Positions 1 through 64,000 of a stretch of DNA of 64,000 nucleotides are shown in pieces (position 1 is the first letter of the stretch; each line of letters starts with the position of its first letter). Source of the stretch: a virus; the IMG/VR virus record IMGVR_UViG_3300013093_000020; one strand, 5' to 3'. The translations under genes and the position numbers were made by a program. Below the pieces are notes generated by a model that ran no database searches, was not told the DNA's origin, and worked only from the letters and a program-made list of their open reading frames with translations.

Positions 1-225
1 ACTGTCATCGCTTTCTTCTTCAGAACTTTCTTCTTCTGAACCTTCGTCGTCTTTAGCGAATGGGTTTGAATCACCTTCTGACAAGCTAAAATCGCTTTCT
101 AGTAATTCTTGATAAATTTCGCGGCTTTTTGCAACCACTATATTATGAAATATTTCTTTTGCTGTTTCTTGATCTTCGTTGATCAATGCCTCAAGCATGG
201 CTTCAAATTGGGTACGATCAGTCAT
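1..225 (-). CDS. Acidic prohead core/scaffold-like protein (runs off the window edge)
   Basis: Manual translation from ATG at 225: MTDRTQFEAMLEALINEDQETAKEIFHNIVVAKSREIYQELLE... then Glu/Asp/Ser-rich; CAGGAG SD and TGTAAATA late promoter upstream; position after portal matches T4 gp67/68 synteny. Confidence 0.6.
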   Translation of the reverse strand, partial: MTDRTQFEAMLEALINEDQETAKEIFHNIVVAKSREIYQELLESDFSLSEGDSNPFAKDDEGSEEESSEEESDDS

Positions 226-326
226 GTTAAAAGTCTCCTGTGATGGTTGTACAAGGCTGTAAGATATTTACAACTTATGGGTAAAAAGAGGTGCAATATG
301 CCATAAAAACGACATATTTTGATAAT

Positions 327-566
327 TTATACAGTTTGTTGCGGTGGCGTGTAGTACATGCTATGTATAAACGCTAACTCCTGTTCTTGCTCTAAGATAT
401 GAGCTTCGCTTGCTTTACGCAGTTCATTGATCTGTTTCAAACTAAGCCTAGTCTTGCGAGTATCATTGCGCAACATGACATCGCTGTCACGCTTAGGCTC
501 ATAACGCAAATCATTAGATGTGCGCCTTGTTTCAGGATCAATATAAAAAAGCTCTCTTAGGATCAT
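327..566 (-). CDS. Small hypothetical head-module protein
   Basis: 79-aa ORF directly after portal, CATAAATA motif at 571-578. Confidence 0.7.
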   Translation of the reverse strand: MILRELFYIDPETRRTSNDLRYEPKRDSDVMLRNDTRKTRLSLKQINELRKASEAHILEQEQELAFIHSMYYTPPQQTV

Positions 567-573
567 GCTTTAT

Positions 574-2340
574 TTATGCAGCTGGAGGTGTTCCAGCACC
601 ACCCGGTGCCATTCCCGGAGCTGCAGGTGCTGCTCCAGCGCCGGCTGCGGCAGCTTCGTCAGCTGGATTAGTCATACCTTCTGGTGCTTCTAGGTCGCCA
701 GCAGTACTCATGTCGCTATCGATGCCGGCAGAACTGAGTCCTGCACTACGCAATTCTCCGCTAGAATCAGTATGTGTAGGTTCACCTTTACCTGCTTCCT
801 CGGCCCACATGCGTTCATTTTCTGCCATTTCTTCGTCGGTTAATCCTAAGAAACGCTTGAGTGCAAAACGCTTGCTCATGTAGGGAATAGCTTGTACTGT
901 ATTAAATGTATTGATGCGCTCAGTGTCCATAGCAGCTTGACGACTGCTAGCAAAGTTCATTGGCGGATTGAACTTCAACTCAAATAAACTTGTATCTATG
1001 TTAAGTCCTTTTGAGTAAACAAATCGTTTAAATTCTAAATCAAAGCGTTCTGTAAGCAACATTTGTAAGCGTTCACAGTACTTGTTGAAGCGCAATTCTT
1101 GGATATAAGCTGTTCCCACACGCCCGTCATTGTAACTGCTTTGACTGTCTTCAGCGCCTGTTGGCAAATAACTGCTAGGAATACGCAAGCCACGGAATAA
1201 TTTATTAGTAAAATATTTTAAGTCTTCAATTTCGCCCAAATTTGTTCCGCCTGGCAGTGTTTCTACCTTAGATCCACGACCATCTGCGGTGCTTGGGAAG
1301 AAATAATCTTCATTAATACTCAATGGATTATAAGCACTGTCTATGACATTGGCTCCACCACCAGTCTGGCTAGGTATGCGTCGTTGATGTATTTCATTCT
1401 TTACACGCTCGACAAATGCCATAGCCATGTGTGCAGGCATATTTCCAACGTCTACATGGAAAACTCTGCGTTCTGGTGCTCGTTGTATACGATAAATGAT
1501 AATCGCATCCTCTAGTAGTTCTTTCTGCTTGTAGACTTTGAAGACATCTTCAAGCAGGCTAGTACCAAAAGGATACATGTTGTCTAGCCCTTCGCTTAGG
1601 CTTAGATGTATCACATGCTCGGCATTGATAGCATGTTCAGTTTGTCCCATGCTGAAGCGGCTGCCTGTACCGCTTTGTGGGAAACTACCGGCTCCACGAG
1701 CTTGCGATCCCGAACCTAGATAACCTGATCCGCCACCGCCTGACCCACTACCGCCGGCCATTTCTCTAGGATTAACATTAGGTGTAATTTGAGTAGCAAC
1801 TAGATTTTCAAAGTTAGGCGCCAGATCTTTGATAATGTATTGTTCTGGCTTTTTACCGTCACTTTCATTGACAATTACTTTAGTAACTTTGCTAGGATCA
1901 ACATAGACCCATTTCTGTGTTTCTGGATCGCGAATAAAAAATGCATCACCGTATTTGAATGTGTTACGGAAGATACGGAATATTCTTGTGTCAAATTTTT
2001 GTAGCTTTGACCACTGTTGTAGGTACTCGCCTAGGATCTTAATTTCACTATTTGTAGCCTTGTGGCGCCAAAAAACTTGAAAAGGTGTCTTACCATCTTT
2101 GTTCTTCTGTGTGCAGAATTCTGCTAGAATATCTAAGGCAGCATTAATTTCAGGATCGCTATCCATGGTCTCATACTGCATGTAACGCTCTGCACGATTA
2201 GGTGCTCCGGCGTATACATCTGGTAGATAACTTGAATAATTTGAACGAGCAGGTCCAGCTCTATTGCTAGAATTAATGCCACTGACCGGGCTCATTATTG
2301 TGCCAACGGGTGCTGGGCTAAAATATTTTTTCCAACTCAT
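574..2340 (-). CDS. gp20: Portal vertex protein (T4 gp20-like)
   Basis: Motifs LLEDAIIIYRIQRAPERRVFHVDVGNMP, EDYFFP, GSKVETLPGG, ELRFNKYCERLQ typical of T4-type portals. Confidence 0.95.
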   Translation of the reverse strand: MSWKKYFSPAPVGTIMSPVSGINSSNRAGPARSNYSSYLPDVYAGAPNRAERYMQYETMDSDPEINAALDILAEFCTQKNKDGKTPFQVFWRHKATNSEIKILGEYLQQWSKLQKFDTRIFRIFRNTFKYGDAFFIRDPETQKWVYVDPSKVTKVIVNESDGKKPEQYIIKDLAPNFENLVATQITPNVNPREMAGGSGSGGGGSGYLGSGSQARGAGSFPQSGTGSRFSMGQTEHAINAEHVIHLSLSEGLDNMYPFGTSLLEDVFKVYKQKELLEDAIIIYRIQRAPERRVFHVDVGNMPAHMAMAFVERVKNEIHQRRIPSQTGGGANVIDSAYNPLSINEDYFFPSTADGRGSKVETLPGGTNLGEIEDLKYFTNKLFRGLRIPSSYLPTGAEDSQSSYNDGRVGTAYIQELRFNKYCERLQMLLTERFDLEFKRFVYSKGLNIDTSLFELKFNPPMNFASSRQAAMDTERINTFNTVQAIPYMSKRFALKRFLGLTDEEMAENERMWAEEAGKGEPTHTDSSGELRSAGLSSAGIDSDMSTAGDLEAPEGMTNPADEAAAAGAGAAPAAPGMAPGGAGTPPAA

Positions 2341-2343
2341 TCT

Positions 2344-4719
2344 TTATGACATCCTGTTTTGACTTAGGTTATTCAAACCGCGGACTTGCTTGGTACTATT
2401 GTCTGCAACTACTTCAAAATGTTGAACAAGAGTAGCCATCATAGTATTTAATTGATTGATGCCTGCTGACAGATTATCTTGAGCATTAGCCTCAGGAGCA
2501 GCCGATGTTGCATCCACTTTTGGACTCGAATCTTTTTCTTTCTTATCAGTTTGTAGAGTATCTGTGACCTGTTTAAATGCCTGCACAAAGGATCCAATCC
2601 TTGTTTCTACACTTGTAGCATTGGTATTTGTTATACTAGCAAATGTTTCATTTGTTTTGGCAAAAAGTGTTTGTAACTGATCAACAGGATTAATGTTAGA
2701 TATAGCCGTGACTATATCATTTTTATCAGATGTTATCGGTGTTGTATCAACTTGTCGTTGTATTGGCAATTCTTTTATAGCATTTACCACAGCTTCAATA
2801 GGTATACCCTGTGTAGCCGGATTCATATTCTTACCAAAGGCAGCACCAGTGCTGGCCAAATTTCCAATCTGATCACTTAGACTTCTAAATATCATTGGCA
2901 AACTATTGACATAGTCCGTTTCTTTGGGATTAAGCACACGCTCTCCGCGTTCTACGCTAGTCACTATATCTTCAGGTTCAACATTAAGACCGATCATACC
3001 CGTTGTACCTAAATCTCTCGTTCGTGTTCCGTCAGGATTAAAACGCTCTGGGTATCGACGTCTTTCTTCTGCTTCGCGAGCTTGTTTATCGGCATCTGAT
3101 TGTGGAGTTGGTTGTGTGTTAGGATTTATAGCCGTTGATGGCACGGCTGCAGCTTTTTTAGCTTTTTCTATTAGGTCGTCAACAAATGTATTCAATTGAC
3201 CCATAATGGTAGGCAAAATTTTTGATCGTTGTTCTGCTGTGATCATAGATTCATTCCACTTGGTCAAATTAGTATTCATTTCAGATAGTCCGGTTTTTAT
3301 TGCGGTACTATTTGCTAGATATCTATTAAGTTCCTCTGTCACTGTTAGATTTACTTTATCTAATGCTTGTTTGGCATTGTTAATAGCTATACTAGCTTGC
3401 TCACCTACGGGTCTTTCATCAGGTTTGGTTATCCTTTGATTTTTAACCATTTCATTATACAATATTCTTAGGCTAACATCATCTGTAATTTTTTGTTTTG
3501 TTGCTTCGGCGTAGGCCTGTGTTTGTTTTCTTTGCTCTTCAGTCAATGGACCAAAATATTTACTTTGTAGGTCTGTGGTCAATTTATCTATATTCTGGCC
3601 AGCCGGACCACTACTAGCCAATGCCGCTACCATTCCTAAGAATTTAGGATCGTTGACCATTTCAGACATTCGCTGATTGATCCTAATAGCCGCGGCATCG
3701 GCTTCTTTTAATTTTGCAGCTCGTTCGTCAGGATTCTGTGTCCTTGCGGCTTCATCATATAATCGCTTGTTAGCAGCCATTTGATTTTGAATTTCTGCAG
3801 GTATGGCAGCTACTAGAGCTTGGTCTTTAGCATCCATTACCCCAGTTCTTAATATTCTATTAAAGTCTGCTAACACTGGTGATGCAGCTGCAAATATCAA
3901 TTGTTGTTCTTTATAGGCCTTAAGTTGCTCTCCACTCATTAGACTTTCTGCTAGTCTACCTTTTATGCTGTCACTAATAGCTTTAGTTTCTTCTAATAGT
4001 TTGTCTTTTTGTACACCATATAAGCCAGCTAGGTCGTACAACACATCGCTTAGGTGTAGAGCAGTACTGGTTGCTGTTGTACTGGCTTTCCCTCCTGCTT
4101 CTGAAAATTTATTTGTGTTGAATGTTACATATTCTAGTGTCTTGGCAAATTCAGCTTCACCTACTCCTAATCTAAGAAGTCCTTGACCAAATTGATCCAT
4201 CTTCATTTCTTCAAGGCTACTCATAAAAGTATTGATGCTGTCCTCATAAGTTCCGCCCATTCTACGGAGACTGTTTGAATTATTTTTTATAATGTCATTA
4301 TATTCTGCAGATGAAAGACCAGTAGCAATAACCTGTCGTCTAAACTCAAGAAGATCTATTCTGGTATCTCCAAACTTGAGATTCTCTCGCATGTTTTGAT
4401 TAGCTTCTAGTGCGTCTTTACTAAAAACTTTAAGAGCTTCGCCGGCAAATCCGCCAATTATAGGAAATAATTTGAGTGTTTCTGCAGATAATTCAAATAC
4501 ATTAGCTAGTGTTAGTGTGCCTGTGGCTAGATGGGATAGTGCGTTGCCAGCTATAATTGCGCCTGATTGTAAAGTATTAGTTAGACCATTCAGGGCAGCT
4601 GTTGTACCTGCAGCCGCTCCTGCTGCTGAGGTTCCGCCTAAGCCGCCGCTTCCCGGTATACCTTTTAGCAAGTCATCTATTTTCGTGATCAGGGACTCGA
4701 CACTAGTTTCTACATTCAT
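2344..4719 (-). CDS. Tape-measure-like / baseplate hub tail-length protein
   Basis: 791 aa, helical Ala/Gly/Gln-rich, hydrophobic N-terminal segment, GERVLNP motif; adjacent to gp26/gp51-like genes. Confidence 0.55.
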   Translation of the reverse strand: MNVETSVESLITKIDDLLKGIPGSGGLGGTSAAGAAAGTTAALNGLTNTLQSGAIIAGNALSHLATGTLTLANVFELSAETLKLFPIIGGFAGEALKVFSKDALEANQNMRENLKFGDTRIDLLEFRRQVIATGLSSAEYNDIIKNNSNSLRRMGGTYEDSINTFMSSLEEMKMDQFGQGLLRLGVGEAEFAKTLEYVTFNTNKFSEAGGKASTTATSTALHLSDVLYDLAGLYGVQKDKLLEETKAISDSIKGRLAESLMSGEQLKAYKEQQLIFAAASPVLADFNRILRTGVMDAKDQALVAAIPAEIQNQMAANKRLYDEAARTQNPDERAAKLKEADAAAIRINQRMSEMVNDPKFLGMVAALASSGPAGQNIDKLTTDLQSKYFGPLTEEQRKQTQAYAEATKQKITDDVSLRILYNEMVKNQRITKPDERPVGEQASIAINNAKQALDKVNLTVTEELNRYLANSTAIKTGLSEMNTNLTKWNESMITAEQRSKILPTIMGQLNTFVDDLIEKAKKAAAVPSTAINPNTQPTPQSDADKQAREAEERRRYPERFNPDGTRTRDLGTTGMIGLNVEPEDIVTSVERGERVLNPKETDYVNSLPMIFRSLSDQIGNLASTGAAFGKNMNPATQGIPIEAVVNAIKELPIQRQVDTTPITSDKNDIVTAISNINPVDQLQTLFAKTNETFASITNTNATSVETRIGSFVQAFKQVTDTLQTDKKEKDSSPKVDATSAAPEANAQDNLSAGINQLNTMMATLVQHFEVVADNSTKQVRGLNNLSQNRMS

Positions 4720-4744
4720 AAAAAAATTCCAAGAAATATGCGTA

Positions 4745-4770
4745 TATAAATACTACATATTATATTTATC
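4745..4770. promoter_or_regulatory. Face-to-face pair of late promoters
   Basis: TATAAATA on + (4745-4752) toward gene at 4782 and GATAAATA on - (4763-4770) toward gene at 4719; T4 gp55 consensus is TATAAATA. Confidence 0.7.
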
Positions 4771-4781
4771 TGGAGCCCAAA

Positions 4782-5606
4782 ATGGCCATAAACAACCCTT
4801 TACAAAAGTATTTTAGACAGCCTAAGATCTTTATCAAAATCCCCAGCGGTGGTGTCTACTGCCAAACTGGCACTATCAGTGGAGATCCTAGCAAGTTGGC
4901 CGTGTTTGGTATGACCGGCATGGATGAAATACTGCTGAAAACTCCAGATGCACTGCTATCCGGAGAAAGTGTAGTTAGGATTATAGAAAGCTGTGTGCCA
5001 GAAATCAAAGATGCTTGGGACCTCAGTAATATTGATATAGATGCTGTACTAAGTGCTATAAGGATTGCTACATACGGACAATCAATGTCGGTTACAAGAA
5101 ACTGCCAAAGTTGCGGAGAAGAAAACGATTACGATCTAGATCTTAGTTACATAATAGATCACTATAGCAAATGTGTTTACAACAGTCGATTAGTGCTAGA
5201 CGACCTAGTTGTTACGGTCAAACCATTAACATATCGTCAAATGACTGATTTTAATTTAAGAAATTTTGAAATACAGCAACAGCTAAAGCAATTAGATTTA
5301 GAAGACAAGGCTAATAAAAAAATCTTAGCTGACATGTTTATACAGCTAGGAGAACTACAAAATGAAATATTTGCCGCCAGTATCGAAAGTGTCAGCACAG
5401 ACAGTGTCACAGTTACCGAACGCGGACATATCATCGAGTGGGTACAAAACGCTGACATGGTGTTATTTGATCAATTAAAAGAACTAGCAGTGTCTAATCA
5501 ACAAAATTGGGAAATACCTCAATTTGATGTTGTATGCTCTCATTGTAATGCAGAGGGAAAAACAGCTATTCAACTTGACGCCGCAAGTTTTTTCGCGAAA
5601 GCCTAA
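4782..5606 (+). CDS. gp26: Baseplate hub assembly protein (T4 gp26-like)
   Basis: NPLQKYFRQPK..IKIPSGG, DEILLK, IRIATYG, two CxxC motifs, C-terminal SFF. Confidence 0.8.
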   Translation: MAINNPLQKYFRQPKIFIKIPSGGVYCQTGTISGDPSKLAVFGMTGMDEILLKTPDALLSGESVVRIIESCVPEIKDAWDLSNIDIDAVLSAIRIATYGQSMSVTRNCQSCGEENDYDLDLSYIIDHYSKCVYNSRLVLDDLVVTVKPLTYRQMTDFNLRNFEIQQQLKQLDLEDKANKKILADMFIQLGELQNEIFAASIESVSTDSVTVTERGHIIEWVQNADMVLFDQLKELAVSNQQNWEIPQFDVVCSHCNAEGKTAIQLDAASFFAKA

Positions 5607-5712
5607 TTAGATTACCCGCCTCAGAAATACAAGATTATCTAGTTAGGCTAGATGTGCAGATTAAACAATTCAAAGAAGAACTATTTAGACTAAGTTGGTT
5701 CACTAGAGGCGG
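5588..5712 (+). promoter_or_regulatory. Putative -1 programmed ribosomal frameshift signal
   Basis: In-frame heptamer T TTT TTC (5588-5594), 5-nt spacer, 13-bp stem 5600-5612/5637-5649, loop CCGCCTC (5616-5622) complementary to GAGGCGG (5706-5712). Confidence 0.75.
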
Positions 5713-5827
5713 AGTGTCAGTAACAGAACTGTTGCATTATTATTCTGCCGAAGACCGAGAAATCCTAGATAATGTAATCAAATCAAATCTTGAAACTACC
5801 AAAGATTCAGGACTACCGTTCTTTTAA
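5591..5827 (+). CDS. gp51-like baseplate/tail assembly chaperone segment, probably expressed as a frameshift fusion to gp26
   Basis: Open -1 frame FRESLIRLPASEIQDYLVRLDVQIKQFKEELFRLSWFTRGGVSVTELLHYYSAEDREILDNVIKSNLETTKDSGLPFF*; no ATG (only GTG/TTG codons, first GTG at 5654); absent from ORF track; fills the gap exactly. Confidence 0.7.
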   Translation, partial: FRESLIRLPASEIQDYLVRLDVQIKQFKEELFRLSWFTRGGVSVTELLHYYSAEDREILDNVIKSNLETTKDSGLPFF

Positions 5828-6603
5828 TTTGCTGCAGGAGCAGTCGGAGCTTGCGTAGGAAATTTCTTTCTAAATAAATGACCGTAGGTTGGTGATCCCG
5901 GTCTTATATCCTTGTACATATTCCAGTAAACAGTTTCAGCTTCCTTGGGATTATTTTCATCAGGCAAATTACTATCCGGTGGCGGAACATTAGATGCCGG
6001 AGGTTTTGGAATTTTACCATCGTCGTTGCTCGGAGGTGACGAAACATTGTCTATGGTACTGATACCAGTTGACGGGCCACCTTTAAGCAACCAATGTACA
6101 GGATCCTTGTCAGGAATAGGTCGATACCAACCTTGCTTTTCCATCCATCGTGGATCTACTGTCTTGGAAACATCGATGGCATTTTTATGGAATATAATAT
6201 CTTTGCGACCTTTATACTTAGGATCGTCAGGGTTTATTGGAATATAGACATTAGGATCTTTGTTCAGCCAACGGTTGTATAAATCTTTCTGCTGTTGATA
6301 TGTGCGCTCTTGGCTAGTGATAGGTAGTTCTTTACCAAATTCAGCTTTGTAAGCCTGTTTGAGTTTTTCCACTGCCTGTTTGAATTGGGGCTGTACAGTT
6401 GGTGCAGGTTCTGCATGAGTAATACCAGATGCTTCGTCCGGAGTAACATCATAGACATAGACTTTGACTTTGTCTATCTGAGCCTTGTATTGAGGATAAG
6501 TTTTAATAATATAAGCTTCAAAAGTCTCATGTGCCATATTGTCGGGCACATCAAATCTTTCTTCTTTACCATCAGGAAATACTACTAAAACTTTCCTGGT
6601 CAT
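5824..6603 (-). CDS. Protein with peptidase M15-like (L-Ala-D-Glu/D-Ala-D-Ala peptidase) domain
   Basis: ITSQERTYQQQKDLY...H..AIDV...GWYRP...DPVHW pattern of M15 Zn peptidases; Pro-rich C-terminus. Confidence 0.65.
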   Translation of the reverse strand: MTRKVLVVFPDGKEERFDVPDNMAHETFEAYIIKTYPQYKAQIDKVKVYVYDVTPDEASGITHAEPAPTVQPQFKQAVEKLKQAYKAEFGKELPITSQERTYQQQKDLYNRWLNKDPNVYIPINPDDPKYKGRKDIIFHKNAIDVSKTVDPRWMEKQGWYRPIPDKDPVHWLLKGGPSTGISTIDNVSSPPSNDDGKIPKPPASNVPPPDSNLPDENNPKEAETVYWNMYKDIRPGSPTYGHLFRKKFPTQAPTAPAAN

Positions 6604-7499
6604 TTTTTATCCCAGCCGTGGAATTCCATGTGCCCAGCATCTGATTTTTCATCAGATGAAGATGACGAACTGCTGCTGTTTGATTGAGATTTAGGTACAG
6701 GTACAGGCACGGGCTCCGGGGTCGAAGACTTTGCGGCTTCTTTCTGACTGGAGATCCAACTTAGGACCTGTCCTGGTAAAGGGTCTAACATGGCTTGATT
6801 GTTATCTGCCAGTTTGTCAACTTGTAGCGCATACCATTCACCAAATTTAGTCACTGTGTCCCAGAAAGCAGGATTACGATTTAGTTCTCCTCCAACCTTC
6901 ATATCAGCATAAGTGCCGCACCATCCAGCTACTACATCTCTTACTCCGTCACTGTTGGCGATCCTTGATCCGATATAGTCAGGTACAGCACGGGGAATAA
7001 ACCCTAGACCAAATTGGCGTAGTGCTCCTTTGAGCAGGCCACGACTGGCCATACCTGCTGCTAAATTACCTACTAGTTCAGCCAGTAAATGTTGGCGATT
7101 GGCAGTAAACTGCTCCTGTGTCATGCCATTCTCATGATTGTCAAGCTGTCGCTTGAACATGGCATCTGCATTGATAAAATTTGTAATAGGTTGAAGTACT
7201 TCGGGTAGTACTACTAGATATCTAATAGCTAGATTTACACTCTTAACAGCTACAGATGTAGTAAGTTTAGCTGCTCCAACTCCAGGAATACTGCTACCAG
7301 TACGAGATTTTCTTAATTCTTTTTCACGACGCTTCAGTTCTGCTTCTCGAGCTGCTAGTTCTTTTTCTCGAAGTGCTGCTTCTCTCGCAGCCAGTTTTTC
7401 AGCCGCAGTCATTTCTTTACCTGTAGTCTTTCCCCCAAACTTTAACCAGTCCAGTACGCCTTCATTTGTTTGTTCGCTGATAATATCTGTGATTTTCAT
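6600..7499 (-). CDS. Putative internal head/ejection protein
   Basis: ATG at 7499 gives MKITDIISE, resembling T4 capsid-targeting leaders; coiled coil plus hydrophobic segments; GGTAAATA late motif at 7522-7529. Confidence 0.5.
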   Translation of the reverse strand: MKITDIISEQTNEGVLDWLKFGGKTTGKEMTAAEKLAAREAALREKELAAREAELKRREKELRKSRTGSSIPGVGAAKLTTSVAVKSVNLAIRYLVVLPEVLQPITNFINADAMFKRQLDNHENGMTQEQFTANRQHLLAELVGNLAAGMASRGLLKGALRQFGLGFIPRAVPDYIGSRIANSDGVRDVVAGWCGTYADMKVGGELNRNPAFWDTVTKFGEWYALQVDKLADNNQAMLDPLPGQVLSWISSQKEAAKSSTPEPVPVPVPKSQSNSSSSSSSSDEKSDAGHMEFHGWDKK

Positions 7500-7529
7500 A
7501 TTCAATTCCGAGAAGTTTACATATTTACC

Positions 7530-8002
7530 ATTGTGTGGAGATGTACTGCGTACATCTGTTCTTCGCTTCCGCTCGAACTTGTCTTCTTATTAGAAAAGGC
7601 AATAAAACGCGAAGCGTTTAAGATATTATCCAGATTGTTCAGTCACACTTTGCCCAGGCAGGGCAAAGGACATTATCCGAGTTGAACATGTCACTTAGCG
7701 TTAGGGCATTACAGAGGCGGTCATCCGGTACCTCGAGCCCCGTCTTTATACGACGGCAATCTGCTGACATACGCTAACACATCCGCAGATCCGTGGGTTT
7801 TCCCCACTCCTTTAGCCTTTTTAAAAATTTACGGCAAGCATCAAACTAGTTGTATGAAGGCATATCTAGTCATCGTCCGGTCAAGGATAGTGATGCATGA
7901 CCCTGCCGTCAAGCAAGGAATTTCCGTGACTGCGATCCGAGATCCAGCTGTAAGGGCACAAAATTACATCGCCAGTGCGGGCTTATTTGACGGTTTTAGA
8001 GC
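7530..8002 (-). ncRNA. Candidate large structured non-coding RNA (family not recognised)
   Basis: Largest intergenic gap in the window, GC-richer than flanks, about ten stems and a loop-downstream pairing (7695-7701/7771-7777); boundaries approximate. Confidence 0.6.
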
Positions 8003-8437
8003 CTAGTTTTCTTGGAGTTTACGAATGTGTGAACCATGTACACGCACTTGAATATGACCATTATAGTAGTCGTTTGATTCAAGAACTCTGCGTGAAAACT
8101 GTTCGCGGGCCTCAACATAGCTGCATTCTGCCTTGCTACGGCAATAAAAAAGTATCTCTCTACGGAAGTTTTCAACTCCTAGAGCTTGTACATCACGAGT
8201 TAATTCAGGTGACGATCCATAGTAATCTCGCCAGTCGGAATCAATTTTGCTTCTGATCTTCTTTTTCTTTTTGTTGCCGTTCTTTAATTTTACTGTTCGA
8301 TATGTGGTCTTTGAGAATTTTGCCAGCTTTTTGCCTATATACATGCGCCCTGTTGAGATGTTAGTGATGATGTAGACGAAGCCCGCACAGTCGTCCGGGA
8401 GTTCTTCTACAGTTTGGGAATTGAAAAGCCATGTCAT
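8003..8437 (-). CDS. Short GIY-YIG endonuclease
   Basis: GFVYIITN...YIGKK, YYGSS, conserved Glu and YYN; no C-terminal NUMOD/HTH extension. Confidence 0.85.
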   Translation of the reverse strand: MTWLFNSQTVEELPDDCAGFVYIITNISTGRMYIGKKLAKFSKTTYRTVKLKNGNKKKKKIRSKIDSDWRDYYGSSPELTRDVQALGVENFRREILFYCRSKAECSYVEAREQFSRRVLESNDYYNGHIQVRVHGSHIRKLQEN

Positions 8438-8442
8438 GACTT

Positions 8443-8706
8443 CTAATTATCATCATTGCCTTGTGCCTTGAGTTGTTTTTGAGCGAGCCTACGAGCTTTG
8501 GCCTGTTTCATGTCTTCGTTCTTCCAGTGACGCCATTCTTGTAGCACAATACGGCGTTCACTGCATAATCTGCGTATTTCACTCATAGCATTACGAGTGT
8601 CCATACATGCCCGTTTGGTCCCAGTGTTCATCCAACGCTGGTTAGCTTCGAAGTAAGTTCGAAATGCAGCCATTAACTGAGCATGTAATTCTTCATCCTG
8701 ATGCAT
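8443..8706 (-). CDS. Small basic helical protein (possibly Hc1/histone-H1-like family)
   Basis: 87 aa; GTKRA..TRNAMSEIRRLC..RR pattern; coupled to gp46 stop. Confidence 0.45.
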   Translation of the reverse strand: MHQDEELHAQLMAAFRTYFEANQRWMNTGTKRACMDTRNAMSEIRRLCSERRIVLQEWRHWKNEDMKQAKARRLAQKQLKAQGNDDN

Positions 8707-10487
8707 TATTCTGTGACTTCTAGATCCGTGGCATATGATGTAAAGCCATTTTCTTTGATGACTTTGAGTACATTGTTAACACGACCTACAAGCTCGTCCC
8801 TGTGCGATATTAAGAACACATTCTTTTTGCGTTCTCGAGTCATCTTTTTCAGCACAGCCAGTGCAGATTCGACGCCTGAGCTGTCTAGTCCATTGTCTAT
8901 GAGCTCGTCTACAAACAGCAAGTTTACATTTTGATATAGACTTTCCCACACATCGCGGAACGCCCAACTTAGTCCTAGGATCAAGCGATTGCGTTCACCA
9001 CGCGATAAGTTGTCAAAGTCTAAATCCTGTCCTAGCTGTGTAATTATCACGGTCAAGTCATTTTGAAAAACTACAGTATGTGGTAGACCCATGCGATCTA
9101 GATAGTAAGTCAATCGGTTATTCAAGTAAGCTAGGTTCTGATCAATGATCTTCTTGCGTATAAATGAATCTTTAGACGTTAATAGCTTGAGCAAGAATTC
9201 TTGATGCTCCCGCATAGTGGTCAAACTGTTGATTTCATCAAAACTAATTGCCTGTATGGCTGTGTTGCGCAGTTCATCTATCTGTTCTTGATAAGGATCA
9301 GACTCGCCTGCACGGATAGTTAGATTAGTTTCTAGAGTGTTCAAGTTGTTCTGATGCTTGAGAGCCTGCTCAACAGTGTCATAGTAAGTGTCCGGACGGC
9401 CATTTAGCTCGCCAATGGCTGAAATTTCAGCTGTGAGCTTGGCGAGGTCCGCAGCGATCTTGTCTTGATACTGTTGTGATTCTGAGAGATGTTTCATGGC
9501 ACCGGCAGTCATCTCCTCGTGTTTGTGATCATGCAACTGTTGATCGCAAGCATGACACTTCTTATTACTGAGAGAGGCCAACTCTGCGGTATACTTTTTT
9601 ACCGCTTTTTCCGCTTGCGCTAGCGCAGCGTCTAACGTCGCTCGTTCCTTATTCAGGCTTTTTAGCTTCTGCGAAGCTTCTTCGTAAACTTTTAGCTCCG
9701 CATGCTTCGCAAGCTCAGCTTCAATATCTACGCTCTCTAGTTCTACAATCGCGCGGCCGATCTTTTCAAGATCTTGAGTTTGCTGTTGTCGCCATGCACT
9801 TTGTTTCGACAATAATCCATCAACACTTTTTTGAATATTATCATTTGACTTCTTAGTAGCTTCGATATCTGCATTTGCTTGGAATATAGCTTCTTTAGTT
9901 TGTCTGACTAGTTCTTTAAGTGCTTCTGCTTTTTCACTTAATAGTGTAATACCTAGTAATTGTTCAATGATTACTCGTTGATCATTGGCTTTCATACTTA
10001 AGAAAGGCTCATTGTATGTGTTAAGCGCAATGATGTGCTTGAACATGTCGTGACTCATACCTAGTAAATCATCTAGATCCTTTTGTGTCTCACGCATATC
10101 CCCTTGAGCATCATCGGTTTCGCCTGTATCTTGTTCTTGATCATTGACAAAGAATTTTAATACATTAGGTTTGCGACCTCTTTCAATACGATAGCTAGCA
10201 CCATCTTTTTCAAATGCCAGCGTAACTAGCATATTCTTATTATTGATCTTATTGATCAAGTTATCTTTTTTAATATTAGTGAGCGCATTACCAAATAAAG
10301 CATAACTCAGTGCATTGACAATAGTTGTTTTACCTGTGCCGTTGCGTTCTCCGCTATCGCCGCCGCCTTGATCTAGATTCTCTCCTAGCACGAGTGTTAG
10401 GTTTTCTTGATCTAAATCAACTGCTTGGGTACTATTACCCACGCTCATAAAGTTTTTAACTGTTAATTCTTTTAATTTGATTGTCAT
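8706..10487 (-). CDS. gp46: Recombination ATPase subunit (gp46/SbcC/Rad50)
   Basis: KNFMSVGN, Walker A NGTGKTT, CHAC zinc hook in coiled coil, LSRGE signature, LLFVDE, ISH. Confidence 0.95.
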   Translation of the reverse strand: MTIKLKELTVKNFMSVGNSTQAVDLDQENLTLVLGENLDQGGGDSGERNGTGKTTIVNALSYALFGNALTNIKKDNLINKINNKNMLVTLAFEKDGASYRIERGRKPNVLKFFVNDQEQDTGETDDAQGDMRETQKDLDDLLGMSHDMFKHIIALNTYNEPFLSMKANDQRVIIEQLLGITLLSEKAEALKELVRQTKEAIFQANADIEATKKSNDNIQKSVDGLLSKQSAWRQQQTQDLEKIGRAIVELESVDIEAELAKHAELKVYEEASQKLKSLNKERATLDAALAQAEKAVKKYTAELASLSNKKCHACDQQLHDHKHEEMTAGAMKHLSESQQYQDKIAADLAKLTAEISAIGELNGRPDTYYDTVEQALKHQNNLNTLETNLTIRAGESDPYQEQIDELRNTAIQAISFDEINSLTTMREHQEFLLKLLTSKDSFIRKKIIDQNLAYLNNRLTYYLDRMGLPHTVVFQNDLTVIITQLGQDLDFDNLSRGERNRLILGLSWAFRDVWESLYQNVNLLFVDELIDNGLDSSGVESALAVLKKMTRERKKNVFLISHRDELVGRVNNVLKVIKENGFTSYATDLEVTE

Positions 10488-11497
10488 AGGCTGTTATAAA
10501 TGGCTAATAGCATGTTTTTGTCAAAGGCATCTGATTCGATACTGACTAATTGATTGCTTACAATTTGATTTACTGATTCAAATGCTTGTATATCAATATC
10601 TGTACTAATCTCAAGTTGCTTTTTCTCAGCTATTAGTGTTAATTCTCGTATCTTGTACTTGGCCATAAAGTCTTCTTTGATAAAGCTGGCCTCTTCAAAT
10701 GTAATATCAATGTCAAGCGCAACTCTTAAATGTTGATTAGGCTTAACAATAGTATCGGCTTCGTCAATTAATTGACTTAGTTTTACAGTACGGAATGTGG
10801 GTTGATTGGGCCAGCTAAAGTATTCAGGCTCTCCTCCCCATTCTAATACCATCATACCACGATCATCGTCCCACGCATCGGCATAATTGTGCGGAAATGC
10901 ATTGCCGATATAGATCATATTCTCCTGCCGTTGGCGCTTATGAAAGTGCCCACTGAACCCTAGCTCATAGTTTTGAAAACTGTCAAGTTGTATCTCCCCA
11001 TGATCTGGCATCTGGATCATGGCATTCATAAAAAAGTTAGGCAATTCAAAGTGACCAAAGATATATTTGCCACCTTTCCTTCCTACAGTTTTCCATTCTT
11101 CACCAACGAGCCAGGGACACAGTGTGACATTTCCAATAGTAGTAGGCTCATGTACCACAGTGACGCCAGGTATATACTTTCCAAACTCCACACTGTGTAT
11201 GTCCCGTTTGTCTTTATAGTACAGATCATGATTACCAGGAAAGAAATAGAAGTTATCAAACGCCTGCCCCAGCTTTTCCAAGGCCCTAAGGCTATAATCC
11301 ATTGTAGTAATGTTAAGGCTATTGCGATTATGATGCCAATCGCCCATAAAGATACCTGTATCACATCCTTCCTCCTTGGCTTTTGCAATAAACCAATCTA
11401 CGAAATCTTCGCAGTCTTGATTGTGTATTGATGAATTGCTCTTTAGACCGAAATGAATATCGGTAAAGCAGGCTACTTTTTTAAATAAATTACTCAC
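10484..11497 (-). CDS. gp47: Recombination nuclease subunit (gp47/SbcD/Mre11)
   Basis: DIHFG, GD, GNHD, GHF, SGHFH metallophosphoesterase motifs; adjacent to gp46. Confidence 0.95.
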   Translation of the reverse strand: MSNLFKKVACFTDIHFGLKSNSSIHNQDCEDFVDWFIAKAKEEGCDTGIFMGDWHHNRNSLNITTMDYSLRALEKLGQAFDNFYFFPGNHDLYYKDKRDIHSVEFGKYIPGVTVVHEPTTIGNVTLCPWLVGEEWKTVGRKGGKYIFGHFELPNFFMNAMIQMPDHGEIQLDSFQNYELGFSGHFHKRQRQENMIYIGNAFPHNYADAWDDDRGMMVLEWGGEPEYFSWPNQPTFRTVKLSQLIDEADTIVKPNQHLRVALDIDITFEEASFIKEDFMAKYKIRELTLIAEKKQLEISTDIDIQAFESVNQIVSNQLVSIESDAFDKNMLLAIYNSL

Positions 11498-12329
11498 TTG
11501 ATTCCTCGTTGTGTCTTTTTAGTGCCGCTTCGTGCTCGCCAGCACCAGTTCTACTATAGCTAGGATTCATTCCATTCATTTCTAAAATATCATCACGGAT
11601 ATTTTGATTGCGTTTTTCGATATTAATAACACGAACAAAACTATTAGTAACAGCCGCAGTAAAATATGCGAAAGGATTGTCTGATTTACTTTCGTCAAAT
11701 TGTAATCCAATTTGTGTTAACTGCAAAATGGCCTGTCCTTTCATTTCATCATTGTAAGTATATCCGCGAACATTACCACGGGTAGCATATCTCTCACATA
11801 ACTTTAACATCATTCTAGCTAAAGTTGGAGTAATTTGACCTGCATCTTTGTCAAATTTGCCCTTTTCGATGCTACCCTTCCAATGACTTTTACCAACGCA
11901 TACTAATTCATCTTTGTCATTGAATTTCCAATGCTGGAATGGAGGAAAGTTAACCTTGTCTCTATGATCAGCAAGACTTTTTGGATTCTTTTTACGAGTG
12001 TTATTGAGTGGAATATGATCAAATGTCATGATCCTAAACACTAAATCAGTTTTAGCTATTTTTTTATAATCAACTTCGCAATCTGCTTGCTTGACTTTTT
12101 CTCCAGCAGCTTTTCGCCTCTGGTAATCTTGTTCACCTAATCGCTTGGCTTGATTGCGTTTGGCTTCGGCTATAGTTCGGATATTAATTTTATCTAGATT
12201 AGGCAAAATAATATCATACTGATGGTACTTTGGATCAATAAAACTGCAATACGAAGTTTTTGATCTATGTATTTCTAACAACATATCCTTGTTGTTTAGG
12301 TAATTTACTTTGGCTGGTATTGTTATCAT
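11490..12329 (-). CDS. gp55: Late-transcription sigma factor (T4 gp55-like)
   Basis: NYLNNKDML, GYTYNDEM, FDESKSDNPFAYFT motifs; 55-47-46 synteny as in T4. Confidence 0.85.
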   Translation of the reverse strand: MITIPAKVNYLNNKDMLLEIHRSKTSYCSFIDPKYHQYDIILPNLDKINIRTIAEAKRNQAKRLGEQDYQRRKAAGEKVKQADCEVDYKKIAKTDLVFRIMTFDHIPLNNTRKKNPKSLADHRDKVNFPPFQHWKFNDKDELVCVGKSHWKGSIEKGKFDKDAGQITPTLARMMLKLCERYATRGNVRGYTYNDEMKGQAILQLTQIGLQFDESKSDNPFAYFTAAVTNSFVRVINIEKRNQNIRDDILEMNGMNPSYSRTGAGEHEAALKRHNEESSE

Positions 12330-12349
12330 AACCCGTTCCTATTTTGTTT

Positions 12350-12378
12350 ATTATAAACTACGCACTTTATTTTGTCAA
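12350..12378 (-). promoter_or_regulatory. Consensus sigma70 promoter for the gp55-gp47-gp46 operon
   Basis: TTGACA (12378-12373), 17 nt, TATAAT (12355-12350). Confidence 0.85.
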
Positions 12379-12385
12379 CTAAATA
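12378..12385 (+). promoter_or_regulatory. Late promoter for baseplate operon
   Basis: ACTAAATA about 20 nt upstream of ATG 12405. Confidence 0.6.
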
Positions 12386-12404
12386 CTACTCAAAGGACAA
12401 TATT

Positions 12405-13388
12405 ATGGCAGGAATTCCTACAACTGTTGCAAATGTATCAAATCTAGTATCTTCCGCTGCTACCGGAGTATCCACTCTTGGTAGTTTGGCCAGCGCCGCC
12501 AGTAGTGTTGATGGTATTGCCAGCGCCGCTAGATTGGCTTCTAGTGGACTTCCTGCCGCAGGTGAAGCTATTGGCGATGTTACCAGTGCCATCGCAGCAT
12601 TTACTAGTGATGCTGATCCTAACGATTGGCGAGTAAGACTTAGTTTGAGTACTTGGAGTTCTTTTCAAAACAGTCCAGTATTGGCTCCATTGAAAAGTGC
12701 CGGCGGCCTCATATTTCCTTATACTCCGCAGATCACTATGCAGTCTAGTGCAAAATATGGAAGTGTAAGTCCGACACAGACAAACTATTTGTTTCATTAT
12801 TTTCAAAATAGTGATCCCGGATCTATTAGTATAACAGCACCAATGCATGTTGAAGATAGCACACAGGCACTGTATTGGATTGCCGCCGTGCATTATTTAC
12901 GCAGCCTAACAAAAATGTTTGCAGGTTCTGATCCTAAAGCAGGCAACCCTCCTCCTATAGTTTTCCTAAGCGGATACGGAAATTATGTATTCCATAATGT
13001 TCCTGTTGTAATTACAAAATTTAGTTGCGATTTAATGAACGACTGTGATTATATTCAAACAAATGTTGTAGGCAGCGCTGCTGGCCAAATACAAGGTATT
13101 GCTGATAGTGTGAGCGGCTTAACTGGTGCGGTTGGACAAATATTTCCCGATATTAACGGGACTTTAAATGCTATTAATGATGTAGCAGGCATTGTCGGAC
13201 AAGTGGCTGCACTAGCAGGCCAGTTTGGTGTCGGTGGATCAGTTAGTGGCGGCAGTGCCTATGTACCGACTAAGAGTCAAATTAAAGTAGAGCTTACTCC
13301 GATGTATAGTAGAAACAGTGTCAAGAACTTTAGTCTTGATAGATTTGTCGAAGGCGGCTATCTTAACAATCCATTTAGTTACATTTAA
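12405..13388 (+). CDS. Baseplate tube-initiator/tube-like protein (gp48/gp54-like)
   Basis: ATG 12405 with AAGGA SD; FPYTPQIT and GNPPPIVFLSGYG motifs; precedes gp53-like gene. Confidence 0.55.
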   Translation: MAGIPTTVANVSNLVSSAATGVSTLGSLASAASSVDGIASAARLASSGLPAAGEAIGDVTSAIAAFTSDADPNDWRVRLSLSTWSSFQNSPVLAPLKSAGGLIFPYTPQITMQSSAKYGSVSPTQTNYLFHYFQNSDPGSISITAPMHVEDSTQALYWIAAVHYLRSLTKMFAGSDPKAGNPPPIVFLSGYGNYVFHNVPVVITKFSCDLMNDCDYIQTNVVGSAAGQIQGIADSVSGLTGAVGQIFPDINGTLNAINDVAGIVGQVAALAGQFGVGGSVSGGSAYVPTKSQIKVELTPMYSRNSVKNFSLDRFVEGGYLNNPFSYI

Positions 13389-13390
13389 TT

Positions 13391-13696
13391 ATGACAGCCA
13401 AATATATTAATACAAGTCCTTGGTATACTACTCCGATATTGAATAATCAATACCTTGATTATTTTCAAATTAGGTCAGTGAGTGCAGAACCCGATGACGT
13501 ATCGTATGTTATACAAAGTCAATATGCATATAGACCAGATTTATTATCCTATGACTTGTATGGAACAGAAAGACTATGGTGGGTCTTTGCACAAAGAAAT
13601 TTGGATGTAATACAAGATCCTATTTTAGATTTTGTGCCAGGTGTGCAAATTTATATTCCTAAAAAAAGCAGCCTATTTACAGTACTAGGATTATAA
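13391..13696 (+). CDS. Baseplate wedge protein (gp53/LysM-like)
   Basis: RPDLLSYDLYGTERLWWVFAQRN motif. Confidence 0.8.
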   Translation: MTAKYINTSPWYTTPILNNQYLDYFQIRSVSAEPDDVSYVIQSQYAYRPDLLSYDLYGTERLWWVFAQRNLDVIQDPILDFVPGVQIYIPKKSSLFTVLGL

Positions 13697-13697
13697 T

Positions 13698-15890
13698 ATG
13701 GCCAATGTTGTCAGTGCAGTTACAAGTGTCACAGCGGTTACAGCTGCGGTAGTAGGTGTTGCTAAAATTGCCGGGTTAGGTTCAAAGAAAACGACCGGAG
13801 CTCCACCTGGAATAATTCCAAACCCATTATCGAGCTATGCTAGTTGGAATTATATTATCAGCCTTGGTATTTTATCACCTGACGATGTTAACGATCCGTC
13901 AAATGTTATTAAGGGAACCGTAAGTCCTTTATGGATTCTCCATGGTGCTAATGCTGAGCCTAATAATAGAGTTAGAACTCCCTACGGACAATTTGATTTT
14001 TTTATTGATGATCTTGAAATTACTTGTGCATTAGGTCTTGAGAATGGTAATAATACCAACATGAGCAAGTATAAATTTAAAGTTATAGAACCATATAGCA
14101 TGGGATTATTTTTGCTGGCTTGGCAAACAGGAGCAGTTCAATTAAATTGGATTAACTGGAGAACAGCACCGTTGGTATTGAAGATAGAATTTAGAGGCAA
14201 TACTGAAACTGGCATATTGTCATCTACAATACCAAATACGACAAGATTTTTTATTATTAGTCTTGCTAAAATTACTACTAAGGTCACCGGTGCAGGAGCA
14301 GAGCATTACTGCGAAGCTACTGGATTCATCGACGGCGCACTTAACGAAGATTCAGTAAGGGCTAAACAAGATGCTTCTCTTACCGGATCAACCGTACAAG
14401 AAATTTTGCAAACCGGTGATCAAAGTTTACAGGTAGTGTTGAATCAGCATCAAAAGACAACAACATATCAGAATGGGCTAAGTGTGCCTTCTAAGACTTA
14501 TATTATTACTTTCCCTGATGATATAACAGCAGGAAATGCCGGCAATAAAACAACTACTACTTCTTCAGCTACTGCCGATCCCACTGCAAGTGTATTAACT
14601 AAAGTTGGGGTACAAAAAACAAAACCTGTAGTTTCGGGTAACATATCAATTGACAACTATGCACAAAATACTACTGTGAATCAAATTGGACTAGCTACAA
14701 TGGGATTTGATGTTACATTTAAAACTCCAGTATACCCATTACAAAAAAATAATTTAGTATATAATGCCAAAGCAAAAACTTTTAATAAGGCTAAAAACAC
14801 TACTAAGATTAAAGCTAGCGAATTTAGATTTAGTCAAGATCAAAAAATTGAGGATATGATCAATGAGGTAATACTCAGCAGTCAATATGCAGCTATGATA
14901 AATGATCCTCAAAATATAGATGATAGCGGATTTAAAGGATTATGGAGAATTGATTGCCAGAAATTTATTATTCAAGATCCTAGCAATGTTCCGACTACAG
15001 GCGATTACCCAGAAGTACTAGTATACAGAGTTATACCATATGATTCACATAGTTCTAAAGCCGCAGCTCCAAATACCGGACCTATCGGGATTAAAAATTA
15101 TGCTAATGAAATAATAAAATCGTACAATTATATTTTCACAGGTAAAAATACTGAAATTTTAAATTTTGAGGTTGCATTTAGTACACTAATGTATACCGCG
15201 TTCGGTTCGCAATCACCGTTGTCAACACAAGACTATAACAATTTAACAAATACTACCCCCGGCAAGGATACTAGCAATTCAAATAAGACAAATCAACGAC
15301 AACTTGCTGACGGCAATCTCCCGGTCTTCAGCGAAGGAATTGAAAATTCTTTAGTAAAATATAATGTTACTAACTCGAATACTACGGGCAAAGGCGGTGG
15401 TGGAACAGAAAGCGTCCACACTAAAATAGCTAGAACTTGGTTTGATCTAGCCACAGCTAATCAATCAGACATGATGGTGTTGGATATGACAATTCAGGGA
15501 GACCCACATTTTTTAATAGCAAGTGGTTTCAGTAATTTTGTTTCTCCACCCCTTAGTCGCTTATTAAATTCTGACGGTAGTGCCAACTGGCAAGGTGGAG
15601 AATATCATATTAATATCACATTTCAAACTCCGATTGACATCAATCAAACCACTGGCCTTTATAATTTTGGTAAGAGTAAAACAGCACCGGTAATTTTGTT
15701 TAGCGGCTTCTATTCAGTATCAAGAGTAGTTAATAGATTTGTACAAGGAAAATTCACCCAACAACTATTAGGTAATAGAATTGTAGGCGTACACAATCCG
15801 AATACTGCTACACCGAATCAAATCCTTAATAGTTCTACAGTAGACACAGTTAAGGGAGTTACATCAACGTCATCGGGGGCAAGTAGCTAA
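13698..15890 (+). CDS. Baseplate hub protein (gp27-like)
   Basis: Between gp53-like and gp5-like genes; IQGDP and FSGFYSVSRVVNRFVQGKFTQQL motifs. Confidence 0.6.
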   Translation: MANVVSAVTSVTAVTAAVVGVAKIAGLGSKKTTGAPPGIIPNPLSSYASWNYIISLGILSPDDVNDPSNVIKGTVSPLWILHGANAEPNNRVRTPYGQFDFFIDDLEITCALGLENGNNTNMSKYKFKVIEPYSMGLFLLAWQTGAVQLNWINWRTAPLVLKIEFRGNTETGILSSTIPNTTRFFIISLAKITTKVTGAGAEHYCEATGFIDGALNEDSVRAKQDASLTGSTVQEILQTGDQSLQVVLNQHQKTTTYQNGLSVPSKTYIITFPDDITAGNAGNKTTTTSSATADPTASVLTKVGVQKTKPVVSGNISIDNYAQNTTVNQIGLATMGFDVTFKTPVYPLQKNNLVYNAKAKTFNKAKNTTKIKASEFRFSQDQKIEDMINEVILSSQYAAMINDPQNIDDSGFKGLWRIDCQKFIIQDPSNVPTTGDYPEVLVYRVIPYDSHSSKAAAPNTGPIGIKNYANEIIKSYNYIFTGKNTEILNFEVAFSTLMYTAFGSQSPLSTQDYNNLTNTTPGKDTSNSNKTNQRQLADGNLPVFSEGIENSLVKYNVTNSNTTGKGGGGTESVHTKIARTWFDLATANQSDMMVLDMTIQGDPHFLIASGFSNFVSPPLSRLLNSDGSANWQGGEYHINITFQTPIDINQTTGLYNFGKSKTAPVILFSGFYSVSRVVNRFVQGKFTQQLLGNRIVGVHNPNTATPNQILNSSTVDTVKGVTSTSSGASS

Positions 15891-15891
15891 T

Positions 15892-17532
15892 ATGGGACGA
15901 CCTCAAACTTTCGGTAAATTTTTAAATGTTAGCTATAATGCACTACCACAGGATAATTCAGGTCCTTTTTTAGCTATTGTTGTTGGCCACCAGGATTCGA
16001 GATACATGGGCAGGATAGCAGTTAAATTATTGCGTCCTACTGATAATAGTTTAGTAGATGGTTCAATTAGAGTAGTCAGTCCACTGATGCCCTTTGCCGG
16101 TAGGACTTCATTAACGCCTAATTCTGGTAATGATAATAGTTATGACTCTACTCAAAAGAGTTATGGTATGTGGATGTTACCTCCGGATCCTGGCACACGA
16201 GTTATGGTATGGTTTATTAATGGTGACCCTAAGTATGGGTACTATATGGGCTGTTTGCTAGACGAAGGTATGAATTTTATGATGCCTGGAGTCGCCGCCA
16301 CTACTACAAATGCTGAATCGACTTCGGACAGATTACCTGTAGCAGAATATAACAGAGGATACTATGGACAAAAGGGTGAAGGAAATGACAGCGAAGATCA
16401 AAATTTTGCTAACGACACTGATATACCAAAACCAGTACATCCATTTGCTAAAGTATTAAAAGCGCAAGGTCTTGATCATGACGACATTAGAGGAATTACT
16501 ACTAGTTCTGCCAGGAGAGAAGCCCCTAGTATGGTCTTTGGAATATCTACACCCGGCCCTGTAGACAATCAAGCTAATGCCCCGACAGTTACCTTTGATG
16601 ATGGCTCTGGTAATGTCGACGGAGTCCCTAGTAGCAGATTAGGTGGTACAACTTTCGTCATGGATGACGGTGATCCTGCTTTCTTGCGTAAAGGTCCTGC
16701 AAGTACTACTGCTCCAGATTATGCTGCAATTTTGCAAGGCGACGATCTACCCAGTGACCCAACGATTCCACACAACGAACTAGTACGCATTAGAACACGC
16801 ACTGGCCATCAAATCCTTTTGCATAATTCAGAAGATTTAATTTACATAGGTAATGCAAAAGGCACTGCATGGATAGAATTAACAAGCAATGGTAAAATAG
16901 ACATTTATTCATCTGATAGTATTAGTATTCATAGCAGTAATGATTTTAATTTTTATGCAGACCGTGATGTTAATATTGAAGCAGGAAGAAATATCAATGT
17001 AAAAGCTGCAGGCAAACAGCAGACAGAAATTGGCGCAGATAGTTCCACTATCATCGGCGGTGATAGCACAATTACTATTACAGGGTCTGTGAATCAAACA
17101 GTAGCTGCGAATTTCTTCAGCACAGTAACTGGTAATGCCAATTTTAGCACTGCTGGTCAAAATAGTTTTTCTTCAGGCCAAGGAACAAATATATTATCTG
17201 CAGGAAATTTAGCGATTACAGGAGCTCCGATCAACCTTAATGGCCCTGTTCCAGCTACTGCTGCAATACCGGCTACTCCTGCAATCGCACTATCTGTGCA
17301 TCAAGTTGCTATTAGCGCATCAGCTACAATGACTAGTATTATGCAACGAATTCCACAGAAAGAACCATATATTAATCATGAAAATTATGATCCTAATTTA
17401 GTAACACCGGTATTAACAGATAGAGATGCTACAGCAGATATTAAACCTCCAACTTGGAAAGCTAGTCCATACACTACTAGCCTCGATACATTTGTAACAC
17501 CACCTCCGCCAGCCGACGACACAGGAACTTGA
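15892..17532 (+). CDS. Baseplate central spike (gp5/VgrG-like), no lysozyme domain evident
   Basis: OB-fold motif GRIAVK...PPDPGTRVMVWFING, RTRTGHQI, beta-helix-like repeats. Confidence 0.8.
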   Translation: MGRPQTFGKFLNVSYNALPQDNSGPFLAIVVGHQDSRYMGRIAVKLLRPTDNSLVDGSIRVVSPLMPFAGRTSLTPNSGNDNSYDSTQKSYGMWMLPPDPGTRVMVWFINGDPKYGYYMGCLLDEGMNFMMPGVAATTTNAESTSDRLPVAEYNRGYYGQKGEGNDSEDQNFANDTDIPKPVHPFAKVLKAQGLDHDDIRGITTSSARREAPSMVFGISTPGPVDNQANAPTVTFDDGSGNVDGVPSSRLGGTTFVMDDGDPAFLRKGPASTTAPDYAAILQGDDLPSDPTIPHNELVRIRTRTGHQILLHNSEDLIYIGNAKGTAWIELTSNGKIDIYSSDSISIHSSNDFNFYADRDVNIEAGRNINVKAAGKQQTEIGADSSTIIGGDSTITITGSVNQTVAANFFSTVTGNANFSTAGQNSFSSGQGTNILSAGNLAITGAPINLNGPVPATAAIPATPAIALSVHQVAISASATMTSIMQRIPQKEPYINHENYDPNLVTPVLTDRDATADIKPPTWKASPYTTSLDTFVTPPPPADDTGT

Positions 17533-17544
17533 TAGGAAATAATT

Positions 17545-17991
17545 ATGACAACAAACGCAAATCTCTACGATAAAATCGTAATAAAATCTCCATACGATCC
17601 TAGAAATCTTCAAGGTCGTATGTATAAAGGATTTAGTACAATAAGTGCCGATGCAGTTAATTTTTCATTGTTTGATTATCAATTGATCAAGCAAGACATA
17701 CTAAATCATTTCTTCACAAGACAGGGCGAAAGGCTAATGAACGCTACTTACGGTTGTGTGATCTGGGACCTTTTATACGAGCCATTAACTGAAGATTTAA
17801 AATATCTAATTAAAACCAATGTTGAATATATTGCTAATAGTGATCCTAGAGTAAGTGCTAAAGAAATACTGATATCTACATATGAAACTGGTATACAAGT
17901 GCAGATCACGCTAGAATATAAACCTTATAACCTAAATGAGCAATTGACTTTACAGTTTGATCAAAGTAATAATTTGTTGTTAGGACAATAA
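17545..17991 (+). CDS. gp25: Baseplate wedge protein gp25-like
   Basis: IKQDILNHFFTRQGERLMNATYG...DPRV. Confidence 0.9.
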   Translation: MTTNANLYDKIVIKSPYDPRNLQGRMYKGFSTISADAVNFSLFDYQLIKQDILNHFFTRQGERLMNATYGCVIWDLLYEPLTEDLKYLIKTNVEYIANSDPRVSAKEILISTYETGIQVQITLEYKPYNLNEQLTLQFDQSNNLLLGQ

Positions 17992-18036
17992 TATACACAG
18001 AAAATTCTACAAAATAAATATGATATAGGATAAAAT

Positions 18037-21000
18037 ATGACTTCTACGACACGACAAAATACGCTGCTAGCCGCAGAAGATTGGCACAAAATTTACCAAA
18101 GTTTCCGTAATGCCGACTTCACTAGCTACGACTTTGACAATTTGCGTCGTACGATGATTGACTATATTCGTACAAATTACCCAGAAGATTTTAACGATTA
18201 CATAGAAAGTTCAGAGTACCTAGCTCTTATAGATTTGATAGCTTTTGTTGGACAAAGCATTGCATATAGAGTGGATCTCAATGCACGAGATAATTTTTTA
18301 GAATTAGCAGAAAGAAGGGAAAGCATCTTAAGATTAGCTAATCTTGTAGGATACAATCCTAAAAGAAATATGTCTGCTAATGGGCTACTAAAAGTTACAT
18401 CAGTTACTACTACAGAAATTGTATTAGATAGCAATGGTAGAAATCTTGCTAATCAAACTATTCTTTGGAATGATAGCGCAAATACTAATTGGTATGACCA
18501 ATTTTTTAAAATCATTAATGCAGCGTTCCCATCAGGACAACAGTTTGGGAACCCTGCAGATAGTGCAACCATTTATGGAATTCCTACTCAGCAATACAGA
18601 TTCAACAGCAATATAGGTGCTGTGCCGGTATTTGCATTTACTGAAACTATAGGTGGACAGCCTATGAGTTTTGAAGTAACTAGTACTACATTCAATGGAC
18701 AAAGTTATGTTTATGAAGAACCTCCATCAGTAAAAAATAATTTAGCTTGTATCTTTAGAGATGATGGGTACGGGTACGGAAGTCCTACAAATGGATTTTT
18801 TCTAAATTTCACACAAGGTACTCTTACACAAGGTACATTCACTATCAGTCAACCGACAAGTAATGAAAGTGTAGATATAGCAGCTAATAATATTAATAAT
18901 ACAGATGTGTGGCTATATGGGCTCGATGTTAACGGAAACGAATCAACATTATGGACACAAGTTCCTGCTTTGCAAGGTAATAATATTATCTATAATAGTC
19001 TTAAGAAGAATATCAAGAATATATTTCAAGTAGTTACTCAAGCCAATGATGCAGTAGCATTACAGTTTAGTGATGGAATATTTGGTAACCTACCATTAGG
19101 TACATTCAAAGTTTACTATCGCGTTAGTAACGGTTTAAGTTATATCATTAATGCCCGAGATATTAGGAATGTCTCAATTTCTATACCATATCTTAGTGCA
19201 AGTAACCAGCAACAAACTTTAACATTAAATTTAAGCCTTGCTAGTTCTGTAGTAAATGCCACGACATCTGAATCAAATGCCAGTATAAAAACAAATGCAC
19301 CGCAAACTTATTATACACAAGACAGGATGATTACAGGCGAGGATTATAATATAAATCCTCTGGCTGCAAGTACACAGGTTGTCAAAGTAAAAGCAATAAA
19401 CAGGACATCGAGCGGAATTAGTAGGTACTTTGATTTAATAGATCCTACTGGAAAATATTCAAGTACTACACTCTTTGGTACTGATGGTGCCTTGTATACA
19501 GAATATTATTTGAATGAATTCTTATTTTCATTCGTAACACAGACCGATATACAAGGTATTATTTACAATGACATTTTTAATATTTTAGCAGATACAAATT
19601 TAAAGAATTTCTTTTATTCTAATTTTAAAATTAATAACACATCGCCAAGTGTATGGACGACTGTCACTAGTGATAGTAATAGTACTACTGGATATTTTTT
19701 ATCAACCATAGCTAATCTACCTGCAAAAATAGGAACTAACTCAACTAGTACACTATATTATGCACAGATTGGATCATTGGTAAAATTTACAGCACCAGCT
19801 GGAACTTACTTTGATACTACAAATTATAATTCTATTACAACTATTCCAAATAGTGGATTACCTGACAATGCAACACAAGTGCTATGGTCAGAAATAGTAG
19901 GAGTTGTCGGCGATGGAACAACTACTAAAACTGTTACCGGTCTCGGACCAGTGACATTGAATAAAAAAATTCCAACCAATGCAATCGTATCAGCAATTAT
20001 ACCTGCATGGGCAACAGTTATAGATAGTTATACAGTAAACACTATCATTAATTTAATAGCATCATACCAGACTTTTGGTTTGACATTTAACACTTATTCG
20101 CAATCGTGGCAAATAATTATTGACACTAACCTTGATTCTAATGATGCATTTAGTTTAAATTTCCAAGGGAATAATGCTAATAAACAACTAGATGCTAGCT
20201 GGCTATTATTATTTTCTACAGATAAAATAAGTTATACAGTTAAGATTAGAGAACAGCGTTATATTTTTGAAAGTGCTAATCAGATTAATTTTTATTTTGA
20301 TGGCAGTAAAAAAATATATAACAATGTATCAAACACAGTAGTAAAAGATGGGATTACAGTTCTCAATATCAATAAACAACCATTTAGTACCAATAGTTTT
20401 ACCATCGACCAACCTTGGCAAATTATAAGCGAATATATAGGCATTGATGGATTTGTTGATAACACTAAATTAGTAGTTGGTTTCAATCAAACAGATAGTA
20501 ATCAGGGCGTAGATAATCCAGAAACTTTTTACAATATTGTTTATGGCGGAAGCCCGGTCGAACCGACTTATATTTTACAACAAAAATATTCTGTAACAGA
20601 TGGGCAGGAAGATTATCAATATGTCGCAAATACAGGACAGGTAATAATAATTACTACCAATAATCCATTACAGTCACTAACATCATATACTGATGGGCAG
20701 TACTTTTATTATCCTGACAGTGATACAACTTTCAAATTACATTTAGCAACAGCAACACTAAATCCCACATTAGATTATAAAGTTTTTGTAGGACGAGATA
20801 ATTTAAAATTCCAATATATCCATAATGCCGACTACGAGAGCAGGGTGGATCCGGGCGCAAGTAATATTGTCGATATCTATGTGCTAACACAAAATTATGA
20901 TACTCAATTTAGACAATGGGTGGCCGGAGCAATACAAACTGAACCGTTGCCCCCTGGTACCGATGAATTGTATGATTTATTAAGTCCTAATTTAAATCTA

Positions 21001-21489
21001 ATTAAGAGTATTAGCGATGACATAGTTTATCATCCTGTTACCTATGTTCAATTGTTTGGACAAACTGCCGCATCTGAATTACAAGCAAGTTTCCAAGTAA
21101 TTATTAATCCTGAACAGGTAGTATCTGCTAATGATGTCAAATCAAGAATTATTACAGCTATTAATGAGTTTTTCTCTGTTAATAATTGGGATTTTGGAGA
21201 TACATTCTATTTCACCGAACTTTCAACTTATGTGATGAATAAACTAAGTCCTGATATTACCATGTTTATTATTGTACCAAGACAAGGGACTAGCAACTTT
21301 GGTAGCTTATTTGAAATTACATGTAACGGTGACCAATTGTTTATTAGTACAGCAACAGTTAATGATATTGAGATAGTCACAGGCATAACCGCTACCGGCA
21401 TTAAAGCAATTCCAACCCAGGCAACAATGTCGACGACAGCATCAAGTCAAATTATTTTAAGCACAGCATACGGATCTTTAAATGGCTGA
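18037..21489 (+). CDS. gp6: Baseplate wedge protein gp6-like
   Basis: DFDNLRRTMIDY..DFNDY, ESILRLANLVGYNPKR, FSDGIFG, QDRMITGEDY; AATAAATA late motif at 18013-18020. Confidence 0.85.
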   Translation: MTSTTRQNTLLAAEDWHKIYQSFRNADFTSYDFDNLRRTMIDYIRTNYPEDFNDYIESSEYLALIDLIAFVGQSIAYRVDLNARDNFLELAERRESILRLANLVGYNPKRNMSANGLLKVTSVTTTEIVLDSNGRNLANQTILWNDSANTNWYDQFFKIINAAFPSGQQFGNPADSATIYGIPTQQYRFNSNIGAVPVFAFTETIGGQPMSFEVTSTTFNGQSYVYEEPPSVKNNLACIFRDDGYGYGSPTNGFFLNFTQGTLTQGTFTISQPTSNESVDIAANNINNTDVWLYGLDVNGNESTLWTQVPALQGNNIIYNSLKKNIKNIFQVVTQANDAVALQFSDGIFGNLPLGTFKVYYRVSNGLSYIINARDIRNVSISIPYLSASNQQQTLTLNLSLASSVVNATTSESNASIKTNAPQTYYTQDRMITGEDYNINPLAASTQVVKVKAINRTSSGISRYFDLIDPTGKYSSTTLFGTDGALYTEYYLNEFLFSFVTQTDIQGIIYNDIFNILADTNLKNFFYSNFKINNTSPSVWTTVTSDSNSTTGYFLSTIANLPAKIGTNSTSTLYYAQIGSLVKFTAPAGTYFDTTNYNSITTIPNSGLPDNATQVLWSEIVGVVGDGTTTKTVTGLGPVTLNKKIPTNAIVSAIIPAWATVIDSYTVNTIINLIASYQTFGLTFNTYSQSWQIIIDTNLDSNDAFSLNFQGNNANKQLDASWLLLFSTDKISYTVKIREQRYIFESANQINFYFDGSKKIYNNVSNTVVKDGITVLNINKQPFSTNSFTIDQPWQIISEYIGIDGFVDNTKLVVGFNQTDSNQGVDNPETFYNIVYGGSPVEPTYILQQKYSVTDGQEDYQYVANTGQVIIITTNNPLQSLTSYTDGQYFYYPDSDTTFKLHLATATLNPTLDYKVFVGRDNLKFQYIHNADYESRVDPGASNIVDIYVLTQNYDTQFRQWVAGAIQTEPLPPGTDELYDLLSPNLNLIKSISDDIVYHPVTYVQLFGQTAASELQASFQVIINPEQVVSANDVKSRIITAINEFFSVNNWDFGDTFYFTELSTYVMNKLSPDITMFIIVPRQGTSNFGSLFEITCNGDQLFISTATVNDIEIVTGITATGIKAIPTQATMSTTASSQIILSTAYGSLNG

Positions 21490-24400
21490 TCAAACTAATC
21501 AAAATGGCAATAATTTTGCCAGCTCAACTATAATTCCTCGCATCTATCAATCGGATGCAAATAAAAAGTTTTTAACTGCTACCTTAGACCAGTTAATGCA
21601 GTCTGGTACGGCTAAAAAAATAAATGGTTTTATAGGTAGAGAAAATGCAAAAGCATCGACTGGTAAAGATGTCTATGTGGCAGCAGTTGACCAAACAAGA
21701 CAAAATTATCAACTTGAACCTGGGTTAGTTATAAAAGATACATTAGGTAATGTTACTTTTCTTAAAGATTATCAGGATTACATTAATCAACTAACAGTCT
21801 TTGGAAGTAATACTAGTAACCATGCTAGACTAAACAAACAAGAAATGTATTCTTGGGATCCGCATATCGACTGGGATAAGTTTGTTAATTTTCAAAACTA
21901 TTATTGGTTACCATATGGCCCGGATGTTGTTAAAATTTCAGGGCAACAAAAAAATATAGTTAGTACCTATACTGTTAATCTAGTTGACGAAGGCGGCAAC
22001 TATCAGTATGTCTTTACACCTGATGGTCTAACACCTAATCCTACAATTACTTTATACAAAGGGCAGACATATAAATTTGAAGTTAATAGTCCTGGAAATC
22101 CTTTTGCAATAAAAACATCTAGAACTGCCGGTAACTTAGATTTTTATAATGAATCTGAGCTAATAACTAATAATGGTGTTGAGGTAGGTACATTAACCTT
22201 CTCAGTTCCAGAAGATGCTCCTAGCCAATTGTATTATTTGAGTAATAATGATGCTAATGCTGGCGGATTGATTTTAGTTCTTCCAATAACAGATAACTCT
22301 AGTTTAGACGTTGAAAAGGATATATTAGGAAAGAAGAATTATACTTTACCTTCGGGAATTTCTTTAAGTAACGGTATGAAGGTAGCTTTCGAAGGAACTA
22401 TTACACCGAGTAATTATTCGTCTGGTACTTATTATGTTGAAGGAGTAGGGACAAGTATATCTCTTGTATCTTCGGACTTGCTAGAAATTATAAAACCCTT
22501 TACAGCTGCAGATCCTGTGCCGTTTGATAGCGGAGGATTTGATACACAACCTTTCAGTGATGCAACTTCTTATGCTGGAACAAATGATTACATCGTAATT
22601 AATAGATCTAGTAGAGATCAAAATCCTTGGTCAAGATTTAACCGTTGGTTCCATAAGGATGTAATAACTTTGGCTGCAGAAGCTAATGGGGATATTCCTA
22701 ATTTAGATCAGGCAAGTCGAGCGATTAGACCTATTATAGAATTTGAACCAAATATAAGATTGTACAATTTTGGTACTAAAGCATTAGCCGATGTTGATTT
22801 GATAGATACTACAACTACAGATGTTTTTAGTTATGTAGAAGGAAAATTAGGCTACTATATAGACGGTATAGCAGTCGCAAACGGACAACGGATTTTATTT
22901 ACAGCAGATACTGATTTGTTTGTAAAAAATAAAATATTCCAAGTAAATTATTTAAACATCGAAGGATCCAACCAAATCCATTTAACATTGGTAGATACTC
23001 CATTAGAAGATAATTGTGTTTTAGTAAAACAGGGTGTATCTAATCAAGGACAAACTTACTGGTTTGATGGATCAGTTTGGATTTTAGCACAACAGAAAAA
23101 TACAGTTAATCAACAACCATTATTTGATATTGTTGACAAAAATAAAATTAAATTCTCTGATATAACAACATATACCGGATCTACATTTGCCGGAACAAAA
23201 TTATTTTCTTATGCAGTTTCGTCAACAGGAACTACAGACTCTGCTCTAGGTTTTCCTATAAAATACAAAAATATAGACAATATTGGTGATATAGTTTTTA
23301 ATTTTAATCTAGCACAAGATTCATTTACATACAAATTGAATAATACTATTGTTAGTAAAAATGTTGATACCGGATATCTCATCAGAACATCACTTGACGG
23401 ATCTGCAGAATACATTAATGGCTGGCAAATTACCAGTATACCAGTTACCCAAGCTGCAATACGCATTTATAAAAATTCAGGATTAGTAAATAATTTTATA
23501 ATTGATATTTTTGATGACGTTAATAATTTAGATGATCTAATTGTAAAAATTTATATTAATGGTACACGATTAGGTTCGGAAAATTGGACGATTGCGAGTG
23601 GTACTACATTTAAAACAGTTGTACTAAACACAGATATATTAACTACTGATGTTCTTACAATAAGAGCATTTTCTGCCCAACCTATAAATGATAAAGGGTA
23701 TTATGAGATACCTTTAAATTTACAAAATAATCCTTTAAACAGTAATATTGATACATTTACTTTAGGAGAAGTGATAGATCATGTTGGTTCGATTGTTGAC
23801 AATATTTCTGGTTTTGTCGGGGTGTTCCCTGGTACTAGTAATTTAAGAGACATTGCTAATCTATCTACTTATGGTACAAAATTTGTACAGCATAGCGGAC
23901 CGTTAAGTCTTGGATTGTATCATGTAACAAATCAAGATACTAACATTATCAAAGCAATTGAAAAGTCGCAGAATGATTATAATATTTTTAAAAGAAACTT
24001 TATAACAGTTGCTGAAAACATCGGTATTGATACTGACACAATTTCTTTAGTAGATTTAATTCTAGGAAAAATTAATTCCACTAAATCTAATACTGGACCT
24101 TACTATTTTAGTGATATGGTTCCTTATGGAGCTAGTATAAAAACTGATATTACAGTTTTAGATGGCAGGACAAAAACTTATCCACTAAGTGCAGTTTTTA
24201 ATTTAGATTCATTATCTTCTAAATCGGTATTGATTTATCAGAATAAAAATCAATTAATACATGGACGAGATTATACCTTTGATAATCAAGGATTTGTTAT
24301 TATTACCGATTCTGTAAATTTGCAAGCAGGCGACATAATTTCAATATTCGAGTATGAAAATACTGATGGATCATTCGTTCCAGAGACTCCTACTAAATTA

Positions 24401-27400
24401 GGAATTTGGCCGGCTTATGAACCTAAATTGTACCTAGATACTAGTTTAATTAACCCTGTGATGGTAATCCAGGGGCATGATGGTAGTCAAATACTTGCTT
24501 ACGGTGATTATAGAGATAATTTAATTTTAGAATTAGAAAAAAGAATTTTCAATAATATCAAAGTAAAATATGATCCAACAATATTTGATATACATGATCT
24601 AATTCCCGGGTATACTAGAAACACAGACTATACTTTAGATGAATTTAATGAAATACTTGCACCATATTTTTATAAATGGGCTACACTAGTTGATAAAGAT
24701 TTTACAACTCCATTAAGTTTTGATAGAAATAACCCATTAACTTTTAATTATAAAGGTCATTATGCTCCCGATGGCCGACCAGTTCCAGGTTATTGGAGAG
24801 GAATTTATCGTTGGTTGTTTGACACAGACCGTCCTAACTTATGTCCTTGGGAAATGTTAGGATTTACCATCGAACCTGTATGGTGGAATTCAGTATATGG
24901 ACCTGCACCATATACTAGTGATAATTTAGTTTTATGGCAAGATATTGCCAATGGTGTAGTTAGAGATCCATCTGCTGCACCTTATGTAATTACGAAATTT
25001 ATTCGTCCTTGGTTAATTAAACACATTCCTGTTGACAGTCAAGGAAATATACTTAGTCCGTACGATGCCGGTGTTGCCCAGGGCACTATAACTTATGATA
25101 CTGCTGGCGATTATATATTCGGAGATGTAAGTCCTGTAGAGGCGGCATGGCGTAGAGGAAGTTATTATCCATTCGCTGTATTACTAGCATCTTTATTACT
25201 ACAGCCTGCTAAAACAATCGGAACACTATTAGATCGTTCAAGAATAGTAAGGAATTTATCTGGCCAATTAGTTTATTCTGACACAGATAACAGGATTAAC
25301 CCAGGTTCGATTGAATTACCTGGCTTATATAATAGTATTTCTACTACCAGGACCGCTGGAATAATAAATTATGCTATTAACTATGTATTGGGAGATAGCG
25401 TAATTAAGTACAACTCTTATGCTTACGATTTATCTAATATTAATACAAATTTAACTTACAGGATTGGAGCATTCACCAGTAAAGATCAATTTAATATTAT
25501 ATTAGATTCGAGAACCCCATTGAGTACGAGTAGTAGTGTTTTTGTTCCTCAAGAAAATTATGATATAGTATTAAATTCGTCAAGCCCTATAACTAAAATT
25601 AATTATAGCGGCGTTATTGTAACAAAGTTAACAGATGGTTATACTGTTTCTGGTTACATCTTAACTAATCCTTACTTTGAATATTATGATTATCAAGGTA
25701 CCGGTATATCAGTTAATGTCGGTGGAGTGAGCCACTCCTATCTAGTATGGCATCCAAAGCAAACCTATGCCCCAGGAAATATTATTCAATATAATGGACA
25801 ATATTATTCAGTATTGTCCTTGCACACTACTATTGAAATATTCCAATCTCAGTATTATTCAGTTTTAGGAGCTTTACCAGTCACTGGCGGAGTTAATGCT
25901 TATTTTAAAAATACCTGGGACAAATCAAAAGTAATTAAAGTTCCTTATGGGACAAAATATAGTCACATACAAGATGTGGTAGACTTTTTGCTTGGATATG
26001 GTGAATACTTAAAAGATCAAGGATTTATTTTTGATGAATATAATAATAATCTTAATGCTATATCTAATTGGGAAACAAGTACTAAAGAATTTATGTTCTG
26101 GACTACACAAAATTGGAGTACTGGAATAGACAAGTGGCAAGAATGGTCTCCCACACAAACTATTAATTATAATTCTATAGTGAGATATGATGGTGATTAT
26201 TATCAAGCATTACAGACAATCCAACCGGGAGATGCAACACCTAATACTAATAGCCACTATATAAAATTAGATGGATTAAGCACAGTAGGAAGTAGTGTTA
26301 TAAGTCTAAGTCCAGCAGCAAATAAAATAACCTTCAATGTACCATTGGCAGTTGTTGATGATATTACTAATCAATTCAATGGTTATGGAATTTACAAAGT
26401 TGATGGAACTGAATTTGATTTTCAATCTTTGTCATCATTTCGAAACGGCAATATAGTAACTTACACTCCCGATAACAATGACGGGATATACGGTGCTACT
26501 TTTTATCTAATACAGCAGGAACAAATTGTTATTATAGATAACAGTACAATGTTCGGTGACATTATCTATAATCCAGAAACTGGATATAGACAAGAACGAT
26601 TAAAAATATCTAGTTATGTTACTGTAGGCTGGTATGGCGGATTTGATGTTCCTGGATTTATTATAGATCGAGCACAGATTAAAAATTGGGAATCTTATCA
26701 AGATTACAGTCTAGGTGATATTGTATTATATCAACAATTTTATTATACAGCTAATAAATTTTTATCAGGCTCACAGTCATTTGAAGTTACAGCCAGTAAC
26801 GGATCGGCAAATTGGATTAGATTAAAATCTAAGCCACAACCGAAATTGATTCCAAACTGGACATACAAGGCTACCCAATTTACAGATTTTTATAGCCTTG
26901 GTGGAGATAATTTTGATACAAATCAACGCTCAGTTGCTCAACATTTAATCGGTTATCAGAAAAGACAATACTTGAATGATATTATACAAGACGATGTAAG
27001 CGAATTTAAATTTTATCAGGGAATGATATATGAAAAAGGAACACAAAATGTTCTTAATAAATTATTCGATGTACTAAGTTCTGATAACCTAGAAAGTTTA
27101 AATTTCTATGAAGAATGGGCCGTTCGTGTTGGACAGTACGGTAGTTCTAATGCGTTTAATGAAATAGAATTTATTTTAGATGAATCTAAATTTATTACAA
27201 CCCCGCAAGGATTTGAGTTATTACCGTCAGTAACTCAATCATACAAAGATTTTATCATAAGATTATCTCCTAAAGACATTTATCTTCCACCTTCTTCATA
27301 CGATAGCAATCCTTGGCCGTTAATAACAAATTACCAAAGTTTTCTAAGAAGCGCAGGTTATGCAAGATTAGACGAAGTAGCAGTTACTCTGAATTCTTTA

Positions 27401-30400
27401 AGTGACATAACATCTCAGAATATTAATAATTTTAACGAGGGTGATTATGTTTGGTGCGGTTTTGAAAATATAAGTTGGAACATTTATAGATTAGTAAGGA
27501 CAAATATTAGAGTTTCTAATATTCTTTATAGCAATAGTGTTCTAACAATATCTACTACAAAAGATTTAGGATCAATAGTTGCTGGATCCTATATAGGTTT
27601 GAAAGAAACCGGAATAGTGGACATTAACGGAACTTATGTGAATTCATTTGATGGGTTTTATCAAGTAAGTTCTGTTACAAATAGTACAATGACTATTAAT
27701 GTTTCTTTGCCTAAACAACCATCTAATCCTTTTACAGGGCAAGCAGACATTGTACTGTTTACTTTTTTAAGTCATCGTGCATCAAGTATTGATGTTCTTG
27801 ACCAGGTAGTTACACCTGATTTGAAATCTGGCGAGCTGGCATGGACTGACGACAACGGTAACGGCCTTTGGAGCACATGGCAAAATAATCCAGTATATGA
27901 TGCATTTGAAGTAGCAAGCCCCTCAACATCAACTGGTTTAGGATTTGGATCATCTGTTGCTATAAGCCAACAAGGCAATATTCTAGCCACAACTAGCAAC
28001 TCTGGCGAGTTGATAATATACACAAAAATTAATTCAAACGCCCCATGGCAAATTAAGCAAGGTATTTTTATACCGTCCGGACTTATTGCACCTTATACCT
28101 TAGCATTATCGCCAGATAGTATATGGCTAGCAGTGGGCGTTCCGAGTGCAGCAAATGGCCAAGGTACTGTATTACTATATGAACAAGATAGTAATAAAAT
28201 TTTTAATCTAAAAGATACTGTAGTAAGTCCTAATCCGACTAACGGTGAAAATTTTGGATCAAATATACAATTTAGACAAACTTCCCCAGCCAGCTCTAAC
28301 AATTACAAATACTATACACTATTTGTGGGAGCTTCTGGTCACGGGTCCGGAACAGGCATTGTATATACAATTGATTATCAACAAGTTATACAGGCTTCTG
28401 CTATATATGACCCGAGCAATAGCAGTGACGGGGCGGTTACTAATATTATTGTTACTAATCCGGGACAACACTACAGTACAAATCCACCGCCAACAGTATA
28501 TATAACAGCGCCGACAGGAAATGTTCGTTCACAGGCCACAGCTTCTGCAACAACAGCGATTGTATCTGCTACTGTATATTCAACAATTGATTCCAACGGA
28601 ATCAAATTATACTATGGCGGATCTGGATACAATCTTGGAGATAAACTAAAAATTAATGGCGGAGTAACAAGCGGGTCATATGCTATACTAGAGGTAGTAG
28701 ATGTAAATTTAGATCCAGGATCTACACAATATGCTGTAGGCGGGATTAAATCAGTAGTTGTTAATTCATACGGTAATTATATTGCTTTCCCTTCGGGAAT
28801 AGTACCAACAACTAATCTGACCGGTTCTGGTAGCGGCGCAGAATTTTTATTAGATACCGGAGTCATATCAGTTCAAATTACAAATCCAGGTAATGGTTAT
28901 AGCCAGCCTCCTACAATTAGATTCTTAGGTGGTGGTGCTGGTGCCGAAGCTTACGGACTGATCGGCACTGCTGTAGTATTATCTAGTGTAAGCGGGATAG
29001 CACCGGGCATGATAATTTCTGGTACAGGATTTGTTAGCGGGCAAAAAGTATTACAGACCATAAATTCTTCTAGTACTGTAATTTTATCTGGAGCTCCTGA
29101 TAGTACACCTAGCGGTGTAATGAACTTTATTATACCAGAATGGAATCATGCAGGAATAGGATCAATTATAGCCCCGTCGGGTATCGGCTTTGGAGCATCT
29201 TTAAAATCATGTTTATCGACCCTGGTAGTGTCTGCACCCGGCTCATATGGTATTGCTGGCAAAGTATTCGTTTATACAAACATTGATTCGGGTTACACAT
29301 CACCTAGCCTAATTACTAATAATATTCAATATTTTGGATCTAGTATAGATTTGTCATCAGATGCTAAGTGGCTAGCGATAGGGTCGCCGTATGATTCTGA
29401 CACATATCTAAACCAAGGTTCAGTCAATGTCTATAACTTATCAAACTTGACGACTGTGTATCAAAGAATTCTAAGTAACAAGGCAGAGAAGAATGAATTA
29501 TTTGGTATAAAATTAGGTTGGATGAATAACAATCAAACTTTGGCAATTTATAGTGCAGGAGCAGATTCAGTAGTAGATGAAACCTTTGATGGGAATTCTA
29601 CAAAATTTGATAGTGCGTTTACAAAATTTAGAATTACAATTTTAGGAGATGGTAGGGTTGATATTTACGATAAATATAATAAGAATTATATTTTCAGTGA
29701 AAGCCTAGCTAATATTGCAGATATAGATAGTTCGAGCGGAACGCCAACTTATACTGGTAGAAACTCTGCATATGGATCTGGATTTACAGTAGGAACTAAT
29801 ATTGTAGTTGTGGGTGCCCCGTCGGCAATAGTTAATCATGTTCTTCAAGGTAGAATATTTTCATATAGTAAGGCGCCTAAGGTATTAAGTTGGAAAATTT
29901 TACATACTGAAATAGCTAAAACTGATTTAACAAAGATAAAAAGAGCATTCATTTATAATAGAGTGTCTAATAAAGTTGTTACATATTTGGATGTAATAGA
30001 TCCATTACAGGGAAAAATACCGGGCCCCGCCGAGCAAGAAATAACATATAAGACATTTTATGATCCTGCGTTGTATTCGGTTAGTGATGTTACAGGAGTC
30101 AATGTGAATCCGGGACAGGCATGGGGCAAGGCACAAGTTGGAACACTATGGTGGGATTTAAGAACTGCTAAATTTATAGATAGTCATGATGATGATATAA
30201 TATATAGAACTAGCAGTTGGGCTACCCTATTTCCTGGAGCTAGCATTGATATCTATGAATGGGTGCAAACAACTTATACCCCTAGTCAATGGAATGCTTT
30301 AGCAGACACTATTGCCGGCCTAGCGGTCAATATCAGCGGTCAAAGTTTGTACGATAACAATACATATTGTCTGGTGAAAAAATACGACAATATTAGTAAA

Positions 30401-33400
30401 ACTATAAAAAATATATATTATTTCTGGGTAAAGAACAAAGCCGTAGTTCCTAAATTGCCTAATAGAACAATACCTGCAAGTGGAGTGGCCCAGCTTATCG
30501 GTAAGCCAGAAACTTATGGCTACAGTTTTTTAGCTCTAACCGGATCAAACAGTTTTAGTTTATTTTTAAATGATGTAAAAACAACTGTGAAAGGTACTAA
30601 TTCAGTACTTAGTGTACAATATTGGACTATTGATAATCCTAAAACAGCTAACATACATAGACAATATGCGATTATAAATGATAATCCCAATACTATTTTA
30701 CCTTCTAAAATAGAACAAAAATGGTTTGATAGCCTATGCGGAAAGGATCAGAATGACAACGATGTCCCTGATATTTCCCTCCCATTAAAATTACAATATG
30801 GCGTAGAATTCAAACCTCGTCAAAGTATGTTTGTAAATCGTATCGAAGCCTTGAAACAACTTATTGAGCAAGTAAATCGATACCTGATAACTTATGAAGT
30901 TGTAAATCAAAGAGACATTTCGCCTTTAAATTCATATGATACTCCGCCTGTTTATTCGGGAGCAAATAATACTTTATTTGTACCTAGTGGTCTTTTTGAT
31001 ACCGTTATAGATACTGATGCAGAATTAGTTTTTATTAATGTTGGTAATTTTACCAAACCTACACTACAGCCTATCATTGTTAATGGTAGAATTACTGGAG
31101 TAACTATCGTTGATCCTGGATTTGGATATTTCCAATCGCCTTACATAGAAGTTATGGGTACGGGAACAGGTGCAAAGATTAAAACTGTTGTAACTAATCG
31201 TAAAATAACTGGTGTAGAAGTATTATCAACTGGTGCTGGGTATGATTCTAGCACAAGTTTAATTTTAAGGAATTATTGTGTTTTAGTTCTAAATGATAGT
31301 CAAGCAAATAATACTTGGAGCATTTGTTCCTACGATACAACTAGCCAGACATGGTCAAGAATACAAACTCAAAGATATGATGTTAGAAATTATTGGTCTA
31401 AAGTTGACTGGTATGCATCGGGATATAATAGTTTCACTGGCATCGATTATTCAGTGAATACTTTTTCTGATTTGAATAATCTGACAACAAATATAGGACA
31501 GATAGTTAAAATTAAAAATACGAGCCAAGGTGGCTGGATATTATTAGAAAAATTTGCTTCAGCAAATAGCGCAGACTGGACACAAAGTTATAAAACTATA
31601 GCTGTTGAAAATGGAACTATTCAATTTAGTTCAGGATTATATAACTTTTCTAATACTGTCTATGGTTTTGATGGAGCATTGTATGATGGTGCAGACTTTG
31701 ATAATTCAGCAAGCACTGAACTTAGAATTATTTTAAACACTATAAAAAATAATATTTTAATAGATGATTTAAAACAAAATTATTTAGATTTATTTTTCTA
31801 TAGTGTAAGATATATCCTAAGCGAACAAATAGAAGTTGATTGGATTTTTAAAACCAGTTTTGTAAAAGCACAGCATAATGTGGGAGCATTGAACCAACCA
31901 GTAAATTATCAACCTGATAATTTACCAGATTTTCAAAATTATATTGCCGAAGTTAAACCTTATCGAACAAAGATAAGAGAGTATGTGAGCGATTATACAT
32001 ATACCGATCCTACAAATAGTGCTAGTATAGATTTTGATTTGCCACCTATGTACGAAAATGGAAAAATAGTTCCGGTACAAGCTACAGTACAAGATGGTCA
32101 GATAATTGTAGATAATGTAGCAATTGATTCTAGCGATCCGAGATACTATTGGAAACAAAATGCAGGTTATAAAGTTATTAATCTTGTAATAGTTGATGGC
32201 GGTCACGGATACCAATCAGAACCGATAGTTGAGTTTGTCAGCAATTCTGGAACAGGGGCACAAGCAAGGGCATTTATAGCAAATGGTTCTCTAAGAAATA
32301 TTATTCTTACTAATACCGATGCCTATGGAGCATCCGGAAATGGATATTTGTCTGCGCCACTAGTAGTTTTGAATGGCGGATTAATTGATGGTGGTAAACC
32401 GGCTAGGGTAGTTGCAATAATTGGCGATAGCCCTGTTAGATCTATCAATGTAGGAATTAAATTTGACAGAACTACTTATGGCTATTTCATAACTCAACTG
32501 ACAGAAACAGAAACATTCATCTCTAACGGCACCCAATTACAATTTCCGTTAAAATGGTCACCGAATATAGTTTTAGGTACTAATACAGTTACGATCGATG
32601 GACAGCCTGCCTTAAGAAATACATATACTCTCACCACAGTTGAATCAACATCTAAAGGTTATAGGAGTTATACCGGATTGCTTACTTTCTTATCAAATGT
32701 AACTAAGAATGCAGTGATTGAAATAACATACACAAAGAATTGGAACTTACTAAACGCTGCAGATAGGATTCAATACTACTATAATCCAACAAGTGGTATG
32801 CCAGGAAAAGATCTTGCACAACTAATGACAGGTATTGATTATGGTGGGGTAGCAGTCACCGGTATCGGATTCGATGTATCATATGGTTGGGATAGTGCTC
32901 CTTATTATTCAGATACTTGGGACAATAGTCAGGTATCATTCAATGACTATGCAGTTATAGTCGGAGCAGGAAATCACCTAATAACACTACCATATGTTCC
33001 ACCCGGTGGCACTGAGCTTAACATTTATTATAAAAAATGGTATGTTGAAACACATACAAGCACTGGTGTAGAAACGACATTTACATACAACATTAGAGTA
33101 CAGACACCGCAGATAACAGCGACCTTGATTAAGCCTTTAAGTTCGTCAAGTTTTACTAATATTGGCGGAAGTAATATATTAACACTTAGCGATACAAATG
33201 GCATTGAATTAAATGATATAGTAGCCATAACTCCAACATCGGCTAATTCTCTGTTATTAGAAACTTATGTTTCAAACATTAGCGGAAATACTGTTACTTT
33301 GTCTGTCAATGATCCTAACACAGGATTACCGACCCCAAGTGTATTATATAATACTCAAAACAGTTCTAATTCAATTGCATTTGATACTTCTTATGTTCTT

Positions 33401-36400
33401 GCTACAGCTACAACAAGTGCCGGAAATACAATTACTTTAAATTCTACACCAATTACAGCAAATTATGTAAGCGGCGGTGCCTATGTTAACGGTACATATA
33501 CATTAGTATTAACTAATGTTACAGGTACATTACTAGTAGGACAAACTATAATAGGTAATGGATATCTAGCATCACAAAATGTGCAAATAACATCAGTAAC
33601 TAATACTATTAGTAATGGTATTGCTGGAGCAATAATTACTGTGAGTGGTACATATCATTCAGTACCCAATGTAGCACCTGCGCAGTTTGTGTTTAGCCCC
33701 TTATCGATTGGACAACCTGTTGCATTTAATAGTAGTTTTGCAAATATTGTTGCAGGCACATTATATTACATTTTATCTATAACTGGCAATACTATTACTG
33801 TTAGTGCATCACCATTTACAGACCCAACACAGGCTACTCCATTTGTTGTAGGAGCACCAGTTATAACATTAAGTTCTACCTCAAGTATAACTAATTTAAT
33901 TACAGTGAATGATACATCGACTCTCCGAGCAGGAACTACAATTATTCCTACAATTACTTTAGGGGGTATGATACAGGGAACACCGTATTATGTAAATTCT
34001 GTTATCAACTCAACGACCTTCAACATAAGCGTACAACCGTTTAGCGGTGTAGTATTCCAGTTAACTGACACCAACAGCCAAAATGTAACCATAAATGTAG
34101 GTATAAGTTCTCAACTTTTAAGATTACAATTAACCTTAGAGAATACTGCTAATATACCATTAGGGGCCTTAATTACAGGGATTGGATTTAATGGCATAAG
34201 TTCAAATACCCAGGTTGTAGCAATAAACAATTCAACTAACACAATTACCCTAAGTAAAAATATAACTCAAAATATTCTATCAGGTTCAGTGGTATCATTC
34301 AGTTATGCTATTCCCCTAAATTCTTCGGCAACATTTACAAGAACTATACCTAATGTAATACCTAAATTTGATATTACAGGAAAAGGAGTTATAACTTTAT
34401 CATCACCCTTGGCTGCCGGAACAGTTGTTTCGATTGCTAGTTATCTGAATGATGTAAGATTAGATGATCCAAATTATGGAACTAATTTACAAACTAATAC
34501 AAATGCAGTTATGAACACAGTGTTTGCAGATAGTATAAATTCTACTATCACTATACCTGCATCTTTTACAGTTAATGACGGTGATGAATTTATTGTAAGA
34601 CAGTCTACTAGTGACGGAACTGTCAATCTACAAACAAATGATTACGATACTGCAATAAGTGGCGGAGATTTAACTTATGGAACTGCGACAGGATTACTTG
34701 CAGATGATATTATATTAGATGGTGATAATTTAATATCGACAGTTAACAGTTCTGCTCCTGAAGAAGTTATACCGGGACAAGTTTTTGATACTTTAGCTAT
34801 AAAGGTATTTGAAAAACCTACAACTGCCACAGCACTCATTCGTACAGATAATTATCTGGCCGACGGTAGCACAACAATATTTGCGATCAGTCAGACACCG
34901 AATAGTAAAGCAGCTGTAATTGTAAAAACTATACTAGCCGGAGTTCAAACAATTTTAACTTCTGGAACAGATTTTTCAGTTGATTATAGAAATAAACAAA
35001 TTATTTTAACTAATGCTCCAGCATTGCATACTTTAGTATCTATAGTAAGTATTGGTTTCAATGGAGCCAATATTCTTGATATCGATTATTTTGTTGCCGA
35101 CGGAGTACGAGCTGAATATGTTACTAATGTAACTTGGAGACCCAATGTCACGTCAATAGTCTATGTTGACGGTGTAGAATTACCATACGAAATATTCCAA
35201 ACTGATAATACTTATGTTTCCCCAAATCTTATTGGCATTCGCTTCGGCAAAGTTCCTAGCTTACAATCTTTAATTAATTTTGTTATAGTCGATGGTGTCG
35301 ACCAAACATTTAGTATAGTCAATAAGCAAAATATTGTACCAGATGGGTCAACTACAGTGTTTAATTTAAACAACATAGTTGGTAATAGCTTACCTGCCGA
35401 AACAAATATGTTGGTTCGAGTTGGGCAAAATATTTTAACTGCTCCTACTACTAGTTACTTTACTTTATCAGTGGGTCAAACAGTTTATGTTTTAGATCCT
35501 AACAGAGTGGCTCCTAATTCTATATCAGCCCAAGACATCGTTGTAACTATTGGCACAATTACTCTTACTCCCGGTATTGATTACTATCTAGATATAAGCG
35601 GAGTTTCAGTTGATATATTTGAAAGTGTCTTAGGAAAGTATTCAGGAAAAACTATGGTTATAAGTGCAAGGACTGATGCTGGATATCTATATATTCCTCC
35701 TACCGGTATTTTTGCACCGCAAATAAAATTTGCTGTCCCCCCATCAGTTGGTGCAGAAGTTGAAGTTATAAGTTATTACAATCATGATATATTGAATATT
35801 GAGAGAAGTACAATAAGTGCTACAGCATTATCTGCTTTAACACCTAATACACCGGCATACTATAAATTAAATGGAATTTTAGGGGGAATTATTCCTTTAG
35901 ATAGATCTGTTATAGATGAAAACTATGTTTGGGTAATTAAAAATGGAAAATTACTTACACCTAATGTTGATTATGTGCTATATGGTGGTAATCAAAATAT
36001 AAGATTAGGAACCCCATCAATCGTATCTGATCAATTTACTATAATAACTTTCGGTGGAACTATTGTTTCTAACGGTGTTGCATATATGCAATTTAAGGAT
36101 ATGCTCAATAGAACAGTTTATAAACGATTGAGTCTTAATAAACAGACTACATTAGTTAATGATTTATTCCCAACAGACTTAACTATAACAGTTGTTGATG
36201 CTAGTAATTTTGATATACCAAATGTATCTAGCAACAAGCCCGGTATAATTGAGATTAGGGGTGAGCGTATTGAATACTTTACATTGAATGGTAATGTGTT
36301 AGGGCAACTTCGTAGAGGTACATTAGGCACTGGAACTCCGGCTATACACAAAGCTGGCTCGTATGTACAAGACATAGGTTCGGGATCTACCATTCCATAT

Positions 36401-37054
36401 ATAGATACTATAACTACTGACCAAACAGTATCAGATGGAACAAGTGTAGTAAACACGACTTTTGTACCATCCATTATTCCATCATTTAACACACAACACA
36501 ATTATGATTCAGTTGAAGTATTTGTAGGCGGGTATGACGTGACTTCTGAATGGGCATCTGGAGCAAATTATGTTGTTGGTACTATAGTAACTGTGGGTCC
36601 TTATCAATATAGATGTATCACAGCACATACTAGTTCTACAAATTTTGCATCGGATAGTGCTAATTGGGTATTTTTTATAGGTAACATAAGACTTAAAAAG
36701 AATTCTTATGCAGTGTTTAATGTAAATCAAGCACCATATAGTCCCGAAGGCGATGTTACCTTCCCAGCAGATTTTACAGTAGACGGAATATCAGCACAGG
36801 TCACATTGACTAATTTATTAACTCCGGGCACAGGAGTAACAGTAATCAAGATGACTGGTGTGGATTTTGACGGTAAGAAAACTGTAAATATACTAAATGA
36901 TAATGGCGCCGTAGCTCAGTTTATCAAAGCAACACCGGCGGTATGGTATACTGGAATACAGAATTATGGTTACAAATATGTTTTAAAAGATACATTTGAT
37001 AACATCTTTGATACTTTTGATGAAACAAATCTAACTTTCGACCAAGGAAAATAA
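21482..37054 (+). CDS. Giant 5190-aa baseplate/virion structural protein (gp7-like position)
   Basis: Uninterrupted 15.6-kb ORF after gp6; FG-GAP-like repeats, W-x5-Y-x2-G-x-IV-x-Y modules, ITNPGxGY..P repeats. Confidence 0.75.
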   Translation: MADQTNQNGNNFASSTIIPRIYQSDANKKFLTATLDQLMQSGTAKKINGFIGRENAKASTGKDVYVAAVDQTRQNYQLEPGLVIKDTLGNVTFLKDYQDYINQLTVFGSNTSNHARLNKQEMYSWDPHIDWDKFVNFQNYYWLPYGPDVVKISGQQKNIVSTYTVNLVDEGGNYQYVFTPDGLTPNPTITLYKGQTYKFEVNSPGNPFAIKTSRTAGNLDFYNESELITNNGVEVGTLTFSVPEDAPSQLYYLSNNDANAGGLILVLPITDNSSLDVEKDILGKKNYTLPSGISLSNGMKVAFEGTITPSNYSSGTYYVEGVGTSISLVSSDLLEIIKPFTAADPVPFDSGGFDTQPFSDATSYAGTNDYIVINRSSRDQNPWSRFNRWFHKDVITLAAEANGDIPNLDQASRAIRPIIEFEPNIRLYNFGTKALADVDLIDTTTTDVFSYVEGKLGYYIDGIAVANGQRILFTADTDLFVKNKIFQVNYLNIEGSNQIHLTLVDTPLEDNCVLVKQGVSNQGQTYWFDGSVWILAQQKNTVNQQPLFDIVDKNKIKFSDITTYTGSTFAGTKLFSYAVSSTGTTDSALGFPIKYKNIDNIGDIVFNFNLAQDSFTYKLNNTIVSKNVDTGYLIRTSLDGSAEYINGWQITSIPVTQAAIRIYKNSGLVNNFIIDIFDDVNNLDDLIVKIYINGTRLGSENWTIASGTTFKTVVLNTDILTTDVLTIRAFSAQPINDKGYYEIPLNLQNNPLNSNIDTFTLGEVIDHVGSIVDNISGFVGVFPGTSNLRDIANLSTYGTKFVQHSGPLSLGLYHVTNQDTNIIKAIEKSQNDYNIFKRNFITVAENIGIDTDTISLVDLILGKINSTKSNTGPYYFSDMVPYGASIKTDITVLDGRTKTYPLSAVFNLDSLSSKSVLIYQNKNQLIHGRDYTFDNQGFVIITDSVNLQAGDIISIFEYENTDGSFVPETPTKLGIWPAYEPKLYLDTSLINPVMVIQGHDGSQILAYGDYRDNLILELEKRIFNNIKVKYDPTIFDIHDLIPGYTRNTDYTLDEFNEILAPYFYKWATLVDKDFTTPLSFDRNNPLTFNYKGHYAPDGRPVPGYWRGIYRWLFDTDRPNLCPWEMLGFTIEPVWWNSVYGPAPYTSDNLVLWQDIANGVVRDPSAAPYVITKFIRPWLIKHIPVDSQGNILSPYDAGVAQGTITYDTAGDYIFGDVSPVEAAWRRGSYYPFAVLLASLLLQPAKTIGTLLDRSRIVRNLSGQLVYSDTDNRINPGSIELPGLYNSISTTRTAGIINYAINYVLGDSVIKYNSYAYDLSNINTNLTYRIGAFTSKDQFNIILDSRTPLSTSSSVFVPQENYDIVLNSSSPITKINYSGVIVTKLTDGYTVSGYILTNPYFEYYDYQGTGISVNVGGVSHSYLVWHPKQTYAPGNIIQYNGQYYSVLSLHTTIEIFQSQYYSVLGALPVTGGVNAYFKNTWDKSKVIKVPYGTKYSHIQDVVDFLLGYGEYLKDQGFIFDEYNNNLNAISNWETSTKEFMFWTTQNWSTGIDKWQEWSPTQTINYNSIVRYDGDYYQALQTIQPGDATPNTNSHYIKLDGLSTVGSSVISLSPAANKITFNVPLAVVDDITNQFNGYGIYKVDGTEFDFQSLSSFRNGNIVTYTPDNNDGIYGATFYLIQQEQIVIIDNSTMFGDIIYNPETGYRQERLKISSYVTVGWYGGFDVPGFIIDRAQIKNWESYQDYSLGDIVLYQQFYYTANKFLSGSQSFEVTASNGSANWIRLKSKPQPKLIPNWTYKATQFTDFYSLGGDNFDTNQRSVAQHLIGYQKRQYLNDIIQDDVSEFKFYQGMIYEKGTQNVLNKLFDVLSSDNLESLNFYEEWAVRVGQYGSSNAFNEIEFILDESKFITTPQGFELLPSVTQSYKDFIIRLSPKDIYLPPSSYDSNPWPLITNYQSFLRSAGYARLDEVAVTLNSLSDITSQNINNFNEGDYVWCGFENISWNIYRLVRTNIRVSNILYSNSVLTISTTKDLGSIVAGSYIGLKETGIVDINGTYVNSFDGFYQVSSVTNSTMTINVSLPKQPSNPFTGQADIVLFTFLSHRASSIDVLDQVVTPDLKSGELAWTDDNGNGLWSTWQNNPVYDAFEVASPSTSTGLGFGSSVAISQQGNILATTSNSGELIIYTKINSNAPWQIKQGIFIPSGLIAPYTLALSPDSIWLAVGVPSAANGQGTVLLYEQDSNKIFNLKDTVVSPNPTNGENFGSNIQFRQTSPASSNNYKYYTLFVGASGHGSGTGIVYTIDYQQVIQASAIYDPSNSSDGAVTNIIVTNPGQHYSTNPPPTVYITAPTGNVRSQATASATTAIVSATVYSTIDSNGIKLYYGGSGYNLGDKLKINGGVTSGSYAILEVVDVNLDPGSTQYAVGGIKSVVVNSYGNYIAFPSGIVPTTNLTGSGSGAEFLLDTGVISVQITNPGNGYSQPPTIRFLGGGAGAEAYGLIGTAVVLSSVSGIAPGMIISGTGFVSGQKVLQTINSSSTVILSGAPDSTPSGVMNFIIPEWNHAGIGSIIAPSGIGFGASLKSCLSTLVVSAPGSYGIAGKVFVYTNIDSGYTSPSLITNNIQYFGSSIDLSSDAKWLAIGSPYDSDTYLNQGSVNVYNLSNLTTVYQRILSNKAEKNELFGIKLGWMNNNQTLAIYSAGADSVVDETFDGNSTKFDSAFTKFRITILGDGRVDIYDKYNKNYIFSESLANIADIDSSSGTPTYTGRNSAYGSGFTVGTNIVVVGAPSAIVNHVLQGRIFSYSKAPKVLSWKILHTEIAKTDLTKIKRAFIYNRVSNKVVTYLDVIDPLQGKIPGPAEQEITYKTFYDPALYSVSDVTGVNVNPGQAWGKAQVGTLWWDLRTAKFIDSHDDDIIYRTSSWATLFPGASIDIYEWVQTTYTPSQWNALADTIAGLAVNISGQSLYDNNTYCLVKKYDNISKTIKNIYYFWVKNKAVVPKLPNRTIPASGVAQLIGKPETYGYSFLALTGSNSFSLFLNDVKTTVKGTNSVLSVQYWTIDNPKTANIHRQYAIINDNPNTILPSKIEQKWFDSLCGKDQNDNDVPDISLPLKLQYGVEFKPRQSMFVNRIEALKQLIEQVNRYLITYEVVNQRDISPLNSYDTPPVYSGANNTLFVPSGLFDTVIDTDAELVFINVGNFTKPTLQPIIVNGRITGVTIVDPGFGYFQSPYIEVMGTGTGAKIKTVVTNRKITGVEVLSTGAGYDSSTSLILRNYCVLVLNDSQANNTWSICSYDTTSQTWSRIQTQRYDVRNYWSKVDWYASGYNSFTGIDYSVNTFSDLNNLTTNIGQIVKIKNTSQGGWILLEKFASANSADWTQSYKTIAVENGTIQFSSGLYNFSNTVYGFDGALYDGADFDNSASTELRIILNTIKNNILIDDLKQNYLDLFFYSVRYILSEQIEVDWIFKTSFVKAQHNVGALNQPVNYQPDNLPDFQNYIAEVKPYRTKIREYVSDYTYTDPTNSASIDFDLPPMYENGKIVPVQATVQDGQIIVDNVAIDSSDPRYYWKQNAGYKVINLVIVDGGHGYQSEPIVEFVSNSGTGAQARAFIANGSLRNIILTNTDAYGASGNGYLSAPLVVLNGGLIDGGKPARVVAIIGDSPVRSINVGIKFDRTTYGYFITQLTETETFISNGTQLQFPLKWSPNIVLGTNTVTIDGQPALRNTYTLTTVESTSKGYRSYTGLLTFLSNVTKNAVIEITYTKNWNLLNAADRIQYYYNPTSGMPGKDLAQLMTGIDYGGVAVTGIGFDVSYGWDSAPYYSDTWDNSQVSFNDYAVIVGAGNHLITLPYVPPGGTELNIYYKKWYVETHTSTGVETTFTYNIRVQTPQITATLIKPLSSSSFTNIGGSNILTLSDTNGIELNDIVAITPTSANSLLLETYVSNISGNTVTLSVNDPNTGLPTPSVLYNTQNSSNSIAFDTSYVLATATTSAGNTITLNSTPITANYVSGGAYVNGTYTLVLTNVTGTLLVGQTIIGNGYLASQNVQITSVTNTISNGIAGAIITVSGTYHSVPNVAPAQFVFSPLSIGQPVAFNSSFANIVAGTLYYILSITGNTITVSASPFTDPTQATPFVVGAPVITLSSTSSITNLITVNDTSTLRAGTTIIPTITLGGMIQGTPYYVNSVINSTTFNISVQPFSGVVFQLTDTNSQNVTINVGISSQLLRLQLTLENTANIPLGALITGIGFNGISSNTQVVAINNSTNTITLSKNITQNILSGSVVSFSYAIPLNSSATFTRTIPNVIPKFDITGKGVITLSSPLAAGTVVSIASYLNDVRLDDPNYGTNLQTNTNAVMNTVFADSINSTITIPASFTVNDGDEFIVRQSTSDGTVNLQTNDYDTAISGGDLTYGTATGLLADDIILDGDNLISTVNSSAPEEVIPGQVFDTLAIKVFEKPTTATALIRTDNYLADGSTTIFAISQTPNSKAAVIVKTILAGVQTILTSGTDFSVDYRNKQIILTNAPALHTLVSIVSIGFNGANILDIDYFVADGVRAEYVTNVTWRPNVTSIVYVDGVELPYEIFQTDNTYVSPNLIGIRFGKVPSLQSLINFVIVDGVDQTFSIVNKQNIVPDGSTTVFNLNNIVGNSLPAETNMLVRVGQNILTAPTTSYFTLSVGQTVYVLDPNRVAPNSISAQDIVVTIGTITLTPGIDYYLDISGVSVDIFESVLGKYSGKTMVISARTDAGYLYIPPTGIFAPQIKFAVPPSVGAEVEVISYYNHDILNIERSTISATALSALTPNTPAYYKLNGILGGIIPLDRSVIDENYVWVIKNGKLLTPNVDYVLYGGNQNIRLGTPSIVSDQFTIITFGGTIVSNGVAYMQFKDMLNRTVYKRLSLNKQTTLVNDLFPTDLTITVVDASNFDIPNVSSNKPGIIEIRGERIEYFTLNGNVLGQLRRGTLGTGTPAIHKAGSYVQDIGSGSTIPYIDTITTDQTVSDGTSVVNTTFVPSIIPSFNTQHNYDSVEVFVGGYDVTSEWASGANYVVGTIVTVGPYQYRCITAHTSSTNFASDSANWVFFIGNIRLKKNSYAVFNVNQAPYSPEGDVTFPADFTVDGISAQVTLTNLLTPGTGVTVIKMTGVDFDGKKTVNILNDNGAVAQFIKATPAVWYTGIQNYGYKYVLKDTFDNIFDTFDETNLTFDQGK

Positions 37055-37055
37055 A

Positions 37056-39206
37056 ATGTCGCAGCAAATAATAAGTTTAGGAAATACAACCAATGATGGC
37101 ACCGGGGATAGTCTTAGAACAGGTGCTCAGAAAATAAATGCTAATTTTAGCGAACTCTATGCGGCATTAACAACAGCTTCGGTCAAAGGAATAGTACAAG
37201 GAGCAGGGATTAGTGTAAGTAACACCAACGGCGTAGTTACTATAACAAACATAGCTGGAAATAGTGGGTCCTTTAAAAATATTGCTGTACCTGGCCAATC
37301 AAATATTTCTGCTGCGTTATTATCTGATACATTGAATATCACTAGTGGCGGTAATATTACAGTTACTACTAATACTACATCTAATACATTAAATTTTTCT
37401 TTGGCAAATCCTGTAGTAGCTAATTTAACAGGTAATGTAGCAGGTAATGTCACAGGAAATTTAACAGGTAATGTAGCAGGTAATGTAGCAGGAAATTTAA
37501 CAGGTAATGTTACTGCTACTGAAGTAGATGTCTCTACTCTTAAAATTACAGGTAACGCTATTACTGCTCAGCAAGCGATGGCAAATTTACAAAGCCAGAT
37601 TGCTACACTAAATTCACAGTATTCAACTTTACAAAGTGAGATAACAGCTGCTCAAAGCACAATAAGTGGATTAGACCCAGTATCACAAGCCGGGCTTATT
37701 GCAAATTATTATGCTCAAATAAGCGGATGGCAAAACCAAGAAACTAATTTGCAAGGACAAATCCAACTTTTACAGCATCAGTATAATACTATTAGTGCAG
37801 GGCTTGCTAGCCCTAATGCAGCAATTACCTATGATGCTGCTACATTAAATTTAAATGTTAGTACAGGAATAATTGCTTCTTCATTTACAGGTGCTATTGT
37901 TCCCACTGCACCAGTGGTATTTCCAACTTATGATCAAACTTCTATAAATGCACTAACTCCATCTTCGGGAGCAGTTTTATATAACAGTTCTACAAGTCAA
38001 CTTTTAGTATATGCTGCCGGATCGTGGCAACCACTAGGCGGACATATAAGTGTTGATGCTGGTACATTGATTGGAAACAGATTAGCATCGACTGTAACTA
38101 ATTCAAATTTGACAACATTGGGAGTTGTCACCTCGGGAACATGGAGTGCAACACCGATTACAAATAGTTACCTAGCTAATCCAAATGTAACTATCAATGG
38201 AACAACTATTGCATTAGGAGCTAGCGGTAGTATCACAGTACCAGCATCGGCGATTACTGGCAACACTTTACCAACTACCTTAACTAATTCCTCATTAAAC
38301 ACAGTTGGAACATTATCTAGTCTAAATGTTGCTACAAACATTAATGCAGCAACCATAAGCCTAACTACAGGATTGAGTATGGGCGGAGTGGCACTTATCG
38401 ATAATCACGGAAACTGGCTCGGCCCAACAGCAGGACTAGTGGGCGGACAAGGCCCACAAGGTGCTACAGGTGCTAAGGGAGATACCGGAGCATCTGGTAC
38501 AATTACATTAGGGACAGTGACCACTCTAGCCTCAGGAAGTCAAGTACAAATAACCAATAGCGGCACGCCATCGGCTGCGGTGTTTAATTTTTCAATTCCA
38601 CAAGGAGCCAAAGGGGATCCCGGCGACACGATCATTGGCCCAGCCGGTACTATTTCAGTTGGCACAGTTACACAAGGTATTCCGGGGTCAACACCATCGG
38701 TTACTAATTCTGGAACATCAACTGCTGCAGTTTTAAATTTTGTCATCCCTCAAGGAAATGTAGGACCAACAGGAACTGGCGTGGTCTACGGAGTTATTAC
38801 TTTGTGGTATGGTGATGTAAATGCAGTGCCTGCACATTGGGCATTATGTGATGGTACTAATGGTACACCTGATCTTAGAGACAAATTCATTGTAGGAGCC
38901 GGTAGATCCTATAGTGTGGGGGAAACGGGCGGATCTGCAGATACTACTTTGCCATATCATACGCACTCAATTACTGATCCCGGTCATCACCATGAAGACC
39001 CCTACGCAGAAGGTGGAGTACCATTCCCAGTAGTGCCTAATACTTATGGAGCGGCCGGGTCCTCTGCTACAGACAGTGATCAAAGTAGGTACTATACAGG
39101 TATGGCTCTTACGGGAATTACAGCTACAGATGCAGCAGGATCGTCGCCTACTGGAGCTAATTTGCCTCCATATAAAGCATTATGCTACATTATGTTTGTA
39201 GGATAA
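37056..39206 (+). CDS. Tail fibre with gp9/gp10-type N-terminus, collagen-like segment and collar domain
   Basis: NDGTGDSLRTGAQKINANFSELY; GNLT/GNVA repeats; GPQGATGAKGDTG; WALCDGTNGTPDLRDKF; LPPYKALCYIM. Confidence 0.85.
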   Translation: MSQQIISLGNTTNDGTGDSLRTGAQKINANFSELYAALTTASVKGIVQGAGISVSNTNGVVTITNIAGNSGSFKNIAVPGQSNISAALLSDTLNITSGGNITVTTNTTSNTLNFSLANPVVANLTGNVAGNVTGNLTGNVAGNVAGNLTGNVTATEVDVSTLKITGNAITAQQAMANLQSQIATLNSQYSTLQSEITAAQSTISGLDPVSQAGLIANYYAQISGWQNQETNLQGQIQLLQHQYNTISAGLASPNAAITYDAATLNLNVSTGIIASSFTGAIVPTAPVVFPTYDQTSINALTPSSGAVLYNSSTSQLLVYAAGSWQPLGGHISVDAGTLIGNRLASTVTNSNLTTLGVVTSGTWSATPITNSYLANPNVTINGTTIALGASGSITVPASAITGNTLPTTLTNSSLNTVGTLSSLNVATNINAATISLTTGLSMGGVALIDNHGNWLGPTAGLVGGQGPQGATGAKGDTGASGTITLGTVTTLASGSQVQITNSGTPSAAVFNFSIPQGAKGDPGDTIIGPAGTISVGTVTQGIPGSTPSVTNSGTSTAAVLNFVIPQGNVGPTGTGVVYGVITLWYGDVNAVPAHWALCDGTNGTPDLRDKFIVGAGRSYSVGETGGSADTTLPYHTHSITDPGHHHEDPYAEGGVPFPVVPNTYGAAGSSATDSDQSRYYTGMALTGITATDAAGSSPTGANLPPYKALCYIMFVG
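37422..37513 (+). repeat. 12-bp tandem repeats encoding GNLT/GNVA/GNVT
   Basis: About 7-8 units such as ggtaatgtagca/ggaaatttaaca with a 36-bp higher-order period. Confidence 0.85.
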
Positions 39207-39255
39207 AACTAGCAGATAATTTGTATAGATAAATATTGAATCAAGAGAGATCATT

Positions 39256-39870
39256 ATGCAAGGTAACGAAAAAACTGGAATTTATATTCGAGGGCATATC
39301 AAAATACACGATCCGTCAACAGGCGAAGTGTTTATTGATAAACCAAACGCAATCCATTACGAAAATATGAGTATAGCTCTCGCTGAAAGTGTTAGCAATA
39401 GCGGTAAAGGGATTATTAATCAAATGGCCTTTGGAAACGGTGGTACTTATGTTGACCCCACTGGTATTATTACATATTTGACCCCGAATACTTCTGGTTC
39501 AAATGCTGCTCTTTATAATCAAACCTATGCAAAAATAGTTGATCAAACTAACACCCTTAATAATGATCCTACAAGGAATTTTTTAGAAACAAGACATACT
39601 ACGGGCACAAACTATACAGATATTTTAGTAACTTGCCTATTAGATTATGGTGAAAATATCACAGGACAAAGTGCATTTGACACTACAAATAATAACAATA
39701 GTCCAGCAGTTATTGATGAACTTGGTCTTGTTTCATATAACTATACTACAAAAACACCGTTACTTTTAACACATGTGGTATTTCATCCTGTGCAAAAAAG
39801 TTTAAATCGTCTAATACAGATAGATTATACAGTGAGAGTTCAAAGCCTTACTGGCGCAACAGGAGTATAA
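39256..39870 (+). CDS. Virion structural protein (baseplate/fibre attachment)
   Basis: 204 aa, GATAAATA late motif at 39228-39235, located in fibre cluster. Confidence 0.55.
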   Translation: MQGNEKTGIYIRGHIKIHDPSTGEVFIDKPNAIHYENMSIALAESVSNSGKGIINQMAFGNGGTYVDPTGIITYLTPNTSGSNAALYNQTYAKIVDQTNTLNNDPTRNFLETRHTTGTNYTDILVTCLLDYGENITGQSAFDTTNNNNSPAVIDELGLVSYNYTTKTPLLLTHVVFHPVQKSLNRLIQIDYTVRVQSLTGATGV

Positions 39871-39873
39871 TAT

Positions 39874-42132
39874 ATGCCATATCAAGTATCGTACACTGAA
39901 AATACTAATTCGTCAAAACCTGCAATCACAGTTGCAGACCAGACACTGAATACTCAGACTAATCTTACATTTGTTGGAAAAAACTATGCTGGATATGCCC
40001 CATACCTGGCAAATGATCTACTACACTTGTTAGAAAATTTTGCAGCACCACAAGCTCCTGGCGCATCTAATTCAGCTATACCGGGAACACCGGTACAGGG
40101 CCAACTATGGTTTGATAATTCACCCGGGGTTAATTTATTAAAAGTCTTTGACGGAACTACTTGGAGTGCTGCAGGTAGTGTCAAAAAATCTCAAACTGCT
40201 CCTGCTGTAGCAAACAGCACAGTTGGCGATCTTTGGGCAGATACTACAAATAAACAATTATATGTTTTTTCTGGAAGTAATTGGATTTTAGTTGGTCCAC
40301 AATTTAGCGGTGGGACTAATTCTGGTCCGCAAACTGAAACTTTATATGATAATGCTAACGGCGCACATAATGTTATTAGTTTGTATTCAAATAATAATAG
40401 AATAGCCGTTATTAGTGACAGTGCATTCACACCTAAGACAACTATTAGTGGATTTAATTCAATCAATCAAGGTATTACCCTTAATGCAACTAATGCCTCT
40501 AGTACCACTGCACCGACAAAATTTTGGGGAACATCTTCAGCGGCAGATAGTTTAAATGTTAACGGTTCAGCCATCTTAGCTTCTAATTTTTTAAGAGGCG
40601 ATACTACAAGTATTACTAGTTTTCCAATAAAGATACAAAGTGATGATGGAGTATTCATTGGCAGCGACGGAACATTGTCAATTACAAATCCAATTGGTAA
40701 TAATGTCGCCGTAACACTTACAAGCGGCAAGGGAATTGATTTTAGTTTAAATGCAACACTAGGTGGTCAATCTGAAGGCCAAACTACGGTATTACATATT
40801 GATTCTAAAACTAGAGTTGGCATTGGGCAAAATAATCTTAACCCAACCGCTACATTAGATATCATTGGTAATGTTCAATCCACCGGACCTTTACTAGTTG
40901 AAGATACTACAACTTCTTCGGCTATTGGCATTGGTAGTATTGTTACACTTGGTGGTATCAGCACAGGTGTAGGAAAACAAAGTAGATTTGGCGGCAATAT
41001 TGTTATCAATGCCACGCAGCCAAATGCAAGCAATGGCGGTATTTTAATTAATAATTTGTCAAATGGTGATTCAGGTACAGAACTTGGCGGAGCAGTTATA
41101 CTACCGGGAACTGATGGTGGTGCTCATAAATATGACATCGGTACCGTAGCAAGACCGTTTAGAACCATTTATGCCGATACATTTTATAGTACCGGAACTA
41201 TATCGGGATCATTTACTGGAACACTAACTGGTAACATTACAGGTAGTGCAGCTGTTTTAGCTAGTGCAACACAATTTCAAATTACTGGCGATTTAATTAC
41301 TGTTGGTACAGTTCCATTTAATGGAGCAACAGAAACAGGATATTTGACATTAGAAACTGTATTGAATCCAACATTTATTACCACTAATGCAGATGGATCT
41401 GCAAGGGCTGTTGCATCTGGAAGCCTTGATAACGATGCGTTCTTGATATATCGTTCAGCAAATACAGACGGCACCGGAGCAGGACTTAAACAGACTAACA
41501 AGGCAGAATTTTTATCTAATGTACCATTAGTACCGATTGGATCTATTTTTCCATTTGGCGGATCAACTCCACCAAGTGGCTATTTGTTGTGTGACGGAAG
41601 TGAAGTAAGTCAGACAATTTATTCTGCACTATTTAAAGTCATTGCATTTAACTATGGCGCTAGTAATACTGTACATTCTGGATATTTTAAATTACCTGAT
41701 TTACGAGGTAGGTTCCCATTAGGTGCTGATAACATGAACAATAACTTGCAAGTTCAAGTCGGTAATTCAAGTGTAGCTACTGGCGGAGCACTCGGAAGAG
41801 CTAATAATGTGTCAGATTATCAATCTACAGTATTAGGTGCTCATAACGGAAACCAAACCCAATCATTGACTTTGGCTAATCTGCCTGACCATAAACATAC
41901 TATGAAAAGTGATAACGGCGGCCAGTATTTTGGAGTTGGGTTTAACACATCTTCAGATACATCTGCTCAAGGCAATGTAGTAAATCCAGGAAATACTGGC
42001 GTCGGATTAGCTAATAGCGGGCGTGTTGATGCATCATCTTTACCAGCTGGACAGTCATTAGGACAATCATTCAATGTTATGAATCCATATCAAACTGTCA
42101 ACTACATCATTTATACCGGACACATAGCATGA
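39874..42132 (+). CDS. Tail fibre protein with C-terminal collar domain
   Basis: VPIGSIFPFGGSTPPSGYLLCDGS...FKLPDLRGRFPLG; MNPYQTVNYII. Confidence 0.85.
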   Translation: MPYQVSYTENTNSSKPAITVADQTLNTQTNLTFVGKNYAGYAPYLANDLLHLLENFAAPQAPGASNSAIPGTPVQGQLWFDNSPGVNLLKVFDGTTWSAAGSVKKSQTAPAVANSTVGDLWADTTNKQLYVFSGSNWILVGPQFSGGTNSGPQTETLYDNANGAHNVISLYSNNNRIAVISDSAFTPKTTISGFNSINQGITLNATNASSTTAPTKFWGTSSAADSLNVNGSAILASNFLRGDTTSITSFPIKIQSDDGVFIGSDGTLSITNPIGNNVAVTLTSGKGIDFSLNATLGGQSEGQTTVLHIDSKTRVGIGQNNLNPTATLDIIGNVQSTGPLLVEDTTTSSAIGIGSIVTLGGISTGVGKQSRFGGNIVINATQPNASNGGILINNLSNGDSGTELGGAVILPGTDGGAHKYDIGTVARPFRTIYADTFYSTGTISGSFTGTLTGNITGSAAVLASATQFQITGDLITVGTVPFNGATETGYLTLETVLNPTFITTNADGSARAVASGSLDNDAFLIYRSANTDGTGAGLKQTNKAEFLSNVPLVPIGSIFPFGGSTPPSGYLLCDGSEVSQTIYSALFKVIAFNYGASNTVHSGYFKLPDLRGRFPLGADNMNNNLQVQVGNSSVATGGALGRANNVSDYQSTVLGAHNGNQTQSLTLANLPDHKHTMKSDNGGQYFGVGFNTSSDTSAQGNVVNPGNTGVGLANSGRVDASSLPAGQSLGQSFNVMNPYQTVNYIIYTGHIA

Positions 42133-43469
42133 CATATAGTATAAAAAATTCCGACGGGTCTACACTAATTGCAATTAATGACGGCACCCTCGATACCACA
42201 GCAACAAGTCTTACCTTAGTGGGTAAAAATGCAACAAATTATGGTCAATATTTTAATCAAAATTTTGTCAATCTATTACAAAATTTTGCCAATTCTACAG
42301 CACCTAACTATCCTATAGCAGGACAACTGTGGTACGATACAGCTAATGCTAGGTTAAAAGTATATGATGCTGTTGCTAAAACTTTTAAAGTTGCCGCTGG
42401 GACTATCGTGTCAAATACTGATCCGGGAACAGTACAAGGCGATATATGGATTGATAGTTATAGGAAGCAAGTTTATGTAAATGACGGTTCCGGAGAATTC
42501 CTTGTAGGACCACAATATACCAATCAACAGGGATTAAGTGGATTTGAAGTAACTGATATTATCGATTCAAATAATGTTTCTCATACTGTAGTTGAAATGT
42601 ATGTTGCAGGTGTACTAATAGGTATATTCAGCAAAGACGCATTTAGTCCATTAAATCCAGTCTCGGGATTTACTGGCAGCATAGGCGTTGGGTTCAATGC
42701 AAGTTCTTATAGTACATTTAGTTCAACATTGACTACGATTAACGCCACCGGTGACGGTACTACTGCTACTTTAACATTTGCTACCCAGCCTACGGTTCCA
42801 TTTAGTGTTGGTTCTTTAATAACTGTACAAGGTATAAACCCAAGTGGTTATAATGGTAGTTGGGTAGTAGTTAATTGTACTACAAGTTCAGTTAGTTTTG
42901 CTAGTTCGATAACAACTTCTCAGATTACAGCCGGTACTGTAACGGGTGGTATCACAACCAGCGGTATTGTTTTCAACACTCTAGCTAGTTCTGCTCTAAG
43001 TCTTGTTGGAGTAGATGGGGTCAGCAGATTTACAGCCAGTAGCTTTGTTACAACTACTGCTGATTCTACAATGTTCTCGCAATTAAAAATGTACAGTACC
43101 AATCCTTTAATTTTAGGACCTAATGGTAATGTACAAATATCAGTATCAAATACATTGTTTGCAATAAAACCAGCTACATCTAGCAATACTGTCCAAGATT
43201 TTGCTGTTATAACAAACACAGTTAATGGTCCGCAAAATAGTTTTTATATACAAGCAGCAACACAAAATGTTGGATTGTCCACAAATACTCCTCAAGCTAC
43301 TTTAGATGTAAATGGAACTATGCGTATAAATTCTTTAACTCCAGCAAGTAGTACAGATGCAGGAGTAACAGGACAAATTGCCTGGGACGCTAATTATCTA
43401 TATGTGTGTACTGCGGGCGGAACAACAGGTCAAGGTACCTGGAAGCGGGTACAATTACAAAGCTTCTAA
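42129..43469 (+). CDS. Tail fibre-like protein (paralogous N-terminus)
   Basis: Shares LVGKN..YG...NF..LL.NFA...P..GQLWYD N-terminus with neighbours. Confidence 0.7.
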   Translation: MTYSIKNSDGSTLIAINDGTLDTTATSLTLVGKNATNYGQYFNQNFVNLLQNFANSTAPNYPIAGQLWYDTANARLKVYDAVAKTFKVAAGTIVSNTDPGTVQGDIWIDSYRKQVYVNDGSGEFLVGPQYTNQQGLSGFEVTDIIDSNNVSHTVVEMYVAGVLIGIFSKDAFSPLNPVSGFTGSIGVGFNASSYSTFSSTLTTINATGDGTTATLTFATQPTVPFSVGSLITVQGINPSGYNGSWVVVNCTTSSVSFASSITTSQITAGTVTGGITTSGIVFNTLASSALSLVGVDGVSRFTASSFVTTTADSTMFSQLKMYSTNPLILGPNGNVQISVSNTLFAIKPATSSNTVQDFAVITNTVNGPQNSFYIQAATQNVGLSTNTPQATLDVNGTMRINSLTPASSTDAGVTGQIAWDANYLYVCTAGGTTGQGTWKRVQLQSF

Positions 43470-43499
43470 CGCATAAATACTAGGAATAAGGACTCCGCA

Positions 43500-45032
43500 A
43501 TGCCATATACAATTTCGAGAACAAATGGAACACAAATTGCCGTTATCGCAGACGGTACAGTTGATCAATCAACAAGTTTAAAGCTAGTAGGTAAAAATTA
43601 TGCTGGCTATGGTGCTATTCAAAATGAAAATTTTGTGTACCTTTTAGAAAATTTTGCAAGTAATTCTGGCCCAGCTAATCCATTGCCTGGACAAATTTGG
43701 TTTGATACTTCGGTTGTAGGCGGAAAATTAAGATTTTGGGACGGAAGCAAATATAGAACTACAGGCGGAAGCGAAATTAGTCCAACTCAACCTGCAGGAT
43801 TAACCGTAGGTGATTTATGGTATGACAGTACAAATAGCCAATTGAATGTGTGCGTTGGTACAAATCAATTTTTATTAGTTGGACCTCAAACTAGTTCTGC
43901 ATTTACAGGACAGACACAATGGATATCTACTAGTGTTTTAGATACATCAAATGTCAGTCATCCTATTATTAAAGGCGTTAATAATGGTGTAGTAGTTGCT
44001 ATTATGTCAGATACAACCTTTAAAATTGGTAGCGGTGCAGGCAATGTAATAACCGGATTTACTGAAATACATCAAGGTATTACACTAGCATATACTAATG
44101 ATAGTACAGTTAGTCCTGTTGGAGTAACTCAACCTAGTAACTCTCAAGCAACATCTTATAGGTTTTGGGGAACAGCTACCAATGCCGACTTATTAGGCGG
44201 ATTACCAGCAAGTTCCTTTGTACAAGGTGCAAGCGGCAACTTTGCAAATCCTGTTACATTTAGCGATCAAGGATTTACTGTTGGTAGCAAACTAACAATT
44301 TATAATAATGGATCAATACCTACTATCAAATCATTATTAAATGATGAGATCGATATACAGGTAACCTACAATAGTGCTAATTATACATCTGCAAAATTTA
44401 CACATAGTAATATTCAGCCAAGTGCAGCAGGACAAAATGATCTAGGAACTCAGGCCAACTACTGGGGAACGGTATGGGCTACTGCATTTAAAGGCGGTGT
44501 AGCTGATGCTGCTACAGGATTATATTTTAATAGCGCAACCATTCTTCCTGACTACGGTGCTAATGCAAATACAATAGCAGTAAGGACAGCCACAAGCCAA
44601 ACTGTAAATGGAATTACAGCTACAGCAGGTAGTCTTTCAGCTAGTTATTTTATTGGTACTGCAACAATGGCAAATTATGCGGACTTAGCAGAAAAATATC
44701 TATGCGATCAAGAATATTCTCCAGGTACAGTAGTATGCGTAGGCGGAGAAAAAGAAGTTACTGCTACCAATATTGGTGATAAAGCTATTGGTGCAGTGAG
44801 CACTAATCCGGGTGTGATGATGAATAGTGAACAAGAGGGCGGAACATATATTGCTTTGAAAGGTCGTATTCCAGTTAAAGTGACAGGACCGGTAGTTAAA
44901 GGACAAAGATTGGTAGCTGGCCCGAATGGTACAGCTCAAGCAACATTTGGCCCATCTAGTGATGTGTTTGCAGTATCTTTAGAAACTAGTAACGAAACAG
45001 GCATGAGACTTGTTGAGTGTGTCATTCTATAA
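43500..45032 (+). CDS. Tail fibre-like protein with C-terminal chaperone/autocleavage-type domain
   Basis: Same N-terminal domain; YADLAEKY...GAVSTNP...IALKGRIPVKV C-terminus; CATAAATA at 43472-43479. Confidence 0.7.
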   Translation: MPYTISRTNGTQIAVIADGTVDQSTSLKLVGKNYAGYGAIQNENFVYLLENFASNSGPANPLPGQIWFDTSVVGGKLRFWDGSKYRTTGGSEISPTQPAGLTVGDLWYDSTNSQLNVCVGTNQFLLVGPQTSSAFTGQTQWISTSVLDTSNVSHPIIKGVNNGVVVAIMSDTTFKIGSGAGNVITGFTEIHQGITLAYTNDSTVSPVGVTQPSNSQATSYRFWGTATNADLLGGLPASSFVQGASGNFANPVTFSDQGFTVGSKLTIYNNGSIPTIKSLLNDEIDIQVTYNSANYTSAKFTHSNIQPSAAGQNDLGTQANYWGTVWATAFKGGVADAATGLYFNSATILPDYGANANTIAVRTATSQTVNGITATAGSLSASYFIGTATMANYADLAEKYLCDQEYSPGTVVCVGGEKEVTATNIGDKAIGAVSTNPGVMMNSEQEGGTYIALKGRIPVKVTGPVVKGQRLVAGPNGTAQATFGPSSDVFAVSLETSNETGMRLVECVIL

Positions 45033-45044
45033 AAGAGGAAGTAC

Positions 45045-46070
45045 ATGTCTGGAAAATACACAAATATACTGGCAAGTGATTATAACAGTATACAAACAAC
45101 AGTTGCAGCATTATTAGGTGATCCAACAGCTCCGGCTGCCCCAGCTTCAATTACCGATAGTTCTTCCACAACAGGTTGGGGTCAAACACATTCTAGCTCA
45201 CTAGTAAGTGGTCCTCCCACTTCTAATGTAATAACAGCATTGCAGTGGCATAATTTAAGATTAGATATATTGAAAGCATGGTATCATGTATTTGGAACCG
45301 ACTATAGCGGCAGTTTGCCAGAGCCATATAATGTTGCATTAGGCAGTAGTTATCACTATCAAATTTCAGAATCTGACAGAGCTGCCTATGCGTTAGCAGC
45401 TCAGACCTTAAGCTCGAATAAATTTGCTGTTGCTAGTAATCAATTAACAGTTACTCCTTATACCCAAACATATGCAGGTGGGTGGAACACACAGTTGTCC
45501 CAAGGTGTAACTGCAACATTTAATGGATATACCAATGCTGGAGGACAGTCGGTAAGCGCAGGTGCAGCAGCTAGATACTTTTTTAATGCTGGCGGAACAA
45601 TAAGATTTAGTGCTAGTATTGCAAGTCCGACCGGACTAAAAGATTCTGCTTGGCAGGCCATATTTAATAATATGGGAACAATAGTATTATCGGCTAATGG
45701 TATCAGCCAAACTGGCAATTCAAGTTCTACAGCAACTATACAACAAGAAAGCTATTTTGGTACTTTCTTATCTACTCCTGTAGTTATTTTTAGACAAAAT
45801 GTACCTAGTGCAGCAAGTGACGGCGGGATTTATCTAAATAACTATTACCAAATTTCAGCTAGCTTTAATCCAACTACATGTCAGTTTTCATTTTTAGTAC
45901 AATGGGTCGATGCTGTAGGCAGAAGTTCTAACCCAACCTATGGATATGATGTGGTAGTCAACGGTACTATATCCAGCACAGTGCAGATAAGTTATCCTAC
46001 AACTTCATATGTATCTGTAAATCCACCAACATTGACTGCTAATACAATTACAGCTTTGGCAAACGATTAA
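45045..46070 (+). CDS. Virion structural protein
   Basis: DYNSIQT...GWGQ...ARYFFNAGGTI, paralogous to N-terminus of next gene. Confidence 0.6.
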   Translation: MSGKYTNILASDYNSIQTTVAALLGDPTAPAAPASITDSSSTTGWGQTHSSSLVSGPPTSNVITALQWHNLRLDILKAWYHVFGTDYSGSLPEPYNVALGSSYHYQISESDRAAYALAAQTLSSNKFAVASNQLTVTPYTQTYAGGWNTQLSQGVTATFNGYTNAGGQSVSAGAAARYFFNAGGTIRFSASIASPTGLKDSAWQAIFNNMGTIVLSANGISQTGNSSSTATIQQESYFGTFLSTPVVIFRQNVPSAASDGGIYLNNYYQISASFNPTTCQFSFLVQWVDAVGRSSNPTYGYDVVVNGTISSTVQISYPTTSYVSVNPPTLTANTITALAND

Positions 46071-46122
46071 TTTTTTAGCCTAGGTATGTAAAAAATAAAT
46101 ACCAAAGGTAAAAGGAATAAGA

Positions 46123-48756
46123 ATGGCGACCCAAAACTCATCTATATCAGTAGCAGATTATAATAGTATACAAACTGCTATTTCTAACATCTATGGAGAC
46201 AATTACGGAACCCATGGAACACAAGGTGAGTCTGATCCATCTTATGGTTGGGGTCAGCAGGTTAGCAGTAGTCCAGTAGTTGGCGCAACAGGCGCAGGAA
46301 ATCCAAGCAGTGTCGCTAGTAAAGTTTCAGTGGCTGACATGCAAAAACTATTCTATGATTTAGTAAATGCCTATTATAAAATTTATGGTGTTGATTATAG
46401 TAGTAATTTAACAGTTCCAACTTCTGATAATAGTATAAGTGCTGCTATTATATCACAATACAGCGCCGTAGCATCAACAATTTCAGCCAACAAGTTTTCC
46501 CTATATACCGGAAATACAAGTGTTACTTCTACTACAAAAACTTTATCACCTGGTTGGAATGTCTCTGCCTCTCAAACAATAACTGTGACATTTGCCAGTT
46601 ACGATAGAGCTCGATATTTTTTCAATAATGGCGGAACAATTCAGTTATATTCTAGTATCAGCGGCGGGACGACTGGTAGTGCCACTACAAAAGATTTTAG
46701 TTGGAACAGTATTTTTAATAGTGTGGGTATTATCTATATTGGGGCTCAAGGTATAACTAGCAGTAACAGTGGTACTACTGCTACTATTAATAATTATGGT
46801 TTTTATAATTTTCCTACCAGTGACACTCCGTTGGTCATTTGTACTACTCCCAACGCCGGAGGTACTAGTCCTACAGATACTGGTGGAGCATACAACCCAA
46901 ATACTGGCGGATTAATTTATGCTCCTAACCAGTATCAGATAAACGGATCTTGGAATTCATCAAATAATACATTTACATTTAATATCAGCTGGCAAGATTT
47001 AGCTACAAGTACCAATACACAGTATGTAGGTCAGGGTCAGGGTACTGATACTCCAATACAAGGTACTATTGGTAGCACCATTCAATTAGCCACACCTAGT
47101 ACCTACATTATTGTTGGCCCTAATGCAGGCAGTAGATTTGTATTGATATCACCGCCCGGTGTCGGTGCCGGTACTATTTTTACAGCAGCCAATGACCGTT
47201 CTAGTTCAGCAACTCCTATATTAATAAGTCCACAAACCTTGTCTGTAGCACCCACAGCCGAAGCTCAATTTAGCCAGCAGTTTACAGCCAGCGGTGGCAC
47301 TGCACCCTACGCCATTACTTTAGTTTCCTCATCATTTCCTGCAGGTATATCTTACAATCAAAGTACAGCCACTCTAAGTGGAGTGGCAACAGGTGCCCCT
47401 ACTAGTGGATGGGCATTTACTCTACAAGCAACAGATGCTCAAGGTTTTATTGGGACTCAATCCTATAGCAGTTATGTGATTGAACCTACAATCAGTATTG
47501 GATTTAGTGGGTCAAGTTCTACTACGGTTTATTCAAATTATCAAGGATTTATTTCAGCTACTGGTGGAGCTGGAACATATACTTACGCTATCAAAGGTAA
47601 TGTTCCTCCTTCGTCGGCCTATCAGTACTTACCGTCAGGAATATCATTCGGTGGAAATATAATATCGGGAACACCGACACAAGCAGGTAATTTTAATTTT
47701 ACTATCACAGCTACAGATAGTTATGGATTCTACGGTGAACAGAATTATAATCTTAGTGTAGCTGGTCCCACAATAACAGTTACACCTAATGGACCTGGCA
47801 GTTATACAGGTGAAGTAGGATTGAACAGTAGTTATACATTAAGTTGTTCAAGTTCGGGAGGATCTGGTACTATTACTTGGTCTACTGCACCGTCATCACC
47901 TCCTTACGGAACCAGTGATGGATTACCACCCGGACTAACATTAAATTCGAGCAATGGTACAGTATCTGGGACTTGTAACACTGAAGGACATTGGGCATGG
48001 TCTATGCGTGCCACAGATTCAAACGGATTTTACGGACAAAATATATATTCTTTGATCGTGGCCAATAACCGCACTAGACAAGTATACTCTTATAGTAGTC
48101 CGGGAAGTTATTCATTTTCAGTACCTTCTGGTGCAACTGTTGTTAATTTAATTGCTATAGGCGGCGGTGGTGGCGGCGCTACTGCTACTAGCACAGTAGT
48201 CCGGCTTGCCTTCCTGGGATCTCGAACTGTATGGACTCCCGGCGGCGGTGGCGGCGGCGGCGGCTATTATCAAAGCGGTGATTTTTCTGTCAGCCCGGGT
48301 GATTACTTTACTTTCTCAATTGGTTCTGGAGGTGGGGCCGGGGCTGCAGGTGGCACAACAACAGTTAATTGGTATAACTCTTCAGGAGGGTTAAAAGCCC
48401 AAATATCTGCCGGTGGCGGAAATCCTGGATCTGGAACAAGTGGTGGAGGTGCCGGGTCAGGCGGTGGCAACGGTGGCAACGGTGTTGCAGCCAGCGGCTC
48501 GTATGTAGGAAACCCCGGCGGTGCTGGGTCATCTTTAGCACTAGGTCCACTATCAGCTGAAGTCGGTGGTGGTGGTGGTGGCGGTACTTCTGGAAGCGGA
48601 TTTACCTCATCCGGTGGTCCAGGTGGCGGCGGATTTGGCGGTAGTAGCGGATCTAATGGCGGCAATGGAACAGGCGGCATAGGCGGCGGCGGTGGCGGCG
48701 GCGGCCAAACTAGTGGTGGTAGTGGTGGTAGTGGTGGTGTATATTTCTTCGCTTAA
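46123..48756 (+). CDS. Structural/adhesin protein with putative Ig (He_PIG-like) repeats and glycine-rich C-terminus
   Basis: Three (A/S)SGG..Y..LP.G....SGTP...F...ATD..G repeats; poly-Gly domain; AATAAATA at 46094-46101. Confidence 0.75.
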   Translation: MATQNSSISVADYNSIQTAISNIYGDNYGTHGTQGESDPSYGWGQQVSSSPVVGATGAGNPSSVASKVSVADMQKLFYDLVNAYYKIYGVDYSSNLTVPTSDNSISAAIISQYSAVASTISANKFSLYTGNTSVTSTTKTLSPGWNVSASQTITVTFASYDRARYFFNNGGTIQLYSSISGGTTGSATTKDFSWNSIFNSVGIIYIGAQGITSSNSGTTATINNYGFYNFPTSDTPLVICTTPNAGGTSPTDTGGAYNPNTGGLIYAPNQYQINGSWNSSNNTFTFNISWQDLATSTNTQYVGQGQGTDTPIQGTIGSTIQLATPSTYIIVGPNAGSRFVLISPPGVGAGTIFTAANDRSSSATPILISPQTLSVAPTAEAQFSQQFTASGGTAPYAITLVSSSFPAGISYNQSTATLSGVATGAPTSGWAFTLQATDAQGFIGTQSYSSYVIEPTISIGFSGSSSTTVYSNYQGFISATGGAGTYTYAIKGNVPPSSAYQYLPSGISFGGNIISGTPTQAGNFNFTITATDSYGFYGEQNYNLSVAGPTITVTPNGPGSYTGEVGLNSSYTLSCSSSGGSGTITWSTAPSSPPYGTSDGLPPGLTLNSSNGTVSGTCNTEGHWAWSMRATDSNGFYGQNIYSLIVANNRTRQVYSYSSPGSYSFSVPSGATVVNLIAIGGGGGGATATSTVVRLAFLGSRTVWTPGGGGGGGGYYQSGDFSVSPGDYFTFSIGSGGGAGAAGGTTTVNWYNSSGGLKAQISAGGGNPGSGTSGGGAGSGGGNGGNGVAASGSYVGNPGGAGSSLALGPLSAEVGGGGGGGTSGSGFTSSGGPGGGGFGGSSGSNGGNGTGGIGGGGGGGGQTSGGSGGSGGVYFFA

Positions 48757-48779
48757 TCAAAACTGCTAAATCAATCAAG

Positions 48780-48820
48780 TTGACATGGATAATTATACTA
48801 GTATATAATGTTATACTAGT
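48780..48820 (+). promoter_or_regulatory. Sigma70-type promoter overlapped by an inverted repeat
   Basis: TTGACA 48780-48785, 18 nt, TATAAT 48804-48809; ACTAGTATA (48797-48805)/TATACTAGT (48812-48820). Confidence 0.7.
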
Positions 48821-48829
48821 GGAGTTATC

Positions 48830-49180
48830 ATGGATGAACGCATAGAAAAAGCCTTTGAAACAGCCAATTACATGGCTACATTGTCAAATCAAAGGCGCAT
48901 AATATTAGAAGAATTTAATCAACGCTGTGTATTTTATAAGAACGGCGGAACATTTCTTATTACACCCAAATTATTGAGCTTCGTCAAAATGACCATAGAG
49001 TTAGGTCATGATGAAGATGTGAGTTTCATTGACTCAAATAATTTTCCGGTAGAAATAAAAGATGTTAACGAGTTTTTTAGTGAAATTACTGATCGTTACT
49101 ATAGTGCATTGAATGACTATAGTGCCAAATTTACAGAGATTAAATCTAAAAGACGAATCAAAGATATAGTCGAACTATGA
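48830..49180 (+). CDS. Hypothetical protein
   Basis: 116 aa, GGAG SD, first gene of glycosyltransferase operon. Confidence 0.75.
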   Translation: MDERIEKAFETANYMATLSNQRRIILEEFNQRCVFYKNGGTFLITPKLLSFVKMTIELGHDEDVSFIDSNNFPVEIKDVNEFFSEITDRYYSALNDYSAKFTEIKSKRRIKDIVEL

Positions 49181-50022
49181 CAGTAGGTGCAGTATTATTT
49201 GCTTTAAATAATGATGCTATCGATTATACCAGGCTGGCAGTTTATGCCGCTGATAAAGTTAAAAAATTCCTAAATATTCCTGTAACTCTAATAACAGATA
49301 GCCCGCATTGGCTTGAAGGCAACTACCCTAATCACGGTTTTGATAATGTTATTACTATCAGTGAGGAATTTAATTATAGTCGTCAATTCAATGATGGAAC
49401 TATAGCAGGAAAAATGTTAAGTTGGCGTAATCAATCTAGGAATAGTGTTTATAGATTAACTCCATACGATAAGACACTAGTCATTGATAGTGATTTTGTC
49501 ATAAATTCAAACTTGCTACAAATGGCATTAGATCTCGATACTGATTTCCAGATATACAAAAAAGGATTTGACATTGCCACATGGCGTAATGAGGGCCGCA
49601 CTGATAGAATGAATCAGTACTCAATTCCCTTCTACTGGGCCACAGTATTTGTCTTTCAAAAAACTACGATAACAGAAGCATTTTTTGACCTAATCGAATA
49701 CATAAAAATTAACTGGAATTATTTTAGAGTTCTGTATAGTATAGAAAGTGTTTTATATAGAAATGACTATGCTTTTAGTATTGCTATACACATTATGAAT
49801 GGTAAAACTAACGGAGAATTTGCCACGGAGCTACCTGGAAAATTATTTTTCTCTACAGACAAAGATATTCTTGTTAATATAGATGATAACAAAATGAAAT
49901 TTCTAATTGAAAAACCTCGACATCTAGGTGAATACTATCTTGCTAAGATCACTGATACAGATGTTCACATCATGAACAAATATAGTCTTAGTAGATTTAT
50001 TGAAGGAGGTTCGGGTGTCTAA
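49177..50022 (+). CDS. GT-A fold glycosyltransferase-like protein
   Basis: TPYDKTLVIDSDF (DxD) and RNDYAFSIA motifs. Confidence 0.65.
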   Translation: MTVGAVLFALNNDAIDYTRLAVYAADKVKKFLNIPVTLITDSPHWLEGNYPNHGFDNVITISEEFNYSRQFNDGTIAGKMLSWRNQSRNSVYRLTPYDKTLVIDSDFVINSNLLQMALDLDTDFQIYKKGFDIATWRNEGRTDRMNQYSIPFYWATVFVFQKTTITEAFFDLIEYIKINWNYFRVLYSIESVLYRNDYAFSIAIHIMNGKTNGEFATELPGKLFFSTDKDILVNIDDNKMKFLIEKPRHLGEYYLAKITDTDVHIMNKYSLSRFIEGGSGV

Positions 50023-50860
50023 GGGATTTTTAATTTTTGCAAAAAATACTGAAAATATAGACTATGTTAGGCAGTCATGCGCCCTTGCGTTAAGTATAAA
50101 ATATAGTCAATCAAATATTAATAATATTAGTATTGTTACTAATGACTCGATACCTGATGAGTTTGCTGATCTTTTTGATCAAATAATACCAATACCATGG
50201 TATAAAGAAAATGAAAATGATCCATTGGCAGCAGAACATCGTTGGAAGATGTACCATGCTACACCATATGATGAGACTATTGTTTTAGATAGCGACATGC
50301 TAGTTCTTGATGATATTTCAACATGGTGGGATTATTGTTCAAATTATGATATTAAATTCTGTTCAAGAATTAAAAATTATAAATTAGAAACTGTTGTGGA
50401 TACAGTACATAGACAAGCATTTATTCAAAACAAATTAACTAATCCATATTTTGCCTTACATTATTTTAAAAAATCTGATTCGGCGCATGAATTTTATCGA
50501 TGCTTAGAATTTGTTTGTAAAAATTGGCAATGGTGCTGGACTAAGTTCGCACCTGAAATGTATCAAGATTGGTGTAGTATGGATCTAGCTAGTGCTATTG
50601 CTATTGAATTAAGCCAATTACATAGTCTAGCACTTGATCAAGTTGCTCCGTTAGAATTTGTACACATGAAATCTGCAATTCAAGGTTGGGATCCTATACC
50701 GTCCAGTTGGCAGAATACTGTACCAGTTGTACTTAATCGTAAGGGAGAATTAGTTGTTGGAAACATTAGACAGAGTAGAATTTTCCATTATGTAGAAAAG
50801 GATTTTATATCAGATAACATCCTAACAAGATTAAAGGAATTAAATGAACGAATTTCCTAA
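50015..50860 (+). CDS. GT-A fold glycosyltransferase-like protein
   Basis: GTG 50015 after AAGGAGGT; TPYDETIVLDSDML (DxD); paralog of upstream gene. Confidence 0.65.
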   Translation: MSKGFLIFAKNTENIDYVRQSCALALSIKYSQSNINNISIVTNDSIPDEFADLFDQIIPIPWYKENENDPLAAEHRWKMYHATPYDETIVLDSDMLVLDDISTWWDYCSNYDIKFCSRIKNYKLETVVDTVHRQAFIQNKLTNPYFALHYFKKSDSAHEFYRCLEFVCKNWQWCWTKFAPEMYQDWCSMDLASAIAIELSQLHSLALDQVAPLEFVHMKSAIQGWDPIPSSWQNTVPVVLNRKGELVVGNIRQSRIFHYVEKDFISDNILTRLKELNERIS

Positions 50861-51437
50861 ATTTGTTATTCCCGAACAAAAATTTTATGCTCACTATGAT
50901 AAAGTAACTGGGGAGTTGCTGTGTATCGGCAATAGACGATACGATGATTATGAACATGCTATTGAAATATCTTTTAAGGTAGCAGAACCTTTTATTTTAG
51001 GGCATCATAAATTTTTTGATCATATCATAGATTATGTCAAAATTGAAGATGAGCTAGTACCCGCCATAGTGCCAAAAAATGTACAAGGCATGGTGATTAA
51101 TAAAAATCTCTTTGAATATATAGAACCTAATGACAGTGCAGAGTGTTTAGTTTCTTGGATGGCCAAATCACAAGTATGGGAATTCAGTCTGAGTACAAAT
51201 TATAGACAGCGCATGAAAGGGAAATCATTATATAACAAAGTTGTATTTTTTGTAACTCTAGAAACTGATTTTGATTTTTTAATTAGAACAATTGATATTG
51301 ACATGCGAGAATTACTAGGAAGAGATCTAGTTCAAATTCCATTTATAGAGACTATAGAAAATGAAATAGATAAAATATCTATAAGTTCAAAATCAATTTT
51401 TGAATCCTATGGATTAAGGATATTACATGACCAATAA
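50844..51437 (+). CDS. Hypothetical protein
   Basis: 197-aa ORF overlapping both neighbours. Confidence 0.75.
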   Translation: MNEFPKFVIPEQKFYAHYDKVTGELLCIGNRRYDDYEHAIEISFKVAEPFILGHHKFFDHIIDYVKIEDELVPAIVPKNVQGMVINKNLFEYIEPNDSAECLVSWMAKSQVWEFSLSTNYRQRMKGKSLYNKVVFFVTLETDFDFLIRTIDIDMRELLGRDLVQIPFIETIENEIDKISISSKSIFESYGLRILHDQ

Positions 51438-52332
51438 AATAAAAATTATAGACCAGGATATAATTTTCCTAAGTTATGATGAACCAAATGCAGAAAAAAA
51501 TTATGCTGATCTATTAAGCAAGTTGCCTTGGGCTAAAAGAGTACATGGGGTTAAGGGTAGTGATGCTGCACACAAGGCATGTGCTGCAACTAGTGAAACA
51601 GAATACTTTGTTACAGTAGATGCAGATAACATTGTTGATCCAAAATTTTTAGAAGTTGAAATTGATTTAGATGCACTCGGTTTGACAAGTGAAAATGTTT
51701 TTAGTTGGTGCGGTCGTGTGCATGTTAATGGACTTATGTACGGTAATGGCGGTCTTAAACTATGGACTCGTAAGTTTGTTAATGAAATGAAAACACATGA
51801 AAATAGTGATCCCAATGATGTACAGGGCAAAGTAGAATTTTGTTTTGATAATCGTTATATACAGTTTAACGAAAACTATAGTGAGAGCTACACCAATGCC
51901 AGTCCATTCCAGGCATGGAGAGCAGGCTTCCGTGAGGGTGTAAAGATGAGTTTAGACCAAGGTGCCAAGGTCTCAGATTTGCGTAATATTTGGTGGCAAA
52001 ATTATCATAGACTACTTATTTGGTGTAATATAGGTGCCAACGTCGATAACGGCTTATGGTCAATTTACGGAGCCAGAGAAGGAGCTTACTTGACCAATTG
52101 TACAGATTGGGATTATAGTAATGTCAGAGACTTCGATTGGCTCACAACTCAGTGGGAAGAAAAATATAGTCAAGTTACTGATAAAATGTTGCCGTATGAA
52201 ATAAGTGGGCTAGGCGAAACTCTAAAATATGAATGTGGTTTAGAATTATTTGATCCATGTGTTGAATCTAGTAAATTCTTTAAAACTGTGTATACTAATA
52301 CTCCTAGGGTAATAAGACAACGACATGTATGA
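51427..52332 (+). CDS. Glycosyltransferase family 2-like protein
   Basis: IIFLSYDEPNA, AAHKACA, VTVDADN (DxD), YGNGGLK, AWRAGFRE. Confidence 0.7.
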   Translation: MTNKIKIIDQDIIFLSYDEPNAEKNYADLLSKLPWAKRVHGVKGSDAAHKACAATSETEYFVTVDADNIVDPKFLEVEIDLDALGLTSENVFSWCGRVHVNGLMYGNGGLKLWTRKFVNEMKTHENSDPNDVQGKVEFCFDNRYIQFNENYSESYTNASPFQAWRAGFREGVKMSLDQGAKVSDLRNIWWQNYHRLLIWCNIGANVDNGLWSIYGAREGAYLTNCTDWDYSNVRDFDWLTTQWEEKYSQVTDKMLPYEISGLGETLKYECGLELFDPCVESSKFFKTVYTNTPRVIRQRHV

Positions 52333-53671
52333 TATCGTCTTTATCGGCAAACCAAATGATCAATGGGAGAGATTGAAATCTCGTTTCCCTCTGGCTAAAC
52401 AAGCTGATACTTTTGATCGTGCTAAGAAAAAAGTATTCACGAAAATGTTTTGGGCAGTATGGGACGACATCATAGTCGATAAAGATTTTGATTTTTCTTA
52501 TGATGTATCAGAATGGGATGATCAATATGTTCATGTATTTTTAAACAATGAATATTTTGACGGAGTTAGTTTATTTCCAAAAAATACGGAAGTAAGTCAG
52601 CGAGAAGCCGAGTATAGATTTTTTAAAAGTAAAAAAGAAATATCAATCCAGGCTAGTAGCCCTAGACCTTATGATAGATTTTTCGTAGACACATATGAAG
52701 ATTATCAATACGCCCTAGCTAATTCTATTACTGACATGTTTTGGATAATTCCAAAAGAGGTTGAAATATTAGATACATTTAAATTTGACATGTATTTCAG
52801 CCATCATAATGTTTATAATCGCAAACTAAACCATGTATTCTTAAATCAAGATGTTGATGGAGAAAAATATACTGGCGTTATGCTAATGAGTAAACATAAA
52901 CCTGTTAGTAAGCGAGAAATAGATTTTAGATTTTTAGTAGAGAAAAAACAATACAGTGACGTCGCTAGTAAACTCAAACCATACGATATAGTGTTTATCA
53001 GTTATAATGAACCTAATGCAGATGATAATTACGCCAAACTACTACAGCGTTTTCCTAAAGCCAAACGAGTAGATAAAGTTAAGGGTATACATCAAGCACA
53101 TATAGAAGCTGCAAAGTTATCTGAAACTCATATGTTTTGGGTAGTAGACGGTGACGCAGTTATAGTACCAACATTTGATTTTGATTATTTGACTAATCGT
53201 TATGATAGGGAAGTTGTGCATGTTTGGCAAAGCCAAAATCCTGTAAATGGATTAACATATGGTTATGGTGGAGTGAAATTATTACCTCGCCAATTAACAT
53301 TAGATATGGATACTAGTTCGGTTGACATGACAACTAGCATTAGTAAACTGTTTAAATCAATGCCGGAAGTAAGCAATATTACAGCATTTAATACAGATGC
53401 GTTTAGCGCATGGCGTAGTGCTTTTAGAGAATGTTGTAAACTAGCAGTAATTAATAATGAAGAATCATTGGCTAGATTATATTTTTGGTGTAAATTAAAC
53501 ACTGATATTGCCTATGGTGCTCACGCATACATAGGTGCCATTCAAGGTAGACAGTATGGTGAAAAAAATGCCTCTGATCCAGAGGCACTTGCTAAAATAA
53601 ATGATTTTAATTGGCTACAAGATCTTTGGCAAGCGGAAAGATCTCAGCTATTACCTGAGCACATGCAATAG
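52325..53671 (+). CDS. Glycosyltransferase-like protein with degenerate tandem GT repeats
   Basis: Three YD(I/R)(V/F)F...MFW units; last has FISYNEPNA, VVDGDA, YGYGGVK, AWRSAFRE. Confidence 0.7.
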   Translation: MYDIVFIGKPNDQWERLKSRFPLAKQADTFDRAKKKVFTKMFWAVWDDIIVDKDFDFSYDVSEWDDQYVHVFLNNEYFDGVSLFPKNTEVSQREAEYRFFKSKKEISIQASSPRPYDRFFVDTYEDYQYALANSITDMFWIIPKEVEILDTFKFDMYFSHHNVYNRKLNHVFLNQDVDGEKYTGVMLMSKHKPVSKREIDFRFLVEKKQYSDVASKLKPYDIVFISYNEPNADDNYAKLLQRFPKAKRVDKVKGIHQAHIEAAKLSETHMFWVVDGDAVIVPTFDFDYLTNRYDREVVHVWQSQNPVNGLTYGYGGVKLLPRQLTLDMDTSSVDMTTSISKLFKSMPEVSNITAFNTDAFSAWRSAFRECCKLAVINNEESLARLYFWCKLNTDIAYGAHAYIGAIQGRQYGEKNASDPEALAKINDFNWLQDLWQAERSQLLPEHMQ

Positions 53672-54275
53672 CAACTTCCTGGTGTTCTAATTGTGTACCG
53701 TTCGCACTACGGAGTTCAATAAAATGTATCCAGCTTCTTAATGTTCCATTCATATACAAACGGCTTTCTGTAAGACCTTCTGGTAGTACAGCACGAGCTT
53801 GTTCTTTAGCAATGCCTCGTTCTATAGCTTCTTGATAGACTAGGCGACTATGCTCAATGATGAATTTTTGCTTGGCATCCCACCATGCTTGTAATTCTGT
53901 ATCAGAAGTGAAGATGCTATTTTGTCTATTTTTTGTATCTTGGAGTCGCGCTTCTCGCAGTACGAACGACAAGTCTTGAGTAGGATCAGCATATCGCTGA
54001 CTGAACTCTTGAAAGCTAAAACTTCTGTGTCTGAGTATTTGTCTTGCGATATCTCTTGTTGTGGTGATTTCGAGACAGGCTGAGACCATTTCGAGTGGTG
54101 ACCAGTGTTGGTGTTTGATAAGATATCTGATGAGTTTTTCGGATGTTTCTGTATTGAGTTGATTGCTGGGATTGGACACACGGGCGCAATACGCAATGAG
54201 TTCCTGCGCATCCGCGATACCGAGATTTGCAAATTCCTGTGTGGGTTGACTGTGACTAAGTAATCGAACATTCAT
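53607..54275 (-). CDS. thyX: Flavin-dependent thymidylate synthase
   Basis: HWSPLE, RHRSFSFQEFSQRY ThyX motif, EQARAVLP, LRSWIHFIELR. Confidence 0.95.
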   Translation of the reverse strand: MNVRLLSHSQPTQEFANLGIADAQELIAYCARVSNPSNQLNTETSEKLIRYLIKHQHWSPLEMVSACLEITTTRDIARQILRHRSFSFQEFSQRYADPTQDLSFVLREARLQDTKNRQNSIFTSDTELQAWWDAKQKFIIEHSRLVYQEAIERGIAKEQARAVLPEGLTESRLYMNGTLRSWIHFIELRSANGTQLEHQEVAIACAQVIAEIFPLAKDLVAN

Positions 54276-54593
54276 TTATAGTTTCCGTTTCTTTAAAAAT
54301 CTTTTAGTATTATCTTCTATGTGTTTTTTAAGCAATAATGTATCTAATTTAAAATCAACATTATCTATTCTAGCTTCGTAGTTATTACATAATTCACTTA
54401 AAGATTTCTCAAAAGTTTCCCAACCTTCTCTTTTAGTCTTTGCTGTTATTTTTATTTCCCAAGTTTTGCCATCCTTAAAATTGACCAAAACGGAATGCAA
54501 GTACCTGAGAGGCATTACATTAAGTTCAACCTCTCCAAATACTTCTGGCCAATGCGCAATGACTTCTTTGGGAAGAGTTCTTCCCTTGGTCAT
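54276..54593 (-). CDS. Hypothetical protein
   Basis: 105-aa ORF tightly packed in operon. Confidence 0.75.
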   Translation of the reverse strand: MTKGRTLPKEVIAHWPEVFGEVELNVMPLRYLHSVLVNFKDGKTWEIKITAKTKREGWETFEKSLSELCNNYEARIDNVDFKLDTLLLKKHIEDNTKRFLKKRKL

Positions 54594-55258
54594 TATGCTG
54601 GATCTTTAGTTTTCTTTTTAACTGTAGGAACTAATTCTTCAGCCATTCTGCGATATTTTGCAGCTTCTTTGGCTAATTTGTCAGCTTGACTACGATATTG
54701 TTTTGCTTGTTCTTCCGGAGTTCCAGTAACTTCAACGGTTGCCGATGTCTCATCTTGATTAACACTAGCTGATGTTGTACGAGCCGGATCATCTGTTTTC
54801 TTTTCAGGAGCCATGTCTTTAACAGTAGCAACTTCTTTAGCTTCTGCCTGGACTTTCTTTTCCATTTCGGAAGGTCTGATAGATAATTCGTCAACAGCAA
54901 CACCGCGTTGTTCAGCAATGATTTGATTTAACTCGCTGAGTAAAACGATAGTTCCGGGAGTTGGGATCATTTCAACATCACTAGTTCCGATCTTAACTAG
55001 TTTGCCTAGTCGATGGAAAGCATGTAACATATTATAGCCATCTGGGGTTGATACACGATCCATTGCTTCTGCAAATTCATACGCTTCTTGACCAGCATTG
55101 CTTTCTACAGCAGTGATAAGTGCCTCGTGGTAATTATCGGCTAAACCTTCAGTTGGAATTATTAAAGCATTGTGCGCATCGCCAGGTAGTGTTCTATAAG
55201 CAACGACACAGCGTTTGCCTGTAGATTTAATTCTACCTACATGTTTTAAATTGGCCAT
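54593..55258 (-). CDS. Hypothetical protein with C-terminal coiled coil
   Basis: ATG 55258 (MANLKHVGR) after AAGGA SD. Confidence 0.75.
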   Translation of the reverse strand: MANLKHVGRIKSTGKRCVVAYRTLPGDAHNALIIPTEGLADNYHEALITAVESNAGQEAYEFAEAMDRVSTPDGYNMLHAFHRLGKLVKIGTSDVEMIPTPGTIVLLSELNQIIAEQRGVAVDELSIRPSEMEKKVQAEAKEVATVKDMAPEKKTDDPARTTSASVNQDETSATVEVTGTPEEQAKQYRSQADKLAKEAAKYRRMAEELVPTVKKKTKDPA

Positions 55259-55262
55259 GATA

Positions 55263-55529
55263 TTATCCTTGTGCTTTTTGAGCATCAGCTTGTTTAGCTA
55301 CTTGCTCTAAGAAAGCCTCTAATTTAGTATAAGTTTGTCCTACTGCCATCATTTCTTTTGGCTGGAAAGCGCCGCGTGAGCTAGCGATATCGATAATAGT
55401 TTTCATTGCGCTTAGGTCATTGATAGTTAAATCATTGACATTTTGTTGTGGTGCATTAGTAGCATCTGTTGCCGCAGGTGCAGCTGATGCAGTTGCATCT
55501 GTTTGTGGTTGTTGTACTTGGTCAGTCAT
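55263..55529 (-). CDS. Hypothetical protein
   Basis: 88 aa, AAGGAG SD. Confidence 0.75.
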   Translation of the reverse strand: MTDQVQQPQTDATASAAPAATDATNAPQQNVNDLTINDLSAMKTIIDIASSRGAFQPKEMMAVGQTYTKLEAFLEQVAKQADAQKAQG

Positions 55530-55560
55530 TTAGATATCTCCTTTAAAAATACAATAATAG

Positions 55561-55848
55561 TTATCTCTGATTTAAAAGTGGGCATGCAATCGTGAAGAAA
55601 CTGAGTTCTTTTTCACTTTCAAAGCCTATCTTAGTACAATAAATTATGGTATTTTTATTGTCTAACATCAGCGATTGTCCTATATAATACCTGTTATTTA
55701 AATTCTTATTGATCCAGTCCTCTAGAGAACTGAAATATGTAGGATTAAACTTGTCTAGTATTATGTATTTAAAATGAGGGGAGGCAAACCTAACCTTCCT
55801 AAGATCAAAATAATTTAGGGGATTGGGCTTGCCATTCTTAATAGCCAT
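55561..55848 (-). CDS. Hypothetical protein
   Basis: 95-aa ORF adjacent to VWA gene. Confidence 0.7.
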   Translation of the reverse strand: MAIKNGKPNPLNYFDLRKVRFASPHFKYIILDKFNPTYFSSLEDWINKNLNNRYYIGQSLMLDNKNTIIYCTKIGFESEKELSFFTIACPLLNQR

Positions 55849-55849
55849 G

Positions 55850-57037
55850 TTATGCCGCTATTTTAGATTCTTCGTAATAGGCATATTCTCCAAATGGTGG
55901 AACAATACTGTTATTACCGTGGATAATGAATACTGTATCGCAATACAATTCATCACCCCAACTACCCCAAGGGTAACCGTCTGTAAACATGATAAACTTC
56001 TTAGGCTGAATATCATTTTCCTTCATGTATTCCCAGTTAGCATCAAACTCAGTTCCGCCACCACCCATTGGTTCGTAGCTGTCGAACTCATCGATATTAT
56101 AACCGTCATAACTTTGTTCGTTATATACTCGAGTATCAAAGCACCAGAGTTTAATTTTGAAGTCTTGATACTCTTGCATAATACCTTTGATCTCTGCCAA
56201 AAAGTCTTTAGCCTGTGTGTCACTAATTGAACCCGACATGTCAATACTAACACAGATGTCAATAGTTTCCTGAAACTGCTGACCTGGCAGTACAGCACTC
56301 ATATGCCAACCCTTACGGTTAGGACGCATGAACGAATAGTCATTCTTAATAGTACTTTGGATTTGTTGACGCAAAATTTGACGCCAATTCATCTTAGGCT
56401 CTGTCAATTCTTTAATCATGCGTTGTACACTAGCAGGCGTATTTCCAGAACCAGCAGCCTGTGCAGCCTGCATTGTTGCTTCACGAATCTCGTCACGGAT
56501 TTGTTTTAGTTCTTCTTTAGTGTACTTTGGTCGACCATTTCCGTTGCCGTCTTGATCGCCCCAATCGATATGATCGTCAAGTAATTGACCTAAAGCGTTA
56601 AGTTCGTCTTCATCCATTTGGTCAAAAATATCATCATATACTTGTTCAGCACCCCAACCATAATATTTGGAATCATGGAAAATTTTGATATCTGGAGGAA
56701 CCTCACCGATGTGATCTCTACATAATTGACCATTGACACAATAGTCAGCGGCAATGTTAAAAATGCGTGGATCACGCCCTTCACGACGACCCATGTGATC
56801 AAATACATTATGTAGGATTTCGTGTGCAATAACAAATTCAATTTGTTTAACTGTAAGTTTCTCAAAGAAATCACGATTAAAAAAGATCGAGCGTCCGTCA
56901 GTTGCGGCAGTAGTCATCCACTCTGAACCTTCTTGTATTTTTAGGCGTGTAGCCATATTACCAAAGAAAGGATGACGGAGTAGCAACCCTACACGAGCTA
57001 CAATAATTTTATCTATGATTGGATCTTGATGTGACAT
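55850..57037 (-). CDS. Metallopeptidase + VWA domain protein (DUF2201-like)
   Basis: TAATDG, HEILH (HExxH), DMSGS MIDAS, GGGGTEF, FTDG. Confidence 0.9.
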   Translation of the reverse strand: MSHQDPIIDKIIVARVGLLLRHPFFGNMATRLKIQEGSEWMTTAATDGRSIFFNRDFFEKLTVKQIEFVIAHEILHNVFDHMGRREGRDPRIFNIAADYCVNGQLCRDHIGEVPPDIKIFHDSKYYGWGAEQVYDDIFDQMDEDELNALGQLLDDHIDWGDQDGNGNGRPKYTKEELKQIRDEIREATMQAAQAAGSGNTPASVQRMIKELTEPKMNWRQILRQQIQSTIKNDYSFMRPNRKGWHMSAVLPGQQFQETIDICVSIDMSGSISDTQAKDFLAEIKGIMQEYQDFKIKLWCFDTRVYNEQSYDGYNIDEFDSYEPMGGGGTEFDANWEYMKENDIQPKKFIMFTDGYPWGSWGDELYCDTVFIIHGNNSIVPPFGEYAYYEESKIAA

Positions 57038-57068
57038 TTATGCTCCTGAATTGTTTCTCTATGTATAT

Positions 57069-57097
57069 ATTATAACAGGACCCGCGGGTCCTGTCAA
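57069..57097 (-). promoter_or_regulatory. Consensus sigma70 promoter whose spacer is a perfect palindrome (possible terminator/operator)
   Basis: TTGACA 57097-57092, 17 nt, TATAAT 57074-57069; ACAGGACCCGCGGGTCCTGT at 57075-57094. Confidence 0.85.
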
Positions 57098-57113
57098 GTG
57101 GCCTTAAACCAAA

Positions 57114-58202
57114 TTATTTCTCAGTTGCGGCTGCAATATACTTGCCAAATTTAGCATGGAAGTCATCAAAACATTTGATCTCATCTGGATCCAATGGCAA
57201 TTTGTAACTAGACAATGCCAATTTAGTACCCATAATAACCAATTCTGTTTCAAAGTTATTCATCATAAATTCAAAGAAACAGTTGACTTGATCATTCCAG
57301 TTTTTGGCATTCTTTTCGTTAGCATCTTTAAGCTCATAGCACAAAGACACAGTCAAAGAATACATAGCTGAAATCTCTTTTGAGTCCATCTTTTTAACTT
57401 TGCCACTCAAAATATCGCGTGGATCTGGCATCTTGCTAGCAATTTTACGGTGAGCCATAAATTTAACAGCTAGTCCTTCACCGATTGCACCCGATGTAAG
57501 ATCAGTCATTGTTTCAACATCTGTGTCATCGTCGACTAGCAACTCGCTTACAAATGACCAAGAACGAGGAGTTGCAAATGCACGGCTTGAACTTTTTGGA
57601 TCAAAATCGTACAAGTCTTTTTTGCTGAAAGTTAAGAAACCAACAACATCTTTGTGGATCTTATTTTCAGTAGCCCAATCAAACCAGTCATCCCAATCAA
57701 CATTCATCTCTAAGTGGACGAAACGATTGGCCAACGGAGCAGGCATACGATATGTAACACCCTTGTCCGATTCTCGGTTACCAGCTGCAACAATCACCAC
57801 ATTATCGGGCAAAGTGTATGCACCAACACGACGATTCAAAACCAATTGATAAGCGGCAGCCTGTACGCTAGGTGCGGCACTATTCATTTCATCTAAGAAT
57901 AAGACTACTTGTTTATACTGTCCTGCTAGTTCTTTGCTTGGCAATTCACTAGGAGGCGCCCAACGCATTGTACCATCGTTGGAATCAAAATATGGAATAC
58001 CTTTGATATCTGTAGGTTCCCAAAGACTCAAACGCACATCGATAACATGAGCATCTAGCTCAGTACCGAGTTGTTTGATAATATCGGATTTACCGATACC
58101 TGGAGGACCCCAAAGGAAGATTGGACGCTGATTTTTAAATGCTTTACGCAAGCTCTTTTTAGCGCCGGTGGGTCCTACTAGACGACTGTAAACTTCGCTC
58201 AT
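57114..58202 (-). CDS. MoxR-like AAA+ ATPase
   Basis: GPPGIGKS, LFLDE, AAGNR, PLANRF, TPRSW. Confidence 0.9.
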   Translation of the reverse strand: MSEVYSRLVGPTGAKKSLRKAFKNQRPIFLWGPPGIGKSDIIKQLGTELDAHVIDVRLSLWEPTDIKGIPYFDSNDGTMRWAPPSELPSKELAGQYKQVVLFLDEMNSAAPSVQAAAYQLVLNRRVGAYTLPDNVVIVAAGNRESDKGVTYRMPAPLANRFVHLEMNVDWDDWFDWATENKIHKDVVGFLTFSKKDLYDFDPKSSSRAFATPRSWSFVSELLVDDDTDVETMTDLTSGAIGEGLAVKFMAHRKIASKMPDPRDILSGKVKKMDSKEISAMYSLTVSLCYELKDANEKNAKNWNDQVNCFFEFMMNNFETELVIMGTKLALSSYKLPLDPDEIKCFDDFHAKFGKYIAAATEK

Positions 58203-58252
58203 GTTATACCTTTCTGAGATTGTTGTAGAAAATTGTTTACGCTACAAGTGTT

Positions 58253-58281
58253 ATTATACAGAGGAATTTAGTCTTTGTCAA
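58253..58281 (-). promoter_or_regulatory. Consensus sigma70 promoter for the AAA ATPase
   Basis: TTGACA 58281-58276, 17 nt, TATAAT 58258-58253. Confidence 0.85.
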
Positions 58282-58675
58282 TGGAATTCTGTTCTTTTTG
58301 TCGTTCGTTTATGGCTTTTATAAGTCCAAATTTCCTTATATCGTCACTAAACAACATTAGTTCAAAACTTTTGCGTTCTGAAAATACACTTATACTTTGG
58401 TTGGTTAAAAAATATGGACAATCTATATATCTTTCCAAAAAGATAATAGTTTGGGGACTTAAATCTATTGGCTCGGTAAATGGAATTTCATAACAAGTCA
58501 ATTCGAGTTCTGTAGTTAAAAACTCAAAACCTTCTAAACTCAATCTAAAATTTGTTTGTTTATTTGATCGGTTTGATTGCCACCATTTGTGCCCATATAG
58601 TTTCATGTTGGCTTCATCAAAACTTTTGCCCCATTGTTGCAGAAAAATTTTGGTATAAGTGTCTTTTTGTATCAT
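58268..58675 (-). CDS. Hypothetical protein
   Basis: 135 aa, 4-nt overlap with upstream gene. Confidence 0.75.
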   Translation of the reverse strand: MIQKDTYTKIFLQQWGKSFDEANMKLYGHKWWQSNRSNKQTNFRLSLEGFEFLTTELELTCYEIPFTEPIDLSPQTIIFLERYIDCPYFLTNQSISVFSERKSFELMLFSDDIRKFGLIKAINERQKEQNSIDKD

Positions 58676-58956
58676 TTTAGTAGGGCGCCGGAGGTCAGCA
58701 CCACTACTTGAAAATCTTCACAGCCAAATGTCAAATTTAACTTTTTAGCTAGATTTATGGCATGACCTGGATTTGAAAAACTAACTTTTTTGTATTTAGG
58801 GCCAGGGTAGCTGGTGAGACTATTAAATGATTTTAGATTGAATGGCTGTCCTTTATAAAAAACAGCCCAAATGGCTTCGGCTTCTAAAACTTGCTCAGCT
58901 TTATAATTCTTTTTATTAATATTCTCTAGTAGTACTTTTGGCTTTGGTCTTGACAT
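58672..58956 (-). CDS. Hypothetical basic protein
   Basis: Likely start ATG 58956 (MSRPKPKVLL); GATAAATA late motif at 58982-58989. Confidence 0.7.
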   Translation of the reverse strand: MSRPKPKVLLENINKKNYKAEQVLEAEAIWAVFYKGQPFNLKSFNSLTSYPGPKYKKVSFSNPGHAINLAKKLNLTFGCEDFQVVVLTSGALLK

Positions 58957-58990
58957 AATGCGTACCTGATATATACGCATATATTTATCA

Positions 58991-59239
58991 TCATTCGCTT
59001 GTACCAAAGCCTCCGCCATCCATGCTTACACTAACAGTTCCGGATTCTGTAGAGTTTTTAAGTGCATGATATAACCCCTCATAATCTTGATTTACCTTAT
59101 CTAATAGCTCAGTAAGTGCTAAAACTAACAATCTAGCTTTGGCAATATCCATACTGATAGTTTTAGTTCCACTTAGTTCTGCTGATCGAACTTGCTGTGT
59201 GAACAAGGTTATAGGAGTTGTATTAATCTGATTTTGCAT
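58991..59239 (-). CDS. Hypothetical protein
   Basis: 82 aa ending SMDGGGF. Confidence 0.7.
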   Translation of the reverse strand: MQNQINTTPITLFTQQVRSAELSGTKTISMDIAKARLLVLALTELLDKVNQDYEGLYHALKNSTESGTVSVSMDGGGFGTSE

Positions 59240-59702
59240 CTTGCATCAACGCCTTCATTTCTAATTTACTTTTAAACGGCCCTTGATAGGGGTTTCTTTC
59301 AATAGTTATTAACTTAGGACAAAAACCTTTGACCCAACCTTTGTTAAACTTTACTGCATAATATCCTGCACAATATAGACTTTTACTTTGGGCACTTTTT
59401 GTAAACAAAGGTAATTTTCGTCTAACATCATACATAGCATTATATGGATGGCAACTAGTTGGATAACCGTGACATTCATGCTCTTCAACAGGAGTAACCT
59501 TAACTTTGGTACCTGACAAAAAGAATCCAGCACCAAAATGTTTAGTTAGTTCATCTTTACGATTGAACATGACTTCACCGTTTTTACCACTTAGTAAAAA
59601 TTTATTGTTTTCTTTTTTATGTAGGGTAGCAACTTTTTCACCGTCTTGTTCGACAATCCAAAATTTACCATCTACGATTGGTTTTGCGTGTATCTCTGTC
59701 AT
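59223..59702 (-). CDS. Hypothetical protein
   Basis: 159-aa ORF in operon. Confidence 0.75.
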   Translation of the reverse strand: MTEIHAKPIVDGKFWIVEQDGEKVATLHKKENNKFLLSGKNGEVMFNRKDELTKHFGAGFFLSGTKVKVTPVEEHECHGYPTSCHPYNAMYDVRRKLPLFTKSAQSKSLYCAGYYAVKFNKGWVKGFCPKLITIERNPYQGPFKSKLEMKALMQDAKSD

Positions 59703-59830
59703 TTAATTTTTTCCTTGCAGTTACAGGGTAATCTGCCTTGTTTACAGTTGCCCGAACAACCGCCTTTTGAATATTTGTTTACAATATAAAAGGCGGCTAT
59801 AATTACAACAAATATTGTAATAAAATCCAT
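59699..59830 (-). CDS. Small Cys-rich membrane peptide (43 aa)
   Basis: Manual translation MDFITIFVVIIAAFYIVNKYSKGGCSGNCKQGRLPCNCKEKIK; starts 1 nt after upstream stop and ends in ATGA overlap. Confidence 0.75.
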   Translation of the reverse strand: MDFITIFVVIIAAFYIVNKYSKGGCSGNCKQGRLPCNCKEKIK

Positions 59831-59831
59831 A

Positions 59832-60026
59832 TTAGTCTGCCATAGGCAATGCTAATGCTTCTTGAATAGTTTCAATTAATTCTTCTTCGGTACTTACAAT
59901 AACTTTTGCGGTTTTCCAATCATCATTATCATCACGACCACCAACTTCGATCATAAAACCGTTGTCGTAACGATTGATTGTAAAACTCTCATTTGTCTTA
60001 ACTAATTTATCTGTAATAGCACTCAT
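59832..60026 (-). CDS. Small acidic hypothetical protein
   Basis: 64 aa, AAGGAG SD, overlaps rnh stop. Confidence 0.75.
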   Translation of the reverse strand: MSAITDKLVKTNESFTINRYDNGFMIEVGGRDDNDDWKTAKVIVSTEEELIETIQEALALPMAD

Positions 60027-61015
60027 TTTAAATCTCCTTGATATTTTGCTTGAAATGGTTCTGCATATTGCTGAATATTTTCAGCAATTTTTTTCATATC
60101 CCATGCGTTGCAGAATTTTAGCATGCGGATACCAACTTGACTAACATCTTTTGGTACTGCGTTAGTTTTAATTGTTTCTCGAATTTTTTCTTTAATCTCT
60201 TCTGGTTGTGCAGTAAGATCACATAACTGTACATTACGCTGATAATCTTCTAATACACGATGTTCGACTCCGTTATGGTCGACCCAGCGTTGCAGCATCA
60301 AATTGTTCCAATTATATCCTTTAGCCTTACGATCGGAAAACGCCTCCATGAGACCAACTTTATTCTTTGACCCTTTTGTGCGTACTCCCGGATAAGCTGA
60401 AAATACATTATCTGATGTGTCGCCTCGCATACATTTTTCGAACAGCATCCATTCTGGGTCTTGTGCAGGCTTAGGCTCTCCCGTCTTTTTGTCTTTAACT
60501 GGTTTACCTTTCGCATCAAAGATTCCTTCATGTGTAATGTGTAAATCGCCTACACCGTTATATTGGCTTACATTAGGGCCGATAAGTTGTGCAAAATCGC
60601 CATCTGTTGAAATAATAACATGCTTTGAGTCTGGATGTGCTTGCACCCAGCCTGCAATTAAATCATCAGCTTCTAAGTTTTCATGTCGCATTACTGTAGC
60701 ATTAGTCTTTTCTGTAACAAAAGATTTGAATTCATCAAAGGCTTCCCAGAATAAACGATCTTCTTCTTGTTGCTTTTCTGTAAGTGCATCTCGAGCTTCT
60801 TGCCTATTAGCCTTGTAAGGTTTATAATAATCCTTACGCCAGCTTCGACCTTCAAGGCAGAATACTACATGAGTCCCACCAAAGTCTTGCCATGCCTTTT
60901 TAATACTATTAAAAGTAATATGAAAAGCCATACCAAGTTTAATGTCACTTGAACCTTGAACTACATGCCGAGCACGGAAAAATGTGTTAGCTGTGTCGAC
61001 TAAAATATATGTCAT
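60023..61015 (-). CDS. rnh: T4-type RNase H / 5'-3' flap exonuclease
   Basis: ILVD, SWRKDYYKPYKANR, EADDLIA, ISTDGDFAQL, GDTSDNV. Confidence 0.92.
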   Translation of the reverse strand: MTYILVDTANTFFRARHVVQGSSDIKLGMAFHITFNSIKKAWQDFGGTHVVFCLEGRSWRKDYYKPYKANRQEARDALTEKQQEEDRLFWEAFDEFKSFVTEKTNATVMRHENLEADDLIAGWVQAHPDSKHVIISTDGDFAQLIGPNVSQYNGVGDLHITHEGIFDAKGKPVKDKKTGEPKPAQDPEWMLFEKCMRGDTSDNVFSAYPGVRTKGSKNKVGLMEAFSDRKAKGYNWNNLMLQRWVDHNGVEHRVLEDYQRNVQLCDLTAQPEEIKEKIRETIKTNAVPKDVSQVGIRMLKFCNAWDMKKIAENIQQYAEPFQAKYQGDLK

Positions 61016-61590
61016 TTATAATATTCCATGTCTGCTGCAAAAACAAACCGATAAGAATCTGAATCAGTAATACCGGGCCTATGCCATAGTTTACTAGGAT
61101 AGACTGCCCAAGTAAAGTTTTTTGGCTTCATAAAAACTGTATCTTCTTTGTCAGGCCAATTAAGTGCAAATTCAGTTCCTGTTAAATCTGGATTTGATAC
61201 ATCCTTGGGAATATGTATATACCAAAGACCACTAACTGTATCTGTAGTTCCATCGTTATCACTAATGTGATGATTATGCCACATGTTATTTCTATCTTCT
61301 GCATCCTTGGCGCTGGTCATAAACACCCAACTCATTATATTTTTAATCCTTACTTCTTTACCTAAAAACATAAAACAAGAATAGATGAAACTTTGACGCA
61401 TTTTTAGAAATACTGGTTCTGGCCTAGCAAATAAATTTTCTTTGGTTTGAAATTTTGGACTATTTTGAAAATAGTTTCCGCTATCAATAATACTCTTACT
61501 GATAGTCATTAGGGATTGATTATCCTCTTCTTTGATAAGAGAACTAAAATCGTACAAATCGATGTACTCGTTGTTGTCAATTATTCTCAC
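61012..61590 (-). CDS. Putative 2OG-Fe(II) oxygenase / cupin-fold protein
   Basis: WHNH, SGLWYIHIP, GTEF, YPSKLWH, terminal R pattern. Confidence 0.6.
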   Translation of the reverse strand: MRIIDNNEYIDLYDFSSLIKEEDNQSLMTISKSIIDSGNYFQNSPKFQTKENLFARPEPVFLKMRQSFIYSCFMFLGKEVRIKNIMSWVFMTSAKDAEDRNNMWHNHHISDNDGTTDTVSGLWYIHIPKDVSNPDLTGTEFALNWPDKEDTVFMKPKNFTWAVYPSKLWHRPGITDSDSYRFVFAADMEYYK

Positions 61591-62018
61591 GATATTTCTG
61601 ATTGATTAGCACTAATGCGATTAACATTAATATATCCTGCAGCTATCCTGCTAGCATCTTGACCTTCTTCAGTCAGCATGTTTCGAGCTAAGTCTCTGAA
61701 CCAACGATCAACAATCTGTTCTTCTGGATCTGCTTCAAAACCATAACCTGCTTTGATTAATTCTTGTATGAAGTATTCATTCCAATCTAATTCAAAGAAT
61801 CCATTGCGAATATTTTCCTTATTGATATGAGTATCTAATACGGCTACCCAAGGTTCTTTTCTTTTATTAGCTCGTTGCTTTGGTGTCATCTTGGCCAATT
61901 CAGCAGCCTCTTCTGCTTGTTTGGCTGTATTCATAGCTAGCTCTGCCGAGGCTAATGCCTGTTCTTTCTGAGCTTCGAGTTTATCAATACCAAATAATTT
62001 CTTAATAAATTGTTTCAT
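61587..62018 (-). CDS. Hypothetical protein
   Basis: Likely start ATG 62018 (MKQFIKKLFG); GFFELDWN motif. Confidence 0.75.
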   Translation of the reverse strand: MKQFIKKLFGIDKLEAQKEQALASAELAMNTAKQAEEAAELAKMTPKQRANKRKEPWVAVLDTHINKENIRNGFFELDWNEYFIQELIKAGYGFEADPEEQIVDRWFRDLARNMLTEEGQDASRIAAGYINVNRISANQSEIS

Positions 62019-62860
62019 TAGGTTCCCCATTCATTCTTAAAAAGCGGGACCTGTAAACGATCACTATAACGCCATCCACGCTTCATAGCTGCCAGTGCGA
62101 CATTTTTAGCATTTAAATTGTATACACTTTCAACGCCTCCAACTGGCATTAAGTAGACATCACCGCTAAAGCCAGCAGCACGATATGCACCTACAGCACA
62201 TTCTGCATCTGCGATATCTTGTTCAGTAGCTACTACAAATTTTAAATAAGTAGTACCAAACCATTCATATTCACAAACAATATTAGGTTGTATAGCCTCG
62301 TCCCACGATTCACCACTACCTGGTAATTTAGCACTGACACTAAATGTAATTTCTCGTTGTTTGTTTTTCCAATTAAACAAATATTTTTTGAATTCATCAG
62401 TTAATCTTTGAGTACCATTTGTTTCAAATGTAATTTCTTTAAGATTAGACATCTGTAGATTATCTAACAAATCTGGATAAGCTCGTTGCCAGCCTAATAA
62501 AGGTTCGCCACCTGTTATTACAAGATGTTCTGATTGCCAATATGGCTGTGGTAGTATTGCCATAATACGATCTGCTATAGCATCTGTAGTAAGCATTGGA
62601 CTAAGATCCTTGAAATCAGGATGCCAGCTAGCATAACTATCGCAACCAGTAGATACCAATGGGAGTTCTTCATACTTATTATATAAATGTACGACCTCTG
62701 CAATGTCGTTTGCTTCTGTGCTTAGTTCACCGCGGGGCATGCCGAATCCAGCACATTTAAAATTACAACCGAAGGTACGCAAAAAAACACTGGGTACACC
62801 CATGTACCTACCTTCACCTTGTATACTATAAAATAATTCTGCTACTTTAATCTTGCTCAT
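62018..62860 (-). CDS. queE: 7-carboxy-7-deazaguanine synthase-like radical SAM protein
   Basis: ELFYSIQGEG, FLRTFGCNFKC...CDS, ITGGEP, ETNGT, SVSAK, LKFVV, YLMP, RLQV; near folE. Confidence 0.85.
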   Translation of the reverse strand: MSKIKVAELFYSIQGEGRYMGVPSVFLRTFGCNFKCAGFGMPRGELSTEANDIAEVVHLYNKYEELPLVSTGCDSYASWHPDFKDLSPMLTTDAIADRIMAILPQPYWQSEHLVITGGEPLLGWQRAYPDLLDNLQMSNLKEITFETNGTQRLTDEFKKYLFNWKNKQREITFSVSAKLPGSGESWDEAIQPNIVCEYEWFGTTYLKFVVATEQDIADAECAVGAYRAAGFSGDVYLMPVGGVESVYNLNAKNVALAAMKRGWRYSDRLQVPLFKNEWGT

Positions 62861-63191
62861 TTTTTTCCTTCTTGAATTGTTCTACATCTTCTATAGCACT
62901 TAATAATGTGTGAGCATAATTGAACGCTTGTTGCTTGCCCATAATAAGATTGGATTCTACTTCGATGTAACCTTTGGTTAATAGTGTCCAAATCTTTTGC
63001 CAGCGGTTAAGTTTCCACCATTTGGTTTTTTGTTGAGTATAGATAGTAACATTGACTCCAATATCTTCTGCCTCTACCCATACTGTATGTGAATGGTTGC
63101 AATCGCCGCACTCGCACACAATCTCATAGATTTTAGCATCACCGTAATCTTTTTTTATTAAAATGCCTTCAGCTGGTATTTGTGGGTTCAT
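62847..63191 (-). CDS. Hypothetical protein with CECGDCNH motif
   Basis: 114-aa ORF in operon. Confidence 0.7.
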   Translation of the reverse strand: MNPQIPAEGILIKKDYGDAKIYEIVCECGDCNHSHTVWVEAEDIGVNVTIYTQQKTKWWKLNRWQKIWTLLTKGYIEVESNLIMGKQQAFNYAHTLLSAIEDVEQFKKEKNEQD

Positions 63192-63415
63192 TGTAACATA
63201 CTTCCTGAATCAAATCTTTTAACTTGATCTCTGCTATCTGAAATACTGTCAATCATCATGTCGTATTCATTAGGACTAAGTGCTGTCTTATACATACTCA
63301 TTGCCTGTGCCATCATTACTCCTGCGATACCTAATGGAGGTACTCCTTTGCTAACAAGTTTTGCCGTTAGACTGAGGTACTCTTCATATAATTCTTCTAA
63401 TTTGTTATCTTCCAT
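63188..63415 (-). CDS. Hypothetical protein
   Basis: 75 aa, AAGGA SD. Confidence 0.7.
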   Translation of the reverse strand: MEDNKLEELYEEYLSLTAKLVSKGVPPLGIAGVMMAQAMSMYKTALSPNEYDMMIDSISDSRDQVKRFDSGSMLQ

Positions 63416-63424
63416 TATTATTCC

Positions 63425-63658
63425 TTAAATTTCTGGATCTACCTGTGTATCTAACCAAGCATCAACTTTTTGATTGGCTTCTTTTTCTGTAAGAGCATAA
63501 ACAAATATGCGATAAGGGCCGCCAGCAGTATGTTGTATATCAAATGGAAGACTACCATTAAAGAACGGCGGAACATCCATATATCTTTCTATAATAAATT
63601 TTTGCATGTTTTTTGCACGATCAATTAATTGATCTGTCAGGTCTTTGGCATTTATCAT
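63425..63658 (-). CDS. Hypothetical protein
   Basis: 77 aa, 4-nt overlap with folE stop. Confidence 0.7.
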   Translation of the reverse strand: MINAKDLTDQLIDRAKNMQKFIIERYMDVPPFFNGSLPFDIQHTAGGPYRIFVYALTEKEANQKVDAWLDTQVDPEI

Positions 63659-63999
63659 TTAGAAGCATATTCCTGTTGCATTTTAATATTGTCAAAGAAT
63701 TCTTTCTTTGTACCGTGGTCGTCTTTGAATGCACCTTTCAATACTGTAGTCTGGGTTAAACTACTCTTGGCCATAATACCACGATTCTCACAGCACCCAT
63801 GTGTGGCTTGAATGTATACACCTAAGTCTGCGGCTCCTGTAGCCTTTTGGATTTCCCTAGCAATATCGTTACACAATTCTTCCTGGAGAGTGCCGCGACG
63901 AGCACACCACTGAGCAATACGAGTGTACTTAGACAAACCAATAAGTTTTTGTGCGGCGATGATGCCAATGTAAGCGACACCAGTAACGGGCTGATGATG
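63655..63999 (-). CDS. folE: GTP cyclohydrolase I (5' end outside window)
   Basis: Frame open to edge: HHQPVTGVAYIGII...GLSKYTRI...LQE...HGCCENRG. Confidence 0.9.
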   Translation of the reverse strand, partial: HHQPVTGVAYIGIIAAQKLIGLSKYTRIAQWCARRGTLQEELCNDIAREIQKATGAADLGVYIQATHGCCENRGIMAKSSLTQTTVLKGAFKDDHGTKKEFFDNIKMQQEYASK

Positions 64000-64000
64000 A

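What the first reader, a model, noticed from the sequence alone, without database searches (positions are those of the whole stretch)
7530..8002. ~470-nt highly structured non-coding element immediately downstream of a minimal GIY-YIG nuclease
Seen: the only large gap in a gene-dense window, full of complementary segments: 7539-7546/7550-7557, 7605-7610/7614-7619, 7636-7641/7683-7688 enclosing 7648-7655/7661-7668, 7704-7707/7737-7740 enclosing 7714-7717/7731-7734, 7740-7744/7752-7756, 7759-7764/7785-7790, 7793-7797/7803-7807, 7831-7842/7892-7909 enclosing 7845-7849/7866-7870. The loop segment 7771-7777 pairs with 7695-7701 (pseudoknot). On the minus strand there is an imperfect repeat GTGAC...GGATAAT twice (7694-7672, 7646-7625). 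A G-U extension favours the minus strand, co-oriented with the nuclease. I could not match group I/II intron, RNase P, tmRNA or tRNA cores. Inference: an undescribed large phage ncRNA or ribozyme; because the 144-aa nuclease has only a catalytic domain with a Lys-rich insert and no NUMOD/HTH, the two could form a ribonucleoprotein, possibly RNA-guided. A replication origin is the main alternative.
Basis: partly seen in the sequence, partly recalled or inferred. Interest (0 to 1): 0.85.

Follow-up and report, generated by a model that had tools for sequence, protein, structure and literature searches.

The report
Extended Polynucleobacter-1 twin-box phage RNA
The gene-free stretch behind a small nuclease gene of this uncultured giant T4-like freshwater phage encodes a real, about 450-base, doubly knotted non-coding RNA whose first third is the catalogued but unexplained Polynucleobacter-1 motif, whose uncatalogued rest shows one 7-letter word twice, and whose function is still unknown.

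Summary
Window 7539-7985, minus strand, is one conserved non-coding element about 450 nt long. Rfam places its 5' third (7983..7835) in RF01718, Polynucleobacter-1 RNA (73.4 bits, gathering score 37).

The remaining 300 nt are in no Rfam family. They are conserved at 70-80% identity in 93 distinct relatives and carry no conserved ORF. A 92-pair model with two pseudoknots is 88% paired, against 71% in shuffles and 36-42% in slid controls.

Two direct repeats 47 nt apart (7684-7669 and 7637-7622) carry the same 7-nt word. The word changed at least 24 times on the tree, always in both copies. I found no third partner in cis.

The nuclease looks like a neighbour rather than a partner:
- Freshwater Burkholderiales chromosomes hold the RNA beside a DUF6641 gene and have no GIY-YIG gene.
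- Three phage loci carry a PD-(D/E)XK nuclease in the same slot.
- Relatives of the GIY-YIG gene in four isolated phages that I checked have no such gap or RNA.
- No GIY-YIG residue tracks the word.

An RNA-guided nuclease, a replication origin and a leader for the downstream gene are not supported. The scan has found this family before in many other genomes.

New here are the DUF6641 link, the PD-(D/E)XK replacement, and a hypervariable downstream gene with a capsid-targeting-like N-terminus.

The parts
7539..7985 (-). Whole conserved structured RNA element, about 450 nt (extended Polynucleobacter-1 / twin-box RNA)
   Evidence: Conserved from about 7985 to about 7530 in 93 distinct relatives. 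Element length is 425-490 nt in most. No conserved ORF. 92-pair model: 88.3% paired against 71.2% shuffled; covariation score 0.446 against 0.169; 0 of 500 shuffles reach it.
7835..7983 (-). 5' domain: match to Rfam RF01718, Polynucleobacter-1 RNA, model positions 1-141 of 141
   Evidence: cmscan 73.4 bits, gathering score 37, E 1e-13. Helices 7978-7974/7960-7956, 7896-7891/7843-7838 and 7871-7866/7849-7844 covary.
7760..7807 (-). Middle hairpins: 7807-7804/7796-7793, and an 11-bp hairpin 7789-7779/7770-7760 with a UUAGCGUA loop
   Evidence: All 11 pairs of the long hairpin show changes on both sides (helix 10). They are among the top corrected mutual-information pairs.
7696..7776 (-). Pseudoknot 1: hairpin loop 7776-7771 pairs with 7701-7696
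   Evidence: 6 bp, 96.7% paired, 6 of 6 pairs with changes on both sides (helix 11).
7704..7754 (-). Knotted core. Pseudoknot 2 (7754-7750/7724-7720) crosses helices 7740-7737/7707-7704 and 7733-7730/7718-7715. Holds the near-invariant GGUACCGGAYRACCGCC.
   Evidence: Pair 7752:7722 is CG 36 / UA 35. Pair 7751:7723 is GC 33 / AU 26 / GU 5. Pair 7740:7704 shows five standard pair types. Pair 7733:7715 is AU 46 / UA 22.
7669..7684 (-). Twin box R1: CAA-CUC-[GGAUAAU]-G-UC; the 7-nt word is 7678-7672
   Evidence: Identical to R2 at every variable word position in 68 unique sequences. Fixed CUC and G distinguish it from R2.
7622..7637 (-). Twin box R2: CAA-UCU-[GGAUAAU]-A-UC; the 7-nt word is 7631-7625
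   Evidence: 7678/7631 GG 34, AA 34; 7677/7630 GG 63, CC 4, AA 1; 7674/7627 AA 51, GG 17; 7672/7625 UU 61, AA 6, GG 1. At least 17, 4, 6 and 4 concerted changes on the tree. No third column covaries with them.
7648..7668 (-). Hairpin between the boxes (CUUUGCCC / GGGCAAAG)
   Evidence: 83% paired, with compensatory variants (helix 16; alignment).
7605..7619 (-). Hairpin AAACGC-UUC-GCGUUU followed by a U-rich tract: terminator-like, a possible 3' end
   Evidence: Terminator-like site in the consensus scan. The stem covaries, UA 29 / CG 22.
7539..7578 (-). Conserved tail: GUUC-GA-GC-GGAA-GC-GAA-GAAC (GNRA-type loop, G/A-rich internal loop) and the 8-bp hairpin 7557-7550/7546-7539
   Evidence: Helices 20-22, with changes on both sides. 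Present whatever the downstream gene is.
8003..8437 (-). Upstream neighbour: 144-aa GIY-YIG protein
   Evidence: Pfam SegE_GIY-YIG, 4.6e-33. At least 579 relatives in IMG/VR. In 120 loci the RNA starts a median 26 nt behind it.
6600..7499 (-). Downstream neighbour: 299-aa ORF starting MKITDIISE. Not part of the RNA.
   Evidence: 40 distinct relatives have a downstream ORF starting MK[VI]x[ED]II[ST]E and then diverging completely, 240-510 aa long. No tblastn match to the body of the protein in any locus.

Best explanation
The gap encodes a self-contained structured non-coding RNA of about 450 nt. It is a full-length member of the family whose 5' third is catalogued as the Polynucleobacter-1 motif (RF01718). 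It is read from the minus strand, probably together with or just after the nuclease gene.

Shown: the RNA folds into the RF01718 domain, two middle hairpins, a core locked by two pseudoknots, and a 3' domain. In that 3' domain two apparently unpaired copies of one 7-nt word each sit between a GUGAC element and a hairpin.

Inferred: the RNA acts in trans, and the twin words are two docking sites for one sequence-specific reader. A direct contact between the two boxes is the main variant of this idea. I put the twin-docking mechanism at about 0.3.

The nuclease gene is a fixed neighbour in these phages and is not required by the RNA.
For: - Rfam match above the gathering score over the whole model.
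- 70-80% identity over the whole 450 nt in dozens of contigs, with no conserved ORF.
- 92 pairs are 88.3% canonical against 71.2% (shuffled) and 36-42% (slid). 73 pairs show changes on both sides. Both pseudoknots are supported.
- G-U 546 against A-C 199 cells on the minus strand.
- The twin words are identical in 68 of 68 sequences at all variable word positions. The word changed at least 24 times on the tree, and the commonest switch at least 17 times, always in both copies.
- Columns between the boxes are not linked to the box state, so shared descent of a block does not explain the identity.
- The same twin arrangement, GAACUC-N7 / GAAUCU-N7, carries entirely different words (AUCGAAA, AGCGAAA, ACCAAAA) in the bacterial type.
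- Independence from the nuclease.
- A family that moves: RF01718 is found in 9-10 of 101 genomes of the genus of G001, in one or two copies each. In Limnohabitans Bal53 it is a small module among housekeeping genes.
Against: - No transcript data, so the ends are inferred only from conservation and one terminator-like hairpin.
- No reader was found. There is no complementary column in the element, no complement of the word at a consistent place within 3 kb, and no further copies of the box in the 150-kb record.
- In phages a small nuclease gene always precedes the RNA (47 of 47 loci found through the RNA), so some functional tie to a nuclease cannot be excluded.
- The single-sequence fold energy is not exceptional.
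Confidence: 0.75

Rival explanations
1. Nuclease-RNA ribonucleoprotein. The RNA binds the adjacent small nuclease, and the twin words guide it to a nucleic-acid target.
For: - In phages a small nuclease gene always lies just upstream on the same strand: 44 GIY-YIG and 3 PDDEXK_15 in 47 loci found through the RNA, at a median distance of 26 nt.
- Replacement by a nuclease of a different fold keeps 'a nuclease' in the slot.
- The words are short, variable and unpaired, as guides are.
Against: - Three bacterial genomes hold the RNA and have no SegE_GIY-YIG match. There the conserved neighbour is DUF6641, which gave no informative fold match.
- Homologues of the GIY-YIG gene are in 498 isolate phage records; the four I inspected have no comparable gap, and Melnitz has no RF01718.
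- Eight loci have an extra 0.8-1.06 kb between the gene and the RNA.
- No GIY-YIG residue tracks the word above background.
- 7 nt is very short for a guide, and no target was found.
- The slot adjoins gp46/gp47, so the nuclease may belong to the recombination module instead.
Confidence: 0.05
2. Cis-acting leader or 3' UTR. The element controls translation or stability of the downstream capsid-tag gene or of the nuclease mRNA.
For: - It lies between two co-oriented genes.
- 40 distinct relatives have a downstream gene with the same conserved N-terminal tag.
- In the window, 9 nt of the tag's codons (GAUAUUAUC) are complementary to both boxes.
Against: - That complementarity is a coincidence of A/U-rich Ile codons. 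In the 40 loci the codons vary (GAA AUA AUC, GAC CUA CUA and others) without any matching change in the boxes.
- Many relatives, and all bacterial-type loci, have unrelated downstream genes.
- A terminator-like hairpin lies inside the element.
Confidence: 0.1
3. DNA-level element: a replication origin, or two protein-binding sites (iteron-like), or recombination sites whose 7-bp cores must match.
For: Direct repeats that stay identical within a genome while differing between genomes are typical of iterons and of the overlap regions of tyrosine-recombinase sites (general knowledge). The locus adjoins recombination genes gp46/gp47.
Against: - The rest of the element shows compensatory base-pair changes with a 2.7-fold G-U over A-C excess on one strand, which argues for an RNA.
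- The boxes have fixed, strand-specific differences (CUC against UCU, G against A) and no inverted-repeat arms.
- None of the neighbouring genes checked in the window, L037 or L098 matched a recombinase or initiator family.
- No relative among those aligned had a single box, as a recombination product would.
Confidence: 0.05
4. The twin boxes touch each other, as a purely structural tertiary contact between like bases, so there is no external reader.
For: - No third covarying partner was found anywhere.
- All differences between R1 and R2 are transitions, so purine faces purine and pyrimidine faces pyrimidine at every position in a parallel register.
Against: - A 16-nt parallel alignment of like-with-like bases has no precedent that I know of in natural RNAs (general knowledge).
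- An antiparallel R1:R2 duplex works for the commonest word, but the variant words do not support it (and my reading).
Confidence: 0.15

Closest known systems
Polynucleobacter-1 RNA motif (Rfam RF01718; Weinberg et al. 2010, Genome Biol 11:R31, PMC2864571)
   Same: The 5' 149 nt match the whole model at 73.4 bits. The habitat is the same (fresh water, Burkholderiales). The placement is the same, downstream of a conserved phage-like gene. The authors also saw a less regular 3' half.
   Different: The Rfam model covers only one third of the element. The knotted core, the twin boxes and the tail are not catalogued. The 2010 authors found the motif in no sequenced purified phage. Here it lies on contigs with T4-type portal, baseplate, gp46/47 and late sigma factor genes. 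Its function was and remains unknown.
Large ornate orphan RNAs of phages and prophages: GOLLD (RF01998) and ROOL (RF03087)
   Same: Several hundred nucleotides long, with many covarying helices and pseudoknots. Carried by phages and mobile islands, sporadic in host genomes, with no known biochemical role.
   Different: No Rfam match to them at any threshold. They have no twin identical words. The resemblance is one of kind, recalled from general knowledge, and is not evidence of relatedness.
Guide RNAs next to their nuclease genes: omega RNAs of IscB and TnpB (HEARO, RF02033)
   Same: A long structured RNA directly beside a small nuclease gene on the same strand.
   Different: Those RNAs carry one variable guide of 15-20 nt at an end and always occur with their RuvC-type nuclease (general knowledge). 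Here the words are 7 nt, internal and duplicated. The RNA also occurs without any GIY-YIG gene, and homologues of the GIY-YIG gene occur without the RNA in the phages checked.
Paired recognition sites kept alike within a genome: lambda nutL/nutR boxB, multi-site protein sponges such as CsrB
   Same: Copies of one short RNA site are kept the same within a genome while differing between relatives, because a single reader sees both. This is an analogy from general knowledge.
   Different: No reader is known here. The sites are 47 nt apart within one RNA, and they carry fixed differences in their flanks.
T4 internal proteins with the capsid targeting sequence (Virol J 2010;7:356, PMC3012670)
   Same: This concerns the downstream neighbour only. 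It has a conserved roughly 10-residue N-terminal tag ending I-x-E, in front of unrelated bodies at one hypervariable slot. The T4 head review describes T-even internal proteins as diverse apart from a conserved targeting sequence.
   Different: Neither loading into the capsid nor cleavage was tested. The T4 tag sequence itself (MKTYQEFIAE) is from my memory. The tag is not linked to the RNA in bacterial-type loci.

Membership tests
Polynucleobacter-1 RNA (Rfam RF01718) | Covariance-model score at or above the curated gathering score over the full model | tested here: met
   73.4 bits against a gathering score of 37, model positions 1-141 of 141, E 1e-13.
Polynucleobacter-1 RNA (Rfam RF01718) | The model's helices are kept by compensatory changes in relatives | tested here: met
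   Helices 1, 5 and 7 are 93-98% paired with changes on both sides. The second and third hairpins are weaker in my MAFFT alignment (73% and 64%).
Polynucleobacter-1 RNA (Rfam RF01718) | Lies downstream of the conserved gene family noted by the discoverers (GOS11034, similar to PSSM2_218 of cyanophage P-SSM2) | tested here: inconclusive
   The upstream GIY-YIG gene has 498 tblastn matches in isolate phages, mostly T4-like cyanophages. I did not check that PSSM2_218 itself is that gene.
RNA-guided nuclease system (omega-RNA type) | RNA and nuclease always occur together | tested here: not met
   The RNA occurs without GIY-YIG in three bacterial genomes and in 26 of 29 genome loci. Of the GIY-YIG homologues in isolate phages, the four inspected have no comparable gap and Melnitz has no RF01718.
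RNA-guided nuclease system (omega-RNA type) | A variable guide segment of fixed length at one end of a conserved scaffold | tested here: not met
   The only hypervariable stretches are a paired stem and an A/U-rich linker of variable length. The 7-nt words are internal and duplicated.
Group I / group II intron, RNase P, tmRNA, tRNA | Match to the family's covariance model or to ARAGORN | tested here: not met
   No such match at E up to 10 in 7300-8200. No tRNA or tmRNA in the window. Only 5 nt separate the GIY-YIG ORF from the preceding ORF, which leaves no room for a 5' intron half.
Type III toxin-antitoxin antitoxin RNA | Tandem near-identical repeats followed by a co-oriented toxin endoribonuclease gene | tested here: not met
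   Only about 16 nt of each 42-47-nt unit are alike. The downstream genes are unrelated to one another. No PADLOC match for the 301-aa ORF.
Sigma-70-type or phage-specific promoter pair (for the twin boxes) | The motif recurs upstream of other genes in the genome | tested here: not met
   Only the two copies in the window. The 12-mer gives 2 further matches in 150 kb, against 2 for the backwards control pattern.

The most novel reading that the evidence does not exclude
The twin 7-nt words are a matching device. The RNA reads the same short sequence on two nucleic-acid partners at once, for example two DNA or RNA molecules that are to be joined or exchanged. It would work with whichever small protein is encoded next to it: GIY-YIG or PD-(D/E)XK in phages, DUF6641 in bacterial islands. 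That would make it a new kind of RNA-directed pairing or recombination module that moves between phages and hosts.
Probability: 0.04. Interest if true: 0.9.

Novelty: new variant of a known kind. Interest (0 to 1): 0.6.

Why it matters
Polynucleobacter-1 has been an orphan Rfam motif since 2010. The 2010 authors found it in no sequenced purified phage, and my literature search found only their paper.

This window and its relatives show that the motif is the head of a 450-nt, doubly pseudoknotted RNA. That RNA is common on IMG/VR contigs related to this freshwater T4-like phage, and it also sits in small accessory modules of Polynucleobacter, Limnohabitans and related bacteria.

The twin words make the function question directly testable. 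Changing one box, or both to the same new word, is a clean genetic test. If it is a protein, this would be a phage-borne decoy or scaffold RNA.

Tried and rejected
1. Boxes as antisense to the downstream gene's tag codons. The window has a 9-nt match, but 40 loci show no covariation. Rejected.
2. Boxes as promoters. They do not recur in the window or in the 150-kb record. Rejected.
3. Only 49-87% canonical and no compensation. Rejected.
4. A third pairing partner in cis. No alignment column is linked to the box states, and the exact complement of the word has no consistent place within 3 kb. Not found.
5. Co-evolution of the GIY-YIG protein with the boxes. The best normalised mutual information for the main switch is 0.26, the same as for control columns. 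Not found.
6. Shared descent of a block holding both boxes. Columns between the boxes are not linked to the box state. Rejected.
7. A mini-hairpin formed by each box with its own 3' flank. The variants break it (my reading). Rejected.
8. What DUF6641 is. An AlphaFold model (pLDDT 72) gave only generic helical matches in Foldseek and VIA-align, no PDB sequence match, no paper, and no PADLOC or NCBIfam match.
9. PDB sequence search with the GIY-YIG protein. Only a marginal match to a mobile-intron protein, E 0.18.
10. DUF6641 in the phage record. None, but the record is only 41% complete.
11. RNAalifold on the gappy 760-column alignment recovered only part of the structure. The full model came from mutual information and inspection.
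12. Phage-derived nhmmer profiles of the 3' domains did not reach the bacterial type. There the twin boxes were found by pattern.

Full report
**What the window is.** The window is the first 64 kb, on the reverse strand, of a 149,680-bp IMG/VR virus record judged 41% complete. It encodes a T4-type portal protein, a baseplate protein, SbcC/SbcD-like gp46 and gp47, and a late sigma factor. It is therefore a large uncultured T4-like phage.

The gene order on the minus strand is gp47, gp46, an 87-aa ORF, a 144-aa GIY-YIG protein (8437..8003; Pfam SegE_GIY-YIG, 4.6e-33), the gap, and then a 299-aa ORF starting at ATG 7499.

**Checking the observation.** The gap is real and non-coding. In 93 distinct relatives the 430 nt behind the nuclease stop hold only short ORFs of inconsistent frame and strand.

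An Rfam scan gives one match above the gathering score in the whole window: RF01718, Polynucleobacter-1 RNA, at 7983..7835 on the minus strand (73.4 bits against 37, full model). Nothing else matches at E up to 10 apart from one chance hit, and ARAGORN finds no tRNA or tmRNA.

The fold energy of the single sequence is unremarkable on the minus strand (z -1.65). The argument therefore has to be comparative.

**Relatives.** I gathered relatives in two independent ways.
- A search with the GIY-YIG protein found at least 579 places in viral contigs. The best 80 are 73-86% identical.
- A search with a DNA pattern from the RNA's conserved 5' core found 117 stretches. Of these, 47 proved real and 70 were chance matches.

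blastn shows that the whole stretch from window 8004 to about 7539 is 70-80% identical in dozens of contigs. The best-conserved part, 7821-7539, lies 3' of the Rfam model. Element length is 425-490 nt in most relatives.

**Structure.** I aligned 73 elements (A1). Mutual information with average-product correction puts Watson-Crick-type pairs at the top and defines the helices. My model has 92 pairs:
- the RF01718 helices;
- hairpins 7807-7804/7796-7793 and 7789-7779/7770-7760;
- pseudoknot 1, the loop 7776-7771 with 7701-7696;
- helices 7740-7737/7707-7704 and 7733-7730/7718-7715, both crossed by pseudoknot 2 (7754-7750/7724-7720);
- hairpins 7668-7661/7655-7648 and 7619-7614/7610-7605;
- a tail with a GNRA-type loop, a G/A-rich internal loop and an 8-bp hairpin.

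On A1 this model is 88.3% paired, against 71.2% in 500 shuffles and 36-42% when partners are slid by 1-3 columns. Seventy-three pairs have changes on both sides. The covariation score is 0.446 against 0.169, and no shuffle reaches the observed value on any measure. G-U cells outnumber A-C cells 546 to 199, which fixes the folded strand as the minus strand.

The long-range stem 7636-7641/7683-7688 is not.

**The twin boxes.** R1 (7684-7669) and R2 (7637-7622) are 47 nt apart. In 68 unique sequences their variable positions are always the same base:

| R1 / R2 position | States |
|---|---|
| 7678 / 7631 | GG 34, AA 34 |
| 7677 / 7630 | GG 63, CC 4, AA 1 |
| 7674 / 7627 | AA 51, GG 17 |
| 7672 / 7625 | UU 61, AA 6, GG 1 |
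| 7682 / 7635 | AA 67, GG 1 |

Two differences between the copies are fixed in every sequence: CUC against UCU just 5' of the word, and G against A just 3' of it.

I built a tree from the rest of the element. On it the four variable word positions changed at least 17, 4, 6 and 4 times, always in both copies. The 7-nt word as a whole changed at least 24 times.

Other columns, including those between the boxes, are not linked to the box state. Neither shared descent of a block nor a cis partner explains the identity. The same layout, GAACUC-N7 and GAAUCU-N7, carries quite different words (AUCGAAA, AGCGAAA, ACCAAAA) in the bacterial type. There the identity is slightly looser at the word's first and last positions.

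**Is the nuclease a partner?** In phages the adjacency is tight. In 120 loci the RNA begins a median 26 nt behind the GIY-YIG gene. All 47 loci found through the RNA have a small nuclease gene upstream.

Several results argue against a required partnership:
- Three loci (L037, L098, L029) carry a PDDEXK_15 nuclease in the slot instead (2.5e-29 and 5.6e-30 for the two scanned).
- Eight loci have another 0.8-1.06 kb between the gene and the RNA.
- The GIY-YIG protein has homologues in 498 isolate phage records, mostly T4-like cyanophages where it is mislabelled 'NAD synthetase'. In Melnitz, phiM7, Yut3 and S-SSM7 no comparable gap follows it, and Melnitz has no RF01718.
- A scan of bacterial genomes found 29 loci. 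26 of them lack GIY-YIG. Three whole genomes with the RNA have no SegE_GIY-YIG match at all.
- No GIY-YIG residue tracks the box state above background.

The slot adjoins gp46/gp47, so the nuclease may belong to the recombination module instead.

**The bacterial type.** In Polynucleobacter rarus, Limnohabitans sp. Bal53 (two copies), two Burkholderiaceae chromosomes and many freshwater metagenome-assembled genomes, RF01718 is again the head of a conserved non-coding stretch of 440-510 nt.

In 23 of the 26 loci without GIY-YIG, a DUF6641 gene (PF20346, 44-100% identical) lies just upstream on the opposite strand. In at least one of the other three, the upstream DNA is cut off by the end of the locus. 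In about half of them a second small ORF, 142 aa in L228, lies beside it.

In Limnohabitans and in MiE-M28 this small module sits among ordinary genes such as dapB, a LysR regulator, aconitase and prpF. In P. rarus it sits beside an IS3-type transposase and a gene matching the candidate defence family PDC-S14.

RF01718 is present in only 9-10 of 101 genomes of that genus, so it is an accessory, probably mobile, element. DUF6641 gave no informative fold or sequence match.

**The downstream gene.** In the window and in 40 distinct relatives, the ORF after the RNA begins MK[VI]x[ED]II[ST]E and then diverges completely, with lengths of 240-510 aa. This looks like the capsid targeting sequence that T4 places on its diverse internal proteins (for the concept; the T4 sequence itself is from my memory).

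The 9-nt complementarity between these codons and both boxes in the window is a coincidence, because it does not covary. Bacterial-type loci have unrelated downstream genes. The RNA is therefore not a dedicated leader of this gene.

**What it most likely is.** It is a stand-alone structured RNA. Its twin, apparently unpaired words are most simply read as two docking sites for one sequence-specific reader. A direct box-to-box contact is the main variant. A terminator-like hairpin at 7619..7605 may mark a 3' end of about 390 nt, but the two tail hairpins beyond it are conserved and covary as well.

**Relation to earlier work.** Weinberg et al. 2010 described the motif, noted its position downstream of a conserved gene similar to one in cyanophage P-SSM2, and noted a less regular 3' half. 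My literature search finds no later paper.

Earlier agents of this scan reached the same 'extended Polynucleobacter-1 / twin-box RNA' reading on many other genomes. My analysis was done before I read those notes, and it agrees with them.

Noticed in passing
window 6600-7499 (-), and the ORFs after the element in L128, L137, L149, L157 and others: The gene after the RNA starts with a conserved tag, MK[VI]x[ED]II[ST]E, followed by unrelated bodies of 240-510 aa in 40 distinct relatives. It looks like a T4-type capsid targeting sequence on swappable cargo. It is the only such ORF in the window.
   Followed up: partly
L037:3963-4484, L098:8819-9385, L029 about 10521-11009: In three relatives the GIY-YIG slot between gp46 and the RNA holds a PDDEXK_15 nuclease (PF24608). 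A nuclease of a different fold has replaced it at the same place.
   Followed up: partly
L228:1399-1857 (-), L205:3094-3552 (-), L217:3133-3570 (+) and 20 other genome loci: In freshwater Burkholderiales the RNA is paired with a divergently transcribed DUF6641 gene, often with a second small ORF (142 aa in L228) beside it. They form a module of about 2 kb among housekeeping genes. DUF6641 has no recognisable fold or literature.
   Followed up: partly
L217:2-2398 (-): In Polynucleobacter rarus the gene after the RNA matches the PADLOC candidate defence family PDC-S14 at its N-terminus (1.5e-51), and an IS3-type transposase lies nearby.
   Followed up: no
window 21482-37054 (+): A single 5190-aa ORF, preceded by an 1150-aa ORF. 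It is a giant protein of unknown role in this phage.
   Followed up: no
whole window: The T4 late-promoter octamer TATAAATA occurs once, where about 12 are expected by chance. It is strongly avoided, or this phage uses a different late promoter.
   Followed up: no
window 8003-8437 (-) against gp46 8706-10487 (-), across loci L119-L198: The small GIY-YIG protein stays 68-86% identical in contigs where the core recombination protein gp46 is only 52-57% identical. That is unusually strong conservation for a protein classed with homing endonucleases.
   Followed up: no
window 7887 and 7875 (-): A non-canonical pair in the RF01718 hairpin CACUAUCC...GGACG switches U/C (49 sequences) to C/U (19 sequences), together with the loop type.
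   Followed up: no
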